36,071 nucleotides of DNA, taken from Verrucomicrobiota bacterium (GTDB taxonomy: Bacteria; Verrucomicrobiota; Verrucomicrobiia; Limisphaerales; JBFMBT01). The position numbers and the translations under genes are program-made. Shown here piece by piece: positions 1 through 36,071 of this stretch. Numbering within the stretch: the stretch's first letter is position 1; each line of letters starts with the position of its first letter. Location of the stretch: assembly GCA_040754875.1 (NCBI GenBank), contig JBFMBT010000017.1:1-36071 (forward strand). The letters are read 5' to 3'. The notes under the pieces are model-generated. The model had not been told where the DNA came from. It saw only the letters and a program-made list of their open reading frames with translations, and ran no database searches.

Positions 1-1286
1 AAGCCCACGCGAAGAAGGCGCGCGAATTGCGCCGCCAATTGGAAGCATTCCATGGGCGCCAGGATTCCCAAGCCGTCGAAGCCGCCTGGCCGCACCTGAG
101 CCATGCTGACCCGTGGATTGCCCACGCCGCGCGCGTCGCTCTCGAACACCAGCCGCCCGTTACATGGCAGGCGCGCGCCTTGAACGAAGTTTCCGATGCG
201 ACCGCGTTGCCCGCGCTCATGGCGCTTGCGCGCGTGGGGAACGATTCCGCCTTGCTCGCCATCTTCAAGCGCCTTCAGCCCATTCCGCTCGCGTCGCTGT
301 CCGTCGAACAGCAACTCGTCGCTTTGCGCACTTACGAAATCTGCCTCCAACGCGTCGGCGCCGACGCGCCGCTCATCGCGCGCCTCATCGAGCATCTGCA
401 ACCGCTGCTGCCCGCGACGTCCGCCGCCTTGAATCAGGAGCTGGCGAAGATGCTCGTCGCCCTTGGTGCCCCGGGCATCGTCGCGGAAACTCTTTCCTTG
501 CTCGGTTCCGCCACGACCCAGGAGGAAAAACTCCATTACCTCTTTCTCCTCCGCAACGTCCGCGATGGCTGGACCGACGACAACCGCGCCCGTTACTTCC
601 GCGCGCTCTCACAGATGGACAGCTTCCGCGGCGGCGCGGGCCTGCCCAAGTTCGTCCAGCAGATCCGGAGCGAGGCCTTGGCGGCGATCCCCGACGACCA
701 GCGTCCTCGCTTTGCCGCGTTGCTCGAAAATCGCGCCGCCGTTGAGCAGGATTCAGCCGCCGCTGCGCGGCCGTTCGTCCGCCGCTGGACATTGGCCGAC
801 TTGGAAAGCGCGCTCCCACAAGCCAGCCACGGCCGTAACTTTACCCGCGGCCGCCAGCTTTACGCCGCCACCATGTGCATCCGCTGCCACCAACTCGGCG
901 ACCTTGGCCGACCCTTCGGCCCCGACCTCACCGACGTTGCCAGGCGCTTCAACCGCAAGGACTTGCTGGCCTCCATCCTGTTGCCGTCGCAGGTCGTTTC
1001 GGAGACCTACCGCAATGTCACCGTCACCTTGAAGGACGGCCGCACCGTCACCGGCCGCATCGCCCTCGAAGGCGATTATCGTCTCCAGGTTCTCCGCGTC
1101 GCCACCGACGCTTTGGCCCCGGACAAGTTCACCGAAGTCCCTAAGAATGAAATTGTTAGCTACACGGAATCCTTGGTTTCCCCCATGCCCGAAGGCCTTT
1201 TGGATACCTTGACCCGCGACGAAATCCTCGACCTCCTCGCCTTCATCGAGGCTGGCGGAAGCCCCAATCATCAAAACTTCAGATAA
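1..1286 (+). CDS. 5'-truncated C-terminal part of a PVC-type membrane-bound dehydrogenase / putative heme-binding domain protein (HEAT-like repeats followed by a c-type cytochrome motif)
   Basis: The frame-3 ORF runs without a stop from the window edge to TAA at 1284-1286. The product contains CIRCHQLGDLGRPFGPDL, a CxxCH heme-binding motif in the context typical of the Pirellula/Verrucomicrobium-type heme-binding domain (TIGR02603-like), preceded by a helical-repeat region. Confidence 0.8.
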   Translation, partial: AHAKKARELRRQLEAFHGRQDSQAVEAAWPHLSHADPWIAHAARVALEHQPPVTWQARALNEVSDATALPALMALARVGNDSALLAIFKRLQPIPLASLSVEQQLVALRTYEICLQRVGADAPLIARLIEHLQPLLPATSAALNQELAKMLVALGAPGIVAETLSLLGSATTQEEKLHYLFLLRNVRDGWTDDNRARYFRALSQMDSFRGGAGLPKFVQQIRSEALAAIPDDQRPRFAALLENRAAVEQDSAAAARPFVRRWTLADLESALPQASHGRNFTRGRQLYAATMCIRCHQLGDLGRPFGPDLTDVARRFNRKDLLASILLPSQVVSETYRNVTVTLKDGRTVTGRIALEGDYRLQVLRVATDALAPDKFTEVPKNEIVSYTESLVSPMPEGLLDTLTRDEILDLLAFIEAGGSPNHQNFR

Positions 1287-1612
1287 TGTCACAACCGCCT
1301 GACCTTAAAAACCTTGTGCACACGACGGGCCGCGAAAATCCACGTAAATCCACATCTGGTGCAAGGCAAAAAAACCCAGAACACATCCAAATGAAGCCGC
1401 AGCCTGAACCGGAAACCCCTGCCCACGCGACGGTCCGCGAGAATCCACATAAATCCACATATCGAGGGGGCGAAATAATTGTTGCCGTCATCGCAAGCTT
1501 CATTCTTGCCGGAATCTTGGTTCCGTCCGGCGACCCGCTCACGGTGTTGCTATATGGAATCGCGCTCTCAGTGGTGGCTGTTTTGGGCTTGCGCAAGCGC
1601 AAGGCGCGGTGA
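1286..1612 (+). CDS. small (108 aa) hypothetical membrane protein with two repeated N-terminal ENP(R/H)KST motifs and a C-terminal TM segment ending in an RKRKAR tail
   Basis: The ATG overlaps the upstream stop in a TAATG arrangement, which suggests translational coupling. The C-terminus is hydrophobic (IIVAVIASFILAGILVPSG...LSVVAVLGL) and is followed by a basic tail. The ORF contains a 33-bp direct DNA repeat. Coding status is uncertain. Confidence 0.4.
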   Translation: MSQPPDLKNLVHTTGRENPRKSTSGARQKNPEHIQMKPQPEPETPAHATVRENPHKSTYRGGEIIVAVIASFILAGILVPSGDPLTVLLYGIALSVVAVLGLRKRKAR

Positions 1613-1619
1613 TGACGAA

Positions 1620-3737
1620 TTACTTCGTGGGCACCAATTGCAGTCCATCGACGATCACATGTCCTTCGGTGTCTTTGTTCGAAACGGTGATGGTTGTCCC
1701 TTTGCCTTTGGGTAGCGTGAACTTGCCGAGGGAGAATGCGCCGTTTTTCTTCGCGTCGCGCTGGTTGACCTTCACGGTGCGCGTCTCGCCGCCTTTCACG
1801 GCGACAGTCACCGGCACGTTCGTTGCGCGATTGGACGAGTGCGGCGCGAACAAAAAGACCTCGTATTCGCCCGCCGTGGGAATCTCCGGCGTGAACGCCA
1901 CGGTCATCGCGCCTTTGTTCTGGTCGCCGTCGTGCAAGTAGCCGCTGCCCACTTTCCACGCGATGGTCGCGGCGGGCGCCCAGTCGCCGGTCTTCTGCGC
2001 GTCGGCGTCATCCAGCACCACGCCGGGCAGGCTCTTGGGGTCAATGACCCTCCCGCCGGTGCGCGACGGACCAGTCCATTCGAGAATCTGTTTGTCCGCC
2101 AGCAATCGAGCGCGGAGCTTGTCGTAATTCACTTTGGCCACGGGCACCTTGTCGTCGATCGCGTAAACCGCCGCTGTCGCCGCCGACTGGCCGAGGATCA
2201 TAAACACCGGTTCCATGCGGATGCTGCCATACGCGATGTGCGACGAAGACAGGCACACCGGCACGAACAGGTTGTTGCACTCGCTGGTCTTCGGAATGAT
2301 GGAGCGATACGAAATCGGATACGGCTTCATCGGCGGCACCTGGACGTCGCCTTCGTTCTCGGCCCGGCCGTTCTTCACGATGCGATTGCAGTTGTGCGAA
2401 TCCATGTTGTAGGCGGCCAGGCCCACGGAGTCCTGCGCAACCTCGACATAACGGCAATGTTTCTCGGTCATCACGTAATCGGACACCAACCGCCGCGCCT
2501 CGCGTACATACATCTCGCGCGACCAGCCGAGCGTGTCCTGAAACTCATCCTTGCAAGGCCCCCAGCGCTTCATTTCTTCGCGCATGTTTTCCGGCACGCG
2601 CGGGCTGGTGGCCAGGAACCACATGAAGCCACGGATGTAATTCTCATGTTCCTTCGCGATCTGTTCGCGCTTCGCGTAATCCGCCTCCGGATAATCCCAG
2701 TTCATGCTGATGAAATCGGTCGAGAACCCGCCGTTGTTATTGATGTCCGTCTTGTGGTTGGGCATCCAGATGGGATTCCAGAATTGCCCGAGCACGGGCT
2801 TCCGGCCGGCGGCGACCAGCGCTTCGAGATAACGCCCCAGCAGTTCATACTTCTTCGCGTCGTAGGCGGGCGGTGGCGCCAGCGGCAGGCGGTTGGCGGC
2901 GTTGGTCGTGTAACAAAGCCGGTAATTGTAGGCCTGTACGCGCTTGTCGCCGTCGCCCGGCTTGCCGCCATCGCCGGGCTGGATGAACGGCAGCAGTCCG
3001 CTCGAAGGGTCGCCCGGCCTCATGTATGGATCCACCGGCACGGTGAATTGATGCTTCGGCGTCTCGGCGCGAATGCCGTTGAGGGTTTCCCCGTAAGTCG
3101 CGTTGGCCTCGCGTCCGACGTGATAGGAGCAACCCGCCTTCGCCAGCAAATCGCCTTCATACGTGCCGTCGATGAACATCTTCGCGCGAAACACCTTGCC
3201 GTTTTCCATCGTGATTTCCGTGATGCGCAAGCCGTCCTTCTTCACGGCGGCCAGCCGTTGTTCGAGATACACCGGCACCTTCGCCTCGCGCAACATGTCG
3301 AAGTAAATCTTCTCCGCCACGCGCGGCTCGAAGGTCCACATCGTTGCCTCCGGGCCGTCCAGACTGCTGGCGGCCGACTGCCCGCCGCGGCGTTTGCTGA
3401 AATACTCCTGCGCGGTTTCGGACACCCACGACGACGGTTTCGCGTAATGTTGCGCGATGCGATGGTAAAACTCGCGCGAGATGCCGCCGACCGCCGCCTT
3501 GTTGCCGATGTCCGTCGCGCCCAGCCCGCCGGTGGTCAGGCCGCCCAGATACTTCGTGGGGTTGACGATGACCGCCGTCTTGCCCATGCGATGGGCCTGA
3601 ATGGCGGCGACGATGCCCGCCGAGGTTCCGCCGAAAACACAAATATCAGCTTCAATCACTTCGGCGGCCTGGCTTTGGGTTGGACTCAACAAACAGGCCA
3701 GCGCGGTCAGAATGGAGGTAAGGCGAAACAAGTTCAT
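1620..3737 (-). CDS. secreted FAD-dependent oxidoreductase (xanthan-lyase-like FAD_oxidored family) with a C-terminal beta-rich domain
   Basis: It has an N-terminal signal peptide (MNLFRLTSILTALACLLSPTQSQA) and a Rossmann dinucleotide-binding motif (CVFGGTSAGIVAAIQA). It is 705 aa with an ATG start at 3737. Confidence 0.85.
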   Translation of the reverse strand: MNLFRLTSILTALACLLSPTQSQAAEVIEADICVFGGTSAGIVAAIQAHRMGKTAVIVNPTKYLGGLTTGGLGATDIGNKAAVGGISREFYHRIAQHYAKPSSWVSETAQEYFSKRRGGQSAASSLDGPEATMWTFEPRVAEKIYFDMLREAKVPVYLEQRLAAVKKDGLRITEITMENGKVFRAKMFIDGTYEGDLLAKAGCSYHVGREANATYGETLNGIRAETPKHQFTVPVDPYMRPGDPSSGLLPFIQPGDGGKPGDGDKRVQAYNYRLCYTTNAANRLPLAPPPAYDAKKYELLGRYLEALVAAGRKPVLGQFWNPIWMPNHKTDINNNGGFSTDFISMNWDYPEADYAKREQIAKEHENYIRGFMWFLATSPRVPENMREEMKRWGPCKDEFQDTLGWSREMYVREARRLVSDYVMTEKHCRYVEVAQDSVGLAAYNMDSHNCNRIVKNGRAENEGDVQVPPMKPYPISYRSIIPKTSECNNLFVPVCLSSSHIAYGSIRMEPVFMILGQSAATAAVYAIDDKVPVAKVNYDKLRARLLADKQILEWTGPSRTGGRVIDPKSLPGVVLDDADAQKTGDWAPAATIAWKVGSGYLHDGDQNKGAMTVAFTPEIPTAGEYEVFLFAPHSSNRATNVPVTVAVKGGETRTVKVNQRDAKKNGAFSLGKFTLPKGKGTTITVSNKDTEGHVIVDGLQLVPTK

Positions 3738-3797
3738 GGGAACAGGATAGACAAAGTCCCTTGCGTGAGGGCAATCACAAACCGCCGGAATTGCGGC

Positions 3798-4289
3798 TCA
3801 CGACTTGGATTGAGCTTCGATTTCGCTCACTTCCTTGCGCAACGCGGAGAAGTTTCCCTGCTCGCAGCAATGAACGAAACCTTCAGTCACGCTCTTCAAT
3901 TCCTCCCAGCGCGCGCGAATCTTGCGCGCCTCCTCCTTGGAGATGTGATTGTCGCTGGCCGCGGTGGCGACCACCGAGAGCAGGTCGGCAAATTCCTGCA
4001 CGATCTGGTTCGTCGCGGGAATCACGTAATACGGATGCGGCCACTGCGCGCGCGGATTCTTGATGAAGAAACCGCCGGCACGTTCGCAAATCCATTGCGC
4101 GATGCGCGGGTCCTGCGTGGCCTTGATGAGTGTCTCGATGCGGTCCAGGGGATTGGGCGTGCCGCTGCCGCCTTCGCGCGAAGCTTCGGCCCATTTGTAA
4201 ATCATCGAAAGCGAAAGCCCCATGTCGTCAGCCACCTGCTTGGGGTTGGATTTGCTCAGAACATCGCGCAACAGTTCGTGGGATTGCAT
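3798..4289 (-). CDS. hypothetical protein with a probable N-terminal Cro/CII-like HTH
   Basis: The 163-aa ORF has an ATG start and non-biased composition. The segment VADDMGLSLSMIYKW resembles the recognition helix of phage CII/YdaS-like HTH domains. The function is unknown. Confidence 0.55.
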   Translation of the reverse strand: MQSHELLRDVLSKSNPKQVADDMGLSLSMIYKWAEASREGGSGTPNPLDRIETLIKATQDPRIAQWICERAGGFFIKNPRAQWPHPYYVIPATNQIVQEFADLLSVVATAASDNHISKEEARKIRARWEELKSVTEGFVHCCEQGNFSALRKEVSEIEAQSKS

Positions 4290-4549
4290 GGCGCGAGTCT
4301 AACACGGTCCCCACCCGAAACGGAAGTGGAGAGTTGCACCGCCCGTATTACAAACCCCTCATGGTTTTATAAATGAAATGCCCGCGTGCGCGTGCAATTC
4401 TCTACTCCGACGTGAAAGTCGATTCTCTCGCGCACCACGAAGGACGCCAAGGAGCGTTTCCCCGGCAGGCACTGCTGGCTTGCCGGGGAAACATCAATCA
4501 GCGACACTGAGCGCGTAATGAGGGTTTCGTTGCGCCACATCACAATATT

Positions 4550-4927
4550 ATGACTTGCCCAAAGTGTCAGAAACCGATGGAGAAGGTGAGCTTCGAGGGC
4601 ATCGACGTGGATCGTTGCACCGGGTGCCGCGGCATCTGGTTCGATGCGCTCGAAGCGGAGGAGTTGTTGAAACTGCCCGGTTCCGAACAGATCGACACAG
4701 GGGATACGCAACGTGGCGAGGGGTGGAATCCGATGCAAAAGGCCGAGTGCCCGGTGTGCCACACGCGGATGATTCGCATGGTGGACAACGATCAACCGCA
4801 TATCCGATACGAAGCGTGCAAATTGTGCGGAGGGCTGTTTCTGGATGCGGGCGAATTCCGCGACCTCAAGGAAGAATCGTTGAAAGACTGGCTCAAAAGC
4901 CTGTTTCGCAAGCGCAAGGCGCAGTAA
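4550..4927 (+). CDS. tandem zf-TFIIB-type zinc-ribbon protein
   Basis: It has two copies of a CPxC...(V/M)...IDxCxxCxG(I/L)(W/F)(F/L)D module (CPKCQ..CTGCRGIWFD and CPVCH..CKLCGGLFLD), characteristic of PF13453-like zinc ribbons. Confidence 0.75.
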   Translation: MTCPKCQKPMEKVSFEGIDVDRCTGCRGIWFDALEAEELLKLPGSEQIDTGDTQRGEGWNPMQKAECPVCHTRMIRMVDNDQPHIRYEACKLCGGLFLDAGEFRDLKEESLKDWLKSLFRKRKAQ

Positions 4928-4932
4928 CACCG

Positions 4933-6510
4933 TCAATCGCCGCGCGGTCGGCGCATGTTGCGCGCCAGGTATTGTCGCGTGCTCTCGCGGTTGGCGGCGT
5001 CATAGAATTCCACGGGATTATAATCGTCAGTCAGCACCATCCCGCTGGTCGAATTGACGTTGCCAATCCGACGATAGGCCGTTTCGGCTTCCCACTGTAC
5101 GGAGGGATGAACCGCGGAGACGTCCGGTTCACGCTCAAACTCAAGCGGCGCTCGGTCGGAGGCGACAAAGAACACATTGCCTCCGCCGCTGTGATGAATC
5201 CGCACGCTCTTGAACACCGCCTTCAACGTCTTGTCCAGCGAGGCTGTGAAAAAGTCCCGGCCCGGCGAGAAATCCCCAAAACTGTTGATGACCAGCACGC
5301 CGCCTGGTTTGAGCACCTCCTGCATGGCGGCGAAGGCTTCGCGAGTCATCAGATGCGACGGCGAAGAATCGCCCAGGAACGCGTCCAGCACCACGGCATC
5401 GTATTTCTTGTCGGTCGCGTTCAGGTGGTAACGTCCGTCACCGATGATGATATTCAACTTGTCCGGTTCGAGGCCGAAATGCTTCGCGGCCAGCGGCACC
5501 ACGGCAGGATTGATTTCCACGGCATCGACCTTCGCTCCATCCCGCGCGAAGTTCATCGGCGCAATGCCCACGCCTAGGCCGATGCACAGGACGTCATCGA
5601 GCGTCGAGGTGTAAACGCGCGCCAGACCGTGCAGCATGTAGGTGAAGAGGCTGACGCTCTTTTTGGTTTCCGGGTCGTATGTGTTCTGCGTGAGATAATC
5701 GTTCAGGTAATAGCGTGTATCGCGCGACTGGCTTTCGAGAACTTGCAACAATCCAAAATCCGAATTACGCCGCTCAATCTGCGTGCCGAGGATGTAGTTT
5801 GGATTATTGTCCACCCGCACGCCGCCGTAACCGAGCAACGCCGTGAGTGCCACAAGCACAGTCGCCGTCATCTGTTGCTGGCTTTGTTTAGCAACGACAA
5901 AGTAACCGGACGCGACGGCAACCAGCACTCCCGCGGTGATATACATCGTCACCGAGTTCGGCAGGAATGGCAGCAGCACGTAGCCAATCAGCACCGTGCC
6001 CAACACGCTGCCCAGTGTGCTGATGGCCGACAATCGCCCGACTTGTCCGCCCACCACGCTAACCGATGACGTCATCACGCGAATCACAAACGGCCCCACC
6101 GCTGCGAGCAAGGTCAACGGCACGAAGAACAGGAACAGCGACGCCAGCACCGAGCCTGCCGCCAGCTTGAAACGCAGGCACGCGTAAGCCACCGGCTCAC
6201 AGAAGGCGATGGTCGTTGCCAGATAGAGCGCCGCACCGAGAATGCAAAAGTACAGCCGGTGCAGCTTTTGCGAACGGTCCACCAGCCAGCCGCCGAACCA
6301 ATAACCGGCTGCCAGAGATACCAGCGTTACCGCGATCTGCGCGGTCCACACGAAATGCGAAGTGCCAAAGTAGGGTGACAACATCTTCGCCCCGAGAATC
6401 TCGACAATCAGGATGACGGCGCCGGTCACGGCGGCGGTCAAATAGAGGTAGCGCCGCAAACCGGGCGAGACATCCGACACGGGTTGCGCGGGAGCGGGTT
6501 TCTTTTGCAC
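4933..6510 (-). CDS. fused membrane (MFS-like) / spermidine synthase-like aminopropyl/methyltransferase-fold protein
   Basis: The N-terminal roughly 200 aa contain multiple TM helices. The C-terminal region (VLDAFLGDSSPSHLMTREAFAAMQEVLKPGGVLVINSFGD) is spermidine-synthase/SAM-MTase-like. The start appears to be GTG at 6510. Confidence 0.8.
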   Translation of the reverse strand: MQKKPAPAQPVSDVSPGLRRYLYLTAAVTGAVILIVEILGAKMLSPYFGTSHFVWTAQIAVTLVSLAAGYWFGGWLVDRSQKLHRLYFCILGAALYLATTIAFCEPVAYACLRFKLAAGSVLASLFLFFVPLTLLAAVGPFVIRVMTSSVSVVGGQVGRLSAISTLGSVLGTVLIGYVLLPFLPNSVTMYITAGVLVAVASGYFVVAKQSQQQMTATVLVALTALLGYGGVRVDNNPNYILGTQIERRNSDFGLLQVLESQSRDTRYYLNDYLTQNTYDPETKKSVSLFTYMLHGLARVYTSTLDDVLCIGLGVGIAPMNFARDGAKVDAVEINPAVVPLAAKHFGLEPDKLNIIIGDGRYHLNATDKKYDAVVLDAFLGDSSPSHLMTREAFAAMQEVLKPGGVLVINSFGDFSPGRDFFTASLDKTLKAVFKSVRIHHSGGGNVFFVASDRAPLEFEREPDVSAVHPSVQWEAETAYRRIGNVNSTSGMVLTDDYNPVEFYDAANRESTRQYLARNMRRPRGD

Positions 6511-6577
6511 GCGCTGTTTCTACTTTTGCAGAGGTTGGGAAGCAAGCCGCATGGGATTGGGCGCTTGGAGATCGGTA

Positions 6578-6740
6578 CCGGATCGCGGCTGTCCTCAGCC
6601 GCAGCGTGTGGAAAGCAAAGCGGAGTTGGGAGGTTCGTTTGATCGTATGTGTGTTTGACGTCTCATGGAGATAACCTCGAAGTCAGTCCATTAGCTCGGT
6701 TGCATTTTACGCGCTGCGGCTGAGGACAGCCGCGGTCCGG
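6578..6740. repeat. 29-bp near-perfect inverted-repeat pair (ccgga[t/c]cgcggctgtcctcagccgcagcg) flanking a 105-bp lower-GC spacer; each arm also contains an internal 7-bp hairpin (gcggctg-tcct-cagccgc)
   Basis: The left arm at 6578-6606 is the reverse complement of the right arm at 6712-6740, with 28 of 29 positions identical. It lies in the divergent intergenic region between the genes starting at 6510 (minus strand) and 6882 (plus strand). Confidence 0.8.
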
Positions 6741-6881
6741 GTCACATGGTGCGTTGCGACAGTTCGCGGCAATCCCGCGCGGGGCGGGGCGCTACGGCTT
6801 GCGGGTTTGGGTCGCATCTGACAGAATGCACCAACAGACCACGGCGACCGGGAAAACCACTTTCGCCGTTGGCGTGTAACG

Positions 6882-8831
6882 ATGGACGTGGAAGCCATAT
6901 TCGTTCTCGGCTTGTTTTTGCTGGGGCTGTTGCCGCTGGCCATCCTGGCGCAGCGCGCGCGCTCACGGTTCGGCGCGGTGCTGGCGGTTCTTGCGGGCCT
7001 TGGCACTGCGGGCGGTTTGCTCGCCATGGTGGCCCGCACCAAGCCGCCCATCATGATCGCCGGCGTTCCCACCAACCGCCCCATCGAAGTCCACGAAGAC
7101 GGTTACGTCTCATCCCAGACCTGCCGCTCGTGTCACCCGGGGAATTACGACACGTGGCACGATTCCTATCACCGCACGATGACGCAAGTGGCCACGCCGG
7201 AAACGGTGAAAGGCAACTTCAGCAACCAGGTGGTGCACGTGGAAGGGTTGACCTTTCGCATGGAACGCATCGGTGACGAATTCTGGGTGGAAGCCAGCAA
7301 CGCGACCAACTCGGCCGCGGCGCCCATGCGCAACCGCGTCACTTTGGTGACGGGTTCGCATCACATGCAGGTTTACTGGATACCGACTGGCGCCACGCGC
7401 AAGCTGGAGCCGGTGCCGATCATATACCTGTTCGAAGCGGAACGGTGGATTCCGCGGAAAGCGGCCTTCCTCCTTGGCCCCGGCGCGCCGCCGTTCGTGG
7501 AGGTCGGCCGTTGGAATGAAACGTGCAACTCCTGTCATACCACACGACCGCGACCGCGCTTGTTCGGGCCGGATGAGATGGACACGCGCGTGGCCGAGTT
7601 TGGGATCGCGTGCGAAGCCTGCCATGGCCCCGCCGAGGAACATGTGCGGGTCAATCGCGATCCTTTGCGCCGTTATTCCAGCCGCATGGCGCAGCGCGAC
7701 GACGACACCATTGCGCATCCGGGGAAAATGTCCGCCGTCCAGGGTTCGCAGGTGTGCGGACGCTGTCACACCATTGGCCATCAAACGGCGTTGACGGCCA
7801 GCGAGTGGAAAGACGACGGGGTGAGTTATCGTCCCGGCGAAGACCTGAACAAGTACGTCAGCCTCGTGCATATCGGTAACAAGGCGTTGTATGAACATTG
7901 GGAGGAACGGCAGCCGTCGTTCATCCGCGACCGCTTTTGGTCCGATGGCATGGTCCGGGTTTCCGGCCGCGAGTACAACGCATTGCTTGATTCGCCGTGT
8001 TACGCCCACGGCACAGGCGAGCGCCAGATGTCGTGTTTCTCCTGCCACGCGATGCACCAGCCGGCCGGCGACCCGCGCCCACGCAGCGAATGGGCCAACG
8101 ACCAATTGAAACCGGGCATGGACGGCAGCCGCGCGTGTCTTCAATGCCATGAAGACATCGGCCGGGACATCGGCGCGCACACGCACCATCGCGTCGATTC
8201 GGCCGGCAGCAATTGTTACAACTGCCACATGCCTTATACGACGTACGGTTTGCTCAAGGCGATGCGCAGCCATACGGTCAGCAGCCCCACTGTGCAATCC
8301 AGCGTTGACACGGGACGCCCGAACGCGTGCAACCAATGCCACCTCGATAAGACCATGGAATGGTCCGCAGAACATATGCACCGGTGGTATGGCATCGAGA
8401 AGCCGCAGCTCACGGATGATCAACGCGAAATCGCCGCCTCGATTCTCTGGACGTTGAAAGGCGATGCCGGACAGCGCGCCTTGATGGCGTGGAGCATGGG
8501 CTGGGAGCCGGCGAAGGAAGCATCCGGGAGCGACTGGCTTACGCCGTATCTGCTCCCGCTGCTGGTGGATCCGTATGATGCCGTGCGTTACATCGCCCAA
8601 CGTTCGCTCCGGGGCGTGCCGGGTGTGGGGGAGTTTTCGTATGATTTCGTCGGCCCGGAGAGCGAGCAACGCGTGGTGGCTCAGCGCTTGATGGTGCAGT
8701 GGCGCAGCCGTCCGCACCCCGGCGAAGGCCGCGCCGCCCTTCTGCTGGATGCCAAAGGGCAGATAAGGCAGGACATTTTTCTCAGACTGTTTGCGGAGCG
8801 GGATAATAAAGTCGTCTCGTTAGCCGAATAA
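6882..8831 (+). CDS. membrane-anchored multiheme (8 x CxxCH) c-type cytochrome with C-terminal HEAT-like repeats
   Basis: It has two N-terminal TM helices followed by the motifs CRSCH, CNSCH, CEACH, CGRCH, CFSCH, CLQCH, CYNCH and CNQCH. The C-terminal roughly 130 aa are helical-repeat-like. Confidence 0.85.
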   Translation: MDVEAIFVLGLFLLGLLPLAILAQRARSRFGAVLAVLAGLGTAGGLLAMVARTKPPIMIAGVPTNRPIEVHEDGYVSSQTCRSCHPGNYDTWHDSYHRTMTQVATPETVKGNFSNQVVHVEGLTFRMERIGDEFWVEASNATNSAAAPMRNRVTLVTGSHHMQVYWIPTGATRKLEPVPIIYLFEAERWIPRKAAFLLGPGAPPFVEVGRWNETCNSCHTTRPRPRLFGPDEMDTRVAEFGIACEACHGPAEEHVRVNRDPLRRYSSRMAQRDDDTIAHPGKMSAVQGSQVCGRCHTIGHQTALTASEWKDDGVSYRPGEDLNKYVSLVHIGNKALYEHWEERQPSFIRDRFWSDGMVRVSGREYNALLDSPCYAHGTGERQMSCFSCHAMHQPAGDPRPRSEWANDQLKPGMDGSRACLQCHEDIGRDIGAHTHHRVDSAGSNCYNCHMPYTTYGLLKAMRSHTVSSPTVQSSVDTGRPNACNQCHLDKTMEWSAEHMHRWYGIEKPQLTDDQREIAASILWTLKGDAGQRALMAWSMGWEPAKEASGSDWLTPYLLPLLVDPYDAVRYIAQRSLRGVPGVGEFSYDFVGPESEQRVVAQRLMVQWRSRPHPGEGRAALLLDAKGQIRQDIFLRLFAERDNKVVSLAE

Positions 8832-8837
8832 CACATC

Positions 8838-9296
8838 ATGAACAACGAAACTGAAGCAAACGAACGCGAGGCAACTGCGCGCAGGCACATTATGGCGGGC
8901 TGGTGGGCCGTGTTGTTGTTTCTCACGCTGGGCATTGTGCTGGAGTTGTTACACGGGTTCAAAGTCGGCTGGTATTTGAACGTGGGCAACTCGACGCGCC
9001 GACTGATGTGGACGCTCGCGCACGCGCATGGAACGTTGATTGGGCTCCTCAACGTCGCCTTCGGCCTGACCGTGCGCCATTTGAACTGGCAGGGACGAAG
9101 TTTGGCGCTCGCCTCCACGGCGCTCCTTTGCGGTGCGATCTTGCTGCCCGGCGGTTTTTTCCTGGGCGGCGTCGTGATTTACGACGGCGACCCGGGACTG
9201 GGTATCCTGCTGGTGCCGGTCGGCGCGTTTGCTTTGCTCCTGGGCATTGGCCTGACCGCGCGGGCGGCCACGGCGAATGATCCGGCCAGAAAATGA
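8838..9296 (+). CDS. small integral membrane protein (about 4 TM), probably co-transcribed with the multiheme cytochrome
   Basis: It starts 7 nt after the stop of the upstream cytochrome gene. The sequence is strongly hydrophobic (WWAVLLFLTLGIVLELL..., LLVPVGAFALLLGIGL). Confidence 0.6.
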   Translation: MNNETEANEREATARRHIMAGWWAVLLFLTLGIVLELLHGFKVGWYLNVGNSTRRLMWTLAHAHGTLIGLLNVAFGLTVRHLNWQGRSLALASTALLCGAILLPGGFFLGGVVIYDGDPGLGILLVPVGAFALLLGIGLTARAATANDPARK

Positions 9297-9422
9297 GGCG
9301 TTGAACACCTTTGCCGCCAGAGGCAGAATTCCTACCTGGCGTCGACGCATGGACAATCCCCGTGGGTCAGAATGAAAAATCTGCGATGTGGCGAACAGGC
9401 TCCTGCCCAGTAAAGGCAAAAC

Positions 9423-10880
9423 ATGCTGAAATCAATCCTTCTTCTCGGTAGCCTTTTGTTGGCGTTCTCAGCCCACGCCGCCACCCGTCCAAACATCCTC
9501 TGGCTCGTGGGCGAGAACATCGACCACGACCTCGGCTGCTACGGCGAAAAGCTCGTGCGCACGCCCAACCTGGATCGCCTCGCCGCCGAAGGCATGCGCT
9601 TCACACGGGTTTTCTCCACGGCGCCAGTTTGCGCTACGAGCCGCTCCGCTTTCATGACGGGCATGTACCAGACGTCGATTGACGTTCACCACATGCGCTC
9701 GCATCGCGATGATGATTTCCGTTTGCCGCCCGGCGTGCGACCGCTCACACATCGGTTGCAGGCCCTCGGTTACTTCACGGCGAACATCAAAACCATCGGC
9801 GACCGTTCCGTCGGTACCGGCAAGCTTGACCTCAATTTTGTCAATGAAGGCCCCATTTACATGTCGGACGATTGGTCGGCGTTGAAGTCGCGCCAGCCGT
9901 TCTTCGCGCAGATCAATTCGCACGAAGTGGAATACGATATTTACGACCGCAAGTCCGCGAGCAAGCCGCGCGTCGAGTGGGTGGGGGAGCGCGAGCATCC
10001 GCAGACTGCGACCGAGAGGAACGTCAAACCGCCGCCGTATTATCCGGATCATCCGGTGGTGCGGCAGGAGTGGGCGCGCTACCTGAATTCCGTTTCGGGC
10101 ATGGACCGCCGCATTGGCTGGGTACTGGAGAAACTGCGTGCCGATGGACTTGAGGACGACACGATCATCATTTTCTTTGCCGACAACGGCCGCCTCGAAG
10201 CGCGCGGCATTCACTGGTGTTACGACAGCGGCTTGCGCGTGCCGATGATCATCAAGTGGCCCAAGAACTTTCCCGCGCCTCCGCAATACAAAGGCGGCAC
10301 GGTCAATGAACAGGTCATCAGTCTGTTGGACATTACCGCGACGACGCTTGCCTTCGCCGGTGCGCCGCGCACGATGGGCATACAAAGCCGCGTCTTCATG
10401 GGTGCGCAACCCGATGCGCCGCGCCAGTACGCGTTCAGCATGCGCGACCGCGTCGATGAAACGGTGCAACGTATTCGCACCGTGCGCGACGCGCGTTACC
10501 GATACATCCGCAATTTCACACCGGGACCCACGTTCGCCTCGCTCAACAGGTACAAGGAGAAATGTTTTCTGGTGATCCCGCTGATGCGCGAATTGCAGGC
10601 GCAGGGCAAACTGACCGGTCCGCCCGCCGCGCTCATGGCCATGCACGGTCCGAGCGAAGAATTGTACGACACACAAACCGATCGCTACGAAATCCGCAAC
10701 CTGGTTGCCTCCACCAAACCGGAACATCGCGAAGCCCTGGCACGCCTGCGTGCCGCGCTGGATACCTGGATCACCGAAACCGGCGACCTCGGCCAGTGGC
10801 CTGAGCCACCCGGCGTTGTCGCGCCCTTCGAAAAGGAAATGCACGATTGGTTCGGCACCCCCGCCTGGCACAAAGAATGA
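9423..10880 (+). CDS. secreted sulfatase (arylsulfatase family)
   Basis: It has a signal peptide followed by the sulfatase signature region PVCATSRSAFMTGMY and a family-typical layout (NILWLVGENIDHDLGCYG...). The Pro of the canonical C-x-P-x-R motif is replaced by Thr. Confidence 0.9.
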   Translation: MLKSILLLGSLLLAFSAHAATRPNILWLVGENIDHDLGCYGEKLVRTPNLDRLAAEGMRFTRVFSTAPVCATSRSAFMTGMYQTSIDVHHMRSHRDDDFRLPPGVRPLTHRLQALGYFTANIKTIGDRSVGTGKLDLNFVNEGPIYMSDDWSALKSRQPFFAQINSHEVEYDIYDRKSASKPRVEWVGEREHPQTATERNVKPPPYYPDHPVVRQEWARYLNSVSGMDRRIGWVLEKLRADGLEDDTIIIFFADNGRLEARGIHWCYDSGLRVPMIIKWPKNFPAPPQYKGGTVNEQVISLLDITATTLAFAGAPRTMGIQSRVFMGAQPDAPRQYAFSMRDRVDETVQRIRTVRDARYRYIRNFTPGPTFASLNRYKEKCFLVIPLMRELQAQGKLTGPPAALMAMHGPSEELYDTQTDRYEIRNLVASTKPEHREALARLRAALDTWITETGDLGQWPEPPGVVAPFEKEMHDWFGTPAWHKE

Positions 10881-10982
10881 TTGCGTAGCAGCCGAGGTGA
10901 CGAGGCGCTGGTTTTCAAATCACTGGCGGCGATGATGTTATTACCTTCAGGTATCGCGCGTCTCCTGGTCTTCCTCCCTCAA

Positions 10983-11006
10983 ACGCATCACGCATCACGC
11001 ATCACG
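10983..11006. repeat. tandem heptamer repeat (acgcatc)x3.4
   Basis: acgcatcacgcatcacgcatcacg lies immediately upstream of the first ABC-2 permease gene. Confidence 0.7.
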
Positions 11007-11067
11007 TCCGAATTCCCCTTTGCCAGAAACGCAAAATGCCATTATCTCCCTTCACGCACTTGGGCGT

Positions 11068-11871
11068 ATGGAAAAGTACTGGCACGTCATCAACATCGGG
11101 ATTCAGAACACCCTCGTTTACCGGATGAACTTCCTGTTCCGGTCGGTGTTCGGCCTGATTCCCTTGATGGCCACCATCTTCCTTTGGCGCGCGGTTTATG
11201 AGGGAAAGGACGGCGGCGACATCTCCGGCTACACACTGGCCAAGATGGTTTCGTATTATCTCATCGTCACCATCGTCGATGCGCTCACCGCCGTGACCGA
11301 GGACGACTGGCACATTGCCGCCGACATCAAGGACGGCAACATCAGCCAGTTCCTTATCAAACCCGTTGATTACCTGACCTATCGGCTGAGCTTGTTTTTT
11401 GCGGGACGGGCGGTTTATACCGCAGTGGCCATTTTCCCCGTCATCATCTTCATTTTCTTCCAGCGCGAATTCTTCGTCCTGCCGCCGGATGCTTTGACGT
11501 TCGTCCTGTTCATGGTGTCGATGGTCCTGACGGCGCTGCTACAATTCTTCATCTCCTACACCATGGCGCTGCTGGCCTTTTGGGTGTTGGAAGTCTCGAC
11601 GTTCATTTTCATTTTGTTCGCCATTGAATACATCGCGGGCGGGCACTTGTTCCCCATCGACATCCTGCCGCCGCTGGTGGCGAAGATCCTGTACCTGACG
11701 CCGTTTCCGTATCAGATGTTCTTTCCGGTGAGCATTTATCTTGGGCAGGCCACCGGCGTGGAACTGTGGCGCGGGCTCGCCATTCAATCGTTCTGGGTGG
11801 TGGCGACCTATTGCCTGGCGCGCTTCGTGTGGCATCGGGGGATTCGCAAATACTCAGCCGTCGGAGGATGA
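11068..11871 (+). CDS. ABC-2 family transporter permease (first of two)
   Basis: It is a polytopic membrane protein whose N-terminus (MEKYWHVINIGIQNTLVYRMNFLFRSVFGLIP) is typical of ABC-2-type permeases. The ORF track offers an alternative TTG start at 11020. Confidence 0.7.
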   Translation: MEKYWHVINIGIQNTLVYRMNFLFRSVFGLIPLMATIFLWRAVYEGKDGGDISGYTLAKMVSYYLIVTIVDALTAVTEDDWHIAADIKDGNISQFLIKPVDYLTYRLSLFFAGRAVYTAVAIFPVIIFIFFQREFFVLPPDALTFVLFMVSMVLTALLQFFISYTMALLAFWVLEVSTFIFILFAIEYIAGGHLFPIDILPPLVAKILYLTPFPYQMFFPVSIYLGQATGVELWRGLAIQSFWVVATYCLARFVWHRGIRKYSAVGG

Positions 11872-12719
11872 ACATGGACACGCCCGTCACAATCAACACA
11901 GCGGCCGCCAACGGTTTCCTTGGCAAGCTCCGGCGTTACGGAATCATTTACCTCGAGTTGTGGAAGAATTCGGTGATTCGCGAGATGCAATTCAAGACGA
12001 ACTTCATCATGTGGATTTTTGTCGAGCTGCTCTGGTTCACGCTGCAACTGACGTTCATCGGCGTGATCTACATGCACACCGACCGCATCGCCACCTGGAC
12101 CAAATGGGAGGTCGTGATGCTCATCGGCGCGTCGCACTTCATCCAGCAGTTATACACGGCCATCTTCCTGACCAACGTGGTGCAGCTTTCCGAGCACATC
12201 CGCACCGGAAAGCTCGACTTCATGCTGCTGTTGCCCGTGAACACGCGCTTCATCATTTCGTTCCGTCAGGTGGACTTGGGCGGCTTCGTCAACGCGGCGT
12301 CCGCCGTCGTGGTGATGGCCTATGCGGCGAAGCAATTGGAACTCGTTCCCTCAGCGGCGCAAATCTTCGGTTTTCTGATGCTCTGCGTGGTGGGCATCGC
12401 AATTCATTACTCGCTGATGTTCACGCTTACCGCCGTCAGTTTTTGGACCGTGCGCGCGCAAGGCATCGTCTGGGCGTATTACAACCTCTTCAACATTGCC
12501 CGTTTGCCGGATGCCGCGTTTCGGGGCTGGTTCAAGGTCTTCTTCACCTTCGCCATCCCGATGTTGCTGGTCACGAATGTGCCGGTGAAATTGCTCGTGC
12601 AAAAGCTTGGTTCACCGTTCGAAATGGTCGTGCTGGCAGGGATGGGCGTGTTGTGCGCGATCATTTCAGAAGGCGTTTGGCGTGTTTCGGTAAAACACTA
12701 CACAAGCGCGAGTTCGTAG
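11868..12719 (+). CDS. ABC-2 family transporter permease (second of two)
   Basis: The ATG at 11868 overlaps the upstream TGA in an ATGA arrangement, consistent with translational coupling. The product is a polytopic membrane protein paralogous in layout to the upstream gene. The in-frame region 11766-11867 is probably not translated. Confidence 0.7.
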   Translation: MNMDTPVTINTAAANGFLGKLRRYGIIYLELWKNSVIREMQFKTNFIMWIFVELLWFTLQLTFIGVIYMHTDRIATWTKWEVVMLIGASHFIQQLYTAIFLTNVVQLSEHIRTGKLDFMLLLPVNTRFIISFRQVDLGGFVNAASAVVVMAYAAKQLELVPSAAQIFGFLMLCVVGIAIHYSLMFTLTAVSFWTVRAQGIVWAYYNLFNIARLPDAAFRGWFKVFFTFAIPMLLVTNVPVKLLVQKLGSPFEMVVLAGMGVLCAIISEGVWRVSVKHYTSASS

Positions 12720-12754
12720 TAGATCGCGACCCTCGTTGTGTCCATTATTACCGC

Positions 12755-14170
12755 ATGAAAATAGCATTTGCATTCGTGCTGTTCATGGGTGTTTTGACCG
12801 CGGGCCGCTCTGAAACTCTCCCCACGGACGACGGCTATCGGGGCATCTGGTATTACAACCAGCCGTCCAAGGACGAATACAAATTCAAGTACAGCGGCGG
12901 CATGGCGACCTATCCGCAGCAGCACATCCCCATCGCCATCTACCGCAAGGAAGCCAACAAAACATTCTTTGTCTTTGGCGGCACGACGGCACGCAAGGCG
13001 GGCGACAAGCAGGAGCTGTTGCACATGGTTTCCTACTATGACCATGCGACCGGTGTGGTGCCGCGGCCGCGCATTCTCCTGAACAAAAAGACCGACGACG
13101 CGCACGACAATCCCACGCTGGCGATAGATGATGCCGGGCATTTGTGGATTTTCTCGTCATCCCACGGCACCTCGCGCCCGTCCTTCATTCACCGCAGCAC
13201 CAAGCCTTACTCCATCGAAGAATTCGAGCGCATTCAGGAAACAAACTTCTCCTATACGCAACCATGGTATCTGCCGGGGCAGGGGTTCCTGTTCCTGCAC
13301 ACGCGCTACAACGGCGGCAAGAGCCTCGGTCTGAATGCCGTGCGTTGCCTGTTCTGGATGACCAGCAAAGACGGACGCCAGTGGAACGAGCCGAAGATGC
13401 TCGCGGGCATCGTGCAGGGCGACTACCAGATCAGTTGGACGCGAGGCTCGCGCCTGGCGACGGCCTTTGATTTCCACCCGCAACAAGGCGGACTAAACGC
13501 GCGCGCCAATATCTATTATCTCGAAACGCGCGACTTCGGCCAGACGTGGCAGACCATCACCGGGAAACCGGTCACGCCGCCCTTGTCCACCGAACGGAAT
13601 CCGGCGCTCGTTTACGATTCGCGCCAGGACAAGGAGCTGGTTTACCTGAAGGATTTGAACTTCGACGCCCAAGGCAATCCGATCATTCTTTTCCTGACCA
13701 GCAAAGGTTACGAAGCGGGCCCGACGAATGATCCGCGCACCTGGCACACGTTGCGCTGGACCGGCAAGGCATGGGAAAAGCGCAGCGTTACGCAGTCGTT
13801 GAACAACTATGACCACGGTTCGTTATACATCGAGAGCGACGGCACGTGGCGCATCATTGGTCCCACCGAACGCGGCCCGCAGCCTTACAATCCCGGTGGG
13901 GAGATGGCGATGTGGGTGAGCAACGACCGCGGAACCACATGGGCGAAGGCACGCCAGTTGACCAGCGGCAGCTCGCGCAACCACACCTACGCGCGCCGCC
14001 CCGTGAACGCGCATCCCGATTTCTACGCCTTCTGGGCCGACGGCCACGCGCGCCAGTCGTCCGAGTCGTATTTGTATTTCACCAACCAGAAAGGAGATGC
14101 GGTGTGGCGTTTGCCCGCCAAGCTGAATGAGGATTTCGGTCGGCCGGAGCCTGCGGTTCCTCAGAAGTGA
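12755..14170 (+). CDS. secreted BNR-4 (sialidase-like beta-propeller) repeat protein
   Basis: The ATG at 12755 is followed by a signal peptide (MKIAFAFVLFMGVLTAG). The protein is rich in W/Y/G beta-propeller-like segments. The long ORF upstream of 12755 (11741-12754) overlaps the permease genes in another frame and is rejected. Confidence 0.7.
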   Translation: MKIAFAFVLFMGVLTAGRSETLPTDDGYRGIWYYNQPSKDEYKFKYSGGMATYPQQHIPIAIYRKEANKTFFVFGGTTARKAGDKQELLHMVSYYDHATGVVPRPRILLNKKTDDAHDNPTLAIDDAGHLWIFSSSHGTSRPSFIHRSTKPYSIEEFERIQETNFSYTQPWYLPGQGFLFLHTRYNGGKSLGLNAVRCLFWMTSKDGRQWNEPKMLAGIVQGDYQISWTRGSRLATAFDFHPQQGGLNARANIYYLETRDFGQTWQTITGKPVTPPLSTERNPALVYDSRQDKELVYLKDLNFDAQGNPIILFLTSKGYEAGPTNDPRTWHTLRWTGKAWEKRSVTQSLNNYDHGSLYIESDGTWRIIGPTERGPQPYNPGGEMAMWVSNDRGTTWAKARQLTSGSSRNHTYARRPVNAHPDFYAFWADGHARQSSESYLYFTNQKGDAVWRLPAKLNEDFGRPEPAVPQK

Positions 14171-14171
14171 A

Positions 14172-15788
14172 ATGTTACTACCGAATCAACATTCGCCAGC
14201 CCGGCGCAGTGTGGCAGTCGCGCTCAGCATTACTGTGCTCGCGGTGCTGGCTGTTGTCGTAATGTGGCGAAACAGTTTGTCTCGGAGCAACCAGTCCAAT
14301 GTTCCGGAGGCAGGTGCGGGTCCGGCCAACAAAGAAGGCGAGATCCTGGCCCAACAAGTGTGCGTCGGCTGCCATCTGTTGCCGTCGCCGTCGGACATGG
14401 ACCGGGACACTTGGGCCTTGCACGCGCTGCCCACGATGCAGATGTGGTTGGGGATTCCGCCATTGGATTTCAACGCTGAACCCGAAGGGCAGTATGTGAA
14501 GGAGTCAGGTGTGTTGACGACTGTGCCGCTCATTGAAATGGCCCAGTGGCAGGCGATCACAAATTACTATCTTCAGGCGGCTCCGGTTGAGCCACTGCCG
14601 CAGGCGGGAAAGCCGCCCGTCGGTCGCAGCCTCAGGCATTTTGAAGTCGTCTTTCCCGAATACCGGCGCGGCAAGCCTTCCATCACACTGGTCAAGGTGG
14701 ATGAGCAGGCGCCGCGCGTCTATTTGTATGATGAGGACACGACGAAATTGACATTGTTCAACGGCGCAGGGACAGGTCGCCGCGAAGCGGAAATACAAAT
14801 CGACGGCTCAGTGGTGGATCTCGTGTCACGGCCCGAAGGCTTTTATCTCACGATCATCGGGGAGGTCATTACCCCCTCCAACTACCGGCATGGCCGCATC
14901 CAATTCATTCCGCGGCCGAGCAACAAACCAGTGGCCATGCGCACGCTGGTGGACGAACTGCCGCGCCCGACCAGCCTTCAGTTTGCCGATTTCAACCAGG
15001 ACGGGCGCGAAGACATGGCCGTGACGTGTTTCGGCAATTTCGTCGGGCGTTTCTCATGGTTTGAGGGACTGGCCGATGGCGAATACAAGGAGCATGTATT
15101 GATCAATCGCGCGGGTGCGGTTCGAAGCACCGTGCACGACTTTAATGCGGACGGCCTGCCGGATCTGGTGGTGCTGATGTCCCAGGGGCGCGAGGGGATT
15201 TACCTGTTGCTGAATCAAGGGAGAGGGCGATTCGAGGAAGTGACAGTGGTTGAAAAGATTCCATCATGGGGATTTTCTCATTTCGAGTTGGTTGACTTTG
15301 ACAAGGACGGACGAATGGATTTGCTCGTCACCAATGGAGACAACGGCGATTCTACGGAATACCCGGCCGGACCAAAGAGCTACCACGGAGTGCGCCTGTA
15401 TCTGAACGAAGGGAACAATCGTTTTCGAGAAGCATGGCATTATCCGATGTATGGGGCTTACCGCGCCAAGGCCGTGGATTTTGACGAGGACGGTGACCTG
15501 GATATCGCGGCCATCTCGTTTTTTCCGGATTACCAAGGCGCATTCAAGGAATCGTTCGTCTATCTCGAAAACACGGGCAATCTCCAGTTCCAGCCGTCCA
15601 CGTTCAGTGAGAGCATTGCGGGGCGGTGGCTGACGTTCGATGCCGGTGATGTCGATGGCGACGGTGATATCGACCTGGTGCTCGGCGCGTGGAACCGATC
15701 GTTTCACGATGTTCCGGAAATCCTCGCCAAGGAATGGGCCTTGCGCGGTCCCACGGTGCTGATTCTCCGAAACACGTTGAAACCATGA
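14172..15788 (+). CDS. FG-GAP/VCBS (ASPIC-UnbV-like) repeat protein with an N-terminal CxxCH c-type heme motif
   Basis: It has an N-terminal TM/signal segment and then the motif AQQVCVGCHLLPSPSD. Further on it carries repeated DxDxDG calcium-binding FG-GAP-like motifs (FNQDGREDMAV, FNADGLPDLVV, FDKDGRMDLLV, FDEDGDLDIAA, DVDGDGDIDLVL). Confidence 0.75.
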   Translation: MLLPNQHSPARRSVAVALSITVLAVLAVVVMWRNSLSRSNQSNVPEAGAGPANKEGEILAQQVCVGCHLLPSPSDMDRDTWALHALPTMQMWLGIPPLDFNAEPEGQYVKESGVLTTVPLIEMAQWQAITNYYLQAAPVEPLPQAGKPPVGRSLRHFEVVFPEYRRGKPSITLVKVDEQAPRVYLYDEDTTKLTLFNGAGTGRREAEIQIDGSVVDLVSRPEGFYLTIIGEVITPSNYRHGRIQFIPRPSNKPVAMRTLVDELPRPTSLQFADFNQDGREDMAVTCFGNFVGRFSWFEGLADGEYKEHVLINRAGAVRSTVHDFNADGLPDLVVLMSQGREGIYLLLNQGRGRFEEVTVVEKIPSWGFSHFELVDFDKDGRMDLLVTNGDNGDSTEYPAGPKSYHGVRLYLNEGNNRFREAWHYPMYGAYRAKAVDFDEDGDLDIAAISFFPDYQGAFKESFVYLENTGNLQFQPSTFSESIAGRWLTFDAGDVDGDGDIDLVLGAWNRSFHDVPEILAKEWALRGPTVLILRNTLKP

Positions 15789-15867
15789 GGGGGGCAGAGT
15801 TTCCCTACTCGATAAGTGACAGAGTATTTTCTTGGTTCAGCGGTAACGCGGAAATATCATCGCGCGC

Positions 15868-16347
15868 ATGGTGTACGTTGGCATTGGTTACGATGTTCAC
15901 GAACTGGTGGAAGGCCGCAAACTCATCCTCGGCGGTGTGGACATTCCCCACACCAAGGGCCTCGACGGTCACTCGGACGCCGACGCGTTGATGCATGCCA
16001 TCTGCGATGCCATCCTTGGCGCGCTGGGCGAGGGGGACATCGGCCAGTTCTTTCCCAACACCGACCCACGTTGGAAAGGCGCGCCGAGCAAGATTTTCCT
16101 GGAAGAAGCCGCGCGCCAGGTCGAGCGCCGCAAAGGGCGGATTGTCAACATCGACGCCACCATCATTGCGCAGCGTCCGAAACTGGTTCCCCATTTCGCG
16201 GCGATGAAGCAAAACATCGCCACCGCGTTGAACCTGGATCCGAAGCGCGTCGGCCTGAAGGCCACGACCAACGAGAAGATGGGTTTTGTGGGCCGCGAAG
16301 AAGGCATCGCTGCCATGGCTGTGGCCGGTGTCGAACGCCCCGAGTAA
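15868..16347 (+). CDS. ispF: 2-C-methyl-D-erythritol 2,4-cyclodiphosphate synthase
   Basis: The 159-aa product shows IspF family conservation throughout (GIGYDVH, DGHSDADALMHAICDAILGA). Confidence 0.95.
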   Translation: MVYVGIGYDVHELVEGRKLILGGVDIPHTKGLDGHSDADALMHAICDAILGALGEGDIGQFFPNTDPRWKGAPSKIFLEEAARQVERRKGRIVNIDATIIAQRPKLVPHFAAMKQNIATALNLDPKRVGLKATTNEKMGFVGREEGIAAMAVAGVERPE

Positions 16348-16355
16348 TTTGACGT

Positions 16356-16640
16356 ATGGCTGCCAAGGCCGAAATCAGTTGGAAAGGTCGCACGGAGGAC
16401 GGGACCCGCCGCGAAGTCTATGCCCAGCATGTCGGCGATCAGTGGTTGTTCTACGCCCGGGAAAAGCGCTACGACCAATGGCAGCCCGTGGAGGAACCGC
16501 CCCTGGAAGATTGGCTTGAATTGCTGGATGCCGTCCAACGCCGCATCCAGCGGCGCTTGTTGCGTCCCGAGGAAAACATCCGGCTGCGCAAGACCATCCG
16601 CGAGCGCTTTCCGGAGGCGACGCTGCCGGACGAGGAATGA
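16356..16640 (+). CDS. small hypothetical protein (94 aa)
   Basis: It has an ATG start, and its stop overlaps the puuD-like start in an ATGA arrangement at 16637-16640. No recognisable domain was found. Confidence 0.5.
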   Translation: MAAKAEISWKGRTEDGTRREVYAQHVGDQWLFYAREKRYDQWQPVEEPPLEDWLELLDAVQRRIQRRLLRPEENIRLRKTIRERFPEATLPDEE

Positions 16641-17413
16641 CGATGAAACGCCGGCCACTCATCCTCATCACGCCCAGCAAACACGCCAAGGGCGCGGAAA
16701 TGGACGACGCCTCCGTGTGTGTCTCCGAGCATTATGCCAACGCTGTGCTGGCCGCGGGCGGGATTCCGCTGATTGTTCCGCGCATGACCGATCCGCAACT
16801 CGTCGCCGAATGCCTGCGCGTTTGCGATGGGCTCCTGCTCACGGGCGGCGATGATGTGAATCCAAAGCTCTACCGTGAAACTCTCTCGCCGGGATTGGAG
16901 AAAACGGTGGAGCTGGCCGACGCGGAGCGCGATTTGCAGGAGTTGATGCTCGTTGATGAAATTTTCCGCCAACGCAAACCATTGCTGGCCATCTGCCGCG
17001 GCCACCAGGTTTTGAATGTGGCATTGGGCGGCGATTTGATTGTGGATATTCCGCAACAGGTTCCGGGTGCGCTGAATCATTCGCGATCTGACCGCCGGTT
17101 TGACCCGGTGCATGATGTGCAGTTGACGGATGACTCGGTCCTCGTCAGTATCGCGGGAAGCAGCGCATTTGGAGTCAATAGTTCTCATCACCAGGCGGTT
17201 GGACGCGCAGCCCGGCCGCTGAAAGTCACGGGAAGGAGCGATGACGGGGTGATCGAGGTACTCGAACTGGCGGATGAAGCCAGGGCGTGGCTGCCATGGC
17301 TGCTTTCGGTGCAAGCACACCCCGAACGATTATTCGACAGGTATCCGGAGCACTTGGAAATATTCCGGAGATTCACCGGGGCCTGTGCAAATGGATTTAA
17401 AGGCGATAAATGA
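16637..17413 (+). CDS. gamma-glutamyl-gamma-aminobutyrate hydrolase family protein (class I glutamine amidotransferase-like, peptidase C26)
   Basis: It carries the catalytic context LLAICRGHQVLNVALGG...SSHHQAV. Confidence 0.85.
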   Translation: MTMKRRPLILITPSKHAKGAEMDDASVCVSEHYANAVLAAGGIPLIVPRMTDPQLVAECLRVCDGLLLTGGDDVNPKLYRETLSPGLEKTVELADAERDLQELMLVDEIFRQRKPLLAICRGHQVLNVALGGDLIVDIPQQVPGALNHSRSDRRFDPVHDVQLTDDSVLVSIAGSSAFGVNSSHHQAVGRAARPLKVTGRSDDGVIEVLELADEARAWLPWLLSVQAHPERLFDRYPEHLEIFRRFTGACANGFKGDK

Positions 17414-18750
17414 GCGCAAAGATACTGGTTGTTGATGACGAGCAAACGGTGCGGGACCTGTTGGTGACCATTCTCAACAAGTCCGGTTACCAGACCAGCG
17501 AAGCCGGCGATGGCGCCAGCTTGCGCGAGTGTTTTGCCGGAACCCAGCCGGACCTCGTGCTGATGGACCTGAAACTGCCTGACGCCGACGGCTTGGAACT
17601 GCTCCCGGCATTGAAAAAGAACTGGCCGGAAACGGAAGTCATCGTGCTGACCGGTTACGCGTCCATTGATGCGGCCGTGATGGCGACGAAACTGGGCGCC
17701 TACGATTTTCAAAAGAAACCGTTCGACACGAAAGGGCTCTTGCTTGCCGTCGAACGTGCGCTCGAACACAAACAGCTTACCGAACAGGCCAGTTCGTTGC
17801 GGCGCGCGTTGTCCACGATCAGCGGCAGCGAGTCGCCGGTGTTTCGCAGCCAGGCGATGAAGGAAATCGTGCGCCAGGTGGAGCGGGTGGCCCCCGCCGA
17901 TGTTCCCGTGTTGATCACTGGCGAGAGCGGCACGGGCAAGGAAGTCATGGCGGATCTGATTCACGCGCTGAGCACGCGCGCCAAGGGCCCGCTGGTGAAG
18001 ATCAATTGCGCCGCGTTGCCGCGTGAATTGATCGAGAGCGAATTGTTTGGCTCGGTCAAAGGCGCGTTTACGGGCGCGCATGCCGACCGGGAAGGATTGT
18101 TCCGCCAGGCCAATGGCGGGACGCTGTTCCTGGACGAGATTTCGGAAATGCCCATTGACACGCAGAGCAAGCTGCTGCGCGTGTTGCAGGAGCAGGTGGT
18201 GCGTCCGGTGGGGGGACGGGAAACTTATAAAACCAATTGCCGCATCGTGGCCGCCACGAACCGTGAGGTCGAGCACGCCATCCGCGACGGCAAATTGCGC
18301 GAGGATCTGTATTATCGCATCAACGCGTTTTCCATCGCTTTGCCGCCGCTGCGGGACCGGCGCGAGGACATCCTTCCGCTGGCGGATGCTTTTCTGAAAC
18401 GCTTTTCCGCGCAGGCCGGACGAGTCATCGCCGGGTTCACAAGCGCCGCCCAACAGCGGTTGCGCACCTTTGATTGGCCGGGAAACGTGCGGCAGTTGCA
18501 AAACGAAGTGCAGCGCGCCGTGCTGCTGTGCGAACAGCGGGAAGTGGACACGAACGACCTTTCCATCAGTTCGAAGGAGCCGGAAGTTGCTGCCGATCCC
18601 AAACTCAGCCTTATCGAGGTCATGGAGCGTAATGCCATCGTGCAAATGCTCAAGGAAACGGGCGGAAACAAGCTTGAAGCCGCCAAGCGCCTTGGCATTG
18701 GACGGCAGACGCTTTACAACAAGCTCAAGGAATACGGGATTCAGACGTAA
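17410..18750 (+). CDS. sigma-54-dependent Fis-family response regulator (NtrC-type: REC + AAA+ sigma-54 activator + HTH)
   Basis: It has a REC domain with an acceptor Asp ([10 protein letters not shown]), Walker A GESGTGKE, a GAFTGA-like activator loop ([10 protein letters not shown]) and a C-terminal Fis-type HTH. The ATGA overlap with the upstream gene suggests coupling. Confidence 0.9.
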
Positions 18751-18875
18751 TCGATTTGCGTTGAAGATTTCCTGTTGTCTTTGGGCGTGAAGGGGGCTTA
18801 AATTGGGCTTACAGCACACCCAACCGAACCCATCATGCAGAGGAAAGCGAATCATTCTGGTGTGACGCGGGCTGC

Positions 18876-18893
18876 CCTTGTCCCGGGACAAGG
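18876..18893. other. 18-bp perfect palindrome ccttgtccc|gggacaagg
   Basis: It lies 126 nt downstream of the ntrC-type gene stop and 58 nt upstream of the CBS gene start. It could be a terminator-like hairpin or an operator. No U-tract follows it. Confidence 0.5.
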
Positions 18894-18950
18894 CGGGAGT
18901 TCCTTTGCCGCTCAATTCCAGCGGGCGTGGGTTCAAATCCTGGAGGTCGT

Positions 18951-19397
18951 ATGCAAGTTTCGGGTCTAGTAGCCAGCATTCTCAGCCAGAAGGGCGGGTC
19001 AGTGTATTCGATTGCGCCGGACGCGATGGTGTATGACGCCATTCAAATGATGGCGGACAAGAACGTTGGCGCATTGCTCGTCATGAAAGATGAGAAATTG
19101 ATGGGTGTGATTTCCGAACGCGATTATACGCGCAAGGTCATTCTCAAGGGCAAGCTTTCCAAACAAACGCCGGTGCAAGAAATTATGACCAGCCCGGTCA
19201 TCACGGTGACGCCGAACCATTCCATTGATGAGTGCATGCGCCTTATCAGCGAGAAGCGCGTGCGGCATTTGCCGGTTGTGGACGGCGAGAAGGTTGTGGG
19301 CGTCGTATCCGTCGGCAATCTGGTGAACTGGATCATTTCGGCGCAAAACGCCACGATCAACCAGTTGCAAAACTACATTTCCGGCGGTTACGCCTGA
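18951..19397 (+). CDS. CBS domain pair protein
   Basis: It contains two CBS motifs (VGALLVMKDEKLMGVISERD, HLPVVDGEKVVGVVSVGNL). ATG at 18951 was chosen as the start. Confidence 0.8.
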   Translation: MQVSGLVASILSQKGGSVYSIAPDAMVYDAIQMMADKNVGALLVMKDEKLMGVISERDYTRKVILKGKLSKQTPVQEIMTSPVITVTPNHSIDECMRLISEKRVRHLPVVDGEKVVGVVSVGNLVNWIISAQNATINQLQNYISGGYA

Positions 19398-20293
19398 GTG
19401 ATGCGCGGCGCTTCGGCCGCTTCGCAATGGCCCGCCATCTCGAGGTAAACGGCCTTTATCTTGTCTTCAAATTCCGTTATGTGCTGGCGCAATTTGCTCC
19501 AGTCGTTTTTGAATTCCCATTTGCTCGGGTCCCACCAGCCGATTTGATTTAGATGATCGGCGGGGAAGGGGAATGGGTGCTGGTGAACGGCTTTTGCGCG
19601 GCCGTTGCTCGAAATCAATTCAGGCGTCCAGGCTTGCGAACGCGCGGACACGAGGCCGTCGCTTGCGTCTTCCTTGCTTTGGAGATACAGCCACGAGCCC
19701 TGCAGGAGCCAGAACACGGAGCCGAATTCCACGGAGCTTGACCAGGTGTGATATTGGACGGCGTTGGTTGCCTCAGTGTCTTGCGCGCGGCGGTTGAAGT
19801 CTGCGCAGGCGGCGGTCGTCAGATCACGAAAGCCTTCGAGATCCAGGTAAGGGCGAATCTTGTCGATGAGCAGTTCGCCGCCGAATTCGAGCGCGACATC
19901 CGCCCAGGTCGTGCCCAGGTGCGGCGTGCCGATGGTCGTCAGGGTGGCGATTTTTTCGCTCATGCCGGGCGCATCCACAATCATGTGGCGGGCGTCCAAC
20001 CCGCCCATGCTGTGGCCGATGATGTGAACCTTGGGTCGTTGCGTGCGCGCCAGAATGGCTTCGACCTGTTCGGTCAATTGACGGGAGCGTTCGGAGATGC
20101 CACCCGCGAAACTCACGCTCGCGTGGTGCACCTCGTAGCCGTTGGCTTCGAGGTGGCTCTTGATGTTCCGGAAGTAATGCCACGAATCGTCCAGTTGCAC
20201 GCCCGCGTTCTGAAGCTTGTCTTGAATCCGCTCGCGCAACAGGTCGAAGCGCGCGATGCCATGGGCGAGCACGATGGGAAAGGTCGTGGGCAT
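19388..20293 (-). CDS. lipase/esterase-like alpha/beta hydrolase (class-2 lipase / DUF676-like), apparently cytoplasmic
   Basis: It has a GHSMGG nucleophile-elbow motif and no signal peptide. The ATG at 20293 lies only 15 nt downstream of the giant-protein stop on the same strand. Confidence 0.8.
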   Translation of the reverse strand: MPTTFPIVLAHGIARFDLLRERIQDKLQNAGVQLDDSWHYFRNIKSHLEANGYEVHHASVSFAGGISERSRQLTEQVEAILARTQRPKVHIIGHSMGGLDARHMIVDAPGMSEKIATLTTIGTPHLGTTWADVALEFGGELLIDKIRPYLDLEGFRDLTTAACADFNRRAQDTEATNAVQYHTWSSSVEFGSVFWLLQGSWLYLQSKEDASDGLVSARSQAWTPELISSNGRAKAVHQHPFPFPADHLNQIGWWDPSKWEFKNDWSKLRQHITEFEDKIKAVYLEMAGHCEAAEAPRITQA

Positions 20294-20308
20294 GGGCGCG
20301 AACGACAG

Positions 20309-23300
20309 TCAGTAGTTTTCCGGTGGCGGGAGGTTGACGTCGCCGCCTTTGACGGCTTTCGCCTTGGCCTGCCATTCGCGCTCGGCCTGGATGATTTCCC
20401 AAATCTTCTTCAACGTGTCGCGCGAGACGGAAGTAATCTGGTAATCGGATTGCTCGCCGGAATCGAGCACGCGCAACGTCGGCTGTTCGCGCTGGAGTTT
20501 CACGTTCTCGGCCAGCGCCGCCTGAATGGAAGCCAGCGTCTGGCCGAAGTGGCCGAGTTGCGAGGCGAGCTGGCCGACCAATTCCTTGTCCAACGCGGGC
20601 GCCGGCGCGGCTTTGCGCGGCGTTTCCTGCTGTTTCACGCCTTCGGCGAGCACACCTTTGATGGATTCCAATCCTTGGGCGAACGCGGCCAACTGGCCGG
20701 TGATTTGTTCGACGGAATCGGTGGTCGGTTTGCGGACGCTGTCCCGCTGGGCCTTCACCGCATCGGTAAGCACCGAACGAATCGAATCAAGCCCTTCGGC
20801 AAACGTGGAAAGCTGCGCGACGACCTGGCCGATCGGGTCCTTTTGATTGACGCCCTGGAACAGCAGGTTGCGCTTGAACGTCTTCTTGATGTCTTCCCAG
20901 CGGGCCGCGTCGCTCTCGGTCATCCAGCCTTGTAGTTCGCGGAATTTGAGGAGGTTGGCTTCGGCGCCGGTCGTGAGCGTCTGCGATTCGTTTTTGTAGT
21001 GGTCGGCGATGACGAGCTTCACTTCCTCCTCGTTCATCACGGGCAGAATCTTTTCTGCCATGCGATTCATGTTGCGGTAGGAGCCTTGTAATTTGAACGG
21101 CGGCTCGGTGCGATATGCCTCCGCCTGCGCCGCCGAGCGGATGTATTCGAGATTCACGCGCAGGACCGTGTCGCGGATGCGGAACAGCCACTTCATCACG
21201 GCGACCATCTCGGTGGTTTCCTCGGCGGAGTAATTGCCCTCGAATTCGACGCCGTCGCGCGTGCCGGTCTCGGCAATCTTCACAATCGCGTAAACATCCT
21301 TCTGGCTGCGGCTGCTCAGGCGGTTGAGCACCGGATTGGACGTCAGCGTGTTTTCCAGATAGCTCAACTTGAACGCCTCGTCCGCTCCGCCGACGATGTC
21401 GCCGAGGTTGTAGGTGTCGGCGCGATTGGCGAGCATGTCGGGGATCTTGAATTTCTCGCCGCTCTCGGTGTACGGATTGCCGGCCATGACCACGCACACC
21501 TTCTTGCCGCGCAAATCGTAAGTCTTCGCGCGCCCCTTATAGACGCCTTCGATCTTCCGCTGCGCATCGCACAACGAGATGAACTTCTGCAAGAACTCGG
21601 GATTCAAATGCTGGATGTCGTCCAGGCAGATCATCACGTTGTCGCCCATTTCGAACGCGAGATTGAGCTTCTCGATTTCCTCGCGCGCGCTGGCGTTGGG
21701 CGCTTCGCCGGGGTCGAGCGATGTCACCTCGTGCCCGATGGCCGGGCCGTTGATCTTCATGAAGATGATGCCCAGCCGGTTGGCGATGTATTCCATCAGC
21801 GTTGTCTTGCCGTAGCCGGGTGGGGAAACGAGCAGCAGCATGCCCATGCGATCCGTGCGTGTGGCTTCGCCGGCGACGCCGAGTTGCTTGGCGAGATTGC
21901 TGCCGACCATGGGGAGGTAAACGGAGTCAATGAGCCGGTTGCGCACGAACGACGTGAGGACACGCGGACGGAACTCGTCCAACCGCATGTCCTGGCGCAT
22001 GGCTTCCACCAGCGCCGCCTTGTGCCGATGATATTTTTCGAACAGCGGCATCACGTCGCGTTCATGGCGCGTGAGCTTGTGCATGAAGGCGTTGTAGTTC
22101 AGCGAACAGGTCTGGTCCTTGAGCGCCGGATGCGAACCCATCATGCCGGCAATCTGCGTGGCGACTTCCGCGTCCACCACGGCCCGCGGATCGGGTGTGC
22201 CGCGCAACAAGACGGCCATGGCTTCGTCCAGATATTCGGCGTCCAGCGGGCTTTCGGCCGTGGGCAGAAAGGCCGACACCCAGTCGCGAATCAAATGGCA
22301 GGTCGCACGAACATTGCTTTCGAGCGCGTGCTTCGCTTCTTCGAACCGCTTGGTGACATGCTTGGTGCGCAGGAACAGCGTGAAGGCATGGCAGATGTCC
22401 GCCGCCTTGCGGCTGATGACGAGCGTCGCGTTGCTGGTAAGGTCGTGGAACAGGTATTCCGCCGCTTCGTCGGCGAGATCGACAGGGAACAGGCCGGTCT
22501 GCGCGCAGAAATCGCGGATGAGCTGCTCCAGTTCGCGGATGTGGGCGGCTTCGGCGCGGTGCGTGGGAAACAGTTCGCGCCGCACGCGCATGCCCGCGAG
22601 TTTGGCGGCCAGGATCGGGTCCTTCCTTTCGTGCTCGTGCCAGAAGGCGGCGGCACAGGCGCGCGCGTGGGTGTGGTAGCGCAACAGGCCGATGGTGGAA
22701 TGCAGCCGCAGCAACTCGCGCAGAATCTTCGCGCCGTCGAGATCGTGAATCCCCTTGATGTAGCCTTCGGAATAACGCGGCGCCATGAACTCCTGCACGA
22801 ACGCCAGCAACGCCGCGTCATCCAACGCCGTCACGTCCGCCAGGTTCCGGTCCAGTTCGCGCGCATCGAGCGCCTTCAGGATGCGATACGCCAGGTACTC
22901 GGCGCGATACACGGTGTCCGTCTCCGACACGACCTCCTGGTTCCAGGCGGGGCGGGTGGCATCCAGTTCCTGGTCGGCGATTTTCTCGAAGAAGTTCGTG
23001 CCGGTAAGATGATAATACATCTCGCCGTCGCGCAGCACCGTGGTCAGCTCCAGCGGCTGCGTGTTGACCGTGAACTTGTGCTGGCCGAGCTGGATGATGT
23101 TCTTGCCATCGACGAACAGCTCCTGGCGGTCCTTGAGCTGGCGGACCGCGTCTTCGCGAATCGTCTTGAGCCGGCTCTGGATGTCGCCGGACTTGACGGT
23201 GTCCTTCAGGTCGATCAGTTGCTGGACGACGTTCCGCACTTTTTCCACCATGAGATCGGAGGCGAAGTAGCCGTTGATCTCGTTGATGGACTGCATGCCA

Positions 23301-25663
23301 TCGATGCGGTTCTTGATGCCCTTGAGGATGCGGTCCGCCGAGGCCATCAACGCCGTGGCCTTTTTGTTGCGCGCCTCGACCAGACCCAGCTTGCGGTTCT
23401 CGAACGCGGTGTAGAGTTCTTCGCGCTTCTCGGTGAGCTGAAGGACGAATTCGTCGAAATCTGCGAACCGCGCCTCCAGTTCCTCGACGTGCACCATGAC
23501 CTTGGTCAGGTATTCGTCGCAGCGCTCCGGGCTGTCGCAAATCTCGAGGTAATTGGTGACGCTCTGGTCGAGCAGGCGCATCTGCGAACTGAACTGCGCC
23601 TCGCCTTCGCCCTTGGCCAGTTCCTGGCGGCGACGCTTGAGGGCGGCCTTGATCTGATTGAGCGGGGCGTAAATCGCCGAGATGCCATCGATGATGCGCG
23701 TGGTCTGCGTGGAATCCTCGATCTTCAGGTTGCTGACGATCTCGATCAGCATTTCGAGTTCCTTGCCCGTGTTGGCGATGGCTTCGTCCAGCGCCTTGGC
23801 CTCGGTGACCTTGGCCAGCGCGCCGACGGCGTTTTCGTGTTCCTTGACCTTCTTCTGATACGGTTCCAGCGCCTCGGGCTTAAGGAGGAATTCGACGCAC
23901 AATTTGGAAAGCTGCTCGGTGTGCTCGGCGACATTCTTTTCCAGCGCCTCGACCGCCGGCAAATCCACGTAGCGCAATTCCTTCAGCGAAATGATTTCAC
24001 CCCGCACGGCGCGCAAGCCGGCGAGTTGCGTGACGAAATGGCCGATTTCCTGCAACGCCGAGTAATCGATGCCCGTGGTGAGCCGGGTGGCCGTTTCGGT
24101 GACGCGTTTGACCTCGGCCTGGGTGTTGCGGCGGATGCGAATGACCTTTTCGAATTCATCAATTGCGCTGGAAGCCGCGGTCTTGATAGCCAGCAACGTG
24201 CTCTTGAGATCGAACGCCTCCTTGTTATCGAGCCAGAAATAGGAGTCGATGATGGTCGTCGTGACCTTGACGATATCGACGTACAGGCCGGCGAAGGTGT
24301 CCTGCTTGCCCAGCAGCGTCAGCAGGCTCTGGCACTCGGCCATGCAACCGACGATGGAGGGGTTGCCGATTTTGTAGAGGAACGAATCTTTGCGCGTGGG
24401 CAGGGAGACGTTGTGGTCGAGGAACGGCGTCTGCCAGATTTGAATCGAGTGATGTTTCTGCGGCTCATCAGTGGCTTTGAAAAACGCCATTTCGCCGTTC
24501 TCGAACAGGGAGAATCCATTGCAGACGATGGGCGATTCGACTTTTTGCGCGATGAGGTTGTAGGGCATCAGCACGTAAGTGCCCGACGGTTTGTTGTAGA
24601 AGACGTAGAGGAAATCCTCGCCGTTGGGCGAGGTGATGCGCCGCTCGTACGTCATGTTCGACAGTTCGGTGGGGAACTGTTTGAACTCGCCGAGTTGCAG
24701 GTAATAGCCGCTCGAGAAAATGATGCCCTGGTCGTCCGGCAGCAACACGCACGAGTCCGCGAGGGCGTCGATGCGCCGCACTTCCTTCAGCTTCTCGTTG
24801 AAAACGAAGTAACGGAAATTGGGTTCCTGATACGGACGGATCTTCAGCAGAATCAGGTTGCCGACGATGGCGTAAAATATTTCCGCGTCATCGAGCGTCT
24901 GGTCCTTGTGCTCGACCGGCTCGGAGTAGATGCCTTCGCCGGACTTGGTGTTGTCCTCGACCTTGATGGTCAGGTCGCCTTGGATGGTTTCGACGAAGAC
25001 GCGGTCCGCAATCGAGATGTGCGGGTGCAGGCCGTGGCGATGCAGTTCGCGGTGGGTGCGGATCCATTCGAACTCGTGCTGCGGGGGATACTTCAGTTCG
25101 TGGTCGCTGCGGTTGCCCTGGTAAAGCAACTCGCCGTCCTTCATGAGCCACTTGAACGTCTTGAAATCATCGACGCTCTGGCCTACGCGAAACTTCATGA
25201 ACAGGTGCGGGCCGATCACCATGAGTTTCGCGAAGAACGTGTTCTTGTAATATTTGTAGAGCTGACGGAAGTCGTTCAGGAAGGTCTCGTCGCTGATGAG
25301 ATCCAGCGGCAGTTGCGTGAAGGTGTGGTCCTTGTGCTCGTAAACGGCGAAGACATCGGCCAGTTGCGTCTCGGTCTTCAGGCCGATGAACACGTTGTAG
25401 CCAAACAGGAACCGGCCCTGGCCCACGGAAACCATGTCGCGCGGGACACAGTTGTTGTTCGTGGTGATGTGCTCGGTGGCAACCAGCGCGGTGGGGATGG
25501 AACCGAAGACCTCCTGGCGCGCGGCGTTGAGTTGCGCGAGGCGCGCGCGCAGTTCGGCGCCGCTGGCATCCAGGCGCTTGCGGATGACCTCGTAGGTGCC
25601 GCCCTCGAGCTGGACCTGCGGCTCCTGCGCGGGCTTCGGCGGTTCTGTGGGTTGGTCAGCCAT
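20309..25663 (-). CDS. giant (1784 aa) protein with one AAA_5/MoxR-like ATPase module, coiled-coil regions and C-terminal tandem repeats; function unknown
   Basis: Walker A is LLLVSPPGYGKTT and Walker B is VMICLDDIQ. A sensor/second region GNPYTESGEKFKIPDMLANRADTYNL near residues 1270-1450 resembles dynein-related AAA_5/MoxR modules. A long helical heptad-rich stretch spans residues about 560-900. Three roughly 35-aa C-terminal repeats are present. Confidence 0.85.
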   Translation of the reverse strand: MADQPTEPPKPAQEPQVQLEGGTYEVIRKRLDASGAELRARLAQLNAARQEVFGSIPTALVATEHITTNNNCVPRDMVSVGQGRFLFGYNVFIGLKTETQLADVFAVYEHKDHTFTQLPLDLISDETFLNDFRQLYKYYKNTFFAKLMVIGPHLFMKFRVGQSVDDFKTFKWLMKDGELLYQGNRSDHELKYPPQHEFEWIRTHRELHRHGLHPHISIADRVFVETIQGDLTIKVEDNTKSGEGIYSEPVEHKDQTLDDAEIFYAIVGNLILLKIRPYQEPNFRYFVFNEKLKEVRRIDALADSCVLLPDDQGIIFSSGYYLQLGEFKQFPTELSNMTYERRITSPNGEDFLYVFYNKPSGTYVLMPYNLIAQKVESPIVCNGFSLFENGEMAFFKATDEPQKHHSIQIWQTPFLDHNVSLPTRKDSFLYKIGNPSIVGCMAECQSLLTLLGKQDTFAGLYVDIVKVTTTIIDSYFWLDNKEAFDLKSTLLAIKTAASSAIDEFEKVIRIRRNTQAEVKRVTETATRLTTGIDYSALQEIGHFVTQLAGLRAVRGEIISLKELRYVDLPAVEALEKNVAEHTEQLSKLCVEFLLKPEALEPYQKKVKEHENAVGALAKVTEAKALDEAIANTGKELEMLIEIVSNLKIEDSTQTTRIIDGISAIYAPLNQIKAALKRRRQELAKGEGEAQFSSQMRLLDQSVTNYLEICDSPERCDEYLTKVMVHVEELEARFADFDEFVLQLTEKREELYTAFENRKLGLVEARNKKATALMASADRILKGIKNRIDGMQSINEINGYFASDLMVEKVRNVVQQLIDLKDTVKSGDIQSRLKTIREDAVRQLKDRQELFVDGKNIIQLGQHKFTVNTQPLELTTVLRDGEMYYHLTGTNFFEKIADQELDATRPAWNQEVVSETDTVYRAEYLAYRILKALDARELDRNLADVTALDDAALLAFVQEFMAPRYSEGYIKGIHDLDGAKILRELLRLHSTIGLLRYHTHARACAAAFWHEHERKDPILAAKLAGMRVRRELFPTHRAEAAHIRELEQLIRDFCAQTGLFPVDLADEAAEYLFHDLTSNATLVISRKAADICHAFTLFLRTKHVTKRFEEAKHALESNVRATCHLIRDWVSAFLPTAESPLDAEYLDEAMAVLLRGTPDPRAVVDAEVATQIAGMMGSHPALKDQTCSLNYNAFMHKLTRHERDVMPLFEKYHRHKAALVEAMRQDMRLDEFRPRVLTSFVRNRLIDSVYLPMVGSNLAKQLGVAGEATRTDRMGMLLLVSPPGYGKTTLMEYIANRLGIIFMKINGPAIGHEVTSLDPGEAPNASAREEIEKLNLAFEMGDNVMICLDDIQHLNPEFLQKFISLCDAQRKIEGVYKGRAKTYDLRGKKVCVVMAGNPYTESGEKFKIPDMLANRADTYNLGDIVGGADEAFKLSYLENTLTSNPVLNRLSSRSQKDVYAIVKIAETGTRDGVEFEGNYSAEETTEMVAVMKWLFRIRDTVLRVNLEYIRSAAQAEAYRTEPPFKLQGSYRNMNRMAEKILPVMNEEEVKLVIADHYKNESQTLTTGAEANLLKFRELQGWMTESDAARWEDIKKTFKRNLLFQGVNQKDPIGQVVAQLSTFAEGLDSIRSVLTDAVKAQRDSVRKPTTDSVEQITGQLAAFAQGLESIKGVLAEGVKQQETPRKAAPAPALDKELVGQLASQLGHFGQTLASIQAALAENVKLQREQPTLRVLDSGEQSDYQITSVSRDTLKKIWEIIQAEREWQAKAKAVKGGDVNLPPPENY

Positions 25664-25744
25664 GGAGGATTAAAGCCTCAATTCCCAACCGGCAAACTTC
25701 AAAGAAGCATCAAGCATGAAGCTCCCAAGGATAGGCGCGCCGGC

Positions 25745-27796
25745 TTACGCCTTGCGGTCGCCGAGGGCGTTGACCTTCTTCTCGTGCAAGCCGAGCCGTT
25801 GAGCCAGCGCCAGCATGCGCTGGAGCGTGCCCTTGGTTTCGCCGTCGTCGGCCAGCGTGATCATCTGGCTCAAGGCGGCGGCGACCGTCAGGTTCTTGAC
25901 GTCCTCGGAGGTCAGGCCGAACTGCGAGGTGAAGCCCTTCAACTGCGTCCGGAAATATTCCGGGTCGGAATTGAAGAACGTATCCTTCACGGTGGTCAGC
26001 GTGTCGCTGTTGGCGACCATGCGGTCCACTGCCTTGCCGGCGGTGATGGCGCCGACAATCTTGTCGAAGAACTGCGTCTCGCCGCCCACGATATCGACCT
26101 TGGCGGTCTTGAGCGCCTCGCTGACGACCTGCGCCTGGCTGCTGGCGATGTCCTTCTGGACATTGATCATGGCCAGTTCGACATCCTTCTCCTTGTTCAA
26201 GCGCAGCTTGAATTCCTCGTGCTCGCGGCCGACGCCGTCGAAGATCTTCATCGCTTCGGCCTTCTCGGTGATGCCCTTGGCCTCCGCGCCGTACTTGAGT
26301 TCCATGACCTTGGCTTCGGCGGAACCTTGCTTCTCGACCGCGTTGGCTTTGGCTTCGAGCACCTGGACTTCGCCCAAACCCGGGGCGGCGGTTTCCTTGG
26401 TAACGGCTTCGGCCAGCAATTTCTTGGCCGTGGCTTCGCGTTCGGCCGCTTCCTGGTGCGCCTCAGCCTGAATGATGGTTTCCTGTGCCTTGATCTCGGC
26501 GGCCTTGCGTGAGGCTTCGGCCGCCTTGACCACGCGGATCATGTCCTCGTCCGCCTTGAGTTCGGCGGCGCGCTTGGAGGCTTCGGCCGTTTTCGTTTCT
26601 TTGATGAGAATCTCTTCGCCTTCCATGGTCGCCTTGGTAACGACGACCTGCTTTGTGCGGTCCGCCGCCGCAAAAGCCTCGGTGTCCTTGATGCGCTCTT
26701 TCTCGGCGACGACGGCCTTCTCCACCATCACACGCTCGCGGATGACATCCTGAATCTTCTTTTGCTCCACTTCGATGGCGCGCTGCTTCTCGATGTCCGC
26801 CAGCGTCACCACGCGTTCGCGTTCGGTGACCTCCAAAAGGCGATCTTTCTCGACGCGCTCGGTTTCCACCGCATTAGTGCGCTCCTTGTTCTTTTGCGCC
26901 ACGATGATCTGGCGGTTTTTGTTTTCCTCGGCGATGGCGATTTCCTCGTCCGCCGCGATGCGGGCCTGTTCGCCCTTGAGTTTCATCTCCTGCTCGACCT
27001 TCTTGGCCTCGGCGTGTTCGCGCGCGGTGAGGGTGGCAATCTCGCGCTTCTGCTTCTCGGTGGCCTCGGCGAGCTGACGGTTCAATTCGAGAATCTTTTC
27101 CTTCGCTTCGACGTCCTGCGCAGTGATGACCTTTTCCTTGTCGCGTGCAATACTGTTGGCCAGTTTGGCCTGAGCCGCGGTTAACTCGGTGATCTTTTTG
27201 ATGCCCTCGGAGTCCAAAATGTTGTTGGGGTTCATGTACTCGAGGCTGGTCTGCTCCAGATAATCAATGGCGGCGTCATCGAGCACATAGCCGTTCAAGT
27301 CCGTGCCGATGCTCTTGAGAATCTGGTCGCGAAATTGCTCGCGTGAGTTGTACAGCTCCACGAAATCAAACTGTCGGCCCACAGTCTTCAACGCTTCCGA
27401 AAATTTCGCGTCGAACAACTCGGAAATGGCCTTCTGGTCGGAGGCGCGCGTGCAACCCACGGTGGTAGCCACCTTGACCACGTCATCCTCGGTTTTGTTC
27501 ACGCGCACAAAGAACGCCACGCTGATGTCCGCGCGCATGTTGTCTTTGCAGATGAGACCGGCGGCGCCGCGCCGGTCGATCTCGATGCGGTGGACCGAGA
27601 TGTTCATGAATTCCACCTTGTGCAGGACGGGGATGACGATCATGCCCGAGAACGAGACTTTGGTCCCGCCCGCACCGTTGCGCACCAGCGCCCATCCTTG
27701 ATCGACCTTTCGGTAACAGCGCAAAATCATGGCGATGAAACCGATCCCAATGATCAAGCCGACAAACATCAGCACCGCAACTATCGCTCCACTCAT
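25745..27796 (-). CDS. flotillin-family SPFH protein (YqiK/FloT-like) with an extended E/K/A-rich coiled-coil region
   Basis: It has an N-terminal TM segment followed by an SPFH domain (VRNGAGGTKVSFSGMIVIPVLHKVEFMNISVHRIEID...). The long EA-rich flotillin repeats bring it to 683 aa, longer than typical YqiK-like proteins. Confidence 0.9.
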   Translation of the reverse strand: MSGAIVAVLMFVGLIIGIGFIAMILRCYRKVDQGWALVRNGAGGTKVSFSGMIVIPVLHKVEFMNISVHRIEIDRRGAAGLICKDNMRADISVAFFVRVNKTEDDVVKVATTVGCTRASDQKAISELFDAKFSEALKTVGRQFDFVELYNSREQFRDQILKSIGTDLNGYVLDDAAIDYLEQTSLEYMNPNNILDSEGIKKITELTAAQAKLANSIARDKEKVITAQDVEAKEKILELNRQLAEATEKQKREIATLTAREHAEAKKVEQEMKLKGEQARIAADEEIAIAEENKNRQIIVAQKNKERTNAVETERVEKDRLLEVTERERVVTLADIEKQRAIEVEQKKIQDVIRERVMVEKAVVAEKERIKDTEAFAAADRTKQVVVTKATMEGEEILIKETKTAEASKRAAELKADEDMIRVVKAAEASRKAAEIKAQETIIQAEAHQEAAEREATAKKLLAEAVTKETAAPGLGEVQVLEAKANAVEKQGSAEAKVMELKYGAEAKGITEKAEAMKIFDGVGREHEEFKLRLNKEKDVELAMINVQKDIASSQAQVVSEALKTAKVDIVGGETQFFDKIVGAITAGKAVDRMVANSDTLTTVKDTFFNSDPEYFRTQLKGFTSQFGLTSEDVKNLTVAAALSQMITLADDGETKGTLQRMLALAQRLGLHEKKVNALGDRKA

Positions 27797-27798
27797 AT

Positions 27799-28512
27799 TT
27801 ATTCCTCGATTATAGGTTCTTCGTATCGGACAACTTTGAACAGGCCCTTCTCGCGATCCTGTTCGATGACCAACGCCTTGTCGCCGCGCTTGAGCACGGC
27901 GTCTCCCGTTGTGCGCACCTGGATGGTCAACGGCACCCCCTTGTGTTCCAGCGACGCCTGGCCAAAACCCGTCGTCACTTCACCGGTCAGTACCTTGACC
28001 ACCTGGCCGACAATCTGGATTTTTTCGTCAAAATCCTGGTCGAGTTTCCGGAAGATCTTGCGGAACGGATACGTCAGCACGCGGGTGAGCAACACGCAGA
28101 CGATCAGGTTCGGCACGAGCAAAACCAGCCCGCGAACCAAACCGTAGTTGGGATTGAGGTAGTGGTTGGCCAGAATGGAGAACGCCCAACCGCACAAGAC
28201 TAATATGCTCAGGATGATGGTTACCGGCAGTTCGCCGACATGGAGGAAAGTGAGGAAGGCGTTCAAAATCCCGCCGTGCCCGTGGGTGTGGGAATCACTG
28301 TCACCATCGGCGTGCGCGTCTCCGTCGGCATGGACGTCGCCATCCGCATGCAAATCCGCGTGCCCATCCAGGTGAACATCCATGCCCGAATCCATGGAGT
28401 CGAGGTGAACGAGGCCGGAAGCGACCATCAGCCAGTACAGCACCATCAACACCACCAACAAAGTAAAAGGCAGGTTGATCGGCTGGATGGCGGCATGGAA
28501 CAGTTCTAGCAT
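27799..28512 (-). CDS. YqiJ/NfeD-like membrane protein (short NfeD with a C-terminal OB-fold) with a His/Asp-rich (HADGD)x3 loop
   Basis: Its stop lies 2 nt before the flotillin start. It has TM helices and a C-terminal beta-rich NfeD-like domain (VGQVVKVLTGEV...GVPLTIQVRT...DKALVIEQD). The arrangement mirrors E. coli yqiJ-yqiK and B. subtilis yuaF-floT. Confidence 0.75.
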   Translation of the reverse strand: MLELFHAAIQPINLPFTLLVVLMVLYWLMVASGLVHLDSMDSGMDVHLDGHADLHADGDVHADGDAHADGDSDSHTHGHGGILNAFLTFLHVGELPVTIILSILVLCGWAFSILANHYLNPNYGLVRGLVLLVPNLIVCVLLTRVLTYPFRKIFRKLDQDFDEKIQIVGQVVKVLTGEVTTGFGQASLEHKGVPLTIQVRTTGDAVLKRGDKALVIEQDREKGLFKVVRYEEPIIEE

Positions 28513-28640
28513 GACGGCTCAACCCTTTGCTTGTTCACGGCGACAAACGGTGAAGGCTTCCTCGGCCTTCACGTCCCACCCCAACCGGCTGTGGGAGCAA
28601 CTCTACGCCTTCCACCAGACCACACGTGCGAGCGGATGTC

Positions 28641-28666
28641 TTTTATAAAAACCCACCCCGATTATA
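28641..28666 (-). promoter_or_regulatory. AT-rich island with a TATAAT (-10-like, minus strand) and a palindromic TTTTATAAAA element upstream of the yqiJ-flotillin-giant operon
   Basis: It is the only AT-rich patch in the 216-nt intergenic region 28513-28728. TATAAT on the minus strand corresponds to attata at 28661-28666. The -35 element is weak. Confidence 0.3.
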
Positions 28667-28728
28667 AAGCAAGCGCCGAACGTAGTGAGCAGCAAAAGAT
28701 TTCACGGACTTCCGGGTGTTTGGCCGTC

Positions 28729-29649
28729 TCATTGAGCGCCTTCCCGTTTACTTTTCGTCTTTAATGCCTCTTCAATCTTCAGCACCGCATTGCGAAGTTC
28801 GACCCGAACCTCGGGTTGGGGGTCACGCAAGGCATCCCGGATAAGCGGAAGGGCGGATTCTCCGTATTCACCCAAGTTTCCAATTAGGAAAGCGACTTGC
28901 TGACGGGCGTAACCGTTCACGTCTTTCAACTCAAACACCAGGACGCGCGCCATTTGCTCCGATGGCATTCCACGTGGCAGGACGCGCAAGGTGTCGCGTG
29001 CTGTTGCTCGGAGACGCGGTTCAATGCCGTCGTCATACGCGAGGGCTATTAATTCCCGCATCAAGTCAGGGGGAAGGTAGGTTTGTTGCAGACAGATTCC
29101 AGCGCAAACGTTCACGGAATTGTTGGTATTGGCGAAAGCGTGAATCAAGACCGCCAGGCCTTCAGGGCCTGCATGAGCCAGACTCTGCGCCAATTCCAGC
29201 CGACCGCGCACCCAAGGACTTGGATCATTCAGCCGTTTTGCCAAAACGGGAACGGCCGACTTTGCGAGGGGACCAAGCGCTTGACAGGCAATCGCCGCTC
29301 GCGTGCTTCGCAATTCTGCCGGTGGATACTTCAACGGGAGCCATGTTTGGCGGTTGCTCCACGAGATAATTGGCCGCAGCCAGGGAGAATCCGTTGCTGC
29401 GAGTTCCTTCATTACCGCCGGGAGGGCGTTGGTGCCGATTAACTGGATGGCTTCCATGGCCCTGCCTCGAGTGGCGGGCTCGTCAAGGTCCGCAAGCCAT
29501 TCTTGCAAAGACCGGCCATCATGGCTTGGTTTGCTTGACGACAAAAACGGAATCGCCAGTGCGCATCCAGCGAGAAGAATACACGCGAGGATTCGAATGC
29601 GCTTTGGCTGCCTAGTGCTTCTGGTTACGGGAACGGAATCGTTGCTCAA
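28729..29649 (-). CDS. membrane-anchored HEAT/armadillo-like repeat protein
   Basis: It has an N-terminal signal-anchor (ILACILLAGCALAIPFL) followed by repeated helical-pair motifs with conserved L/A/P. The start appears to be TTG, overlapping the upstream AAA gene stop by 4 nt. Confidence 0.65.
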   Translation of the reverse strand: MSNDSVPVTRSTRQPKRIRILACILLAGCALAIPFLSSSKPSHDGRSLQEWLADLDEPATRGRAMEAIQLIGTNALPAVMKELAATDSPWLRPIISWSNRQTWLPLKYPPAELRSTRAAIACQALGPLAKSAVPVLAKRLNDPSPWVRGRLELAQSLAHAGPEGLAVLIHAFANTNNSVNVCAGICLQQTYLPPDLMRELIALAYDDGIEPRLRATARDTLRVLPRGMPSEQMARVLVFELKDVNGYARQQVAFLIGNLGEYGESALPLIRDALRDPQPEVRVELRNAVLKIEEALKTKSKREGAQ

Positions 29650-31319
29650 ATTGCCTTTTTCCGTCGGAACATTTCCGGCACGAAATCCTTGTCGCTGGCC
29701 TCGCTGACCGCCAGTTCAATCTGGAACTCCATGATTTCGCGCGCGACGGGGCTTTGGTACGTGGCCAGCGCCTGTCCCAGGGCCTCGCGCGGCGCGACAC
29801 CCTGCGTCTTGATGGTGCGATACAATTTGATGGAGAGCGCCTCCGCCGCGCCCGGCGTCATCAACGTCGGAATCAGCGGATGCACGGCGTCAAAGTCCTC
29901 CGGGGTAAACACCAGGCCCAGCCGTTTGCTCAACGCCTTGATGAGGTCAAAACTCTCCTGCGTCGTCGTCGTCGGGAAAATGGGAATCTTCACATCCACG
30001 CGACCGGGGCGTTTCAAATCCACCTCAATCAAGTCCGGCCGGCTCGACGCGAGAATCCAGATGATTTTGCCCCGGTTGTCCGGGTTGCTCATCTCCTTGG
30101 CGAACATGGAATAGACGCGGCCGGACAAACCGCCGTCGTTCGAGCCAGAATCCCGTTTGCCCAAGGCCTGGTCGGCTTCGTCGATGAAGACGAAACAGCG
30201 CCCCAGGCTTTGCAGCAGTCGGAAAATCTTCTCCAGATTGCCTTCGGTGCTGCCCACCCATTTGTCGCGGAAATTCTTGATCTTCACCACGGGCACGCCG
30301 GCTTCGCCCGCAAGGCATTCCACCATGAACGTCTTGCCCGTGCCCACCGGGCCGCAAATGAGGTAACCCATCGGCATGGCCTTGAGGTCGCCCTGCCGCC
30401 AGAGCGCGATGTCCTGCCGCAGCCAGGTCTTCAACTTGTCCTGCGCGTGCAGGAAATCGAGGTTGCGCCTGGACTCGATGAACTCGATGAGGTCGTTGCA
30501 TTCCTTTTCCACCAGCGCCTTCTTCAGCACCACCAAATCATCGTGTTCGAGCGGATCCTTCTCGTATTCCTTCATCTTCAACAGGCTCTCGGACGCCGTC
30601 AGCGAGGTGCCGGCGAGCAGCGCGGCGAGTTGATCGATCTGGCCGTCAAACTTTTTGAGCGCGACGGGATACGAGCCTTTCACCAGCTCCAACGCCGGTT
30701 TCAATTCCGCCGCGGTGGGCAGGGGAATCTTGATTTCCGCCGCGCGCGGGTTGTTGCTCAGCAGGGGATGCAGGTCGTTGATGTTGTCCGCCAGCAGGCA
30801 CGTCACGAGCGGAAAGCCGGTGAACACGTTGTCCGACGACCAGTCGCGGATGAGCGTGGCCAGCGCGTTCAAATCGAAGTGAAACGAACCGGGCATCGCG
30901 GGCGCCACGAGGTCCGCGCCGCGAATCCAGCAGCCGATTTGCAGCGGGCGCTTGCCAAGCCGGCTCAGGTTCGCGCAGTAACGGAAATAATGCGTCAACG
31001 TCTCGATGGCGGCGCGGGGTTCGCGCGGCAGTTCCTTTTCCTTGTAGGACGGCCATTGCGTGAAAACTTCGCCGCCCTTCTCGATGCGGATGCCGTTGCC
31101 GAGGTCGTAGCTGATGACCACGTCAAACCGCGGCATCAGAACCTTGAGCAGAAAATCTGTGAGGCTCCCAACCGACGCCTCGGCGCCCGCCGGCAGGATG
31201 AAGCGGTCATGGATGTTTCCGTACAGGACGAACTGGCTGGCGGCGTGGCTTTGGTAGAGGGAGATGACCTCGTTGGCCCAAGCCGGCAGCGCGGGTGGTT
31301 TGGTGTCCTTCGGTTGCAT
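29646..31319 (-). CDS. classic-clade AAA ATPase (FtsH/Vps4/CDC48-like AAA module) with an uncharacterised roughly 330-aa N-terminal domain and no protease domain
   Basis: Walker A is ICGPVGTGKTF, Walker B is CFVFIDEADQ, and a second region of homology with arginine fingers is present (ASSRPDLIEVDLKRPGRVD). ATG at 31319 was chosen as the start, with an AAGAAGGGG SD-like element 6 nt upstream. The ORF track gives an alternative start at 31466. Confidence 0.8.
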   Translation of the reverse strand: MQPKDTKPPALPAWANEVISLYQSHAASQFVLYGNIHDRFILPAGAEASVGSLTDFLLKVLMPRFDVVISYDLGNGIRIEKGGEVFTQWPSYKEKELPREPRAAIETLTHYFRYCANLSRLGKRPLQIGCWIRGADLVAPAMPGSFHFDLNALATLIRDWSSDNVFTGFPLVTCLLADNINDLHPLLSNNPRAAEIKIPLPTAAELKPALELVKGSYPVALKKFDGQIDQLAALLAGTSLTASESLLKMKEYEKDPLEHDDLVVLKKALVEKECNDLIEFIESRRNLDFLHAQDKLKTWLRQDIALWRQGDLKAMPMGYLICGPVGTGKTFMVECLAGEAGVPVVKIKNFRDKWVGSTEGNLEKIFRLLQSLGRCFVFIDEADQALGKRDSGSNDGGLSGRVYSMFAKEMSNPDNRGKIIWILASSRPDLIEVDLKRPGRVDVKIPIFPTTTTQESFDLIKALSKRLGLVFTPEDFDAVHPLIPTLMTPGAAEALSIKLYRTIKTQGVAPREALGQALATYQSPVAREIMEFQIELAVSEASDKDFVPEMFRRKKAI

Positions 31320-31432
31320 TGGTCGCCCCTTCTTAGCGCGAACAGGGCCGCAAGGAAAGCAAAACAGGGCGACCCGCGCGCGACTCAACTTCGCGCTTGC
31401 GGTGCGCGAAACGAATGCGGACGCTCGGGTGC

Positions 31433-32101
31433 ATGAACGAGCTGGCCAGATATATCGACCATACATTGCTTAAGCCTGATGCGGTCAAAGGTGACATTGA
31501 GAAGCTGTGCGCGGAGGCAAAGGAACATGGTTTTTACGGCGTATGCGTAAACACGTCGCGGCTGGCGCTGGCGCACGCGTTGCTGGAGGATTCGGAGATC
31601 AAAGTCAGCGCGGTGGTCGGCTTTCCGCTGGGTGCGTGCGATGCCGATGCCAAGCGATTCGAGACAGAGGTGGCGTTGGATCTCGGGGCCCAGGAAATCG
31701 ACATGGTGCTTAACATTGGCCGCCTGAAGGATGGCGATGACAAATATGTGCTGCGCGAGTTGCGCGATGTGGTCGAGGCCGCGGAAGAACGGCCGGTGAA
31801 GGTGATTCTCGAAACGTGCCTGCTCACGCGTGAGGAAAAGATTCGCGCCTGCCGCCTGGTGCTCGATTCGGGAGCGAACTTTGTCAAAACGTCCTCGGGC
31901 TTCAGCGCGGGTGGGGCGACGATCGAGGATGTAAGGCTTCTGCGCGAAATCGTCGGGAAGGATTTTGGGGTGAAGGCGGCGGGCGGAATCCGCGATGCGG
32001 CCATGGCGCGCGCGTTGATTGAGGCGGGCGCGAATCGATTGGGCACATCCGCCAGCGTGGCGATTGTGCAGGAACAGGCCGCAGCCCCGGGCGCGTACTG
32101 A
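31433..32101 (+). CDS. deoC: deoxyribose-phosphate aldolase
   Basis: The N-terminus LARYIDHTLLKPDA, the motif KVILETCLL and a Schiff-base lysine context (FVKTSSGF) are typical of DeoC. Confidence 0.9.
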   Translation: MNELARYIDHTLLKPDAVKGDIEKLCAEAKEHGFYGVCVNTSRLALAHALLEDSEIKVSAVVGFPLGACDADAKRFETEVALDLGAQEIDMVLNIGRLKDGDDKYVLRELRDVVEAAEERPVKVILETCLLTREEKIRACRLVLDSGANFVKTSSGFSAGGATIEDVRLLREIVGKDFGVKAAGGIRDAAMARALIEAGANRLGTSASVAIVQEQAAAPGAY

Positions 32102-32102
32102 T

Positions 32103-32798
32103 TCAACGCTTTTGATTGTATTCGGTCTGGCGATATTTCTGGCCGGCCAGTTCCTCCGCGCGGTGTTGCGCGAAATCGGGTGTGAGGATCTTCCAATTTT
32201 TGGCGAGGTGTTGCGCTCCTGCCACCTCGCGCATGGCATTTTCCCATTGCGCGCGCGACGCGCCTTCCGGCTGCGGCTGGACGGAACCCTGGATGAGGAG
32301 GCCCAGTTTGTTGCGGCGTTGAGCTGCACCGGCGATCTTGCGTCCATGCCAGAGGAGGTCGAACTTTTCCGCGCCGAGGAAGCATTGGCCGGGGCCTTCG
32401 GGCTGGCAGCAGGGCGCCAGTTCGGTTGACACGTTCAACGCGGCGAAGGCGGCGCGGAGCCATTCGTGCATGCGCTGGTAGCTGGCCACGGCGGTGAGTT
32501 GATACCATTCGTGCGCGGGGGGAATCGCGACGCTGTAGGTCCAGTCGTTCTTGTGTGGGACGAGGCCGCCGCCGGTGGGACGGCGGATGAGCGGGCGCAA
32601 CGCGGTCATTTGCCCGACGTCGGCATACTTCTGGAAATAGCCGAACGTCGCTGCCGGTGTGCTCCATGAATAGAAGCGAAGCACCGGCCCGCGCAGATCA
32701 GCGACCGCTTCCAGCAGCGCCTCATCGACCGCCATGTTCCATGCGGCCTCGCCGTCGCCCGAATCGAGGAAATGCCAGATGGATGAGTTTGCGGACAT
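32103..32798 (-). CDS. lipoate-protein ligase / octanoyltransferase family protein (BPL/LPL catalytic domain)
   Basis: It shows LplA/LipB-like conservation (GGGLVPHKNDWTYSVAI..., RKIAGAAQRR). ATG at 32798 was chosen because the longer ORF to 32930 would overlap nth by 118 nt. Confidence 0.7.
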   Translation of the reverse strand: MSANSSIWHFLDSGDGEAAWNMAVDEALLEAVADLRGPVLRFYSWSTPAATFGYFQKYADVGQMTALRPLIRRPTGGGLVPHKNDWTYSVAIPPAHEWYQLTAVASYQRMHEWLRAAFAALNVSTELAPCCQPEGPGQCFLGAEKFDLLWHGRKIAGAAQRRNKLGLLIQGSVQPQPEGASRAQWENAMREVAGAQHLAKNWKILTPDFAQHRAEELAGQKYRQTEYNQKR

Positions 32799-32812
32799 GG
32801 CGGGCGAGCAAA

Positions 32813-33466
32813 TTACTTCACGCCGATTTGCGGACAGAGTTCCTTGATTTCGCAACCGGCGCAATCGGGATTGCGCGCGGCACAACGGCGGCGTCCATGC
32901 CAGATGAGCCAATGGCTGAATATGGTCCATTGCTTCTGCGGGACAAGCTTCATCAGCGCCTGCTCGATCTTCTCGGGCGTCTTCTTGCAGGTCAAACCGA
33001 GGCGTTGCGACAGCCGCGCCACGTGAGTATCCACGACGACGCCGACATTGACGTTGAAGGCATTCCCTAAAACAACGTTGGCGGTCTTGCGTCCCACGCC
33101 ATCGAGATGCGTCAATTCCTCCAGCGTGCGCGGCACCTCGCCGCCGTGTCTCTCCACGAGCGCGCGGCAGGCGGCGCGGATGTTCTTCGCCTTGTTGCGA
33201 TAAAGTCCGATGCGTCGGATGTCGTTCTCGAAATCCGCCGGTGCTGCTTGCGCGTAGTCCGCAGCTGTCTTGTATTTTTGGAACAGCCTTTCCGTGACGA
33301 TGTTAACCTGCTTGTCTGTGCATTGGGCGGAGAGGATCGTCGCGATCAGCAGTTCCAGCGGGTTTGTATAATTCAGTTCGCAATGCGCATCCGGATAGGT
33401 TTGGCGCAAGCCAGCGATGATCCGCTGCGTGCGGGCGAGGAGCTGGGCATTGGATTCGCGGGGCAC
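32813..33466 (-). CDS. nth: endonuclease III (DNA glycosylase/AP lyase)
   Basis: It has an HhH-GPD motif (LTHLDGVGRKTANVVL) and a C-terminal 4Fe-4S cluster motif CxxxxxxCxxCxxxxxC (CAARNPDCAGCEIKELC). Confidence 0.9.
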   Translation of the reverse strand: MPRESNAQLLARTQRIIAGLRQTYPDAHCELNYTNPLELLIATILSAQCTDKQVNIVTERLFQKYKTAADYAQAAPADFENDIRRIGLYRNKAKNIRAACRALVERHGGEVPRTLEELTHLDGVGRKTANVVLGNAFNVNVGVVVDTHVARLSQRLGLTCKKTPEKIEQALMKLVPQKQWTIFSHWLIWHGRRRCAARNPDCAGCEIKELCPQIGVK

Positions 33467-33478
33467 GTTTACGAATGC

Positions 33479-34717
<1,239 letters not shown>

Positions 34718-34765
34718 TTTTTGGCGAACTATAAGTTTAGGTCCCCTTCTGTCAAGTAACCGGGA

Positions 34766-36071
34766 TTATTGAGGATTTTGCGTTGTTTCGGCGGATGCCG
34801 TGGTGGCGCTGAGCCGCTTGAAGTCCTCGCGCAACTGGTCCAGCAGGCTCAATTGTTGCAGCGTATCGCGCACGATGGAGCGCGCGCTGACCGATACGCC
34901 CTTGCCGCCGCCGAGCTTCTCGCGGCGATGCAGATACAATTCGAGCGCGACCCGGTAATCCTGGATCAAATTCAACAACTCCGGTGTGACGTTTCCCTGG
35001 AGCGCTTCCAACTGGCGAAGTATCGTGCGCAACGCGGCTTTCTGCAAATCGAAGTCCACCCGTTCCAGCATGGTCGCGAGGGTCATCTCCGCGCGCTGGG
35101 GCAGCGCGTTGGTGCCGGTGGCGACCTCGACCGACGGCAGAAGAATCGCGGCCAGCGATTTCAGGCCGGAGTCGATGGGCAATCTGCGCTGCTCATCGCG
35201 CGCGGCGAAGTTGATGACGGTGACGGACCACCATTTTTCAATGTCGAGCGCGCTGCCGAAGCGCGATTGGAAGCCGTTGAGCAACGCGAATTGCGAGTTG
35301 TAGTAATGCGGCAACTGGCGGACCGTCGCCTGCAAGGCCCGCGGCCCGCCGGGCAATCGCAGCAGTTCGTGCAGGAACAGGTGCGCGCTGTAACGGTATG
35401 TTTCCCACATGCCGCCGCGCAAATGGTCTTCCAGCGGCGCGTTCAAATGCGAGAAAGTGAACGGCTGATGCTCGTGCAGCCACGCGCGCGCCCTGGCGAG
35501 CGTGTCGGCGCGCACCTGCTCGCGCACGAGCGCCTCGACCTTCCAGAGATTGGCCGCGACTTCGCTTTTGAAGGGCGTCGATTCCAGGATCAACGTTTCG
35601 CGCTGTTGGTTGGCCAGCAGCAGTTCGGTGAAGCCTTCGCGCAACCAGATCGGAATTTCCGCGCAGCGCCCGCGCGATTCGCGGTTCGCCATCTCGAGCA
35701 ACAACACCTGCACCAATCCGCGCACCAGCTTCACCGATTCCACCACATCGGGCACGGACATGCGGTAATGCCAGCCATCCTGGTAAAGCGTGGAGGCATA
35801 GACGATGTCGTTGTTGCCGGCTTCGAACGGACGGATGGACACATACACGCGGCCGCGCCATTGATCGGTGGCGTCGAGTTCGCGGAGCAGCGCGTTCTTG
35901 ATGCGCTCGCAGGTGATGGCGAGTTCGGGCGCGTTGAGCGCGACGGTTTGGGGTTCGTTGGAGTTGTTCTGCGCGGCGGGCAGCAGGCGGCGGGTCTGCG
36001 GGCCGGTGACGCGGAATTGTTTGGATTTGCTCCAGAAGGCCTGGTCGAAGGGCAGGGACGGCGCGGCCTGG
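34766..36071 (-). CDS. hypothetical protein, 5' end beyond the window (ORF open to the window edge)
   Basis: The reading frame stays open upstream of the GTG at 35848 through 36071. The sequence is helical and Leu/Arg-rich with no recognised domain. It lies upstream of kamA on the same strand. Confidence 0.55.
   Translation of the reverse strand, partial: QAAPSLPFDQAFWSKSKQFRVTGPQTRRLLPAAQNNSNEPQTVALNAPELAITCERIKNALLRELDATDQWRGRVYVSIRPFEAGNNDIVYASTLYQDGWHYRMSVPDVVESVKLVRGLVQVLLLEMANRESRGRCAEIPIWLREGFTELLLANQQRETLILESTPFKSEVAANLWKVEALVREQVRADTLARARAWLHEHQPFTFSHLNAPLEDHLRGGMWETYRYSAHLFLHELLRLPGGPRALQATVRQLPHYYNSQFALLNGFQSRFGSALDIEKWWSVTVINFAARDEQRRLPIDSGLKSLAAILLPSVEVATGTNALPQRAEMTLATMLERVDFDLQKAALRTILRQLEALQGNVTPELLNLIQDYRVALELYLHRREKLGGGKGVSVSARSIVRDTLQQLSLLDQLREDFKRLSATTASAETTQNPQ

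What the first reader, a model, noticed from the sequence alone, without database searches (positions are those of the whole stretch)
6578..6740. 29-bp near-perfect inverted repeat pair, each arm internally palindromic, bracketing a 105-bp lower-GC core
The arms ccgga[t/c]cgcggctgtcctcagccgcagcg (6578-6606) and its reverse complement (6712-6740) match at 28 of 29 positions, which is far beyond chance. Each arm can also fold on itself (gcggctg-tcct-cagccgc), so the region can form either one long stem-loop or two cruciform hairpins. It lies in the divergent promoter region between the fused-spermidine-synthase gene and the multiheme cytochrome gene. It could be a MITE-like element, a structured ncRNA or a regulator binding platform.
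Basis: seen in the sequence. Interest (0 to 1): 0.5.

Follow-up and report, generated by a model that had tools for sequence, protein, structure and literature searches.

The report
REP doublet (REPIN) of Verrucomicrobiota
The inverted repeat is real, and it is one copy of a widespread family of small palindromic repeat pairs (REP doublets, or REPINs) that a dedicated tyrosine transposase is thought to copy around bacterial genomes, so it is an ordinary, already understood kind of element seen here in a little-studied phylum.

Summary
The arms 6578-6606 and 6712-6740 match at 28 of 29 positions, and the repeat extends to 41 nt at 88%. Each arm carries the hairpin GCGGCTG-TCCT-CAGCCGC, and the 105-bp core has lower GC (47% against 60% for the window).

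It is not a unique structure. The same arm, C-GGA(G/C)C + hairpin + AGC(G/A), occurs in more than 100 genome stretches, mostly Verrucomicrobiota MAGs, and in 107 metagenome stretches. Neighbouring arms are nearly always tag-outward inverted pairs (71 of 84). The spacing is usually about 80 nt; the window's 131 nt is at the long end. Only the arms are conserved, not the core. There are no target-site duplications.

Doublets of this class lie directly beside genes for REP-associated tyrosine transposases (RAYT), which pass the NCBIfam NF047646 cut-off and match PDB 4ER8. Three RAYT homologues chosen by protein similarity alone are flanked on both sides by doublets with the same tag, stem and tail. 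One set carries the window's minority CCGGACC tag.

Best reading: a REPIN, a non-autonomous element mobilised in trans by a RAYT. The ncRNA, operator, terminator and classical-MITE readings are not supported.

Not tested: copy number and presence of a RAYT in the source genome, because the window is one whole MAG contig with a single doublet and no RAYT. It is a new member of a known kind, of low to moderate interest.

The parts
6578..6618 (+). Left REP arm. It comprises the 5' tag CCGGATC (6578-6584), the hairpin GCGGCTG-TCCT-CAGCCGC (6585-6602), and the 3' tail AGCGTGT... (from 6603), which continues the inverted repeat to 6618.
   Evidence: An nhmmer profile built from 146 arms taken from other genomes and metagenomes hits 6579-6613 on the + strand, E = 8.1e-11. 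Family consensus: C-GGAGC-hairpin-AGC(G/A)(C/G)(G)T.
6585..6602 (+). Left arm hairpin, with a 7-bp stem and TCCT loop. This is the presumed RAYT-binding stem-loop when the DNA is single-stranded.
   Evidence: DNA fold -9.5 kcal/mol. The exact 18-mer recurs in at least 113 genome stretches.
6619..6699 (.). It has lower GC, is not conserved in any other copy, and has no fold of its own.
   Evidence: blastn of 6540-6780 against 220 loci matches only the arms. Fold z about 0. GC 46.7%. Only ORFs of 52 aa or fewer lie within it.
6700..6740 (-). Right REP arm in inverted orientation. On the - strand it reads: tag CCGGACC, hairpin GCGGCTG-TCCT-CAGCCGC, tail AGCGCGT...
   Evidence: The nhmmer profile hits 6739-6708 on the - strand, E = 4.5e-11. 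The same CCGGACC tag and AGCGCGT tail occur on the doublets that flank the RAYT genes in L229 and L230.
6716..6733 (-). Right arm hairpin, with a 7-bp stem; the loop reads AGGA on the + strand.
   Evidence: DNA fold -10.5 kcal/mol.

Best explanation
The 163-bp unit is a REP doublet (a REPIN; in Di Nocera's terms a head-head homodimer with tags outward). It belongs to a repeat family that is common in Verrucomicrobiota and neighbouring phyla. Each arm is a REP: a conserved 6-nt 5' tag (consensus C-GGAGC; here CCGGATC and CCGGACC), a 7-bp GC-rich stem with a TCCT loop, and a short conserved 3' tail (AGCG...). By analogy with E. coli TnpA-REP and the IS200/IS605 family, when the DNA is transiently single-stranded each arm folds into its hairpin. 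A single-copy RAYT (Y1/HUH tyrosine transposase) encoded elsewhere in the genome binds the hairpin together with the tag, then cuts and rejoins single-stranded DNA, so that the doublet is copied or moved as a unit without a target-site duplication. The spacer is passenger sequence. At this locus the element is most likely a neutral insertion in the divergent intergenic region. If it is transcribed as part of either 5' UTR it would form a very stable hairpin, which might affect mRNA stability or translation.

Shown here: the anatomy, family membership of the arms, doublet organisation, absence of target-site duplications, and the physical association of this arm class with RAYT genes in other genomes.

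Inferred: the cut-and-rejoin mechanism, the existence of a RAYT and of further copies in the source genome, and any local effect on expression.
For: The 27-nt tag+hairpin+tail occurs in 107 metagenome stretches.

(2) Across 181 arms the outer boundary is sharp. Positions -6 to -1 read C-GGAGC (C in 156 of 181; G at -2 in 167 of 181), while position -7 and beyond show no consensus. An nhmmer profile of 146 foreign arms hits both window arms at E about 1e-10 and nothing else in the window.

(3) Of 84 neighbouring arm pairs within 400 nt, 71 are '+ -' with tags outward, as in the window, and only 2 are '- +'. Spacing is most often 80 nt, with a range of 36-180. Seventy doublets are listed.

(4) Within one MAG (CAZVFC01) the whole doublet including its spacer recurs on many contigs, in both orientations: 19 arms in 67 kb of held sequence. 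This is multi-copy dispersal within a single genome.

(5) Compensatory stem variants (GCGGGTG...CACCCGC and GCGCGTG...CACGCGC) keep the hairpin.

(6) No target-site duplication above the shuffled control.

(7) RAYT genes were found in 7 loci. They were confirmed by NCBIfam NF047646 REP_Tyr_transpos (84.7 and 92.9 bits, cut-off 80), Pfam Y1_Tnp, and PDB 4ER8 TnpA-REP at E = 1.7e-8. In 5 loci of the window's class the doublet abuts the RAYT ORF.

(8) Independent test: three RAYT homologues chosen by protein similarity alone (P0162, P0172, P0186; four loci, L227-L230) are flanked on both sides, roughly 5-60 nt from start and stop codon, by arms with the same tag, stem and tail but longer loops. 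L229 and L230 carry the window's CCGGACC tag and AGCG(C/T)GT tail.

(9) Literature: the REPIN definition and the flanking of RAYT genes by REPs (PMC3116915); REP tag and hairpin recognition and single-stranded DNA cleavage by TnpA-REP (PMC3479197); tag-outward dimers predominating, spacers of 20-100 bp, and REPs reported in the verrucomicrobium Opitutus terrae (PMC3733652).
Against: Only one doublet and no RAYT are present in the 36-kb window, and the rest of the source MAG could not be retrieved. Multi-copy status and a cognate RAYT in this particular genome are therefore untested.

The window's tags (GGATC, GGACC) depart from the majority GGAGC at a position where the family has G in 167 of 181 arms. 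In E. coli every base of the tag is needed for binding and cleavage (PMC3479197), so this copy could be immobile. Against that, a GGACC subfamily with its own RAYT exists.

The 131-nt spacing is longer than the 80-nt mode, and this spacer matches no other copy.

The RAYT-flanking arms found in the independent test have 10- or 20-nt loops, not TCCT.

The test for extragenic location was crude: 50% of hairpins lie inside stop-free ORFs of at least 200 aa, against 85% of random positions.

No evidence of movement, such as presence/absence polymorphism or excision products, was obtainable.
Confidence: 0.87

Rival explanations
1. It was a REPIN but is now exapted. The doublet acts locally as a regulatory structure in the divergent promoter or 5' UTR region of the methyltransferase-like gene and the multihaem cytochrome gene. 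Possible modes are an mRNA-stabilising or translation-blocking hairpin, or a cruciform or protein-binding site that affects both promoters.
For: It sits 67 nt and 141 nt from the two start codons. It forms an extremely stable hairpin on either strand. REPs are reported to influence mRNA stability, termination and protein binding (abstracts of PMC3733652 and PMC3479197).
Against: Nothing was observed that is specific to this locus. The upstream neighbour of the cytochrome gene differs in the nearest homologous loci, so the arrangement is not conserved. No promoter-like or terminator-like sites were found. The same element occurs in hundreds of unrelated contexts.
Confidence: 0.08
2. It is a classical MITE: a deletion derivative of a DDE-type insertion sequence, mobilised through its terminal inverted repeats.
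For: It has 29-41-nt terminal inverted repeats around a non-coding core of about 100 bp, and copies are dispersed.
Against: There is no target-site duplication, either in the window (flanks ...GATCGGTA | GTCACATG...; the family-level conserved block starts one base inside, at the second C of CCGG) or across 69 doublets relative to a shuffled control. Each end is itself a hairpin carrying a conserved 5' tag. The only transposase found beside these arms is a Y1/HUH RAYT, in 9 loci. No full-length parent IS with these ends was seen.
Confidence: 0.02
3. It is a structured non-coding RNA gene or cis-regulatory RNA.
For: The RNA fold is very strong on both strands (z = -8.2 and -8.9). Compensatory stem changes occur within the family.
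Against: Rfam gives no match at gathering threshold across the window and only noise locally (E = 0.41 and 0.64). The core is not conserved and is unstructured. Both strands fold equally well, which is what a DNA palindrome does. Copies occur in both orientations and as tandem arrays beside a transposase gene.
Confidence: 0.02
4. It is an operator or binding platform for a transcription factor that controls the two divergent genes.
For: It has palindromic symmetry and lies in a divergent intergenic region.
Against: At 29-41 nt, with arm starts 134 nt apart (131 nt between hairpin starts), the arms are far larger and further apart than typical operators. The identical motif is scattered across more than 200 unrelated loci in several phyla and clusters around RAYT genes. 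No regulator gene lies adjacent to it.
Confidence: 0.01

Closest known systems
REPINs (REP doublets forming hairpins) with their RAYTs, as defined in Pseudomonas fluorescens SBW25 (Bertels & Rainey 2011, PMC3116915)
   Same: Two REP hairpins in inverted orientation around a less conserved spacer, predicted to form one long hairpin. Doublets are strongly over-represented over other arrangements (71 of 84 here). The doublets flank single RAYT genes, tandem REPIN clusters occur, and there is no target-site duplication.
   Different: The host phylum is Verrucomicrobiota rather than Gammaproteobacteria. The tag is GGA(G/C)C rather than GTAG. The RAYT clade is distant from E. coli RayT (phmmer E about 1e-8 to 1e-10) and has an N-terminal extension (231 aa against 165 aa). 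The window's spacer is longer: the hairpin starts are 131 nt apart, against 71 or 110 bp units in SBW25.
E. coli REP/BIME elements and TnpA-REP (RayT/YafM; PDB 4ER8; Messing 2012, PMC3479197)
   Same: A 5' tag at the foot of a GC-rich hairpin. REPs occur in inverted pairs. The transposase is a Y1/HUH protein with the same HUH and Tyr motifs (alignment; NCBIfam equivalog passed).
   Different: E. coli REP stems are imperfect and BIMEs are heterodimers (y/z types). Here the stems are perfect and the window doublet is a homodimer. The tag sequence differs, and there is no biochemical evidence for the verrucomicrobial enzyme.
GTAG-tagged REP super-family (Di Nocera et al. 2013, PMC3733652), including the GTAG-17 and GTAG-19 families of the verrucomicrobium Opitutus terrae
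   Same: The same general design, with tag-outward (HH) dimers predominating and spacers of 20-100 bp. A sister class with the identical hairpin does carry TGTAG(A/C/G)G in Udaeobacter and Chthoniobacterales MAGs.
   Different: The window's class has GGAGC, GGACC or GGATC in place of GTAG, so it fits neither the GTAG nor the CGTC super-family as those are defined. The O. terrae dimers described in the paper have spacers of only 1-2 bp.
IS200/IS605-family ends and their derivative palindrome-associated small elements
   Same: Subterminal hairpins are recognised as single-stranded DNA by a Y1/HUH transposase, with a guide or tag sequence 5' of the hairpin, and no target-site duplication.
   Different: IS200/IS605 elements carry their own transposase between two different left and right hairpins. 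Here the unit is non-coding and symmetric, and the transposase gene is a single-copy RAYT flanked by doublets.

Membership tests
REP / REPIN-RAYT system | Each unit is a short (about 20-40 nt) GC-rich palindrome able to form a stem-loop | tested here: met
   7-bp perfect stem with a 4-nt loop in each arm. DNA hairpins fold at -9.5 and -10.5 kcal/mol.
REP / REPIN-RAYT system | A conserved short tag at one foot of the hairpin, with a sharp boundary to non-conserved flanks | tested here: met
   In 181 arms, position -6 is C in 156 and position -2 is G in 167 (positions -5 to -3 and -1 were fixed by the selection pattern), while position -7 and beyond show no consensus. The window arms read CCGGATC and CCGGACC, a minority variant at -2 (C in 10, T in 1 of 181).
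REP / REPIN-RAYT system | [quoted passage not shown] | tested here: met
   Window: and (z = -9.5). Family: 71 of 84 neighbouring pairs are tag-outward inverted, with a modal spacing of 80 nt.
REP / REPIN-RAYT system | Many dispersed copies within one genome | tested here: inconclusive
   Met in related genomes: CAZVFC01 has 19 arms on 10 contig stretches, DGDZ01 has 6, and several metagenome samples have 7-12. In the source organism only this one 36-kb contig is available, and it holds a single doublet. The rest of the MAG could not be fetched.
REP / REPIN-RAYT system | A RAYT gene (Y1/HUH, with HUH motif and catalytic Tyr) flanked by REPs of the same class | tested here: inconclusive
   Met for the family. 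Class-B doublets abut RAYT ORFs in L162, L190, L214, L132 and L172, and arms with the same architecture (tag, stem, tail) flank the RAYT genes in L227-L230, which were chosen by protein similarity alone. RAYT identity is supported. Not met within the window, where no ORF matches a RAYT. The source genome is not testable.
REP / REPIN-RAYT system | No target-site duplication (single-strand HUH chemistry) | tested here: met
   Abutting direct repeats of 3 nt or more occur in 5.8% of 69 doublets, against about 3% in shuffled pairings. The window flanks show none.
REP / REPIN-RAYT system | Predominantly extragenic location | tested here: inconclusive
   The window copy is clearly intergenic. Family-wide, a crude test gave 50% of hairpins inside stop-free ORFs of at least 200 aa, against 85% of random positions. 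No proper gene calls were available. Intragenic REPs are also known in Verrucomicrobia (PMC3733652).
REP / REPIN-RAYT system | Evidence of mobility (insertion polymorphism, excision intermediates, RAYT-dependent cleavage) | not testable with these tools
   The nearest cytochrome homologue is only 58% identical and the upstream synteny differs. No reads or strains were available.
GTAG-tagged REP super-family (Di Nocera 2013) | The tetranucleotide GTAG at the REP terminus | tested here: not met
   The window arms carry GGAT and GGAC, and the class consensus is GGAG. A sister class with the same hairpin does carry GTAG.
Classical MITE (DDE-transposon derivative) | Terminal inverted repeats bounded by a target-site duplication, and a parent IS with the same ends | tested here: not met
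   Terminal inverted repeats are present, but there is no target-site duplication. The only associated transposase is a Y1 RAYT.
Rfam structured RNA families | Match to a covariance model at the gathering score | tested here: not met
   No hits in the window at gathering threshold. The best local hits have E = 0.41 and 0.64, far below gathering.
Intrinsic (Rho-independent) terminator | A GC-rich hairpin followed by a T-run at the 3' end of a gene | tested here: not met
   No terminator-like site in 6300-7000. The element lies between two divergent gene starts.

The most novel reading that the evidence does not exclude
The window's element belongs to a previously undescribed REPIN super-family tagged with GGAG or GGACC. 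Its identical 18-nt hairpin is shared, under three different 5' tags (GTAG, GGAGC, GGAGG), by Verrucomicrobiota, Planctomycetota (Phycisphaerae), Kiritimatiellia and Acidobacteriota (Terriglobia). That breadth is hard to square with the current picture of REPIN-RAYT pairs as strictly lineage-specific and vertically inherited. It would imply either an ancient, strongly constrained RAYT-hairpin interface in which the tag co-varies with the RAYT clade (a natural 'guide-sequence' series), or horizontal spread among soil phyla. In addition, this particular copy may have been co-opted to regulate the multihaem cytochrome gene.
Probability: 0.12. Interest if true: 0.5.

Novelty: new member of a known kind. 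Interest (0 to 1): 0.25.

Why it matters
For annotating this contig, the feature should be labelled a REP/REPIN repeat and not a regulatory RNA or operator. That prevents over-interpretation of the promoter region of the multihaem cytochrome gene.

More broadly, REPIN-RAYT systems have been studied almost entirely in Gammaproteobacteria. This work documents a large family in uncultured Verrucomicrobiota: 3,878 RAYT homologues at E <= 1e-30, and hundreds of arms. The family has a non-GTAG tag, tag variants (GGAGC and GGACC) that associate with different RAYTs, and loop-length variants on a constant stem. That gives a natural series for testing how RAYTs read tag and hairpin.

It also explains why contigs break at these sites: most of the RAYT homologues sit on contigs of about 1 kb.

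None of this is surprising to a specialist in mobile elements.

Tried and rejected
(1) I tried to retrieve the source genome by exact-protein look-up of three window proteins and of P0001. Nothing was on record, so copy number and RAYT presence in the source MAG could not be tested.

(2) I tried comparing orthologous loci to look for an empty site. The nearest cytochrome homologue is 58% identical, P0002 was not on record, and in L222 and L223 the upstream neighbour differs. This was uninformative.

(3) Rfam at gathering threshold and at permissive E-value gave nothing meaningful.

(4) The promoter and terminator consensus scan of 6300-7000 found none.

(5) The viral contig scan found only 3 stretches from 2 viral contigs, so the element is not phage-associated.

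(6) The target-site duplication test found none above the control, and the classical-MITE reading was rejected.

(7) The first version of the independent RAYT test searched for the exact TCCT hairpin (up to 3 mismatches) near RAYT homologues and found nothing. Reading the flanks showed the same tag, stem and tail around 10- or 20-nt loops, so the pattern was generalised.

(8) A jackhmmer run with a stop-to-stop ORF that included translated arm sequence produced spurious 'homologues', which were really translated REP arms. These were discarded, and only hits that cover the Y1 domain were kept.

(9) The extragenic-location test using stop-free ORFs is too crude in 60% GC DNA to be conclusive.

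(10) Small ORFs in the core are all 52 aa or shorter with no support, so a small-protein reading was rejected.

Full report
**Observation.** The arm 6578-6606 (CCGGATCGCGGCTGTCCTCAGCCGCAGCG) and the reverse complement of 6712-6740 (CCGGACCGCGGCTGTCCTCAGCCGCAGCG) differ at a single base. The repeat finder extends the inverted repeat to 6578-6618 / 6700-6740, which is 41 nt at 88%. Each arm contains a perfect 7-bp stem with a 4-nt loop, GCGGCTG-TCCT-CAGCCGC. These hairpins fold as DNA at -9.5 and -10.5 kcal/mol. The whole 163 nt folds into one long hairpin at -54.2 kcal/mol as DNA (z = -9.5). The 201-nt RNA folds have z = -8.2 and -8.9 on the two strands. The longest exact inverted-repeat arm in the window is 23 nt, against at most 15 in 100 dinucleotide shuffles. 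The 105-bp core is 46.7% GC, against 59.6% for the window, and has no structure of its own (z about 0). The element lies in a 371-bp gap between divergent genes: 4933-6510 (-), a membrane protein with a spermidine-synthase-like methyltransferase domain, and 6882-8831 (+), a multihaem cytochrome.

**Source.** The window is a complete 36,071-bp contig of an NCBI 'Verrucomicrobiota bacterium' MAG, because P0001 is 100% identical to the window's cytochrome and its longest contig is 36,071 bp. The nearest cytochrome homologue is only 58% identical, so no close relative is available. Exact-protein look-ups for the source failed.

**The arm is a repeated element.**
They are dominated by Verrucomicrobiota MAGs and often show +/- pairs about 80 nt apart.
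- Sorting the copies by their flanks shows three classes on the identical hairpin. Class A is TGTAG(A/C/G)G-hairpin, found in Udaeobacter, Chthoniobacterales and some Terriglobia, and this is the canonical GTAG REP tag. Class B is C(C)GGAGC-hairpin-AGC(A/G)CGTG, found in subdivision-3 and Pedosphaera-like MAGs, and the window belongs here. Class C is GGGAGG- or TGGAGG-hairpin, found in Puniceicoccaceae and Phycisphaerae.
- A metagenome scan with the 27-nt class-B arm (GGANCGCGGCTGTCCTCAGCCGCAGCG) found 107 further stretches.
- blastn of window 6540-6780 against all 220 loci matches only the arms (about 30-43 nt) and never the core.
- Over 181 class-B arms the conserved block begins sharply at C-GGAGC, and position -7 outward shows no consensus.
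- A profile of 146 non-redundant foreign arms hits the two window arms at E = 4.5e-11 and 8.1e-11, and hits nothing else in the window.

**Doublets are the unit.** Among 84 neighbouring arm pairs within 400 nt, 71 are '+ -' with tags outward, as in the window. Only 2 are '- +', and 11 are tandem. Spacing between hairpin starts clusters at 80 nt and ranges from 36 to 180; the window's 131 nt is the second longest. One search lists 70 doublets. Within one MAG (CAZVFC01) the entire doublet including its spacer recurs on many contigs in both orientations, which is the signature of a dispersed replicating unit; that MAG has 19 arms in 67 kb of held sequence. Alternative stems (GCGGGTG...CACCCGC and GCGCGTG...CACGCGC) preserve pairing through compensatory changes. 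No target-site duplications occur above a shuffled control, and none flank the window copy.

**Association with RAYT.**
- Using E. coli RayT (L221) as a phmmer query against all ORFs of the loci and of the window, I found RAYT-like ORFs in L085, L162, L190 and L214. Iteration added L132, L172 and L051. Spurious hits caused by translated REP arms were discarded.
- The proteins pass the NCBIfam equivalog NF047646 'REP-associated tyrosine transposase' (84.7 and 92.9 bits, cut-off 80). They also match Pfam Y1_Tnp and PDB 4ER8 TnpA-REP at E = 1.7e-8, with the HUH motif (HVH) and the tyrosine region aligned.
- In all five class-B loci the doublet abuts the RAYT ORF. The window encodes no RAYT.

**Independent test.**
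- The L162 RAYT has 3,878 homologues at E <= 1e-30, many named 'REP element-mobilizing transposase RayT' by JGI.
- I fetched three of them, chosen only by protein similarity and contig length: P0162, P0172 and P0186, giving loci L227-L230.
- The exact TCCT hairpin was absent from these loci, which at first looked like a failure.
- Reading the flanks showed that every one of these RAYT genes is bracketed, roughly 5-60 nt from the start and stop codon, by arms of the form GGA(G/C)C-GCGGCTG-[10- or 20-nt loop]-CAGCCGC-AGC... These have the same tag, stem and tail as the window's arms and differ only in the loop. They are arranged as tag-outward doublets, and in L229 and L230 as 146-bp tandem arrays.
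- L229 and L230 carry CCGGACC tags and AGCG(C/T)GT tails, the same minority variant as the window's right arm. The GGACC tag is therefore a subfamily with its own RAYT and not simply decay.
- L167 is a metagenomic doublet with TCCT loops, GGACC on both arms and 117-nt spacing. It is the closest look-alike to the window's element.

**Interpretation.** The anatomy, the doublet organisation, the lack of target-site duplication, the within-genome dispersal and the RAYT adjacency match the published definition of REPINs (PMC3116915) and the REP dimer categories of Di Nocera et al. (PMC3733652). That paper reports that tag-outward 'HH' dimers predominate, that spacers are 20-100 bp, and that the verrucomicrobium Opitutus terrae is rich in REPs.

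The mechanism is inferred from E. coli TnpA-REP (PMC3479197). There the RAYT binds the REP hairpin together with its 5' tetranucleotide in single-stranded DNA and cleaves and rejoins at a site specified by tag bases. In that system each tag base is required. The window's left arm (GGATC, seen in only 1 of 181 arms) could therefore be a crippled end, but this is conjecture.

**Rivals.**
- Structured ncRNA: Rfam gives no match, the core is unconserved and unstructured, both strands fold equally, and copies occur in both orientations.
- Intrinsic terminator: there is no T-run, and the element lies between divergent gene starts.
- Classical MITE: there is no target-site duplication, and the associated transposase is Y1 rather than DDE.
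- Dedicated operator: this is implausible given hundreds of unrelated sites.
- Local exaptation as a 5'-UTR hairpin or cruciform in the divergent promoter region cannot be excluded, but nothing observed supports it.

**What is not established.** The source genome's copy number and RAYT are unknown, because only one contig is available and it holds one doublet. No evidence of movement could be obtained. The extragenic bias was tested only crudely: 50% of hairpins lie inside long stop-free ORFs, against 85% of random positions.

**Verdict.** It is a new member of a known kind. The modest novelty lies in the non-GTAG tag (GGAGC/GGACC), the tag and loop variants that track different RAYTs, and the unusually wide phylogenetic spread of one 18-nt hairpin.

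Noticed in passing
L126 4758-5878 (also L137 and L197, from the same metagenome): A 338-bp tandem repeat of 3.3 copies at 93% identity. Each unit carries one class-B arm in the same orientation, so this is a head-to-tail REP cluster that includes flanking DNA, not a set of doublets.
   Followed up: partly
L229 9544-9954 and 10712-10830; L230 25-143 and 901-1457: 146-bp tandem arrays of heterodimeric doublets lie directly against both ends of a RAYT gene. Each doublet has one arm with a 20-nt loop that itself forms a mini-hairpin (TCCCGCG-cag-CGCGGGA) and one arm with a 10-nt loop.
   Followed up: partly
Loci L001-L113: The identical 18-nt hairpin GCGGCTGTCCTCAGCCGC carries different 5' tags in different lineages. 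The tag is TGTAG(A/C/G)G in Udaeobacter and Chthoniobacterales (a related GTAGC tag occurs in Terriglobia), CGGAGC in subdivision-3-like Verrucomicrobiota, and GGGAGG or TGGAGG in Puniceicoccaceae and Phycisphaerae. This is an unusually wide spread for one REP core.
   Followed up: partly
L113 (CAZQNQ010000006.1, binned as 'uncultured Bifidobacterium sp.'): This locus carries a class-B arm (CTGGAGC-hairpin-AGCGCGT) that is otherwise typical of Verrucomicrobiota. The labelled taxon is unexpected for this arm class; not examined further.
   Followed up: no
Proteins P0121-P0240: Most RAYT homologues of this clade sit on contigs of only about 1 kb. This fits assemblies breaking at the REPIN arrays that flank the gene.
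   Followed up: no
window 8838-9296 (+): A 152-aa ORF with no Pfam hit follows the multihaem cytochrome gene directly. The same pairing, with a 164-aa and a 149-aa ORF also lacking Pfam hits, is seen in L222 and L223, while the upstream neighbour differs. This looks like a conserved two-gene module of unknown function.
   Followed up: no
window 20309-25663 (-) and 21608-26512 (+); also 1620-3737 (-) and 1839-4376 (+): Very long ORFs overlap on opposite strands: 1,784 aa against 1,634 aa, and 705 aa against 845 aa. For the second pair the - strand ORF is the real gene (FAD_oxidored plus Golvesin_C). The giant pair was not examined.
   Followed up: no
L142 2917-3467 against window 32847-33397: This is the only stretch in any fetched locus with nucleotide similarity to the window outside the arms (77% over 554 nt). 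Sample Ga0154020 therefore seems to contain a relative of the source organism, and it also holds several contigs with class-B arms.
   Followed up: no

Follow-up and report, generated by a model that had tools for sequence, protein, structure and literature searches.

A PspA-less, abbreviated version of the PspA-associated flotillin operon, with a YqiJ/NfeD-like protein, a long flotillin and a giant ATPase, in a Verrucomicrobiota contig

Introduction

PspA, a membrane-repair protein, is the bacterial ESCRT-III, and SPFH proteins form cages that enclose or organise their partners, as in HflK/C-FtsH and in the 26-mer of QmcA (PDB 8z5g). In both HflK/C-FtsH and prohibitin-m-AAA, an SPFH protein is coupled genetically to an AAA+ ATPase. 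The yqiJK pair of E. coli and the yuaF-floT pair of B. subtilis each have an NfeD-like gene immediately upstream of a flotillin gene on the same strand; the genes after the E. coli pair are small, unrelated toxin/sRNA genes, and an ATPase gene is missing there. In B. subtilis, the recruitment of PspA to the membrane requires an SPFH protein (PMC8581546).

Using comparative genomics, Ravi et al. (2024, mSystems 9:e00847-23, PMC11237479) described a triad of a YqiJ/NfeD-like protein, a flotillin and a giant ATPase within PspA-associated operons. Their type example of such a flotillin operon surrounds ANH61663.1 in Dokdonia donghaensis, 'abbreviated operons' without CesT/Tir-PspA are widespread, and some proteobacterial versions contain a gene encoding phospholipase D, a lipid hydrolase (PMC11237479). 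The same study reported a dyad of PspA and an 'inactive classical AAA + classical AAA' ATPase (AEY64320.1/AEY64321.1) in Clostridium sp. BNL1100 (PMC11237479, Text S2.2). Here we compare with these systems a locus of six genes in a stretch of 36,071 nucleotides from a Verrucomicrobiota contig (the window).

Results

All six minus-strand ORFs of the original prediction were present at the coordinates in Table 1, and its spacings were reproduced when recomputed from the ORF coordinates. The AAA and HEAT genes overlap by 4 nt, which presupposes a TTG start for the HEAT gene, and the AAA ORF stays open to 31466, beyond the chosen ATG. The gaps are 216 nt between the HEAT gene and yqiJ, 2 nt between yqiJ and the flotillin gene, 81 nt between the flotillin and giant genes, and 15 nt from the giant's stop codon to the start of the hydrolase gene.

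Table 1. Features of the six-gene locus, in window coordinates.
Feature	Position	Strand	Remarks
AAA+ ATPase gene	29646..31319	-	557 aa from the ATG picked in the original prediction; neighbouring module outside the conserved triad
HEAT-repeat protein gene	28729..29649	-	306 aa; Pfam HEAT_2, E 2e-13
Imperfect inverted repeat TTTATAAT-N11-TTTATAAA	28642..28669	-	candidate promoter/operator of the triad
YqiJ/YuaF (NfeD-like) multi-pass membrane protein gene	27799..28512	-	237 aa; first triad gene
Long YqiK-type flotillin gene	25745..27796	-	683 aa; second triad gene
Giant ATPase gene	20309..25663	-	1784 aa; third triad gene; annotated 'DNA repair ATPase'
DUF3686 domain of giant (residues 37-476)	24236..25555	-	PF12458, E 3e-182, full-length match
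DUF7902 domain of giant (residues 597-681)	23621..23875	-	PF25472, E 6e-28
Single AAA+ module of giant (residues ~1270-1470)	21254..21856	-	
C-terminal repeat tail of giant	20489..20842	-	from translation and family consensus
Lipase-family alpha/beta hydrolase gene	19388..20293	-	301 aa; Pfam Abhydrolase_1/PGAP1/DUF676/lipase

Among the six genes, only those encoding the YqiJ/NfeD-like protein, the long flotillin and the giant ATPase form a conserved unit. Of the 65 species-level genomes in which enough upstream DNA was available, from at least seven phyla, 62 had the flotillin gene immediately before the giant gene, while three (L009, L024 and L055) had the giant gene without an upstream flotillin. 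Synteny of the triad spans Verrucomicrobiota, Planctomycetota, Bacteroidota, Desulfobacterota, Kiritimatiellota, Omnitrophota and Clostridia. In the reverse test, seeded with flotillin, all 12 metagenome loci had a giant gene after the flotillin gene, and tblastn found YqiJ homologues upstream of flotillin in 51 of the 62 genome loci. The proposed tight linkage between the YqiJ/NfeD-flotillin pair and the giant ATPase was thus upheld, and the independence of the giant from flotillin, named in the original prediction as the finding that would speak against it, was not borne out.

The YqiJ-like protein has an acidic loop rich in His and Asp, and its C-terminal domain is beta-rich. It matched Pfam YqiJ_N at 24.1 bits (cut-off 23), its sole PDB match was B. 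subtilis YuaF (weak), and hhalign aligned the profile of its 18-member family with E. coli YqiJ over 180 columns (probability 96.7%, E 3e-10). The flotillin is 130 residues longer than that of the yqiJK-type pair and escapes the Pfam Band_7/Flot models; indeed, it had no sequence match in Pfam, NCBIfam or the PDB. The profile of 27 flotillin homologues nevertheless aligned with E. coli YqiK over 375 columns (probability 99.9%, E 3e-37), and database sources label it flotillin or YqiK. In the AF2 model, which has low confidence in the SPFH part, the flotillin is built from an N-terminal membrane helix, the SPFH region, a continuous helix of about 350 residues and a C-terminal helical domain.

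The giant ATPase has more than 6000 homologues across phyla, 55-66% identical over 91-100% of the length, and at least 583 matches in species-representative genomes; over ~1700 residues, its identity across phyla is 50-66%. Its DUF7902 domain falls inside a long helical/coiled-coil middle. The single AAA+ module matched AAA, AAA_5 and RuvB_N in Pfam, all weakly, and has the Walker A motif SPPGYGKTT and the Walker B motif LDDIQH, in which Asp-Asp is invariant across the family. Because this Walker B has Asp-Asp instead of Asp-Glu, the ATPase rate of the giant is uncertain. Structure comparison upheld the earlier AAA_5 assignment: the best matches were MoxR-class ATPases (CbbQ of CbbQ-CbbO, NorQ of NorQ-NorD, and RavA-ViaA) and the AAA_5 proteins midasin and dynein, with CbbQ, NorQ, midasin and dynein the nearest. 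The giant shares with them a beta-hairpin before the sensor-1 strand, which in the giant ends in MAGNP, and the pattern 'NP..E.G....P....R' after sensor 1. Unlike the MoxR class, however, it has one AAA+ module within 1784 residues that also hold a putative propeller and coiled coils, its Walker B is Asp-Asp, and sequence likeness to that class is confined to the P-loop. MoxR-class ATPases usually act with a VWA partner; no VWA/MIDAS partner for the giant was present. The C-terminal tail has three copies of a repeat of ~35-45 residues (GQ..QL..F..GL.SI...L), of which the first copy alone is conserved among homologues. The whole architecture agrees with that of the 'beta-propeller + coiled-coil + AAA-ATPase' protein in Table S3 of Ravi et al. 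(2024), and the description of DUF3686 as beta-propeller repeats comes from that paper (PMC11237479).

The AAA protein has a classical-clade C-terminal domain (PF00004, E 6e-25) with the pore loop KWVG and an N-domain of about 300 residues, and its PDB matches were the D2 domains of VAT, Cdc48 and AFG2 (E 2e-33). Its homologues across phyla are 63-74% identical. In all five homologues looked up, the PspA gene was the immediate upstream neighbour or, in L087, separated by one gene; the usual companion of this family is PspA, and not flotillin as the original prediction would have it. The AAA gene adjoins the triad only in the window and in the close relative L089/L090, where L089 has the order PspA-AAA-YqiJ-flotillin-giant, and it was absent beside the giant gene in 80 of 80 genome loci, save for one distant generic match. 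PspA itself was found in 21 of the 80 genome loci, no more than ~10 kb from the giant gene. There it nearly always flanks the triad, on the upstream side in most loci and on the downstream side in L011, L059, L016 and L033. In three close relatives it immediately precedes the triad, and none was found in the 36-kb window. In 16 Bacteroidota loci, the order is a divergent HTH-S24 regulator, CesT_Tir, PspA, YqiJ, flotillin and giant.

The original prediction had taken the six genes as one system, and this did not survive the comparison, in which the HEAT and hydrolase genes were missing from every related locus examined. No tblastn match for the HEAT gene was found in about 100-110 related loci, and in L089, the closest relative, the AAA gene is followed directly by yqiJ. 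The HEAT gene is an insertion specific to this lineage, separating the AAA gene from the triad. Since its product starts with a signal or lipoprotein-like segment (ILLAGC, with the lipobox read from the translation only), the HEAT protein is probably not cytoplasmic. The hydrolase has a GHSMGG nucleophile elbow and no signal peptide, and matched family I lipases of Pseudomonas and Burkholderia in the PDB (E 4e-16). The same 100-110 or so loci all lack it, a metagenome scan for its relatives found none, and PADLOC gave no match. The hydrolase is a lineage-specific, cytoplasmic, lipase-like addition after the giant gene.

The AT-rich patch noticed earlier in the 216-nt gap is real and overlaps a non-coding block that is conserved in relatives. 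The block holds the inverted repeat of Table 1, which begins 157 nt before the start codon of yqiJ and is followed by ~35 conserved bases, and it aligns in the window, L082, L089, L094, L095 and L096 irrespective of the upstream gene. The motif alone is found at equal distance in L084, L098 and L108 as well. RNAalifold on the leader gave no supported structure, and simple scans for sigma-70 promoters and terminators yielded nothing of use. The block is a candidate promoter or operator of the triad, and because it is the same between HEAT and yqiJ here and between AAA and yqiJ in L089, it speaks for the triad being transcribed as a unit of its own.

Discussion

The arrangement was originally thought not to be described, but the triad, with or without CesT/Tir-PspA, is already in Ravi et al. 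(2024; PMC11237479). The locus is a real and ordinary member of this known system, in the abbreviated, PspA-less form of the operon. The order in Dokdonia is the order found in the 16 Bacteroidota loci, and, judging from matching architecture and these loci and not from direct sequence comparison, the giant likely belongs to the same family as the Dokdonia ATPase. In contrast to the published operon, the window has no CesT/Tir, PspA or HTH-S24 regulator, contains upstream a putative tandem-AAA ATPase of the PspA type and a lipoprotein-like HEAT protein, and has downstream a family I lipase homologue and not phospholipase D. The triad also differs from E. coli yqiJK in that its flotillin nearly always precedes the giant. 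The AAA protein is like AEY64320.1 of the Clostridium dyad by architecture and context: it has a classical C-terminal AAA domain, a similar-size N-domain without Walker A (a putative dead AAA copy, statistically unconfirmed) and homologues beside PspA. However, the window has no PspA, and the order in our loci is PspA then AAA, whereas it is AAA then PspA in Clostridium. The literature searched contained no experimental study of any member, and the functional reading below is drawn from gene context and fold.

That all six genes encode a single integrated membrane quality-control complex, with the AAA protein, a HEAT scaffold, the flotillin cage, the giant and the hydrolase, is quite unlikely. 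The six genes are on the same strand with short gaps, the AAA gene again stands beside yqiJ-flotillin-giant in L089/L090, the closest relative contigs, linkage to PspA is seen for the AAA family and, separately, for the triad, and the proteobacterial phospholipase D (PMC11237479) is a loose parallel to the lipase. But the HEAT and hydrolase genes have no counterpart even where the flotillin is 75-78% identical, the AAA gene is as good as absent from the 80 genome loci, the conserved block parts HEAT from yqiJ, and the HEAT protein carries a signal or lipoprotein-like N-terminus. As to the name 'DNA repair ATPase', under which the flotillin linkage would be incidental, the source annotation, the Pfam description of DUF3686, weak RuvB matches in the P-loop region only and the LexA-like HTH-S24 regulator at Bacteroidota loci speak for it; we consider it highly improbable.

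Another reading is that the triad is an anti-phage or abortive-infection sensor of membrane perturbation with a variable downstream effector, here the lipase. PspA was first discovered as a phage-induced protein, and the divergent HTH-S24 regulator of the Bacteroidota versions is CI/LexA-like. The gene 3-13 nt after the giant differs in each of the closest relatives and looks defence-like: an AbiU/AIPR protein in L095 (PADLOC E 8e-34), HEPN_RiboL-PSP in L096, and, 8 nt downstream, a weak Pycsar-cyclase-like match in L094 (E 1e-6). In other genomes, small nuclease ORFs (DUF559, PDDEXK_3, Uma2) also lie within the operon or next to it. On the other hand, in about half of the loci no gene is tightly linked downstream, other downstream genes include DFP, metallophosphoesterase, AI-2E transporter, OmpH and PspA, and the defence-like genes may be stand-alone cargo in a variable spot. 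The core genes matched only mad8 and IetA in PADLOC (E ~1e-3, P-loop only), so the defence island suggested earlier found no support there, nor from the window hydrolase, and such cross-phylum conservation with stable synteny is unusual in immune sensors. The identity of the giant across phyla suggests a machine of housekeeping type and not an arms-race gene. An immune role thus appears unlikely.

We consider it fairly probable that the conserved operon is an abbreviated PspA-flotillin form in which a flotillin/NfeD cage and the giant remodel flotillin/PspA polymers in membrane stress. The general idea of the original prediction, a machine that remodels membrane microdomains, fits the recurrent linkage to PspA. 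Flotillin with its NfeD partner would build a cage or cup at the cytoplasmic face of the inner membrane, and the giant, a soluble ATPase that probably forms a ring, would dock on this cage through its propeller and coiled-coil parts. With ATP use like that of MoxR/midasin, it would assemble, reshape or strip polymers of flotillin and/or PspA when the membrane is under stress or being repaired. HflK/C-FtsH and prohibitin-m-AAA are an analogy only, as the giant, unlike their ATPases, has no transmembrane segment, no protease domain and another AAA+ clade. The lipase may act on membrane lipid, and the classical AAA neighbour may act on PspA polymers in the manner of Vps4. In this verrucomicrobial lineage, the AAA module has lost its PspA neighbour, and the lineage-specific, lipoprotein-like HEAT protein is now next to it.

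Gene order and conservation of the triad

The original prediction had joined six consecutive minus-strand genes into one candidate flotillin-centred system, and all six ORFs are present in the window where it had placed them (table below). Calculated from the coordinates, the AAA gene runs 4 nt into the HEAT gene if the latter begins at its TTG, and the gaps that follow are 216 nt between the HEAT and yqiJ genes, 2 nt between yqiJ and the flotillin gene, 81 nt between the flotillin and giant ATPase genes and 15 nt between the giant ATPase and hydrolase genes. The neighbour of the AAA gene on its upstream side is deoC, encoded on the opposite strand. The name that the source gives to the giant ATPase identifies the contig as a Verrucomicrobiota MAG. 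A long antisense ORF opposite the giant ATPase gene also spans the gap between giant ATPase and flotillin; with thousands of full-length homologues known for the minus-strand products, it can almost certainly be put down as a shadow ORF in GC-rich coding sequence.

Coordinates of features in the window and in related loci (L-numbers denote related loci in other genomes or metagenomes)
Feature	Locus	Position (strand)	Remark
AAA protein, 557 aa	Window	29646-31319 (-)
HEAT protein	Window	28729-29649 (-)
Imperfect inverted repeat, then about 35 conserved bases	Window	28642-28669	In the 216-nt gap
YqiJ-like protein	Window	27799-28512 (-)	Triad
Long flotillin	Window	25745-27796 (-)	Triad
Giant ATPase, 1784 aa	Window	20309-25663 (-)	Triad
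C-terminal tail repeat of giant ATPase	Window	20489-20842 (-)	Three copies
Hydrolase	Window	19388-20293 (-)
Antisense ORF, 1634 codons	Window	21608-26512 (+)	Shadow ORF, almost certainly
Sigma-54-dependent response regulator	Window	17410-18750 (+)	Receiver, Sigma54_activat, HTH_8
Interval between response regulator and hydrolase	Window	18751-19387	About 640 nt
TTG ORF, 142 codons	Window	18999-19427 (-)	Gene candidate
Spermine/spermidine synthase-like protein, 525 aa	Window	4933-6510 (-)
AbiU/AIPR-like protein after giant ATPase	L095	17849-19684	PADLOC E 8e-34
HEPN_RiboL-PSP after giant ATPase	L096	11717-12616
Pycsar-type cyclase after giant ATPase	L094	17820-18740	Weak
Small nuclease-family ORFs (DUF559, PDDEXK_3, Uma2) in or beside operon	L027	9392-9949
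	L032	9528-9947
	L055	5921-6508
	L084	16140-16742
MoxR-DUF58-DUF4129 cluster	L082	11048-15233	Also in L083
PspA after giant ATPase	L011	6790-7476
	L059	4766-5446
Four-gene cluster starting with DUF4178	L017	14995-19104	Also in L028, L075, L080

Species-representative genomes were scanned with the giant ATPase, which returned at least 583 confirmed matches, and 80 loci were kept with 10-kb flanks and probed by tblastn with the six window proteins. The phyla among these genome loci include Bacteroidota, Kiritimatiellota, Omnitrophota and Clostridia. Among the 65 loci with at least 3 kb of upstream DNA, 62 had the long flotillin directly upstream of the giant ATPase gene on the same strand, the exceptions being L009, L024 and L055, and a YqiJ-like gene was detectable in 51 of the 62. 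In the reverse direction, 14 metagenome loci were seeded with the flotillin, and the giant ATPase gene came next in all 12 that extend downstream. The gene-neighbourhood check proposed for giant ATPase and flotillin thus found a conserved linkage, and it extends to the YqiJ-like gene. The six genes as a whole, however, are not one conserved system: the HEAT protein and the hydrolase had no tblastn match in any related locus, and the AAA protein had a single distant generic match among the 80 genome loci, 6 kb downstream of the giant ATPase gene's end in L070.

Small ORFs between flotillin and giant ATPase were considered as extra subunits and ruled out, as they encode DUF559, PDDEXK_3 or unknown products that differ between genomes. 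In several genomes, nuclease-family ORFs of this kind (DUF559, PDDEXK_3, Uma2) sit between the two genes or next to the operon and look like selfish elements. In L082 and L083, from the relative with the most similar giant ATPase (66%), a MoxR-DUF58-DUF4129 cluster on the other strand follows closely downstream and is probably unrelated.

Relation to the published PspA-associated operons

ORF clustering of the 80 loci revealed an extended operon in Bacteroidota, consisting of a divergent HTH and S24 peptidase regulator, a CesT_Tir/YbjN-like protein, PspA/IM30, YqiJ, flotillin and the giant ATPase. The same neighbourhood has been given for ANH61663.1 of Dokdonia donghaensis (Ravi et al. 2024, PMC11237479), and the arrangement appeared in a 2020 preprint before the mSystems paper of 2024. 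The triad, believed undescribed at the outset, was therefore already known from comparative genomics; what the window offers is a clean instance of it with local additions rather than a new system. The giant ATPase matches the AAA+ architecture of the published flotillin operon (Table S3 of that paper: beta-propeller and coiled coil, the propeller assignment being the paper's) and likewise stands directly after flotillin. In contrast to the full published form, the window lacks the CesT/Tir-PspA dyad, which places it in the class of 'abbreviated operons' that are reported to be widespread (PMC11237479); neither turned up in the 36-kb window in a tblastn search that used five PspA proteins and one CesT protein as queries. 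A literature search found no experimental work on the triad operon.

Some proteobacterial versions carry a phospholipase D (PMC11237479). Two loci of the Phycisphaerae type have PspA after the giant ATPase and not ahead of the triad. In four Bacteroidota loci the giant ATPase is followed by a four-gene cluster, of which the first gene, DUF4178, was identified in L017; DUF4178 is part of another PspA-linked operon type (PMC11237479), and the four L017 proteins had no tblastn match in the window.

The flotillin and YqiJ-like proteins

As a single sequence, the long flotillin matched no Pfam family (Band_7 and Flot included), NCBIfam family or PDB sequence at any threshold. A profile of 27 homologues, when aligned with E. 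coli YqiK by hhalign, gave a probability of 99.9% (E 3e-37, 33% identity, 375 columns), and the alignment takes in the membrane anchor and the SPFH region. Against the PDB, the profile returned a weak coiled-coil match to QmcA only. The homologues are labelled flotillin or YqiK by the source databases, and none of the 120 listed (P0121-P0240) has a precomputed Pfam domain. It appears that the Band_7 and Flot models have a gap, so that this long-flotillin subfamily is missed by Pfam and NCBIfam. An AF2 model built with the 27 close homologues had a pLDDT of 61, with the SPFH part below 50, and was too poor for a fold search.

The YqiJ-like protein scores just over the Pfam YqiJ_N cut-off. Its single sequence matches E. 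coli YqiJ weakly, and with a profile of 18 family members the match extends over almost the entire length (96.7%, E 3e-10); in the PDB it has one match, a weak one to the B. subtilis YuaF soluble domain. With these profile matches to YqiK and YqiJ, the identification of the pair as YqiJ/NfeD and flotillin stands. Like the established modules yqiJK and yuaF-floT, the window combines an anchored, YqiK-homologous flotillin with a YqiJ/YuaF-type gene directly upstream on the same strand.

The motor of the giant ATPase

The giant ATPase contains DUF3686 (E 3e-182), DUF7902 and one low-scoring AAA module according to Pfam. It has more than 6000 homologues, the best 120 of which share 55-66% identity across 91-100% of the length and span Verrucomicrobiota, Planctomycetota, Desulfobacterota, Binatia, Sumerlaeota and Acidobacteriota. 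The family, with 1700-1900 residues, keeps 50-66% identity from Clostridia to Verrucomicrobiota. One of the homologues, P0104 (EukProt g33011.t1), comes from a eukaryotic proteome set and is 58% identical over 92% of the length, which could be explained by contamination or gene transfer.

Sequence methods detected only the P-loop of the motor. In an AF2 model of residues 1180-1640 (pLDDT 74), a beta-hairpin is placed ahead of the sensor-1 strand, and the closest structures are modules of MoxR, midasin and dynein. The model therefore bears out the earlier AAA_5 call, and the motor is MoxR/midasin-like. Unlike typical members of the MoxR/AAA_5 clade, the giant ATPase has no VWA/MIDAS partner among the six window products or the conserved neighbours. 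The name 'DNA repair ATPase' is probably mistaken, because nothing stands behind it but the Pfam/NCBI annotation and weak matches of the P-loop region to RuvB. The window also differs from the HflK/C-FtsH type in that a membrane-anchored AAA protease is not matched: neither window ATPase has a peptidase domain, and no obvious hydrophobic N-terminal anchor was seen in the translation of either.

The C-terminal tail carries an amphipathic-looking repeat (GQ..QL..F..GL.SI), of which the first copy alone is conserved across the family and the remaining tail is variable. Some Desulfobacterales giant ATPases (P0052, P0093) have extra N-terminal ankyrin repeats by precomputed Pfam Ank families, which points to the N-terminal end as the site of partner binding.

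The AAA and HEAT genes

The 557-aa AAA protein matches Pfam AAA (PF00004, E 6e-25) and belongs to a family with 63-74% identity across several phyla. Its C-terminal domain, with the Walker A motif GPVGTGKT and the pore loop KWVG, matches the D2 domains of VAT, Cdc48 and AFG2 (E 2e-33). To look for a degenerate AAA copy in the N-domain, the N-terminal half of 40 homologues was aligned with the C-terminal half by hhalign, at a probability of 0.2%; by eye, the stretch that aligns resembles the region of sensor 1 and the arginine finger, and FVLYGNIHDRF occupies the place expected for Walker A. PspA and a protein with inactive and active classical AAA domains form a dyad in Ravi et al. (PMC11237479). 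The window protein has an active classical-clade C-terminal domain as in this dyad, but the adjacent PspA is missing, whereas PspA lies directly upstream of the AAA gene, or one gene away (L087), for all five homologues looked up elsewhere, a context that fits the dyad.

On the closest relative contig (L089), the order is PspA, AAA, YqiJ, flotillin and giant ATPase with no HEAT gene, and two other close relatives have PspA, YqiJ, flotillin and giant ATPase. Because L089 has the AAA gene beside the triad and L096 (a fourth relative) and L082 have neither AAA nor PspA genes, the adjacency of AAA gene and triad is real but clade-specific: two modules, each linked to PspA elsewhere, are joined in this verrucomicrobial clade. 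The HEAT protein matches Pfam HEAT_2, and its gene is a local insertion; the N-terminus resembles a signal or lipoprotein peptide.

The downstream gene and the possible functions of the triad

In Pfam, the hydrolase falls into several families of alpha/beta hydrolases and lipases; it is homologous to bacterial lipases of family I (E 4e-16) and has no signal peptide. A metagenome scan for relatives found none. The hydrolase is not a conserved component of the system, because the gene after the giant ATPase varies among relatives and phyla. In the closest relatives of the window, a gene that starts 3-13 nt after the giant ATPase gene is different each time and has a defence-like look (L094, L095 and L096 in the table), and L082 has nothing there. 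Across phyla, the position is taken by PspA, the DUF4178 cluster, DFP, a metallophosphoesterase, an AI-2E transporter, OmpH or no linked gene. A 'variable effector slot' as a general rule was rejected, since a linked downstream gene is missing in about half of the loci and differs in kind among the others; we retain it as an observation at the level of the clade, where the defence-like genes could mark a spot for variable cargo or serve as an output arm.

It is these genes in the nearest relatives that keep alive a role of the triad in defence, which the original prediction had offered as an alternative in the form of a defence island. The core proteins, however, match no system described in PADLOC-DB 2.0. 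The flotillin, YqiJ-like, HEAT and hydrolase proteins had no match in that database; the giant ATPase matched mad8 and IetA alone, on the P-loop (E about 1e-3), and the 557-aa AAA protein matched IetA (E 1e-10) via the generic AAA domain with no IetS partner. We thus assign a defence role of the triad a low probability and favor a function at the membrane. Gene linkage, homology and motor clade are shown by the analysis; beyond them, our mechanism is drawn from established SPFH and PspA biology and from the action of MoxR and midasin proteins. We propose that flotillin and its NfeD partner would build a membrane-bound cage, that the giant ATPase would dock via its propeller and coiled-coil parts, and that under membrane stress it would draw on ATP to build up, reshape or strip polymers of flotillin and/or PspA. 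Since a 2025 review holds that a Vps4-like ATPase appears to be absent in bacteria (PMC7619361), the PspA-linked ATPases are putative candidates for such a role. A bolder and rather improbable extension would have both ATPases work on a single flotillin/PspA membrane assembly, the AAA protein as a Vps4-like unfoldase for the ESCRT-III-type polymer and the giant ATPase as a midasin-like remodeller for the flotillin cage, with the variable downstream gene as an output arm for damaged membrane or infection. If true, this would be a bacterial membrane-repair machine with the dedicated motors that bacteria appear to lack according to the same review (PMC7619361).

Regardless, the triad is among the most conserved uncharacterised operons of such size that we have met, and it connects the biology of flotillin and PspA/ESCRT-III in bacteria with motors driven by ATP; ATPase control of these scaffolds is a question still posed in current reviews. 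The MoxR/midasin-like motor, the doubtful 'DNA repair ATPase' label and the flotillin subfamily apparently missed by Pfam and NCBIfam may be useful at the bench.

The block upstream of yqiJ and other genes of the window

The inverted-repeat block aligns in six loci with different upstream genes (HEAT, AAA, PspA or Zincin_1), and the motif by itself is found at the same distance in three more. We read the block as a candidate promoter/operator of the triad, and the AAA and HEAT genes would therefore form a separate unit. RNAalifold gave no supported structure in the yqiJ leader (-0.6 kcal/mol, three pairs), the sigma-70 and terminator scans were uninformative, and a sigma-54 promoter in the 216-nt gap was rejected by eye for its unfit spacing.

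Convergent with the hydrolase gene is the gene of a sigma-54-dependent response regulator; PspF of the classical Psp system is a sigma-54 activator too. The interval between the two genes has no confident gene, and its sole candidate is a TTG ORF with no Pfam match. Rfam and tRNA scans found nothing. Elsewhere in the window, a 525-aa protein has a spermine/spermidine synthase-like domain in its C-terminal half, and proteins of this type have been linked to PspA operons by Ravi et al. (PMC11237479).

Follow-up and report, generated by a model that had tools for sequence, protein, structure and literature searches.

The 36,071-bp contig analysed here (hereafter the window) carries a gene for a giant AAA+ ATPase whose most likely site of action is the cell membrane, not DNA. 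We propose membrane action because the gene lies nearly always directly after genes for a flotillin and a small membrane protein. In our favoured reading (probability about 0.55), three conserved genes encode a membrane module whose ATPase subunit is this protein, acting from the cytoplasm as an ATP-driven remodeller in association with flotillin/NfeD (and PspA) assemblies. The window protein is an ordinary member of a widespread, catalogued, uncharacterised bacterial family, and its gene adds no new kind of system. The features discussed below are as follows.

27799..28512, minus strand: YqiJ/YuaF-type (short NfeD-like) membrane protein, 237 aa; first cassette gene
25745..27796, minus strand: flotillin-family SPFH protein, 683 aa (NCBI "flotillin family protein"); second cassette gene
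20309..25663, minus strand: giant soluble AAA+ ATPase of the DUF3686/DUF7902 family, 1784 aa (NCBI "DNA repair ATPase"); third cassette gene
24236..25555, minus strand: DUF3686 domain, residues 37-476 (Pfam PF12458)
23084..24166, minus strand: long helical, coiled-coil-like region, residues ~500-860 (composition and 3.5-residue periodicity)
23621-23875, minus strand: DUF7902, residues 597-681 (Pfam PF25472, E=6.3e-28)
22199..22906, minus strand: all-alpha domain, residues ~920-1155 (AlphaFold model, pLDDT about 90)
20864..21937, minus strand: single AAA+ module with C-terminal helical (lid) domain, residues ~1243-1600
21800-21826, minus strand: Walker A, residues 1280-1288
21611-21631, minus strand: Walker B "LDDIQ", within residues 1345-1351
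Within the AAA+ module: pre-sensor-1 beta-hairpin, residues 1370-1383 (AlphaFold model)
Within 21470-21481, minus strand: sensor 1, N1396
20492..20839, minus strand: three tandem helical repeats of ~31-42 aa each, residues 1609-1724, motif GQ..QL..F..GL.SI...L

The ATPase gene is a single ATG-started open reading frame, as a preliminary description of this DNA had it, and the motifs quoted there are all present: SPPGYGKTT at residues 1280-1288, ICLDDIQ at 1345-1351, GNPY at 1395-1398 and ANRADTYNL at 1412-1420. The NCBI protein from the same contig is identical to its product, and a 1634-aa antisense frame was rejected as a shadow ORF. The frame is not a chance one, given more than 6000 full-length homologues in many phyla and the conserved residues of the nucleotide site. 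The best 120 of these homologues are 55-66% identical to the query over 91-100% of its length, and all 120 share DUF3686, AAA and DUF7902. A search with the N-terminal domain matched 751 clusters at 50% identity, whose complete members are 1600-1930 aa long and carry the domain at the N-terminus. The earlier view that the architecture could be assigned to no known family was thus mistaken, as the protein matches a catalogued family (PF12458, PF25472 and AAA) along its full length. The preliminary description had named a full-length match to a family of established function as grounds for refutation; the match exists, but the family's function is not experimentally established, so that refutation does not follow. 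A 2024 comparative-genomics paper in mSystems already describes the operon and its "Betapropeller+Coiled-coil+AAA-ATPase" (PMC11237479). Our literature search found no published experimental work on the family or operon and nothing relevant on DUF3686/PF12458, or on "DNA repair ATPase" together with flotillin or PspA; a P. aeruginosa SPFH paper and a 2009 paper on SPFH evolution do not mention the giant ATPase.

The N-terminal domain gave the strongest family match (PF12458, E=3.2e-182, 606.5 bits, residues 37-476, model positions 1-448 of 448). It is indeed rich in aromatic residues (F 8.1%, Y 5.0% and W 0.8% over residues 58-415), and the question raised earlier of whether it might be a beta-propeller can be answered in favour of a divergent, propeller-like fold: in the AlphaFold model, residues 59-411 are all-beta, forming about 6-7 four-stranded sheets, beside a helical bundle made of one helix at residues 23-53 and the helices of residues 428-499. 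The roughly 350 residues of coiled coil predicted previously are compatible with residues ~450-810, where Pro and Gly are few, E, K and L are many, and hydrophobic periodicity is raised at 3.5-3.6 residues. A small beta unit (873-894) precedes the all-alpha domain in the model, and residues 861-1155 are among the less conserved parts of the protein (mean identity 0.34, against 0.75 in the AAA core). At the C-terminus, the repeats are modelled as helical but with low pLDDT, have a mean identity of 0.15 and give way to a variable tail. With an HMM of the three window copies, one to three copies of the repeat were found in 116 of 184 long homologues; three copies occur in only a few of these, the window clade included. 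A sequence scan predicted no transmembrane segment anywhere in the ATPase, which by this measure is a soluble protein.

The protein holds one nucleotide-binding module, placed in its C-terminal third as first described. The GK[ST] motif occurs once in all 1784 residues (at residue 1285), the AlphaFold model covering residues 860-1784 contains a single alpha/beta P-loop domain, and a motif search of residues 500-860 found no P-loop. The Pfam AAA match spans residues 1276-1396, and the module also takes in the conserved R1414 and the R1518/R1530 region. Among 100 relatives, four features of the module never vary (the Walker A lysine, the Walker B DD, the sensor-1 Asn and R1414), and R1518 is kept in 99%. 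No solved structure of any relative was found: PDB searches with the single sequence and with the family profile matched the Walker A region only (p97, VAT, RuvB), and NCBIfam returned only sub-threshold matches to RuvB and CDC48.

Conservation of gene order carries the case for a membrane role. The cassette runs from a YqiJ/NfeD-like gene with three transmembrane segments through a flotillin-family SPFH gene to the giant ATPase, and the three genes are contiguous on one strand in at least six phyla. In 55/59 related loci the flotillin gene immediately precedes the ATPase gene on its own strand, and a YqiJ-like gene was detected upstream of the flotillin gene in 46/56. Gaps between yqiJ and flotillin are often -4 to +25 nt (2 nt from stop to start in the window), and those between flotillin and ATPase are commonly below 100 nt. 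An adjacent flotillin gene is missing from four loci, three of them from Lentisphaeria, with a Kdo/WaaP-like kinase gene upstream instead. When all ORFs of 80 loci were clustered, the YqiJ-like, flotillin and ATPase families were the only recurrent ones. We also weighed three neighbours as possible parts of the cassette, the alpha/beta hydrolase gene downstream and the HEAT and AAA genes upstream, and rejected them for want of recurrence in other loci. The cassette also occurs in Streptomyces, Proteus mirabilis and Nocardiopsis (L052) and on megaplasmids (pQBR103 and those of Hymenobacter, Deinococcus and Streptomyces), and the ATPase family is present in Vibrio. An endonuclease III-like gene lies 7 kb from the ATPase gene and is not conserved near the cassette. 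A sigma-54 activator gene lies near yqiJ in the window, but a search for sigma-54 promoters gave 17 matches where 21 were expected, and none fell upstream of yqiJ (28513-28728, minus strand). No sigma-70-like promoter was found, and terminator-like sites were not clearly above expectation.

Both partners are predicted membrane proteins. The YqiJ-like protein has three predicted transmembrane segments, a His/Asp-rich loop and a soluble C-terminal part; it matches Pfam YqiJ_N just above the cut-off (E=4.3e-5, 24.1 bits against 23), and its Hymenobacter orthologue is annotated as DUF1449. The flotillin has a single N-terminal transmembrane segment with basic residues right behind it, a divergent SPFH domain, a long helical region rich in E, A and K, and a C-terminal domain, and its bulk is predicted to be cytoplasmic. 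Since the window protein alone matches neither Pfam Band_7 nor any PDB entry, its SPFH identity was established through the family profile, which matches the SPFH protein QmcA (8z5g, E=2.9e-5), and through orthologues that match Band_7 (L014, 8e-12; pQBR103, 9e-11).

PspA is a bacterial protein of the ESCRT-III type. Longer versions of the cassette, with added CesT/Tir-like and PspA genes, occur in Bacteroidota and on the Pseudomonas plasmid pQBR103. The added genes lie immediately upstream of the cassette in a Flavobacteriales locus (L062; CesT_Tir_1, E=9e-56, and PspA_IM30, E=5e-40), a Hymenobacter plasmid carries a Tir chaperone gene and PspA upstream, and pQBR103 has the order YjfI, PspA, further genes, SPFH, ATPase. 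Of the 80 genome loci, only 2 have an adjacent PspA gene, and in most loci of the PVC group the CesT/Tir and PspA genes are not adjacent to the cassette. Neither domain was detected in the scanned ORFs of the 36-kb window, which fits the "abbreviated operon" lacking an adjacent CesT/Tir-PspA pair (PMC11237479).

Other SPFH proteins form oligomeric membrane scaffolds. In the mechanism we favour, flotillin and its NfeD-like partner would build such a scaffold at the inner membrane, on its cytoplasmic side, and the ATPase would form oligomers, probably hexamers, via its AAA+ domain and dock on the scaffold through the propeller head or the C-terminal helical repeats. With ATP, the docked enzyme might then build up, take apart or rearrange flotillin and/or PspA polymers, or their clients, in membrane stress or maintenance. 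We infer interaction with flotillin, NfeD or PspA from gene order only. No aromatic residue occupies the pore-loop-1 position (residues 1306-1323) and the Walker B motif has DD, not DE; these two features incline us more to a slow remodeller or switch resembling MoxR and midasin than to an unfoldase that threads polypeptides fast. The Walker B DD could even mean very low ATPase activity.

A bolder and doubtful version would make the protein a bacterial motor with one dedicated task, to take apart or recycle flotillin cages and/or PspA polymers. It would match Vps4 in function but have an unrelated ring of the MoxR/midasin type, with six long helical arms whose propeller heads grip the membrane scaffold. 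Bacteria lack Vps4, and we know of no account of how PspA/ESCRT-III-like polymers come apart there. If this version were true, the family would be an ATP-driven bacterial machine for membrane repair or remodelling that is new to experiment.

A rival reading is an unfoldase for protein quality control, coupled to the SPFH cage as in HflK/C-FtsH or prohibitin-m-AAA, that would thread damaged membrane proteins out of the flotillin microdomains where they gather and pass them to a protease or hydrolase. This is unlikely: the ATPase has no protease domain and no conserved protease neighbour, the adjoining hydrolase is not conserved in other loci, the pore-loop-1 aromatic is missing, and the nearest folds are those of MoxR and midasin and not of the Clp or classical clades.

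Carriage on megaplasmids, 55-66% identity across phyla (compatible with horizontal transfer) and the weakly IetA-like AAA gene just upstream in the window would suit an anti-phage or conflict system, in which a membrane-anchored SPFH/NfeD sensor detects envelope perturbation by phage and the ATPase serves as effector or switch. That upstream gene, however, recurs in two loci only, and the window neighbours have housekeeping roles and include nothing of a mobile or defence kind. PADLOC-DB 2.0 gave the ATPase only marginal matches over the P-loop region (mad8, E=1e-3; IetA, E=1.4e-3) and the flotillin and YqiJ-like proteins none at all. Nuclease, toxin and other effector domains are absent, such strong conservation is atypical for fast-evolving defence genes, and a search of 50,697 phage records gave no match. 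We consider a defence role distinctly unlikely.

The AAA+ domain itself is structurally closest to CbbQ and NorQ, and AAA_5 passes its Pfam cut-off, as might be expected of a classical chaperone of the MoxR type, in the mould of CbbQ/CbbO, NorQ/NorD or RavA/ViaA, whose task is the insertion of a metal cofactor or the maturation of one specific complex; the His/Asp-rich loop of the YqiJ-like partner could bind metal. This loop is not conserved, though, tblastn alignments of the YqiJ-like protein beginning past it, and the giant ATPase is five to six times the size of a MoxR protein, gives no AAA_3 match and has DD in Walker B. A VWA/MIDAS domain appears in neither the protein, the scanned window ORFs nor the conserved neighbours, which leaves a cofactor chaperone very unlikely.

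A true SMC/Rad50/SbcC-type DNA-repair ATPase is highly improbable despite the Pfam/NCBI label, the long coiled-coil-like region and the endonuclease III-like gene 7 kb away (not retained near the cassette elsewhere), since a single contiguous AAA+ domain holds both Walker motifs, ~57 residues from each other, where an ABC-type head would have them separated by a coiled coil, the LSGG/SGG signature is absent, no DNA-binding domain and no SMC or Rad50 match (Pfam, NCBIfam) were found, and the conserved partners are membrane proteins.

The name "DNA repair ATPase" most likely does not describe a function but is a label carried over from the coiled-coil region; spread by annotation pipelines, it is probably misleading. 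Bacterial flotillins and their NfeD partners are widespread, and their mode of action is poorly understood. With ~1800 residues, high conservation and a place beside flotillin in many phyla, the giant-ATPase family is a concrete candidate for the missing energy-consuming component, and several carriers are open to genetics (Proteus mirabilis, Pseudomonas fluorescens SBW25 with plasmid pQBR103, Streptomyces and Vibrio).

Among known systems, the closest is the operon described in PMC11237479 (Pfam DUF3686, DUF7902 and AAA; NCBI "DNA repair ATPase"), with which the window shares domain order, length, the YqiJ-flotillin-ATPase gene order and strong Pfam matches. The Flavobacteriales locus L062, whose ATPase is 50% identical to the window protein, reproduces the Dokdonia operon listed there. 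The window differs from the full form in lacking an adjacent CesT/Tir-PspA dyad, and its clade has three copies of the C-terminal helical repeat and not one.

The AAA+ fold is of the MoxR/AAA_5 type, although sequence identity to CbbQ, NorQ, RavA and midasin/dynein of the AAA_5 clade is 10-13%. Of the features of MoxR proteins, the pre-sensor-1 hairpin is present in the model; a helix-2 insert is not evident in its secondary structure, the stretch between strand 2 and helix 2 (residues 1306-1323) being a conserved loop with no visible beta-hairpin. MoxR-type ATPases are compact (~300-500 aa) and normally work with a VWA/MIDAS-domain partner, usually encoded adjacent. The window ATPase, in contrast, has 1784 residues, no VWA domain in the protein or in the window ORFs and no fourth conserved neighbour family. 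Unlike both the MoxR family and midasin/dynein, it has about 1250 residues ahead of the AAA+ module, and it has one such module where midasin and dynein concatenate six. Nor does it belong to the classical AAA clade (PF00004: FtsH, p97, Vps4), which has a second region of homology and no pre-sensor-1 hairpin.

HflK/C-FtsH and prohibitin-m-AAA likewise couple an SPFH scaffold gene genetically to a membrane AAA+ machine. FtsH and m-AAA are membrane-anchored proteases of the classical clade, however, whereas the window ATPase is predicted to be soluble, lacks a protease domain and belongs to another clade; their SPFH cages are periplasmic or lie in the intermembrane space, whereas the bulk of the window flotillin is predicted to be cytoplasmic. 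With Vps4/ESCRT-III of archaea and eukaryotes, the giant ATPase shares a link, in some lineages, to a polymer of the ESCRT-III superfamily (PspA) and a proposed role in polymer remodelling. Vps4 is a classical-clade AAA protein of ~440 aa with an MIT domain and has no kinship to the giant ATPase in sequence or clade; the PspA link is absent from most loci. The first two cassette genes, DUF1449/YqiJ followed by a flotillin-type SPFH gene, are those of YqiJ-YqiK in E. coli and SO1376-SO1377 in Shewanella. The window flotillin is longer (683 aa) and more divergent than the YqiK/SO1377 type and has no Pfam Band_7 match, and units of the YqiJ-YqiK/SO1376-SO1377 type end in a terminator without an ATPase gene (PMC1468410).

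The ATPase gene (20309–25663, minus strand) begins with ATG and encodes 1784 residues, bearing out the giant protein reported in a preliminary description, and its product is identical to the NCBI protein annotated on this Verrucomicrobiota MAG contig (36071 bp). The reported motifs all lie where expected (SPPGYGKTT at residues 1280–1288, ICLDDIQ at 1345–1351 and GNPY at 1395–1398), and ANRADTYNL occupies residues 1412–1420. A single nucleotide-binding module, as had been claimed, was confirmed by one GK[ST] motif in the whole protein and one P-loop alpha/beta domain in an AlphaFold model of residues 860–1784 (pLDDT 79.3). The aromatic-rich N-terminal domain was also recovered, as residues 58–415, and residues ~450–810, with their composition and 3.5-residue periodicity, resemble long helices or a coiled coil. 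No hydrophobic segment of sufficient length for a transmembrane (TM) helix was found in the protein. The ATPase is soluble, and its AAA+ nucleotide site is invariant.

What did not hold was the view that this architecture cannot be assigned to a known family. Pfam assigned DUF3686 (PF12458, E=3.2e-182, whole model) to residues 37–476, DUF7902 (PF25472, E=6.3e-28) to residues 597–681 and, weakly, AAA (31.7 bits), AAA_5 (24.8 bits), RuvB_N and AAA_22 to residues 1260–1401. Searching 5.8 billion proteins and scoring 8000 candidates gave more than 6000 homologues; the best 120 share 55–66% identity over 91–100% of the length, have the same Pfam string and come from Verrucomicrobiota, Planctomycetota, Desulfobacterota, Acidobacteriota, Sumerlaeota and Binatia. 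Used as a query, the N-terminal domain matched 751 clusters (50% identity). Complete members are 1600–1930 aa long, all with the DUF3686-type domain at the N-terminus, and the best 120 homologues are named "DNA repair ATPase", "MoxR-like ATPase", "AAA family ATPase" or hypothetical at source. One full-length homologue in a eukaryotic protein set (P0104, EukProt entry g33011.t1, 1711 aa, 58% identity) could be bacterial contamination or horizontal transfer. NCBIfam returned no model for the family, and PDB sequence and profile searches matched only the Walker A region, with no solved structure of any relative. All features tested for the DUF3686/DUF7902 AAA+ family were found in the window ATPase except adjacency to a PspA dyad, an optional feature in the published operon description (PMC11237479), and the protein thus belongs to a known family, previously described by computation. 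A literature search for experimental work on the ATPase found no study.

The ATPase gene closes a cassette of three genes, listed here with other features of the window.

Genes and open reading frames (ORFs) of the window
27799–28512, minus: YqiJ-like protein, 237 aa, three TM segments, YqiJ_N Pfam match
25745–27796, minus: NCBI "flotillin family protein", 683 aa, one N-terminal TM segment, directly upstream of the ATPase gene
28729–29649, minus: HEAT-repeat protein, 306 aa, and 29646–31466, minus: AAA ATPase, 606 aa, both directly upstream of the cassette
19388–20293: alpha/beta hydrolase, downstream of the cassette
17410–18750, plus: sigma-54-dependent transcriptional regulator, convergent on the cassette end
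21608–26512, plus: 1634-aa ORF on the strand opposite the ATPase and flotillin genes
4933–6510, minus: 525 aa, spermine/spermidine-synthase-like methyltransferase domain; the cassette lies 15 kb away
1620–3737, minus; 6882–8831, 9423–10880, 11741–14170 and 14127–15788, plus: other ORFs

Queried alone, the window flotillin had no match in Pfam or PDB. Its SPFH identity is nevertheless established: a profile of 20 orthologues matches the SPFH protein QmcA (E=2.9e-5), orthologues have Band_7 matches (8e-12 at locus L014; 9e-11 on megaplasmid pQBR103), and annotations of cassette orthologues name them SPFH or flotillin proteins. The YqiJ-like protein has a His/Asp-rich loop between TM1 and TM2 (residues ~40–80, HLDGHADLHADGDVHADGDAHADGDSDSHTHGHGG), whose composition suggests metal binding; orthologue alignments begin past this loop, which is therefore not conserved.

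We examined 80 fetched genome loci encoding relatives, limiting counts to those with enough upstream DNA. A flotillin gene lay directly upstream of the ATPase gene on the same strand at 55 of 59 loci, and a detectable YqiJ-like gene preceded it at 46 of 56. When all ORFs from the 80 loci and the window were clustered, only the YqiJ-like, flotillin and ATPase families recurred. Intergenic gaps are small or overlapping (commonly −4 nt for yqiJ-flotillin). The ATPase gene looks obligately linked to the genes for a flotillin anchored in the membrane and a protein of NfeD-like type. Three of the four flotillin-less loci are Lentisphaeria (L050, L060, L073), where genes for a 256-aa membrane protein and a Kdo/WaaP-like kinase replace flotillin upstream of the ATPase and may constitute an alternative partner set. 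At 11 Akkermansiaceae/Luteolibacter loci (L018, L020, L021, L023, L025, L028, L041, L063, L067, L069, L072), an ORF of ~124 aa, presumably a GxxExxY-type small protein, widens the flotillin-ATPase spacer to 350–520 nt.

The cassette also occurs in Nocardiopsis (L052), Streptomyces and Proteus mirabilis, on pQBR103 (P. fluorescens SBW25) and on a Hymenobacter plasmid; the ATPase N-domain further matched records of Deinococcus, Vibrio, Photobacterium and Halomonas, and no phage record. In P. mirabilis H63 (L084; proteins of 209, 731 and 1644 aa) its neighbours are genes for LemA and TPM-domain proteins, transcribed divergently and likewise of families associated with the envelope; the record (NZ_OL790811.1, 4.08 Mb), filed as a 'plasmid', is evidently a chromosome.

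Other neighbours in the window are not conserved at related loci, including the hydrolase and the HEAT and AAA genes, whose stop and start overlap. The 606-aa AAA ATPase is of the classical clade (PF00004, E=7e-25; weak IetA-like PADLOC match, 1.4e-10), and a homologue adjoins yqiJ only at loci L012 (56% identity) and L044 (25%). The antisense ORF was rejected as a gene and read as the shadow that a GC-rich gene casts, because at related loci the longest antisense ORF reaches a median length of just ~311 aa. A scan upstream of yqiJ for the sigma-54 promoter consensus gave no match. The remaining genes of the contig specify ordinary Verrucomicrobiota-type proteins (including an FAD oxidoreductase with Golvesin_C, a multihaem cytochrome, a sulfatase, and BNR and FG-GAP repeat proteins), without mobile or defence genes.

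At the Flavobacteriales locus L062, CesT_Tir_1 (E=9e-56) and PspA_IM30 (E=5e-40) genes directly precede the cassette, accompanied by a divergent HTH regulator. The Hymenobacter plasmid has the order Tir chaperone, PspA, DUF1449, hypothetical protein, "DNA repair ATPase"; pQBR103 has YjfI, PspA, rhomboid, DUF2491, DUF350, DUF1190, glutathionylspermidine-synthase-like, hypothetical, SPFH, "DNA repair ATPase". This operon class has already been described (PMC11237479, mSystems 2024), with a wider distribution of abbreviated operons lacking PspA and with spermine/spermidine-synthase-like methyltransferase genes tied to PspA operons. The window cassette, with no PspA or CesT gene found in the window, is the abbreviated form. 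PspA adjacency, which just 2 of these 80 loci show, is lineage-specific.

The AlphaFold model runs from a small beta unit through an all-alpha domain (920–1155) and long helices to the AAA+ core, a helical lid with a C-terminal domain, and three long helices. About 750 residues of helices set the propeller-like head apart from the motor. Mean identity to the window residue across 100 relatives is 0.75 in the AAA core, 0.52 in the propeller, 0.34 in the beta unit and all-alpha domain and 0.15 in the C-terminal repeats. The Walker A lysine, Walker B DD, N1396, R1414 and R1530 are 100% conserved in these relatives, and R1518 99%. Walker B is DD rather than DE family-wide, which resembles the DnaA "DDIQ" motif. 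A beta-hairpin (1370–1383) immediately precedes the sensor-1 strand. The low-confidence C-terminal helices are three tandem repeats (residues 1609–1724; 20492–20839, minus strand; motif GQ..QL..F..GL.SI...L), present as one copy in most homologues and two or three in few, and may be a docking element.

SPFH proteins form large membrane-attached oligomers, as in the 26 chains of QmcA entry 8z5g. Basic residues just past the flotillin TM segment would place its bulk in the cytoplasm, the compartment of the ATPase. We favour, at a probability of roughly 0.55, a soluble AAA+ remodeller coupled to flotillin and/or PspA assemblies: the ATPase probably oligomerises, probably docks on the flotillin scaffold and would spend ATP on remodelling these assemblies or their clients. 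A Vps4-like role on an unrelated scaffold is a tentative, rather unlikely reading. An SPFH-coupled unfoldase appears improbable, as no protease accompanies the ATPase and the pore-loop-1 position (1306–1323) has no aromatic residue; together with the Walker B DD and MoxR/midasin-like fold, the latter favours a remodeller or switch over threading. A defence system is distinctly improbable given the housekeeping gene context and lack of a PADLOC signal, and a MoxR-type cofactor chaperone very improbable, with a VWA partner found neither in the protein nor among window ORFs or conserved neighbours. The Pfam description of PF12458 ("ATPase involved in DNA repair") notwithstanding, a true DNA-repair ATPase is scarcely credible: the protein lacks an ABC-type split head, signature motif and DNA-binding domain, and its partners are membrane proteins.

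It is the family rather than the window copy that is of interest, as a candidate for what powers flotillin and PspA dynamics whose role is open to testing in tractable hosts. Among known systems, the window ATPase belongs to neither the classical AAA, the SMC/Rad50 nor the dynein/midasin proteins; it putatively works like the compact VWA-partnered MoxR family, yet is not a member.
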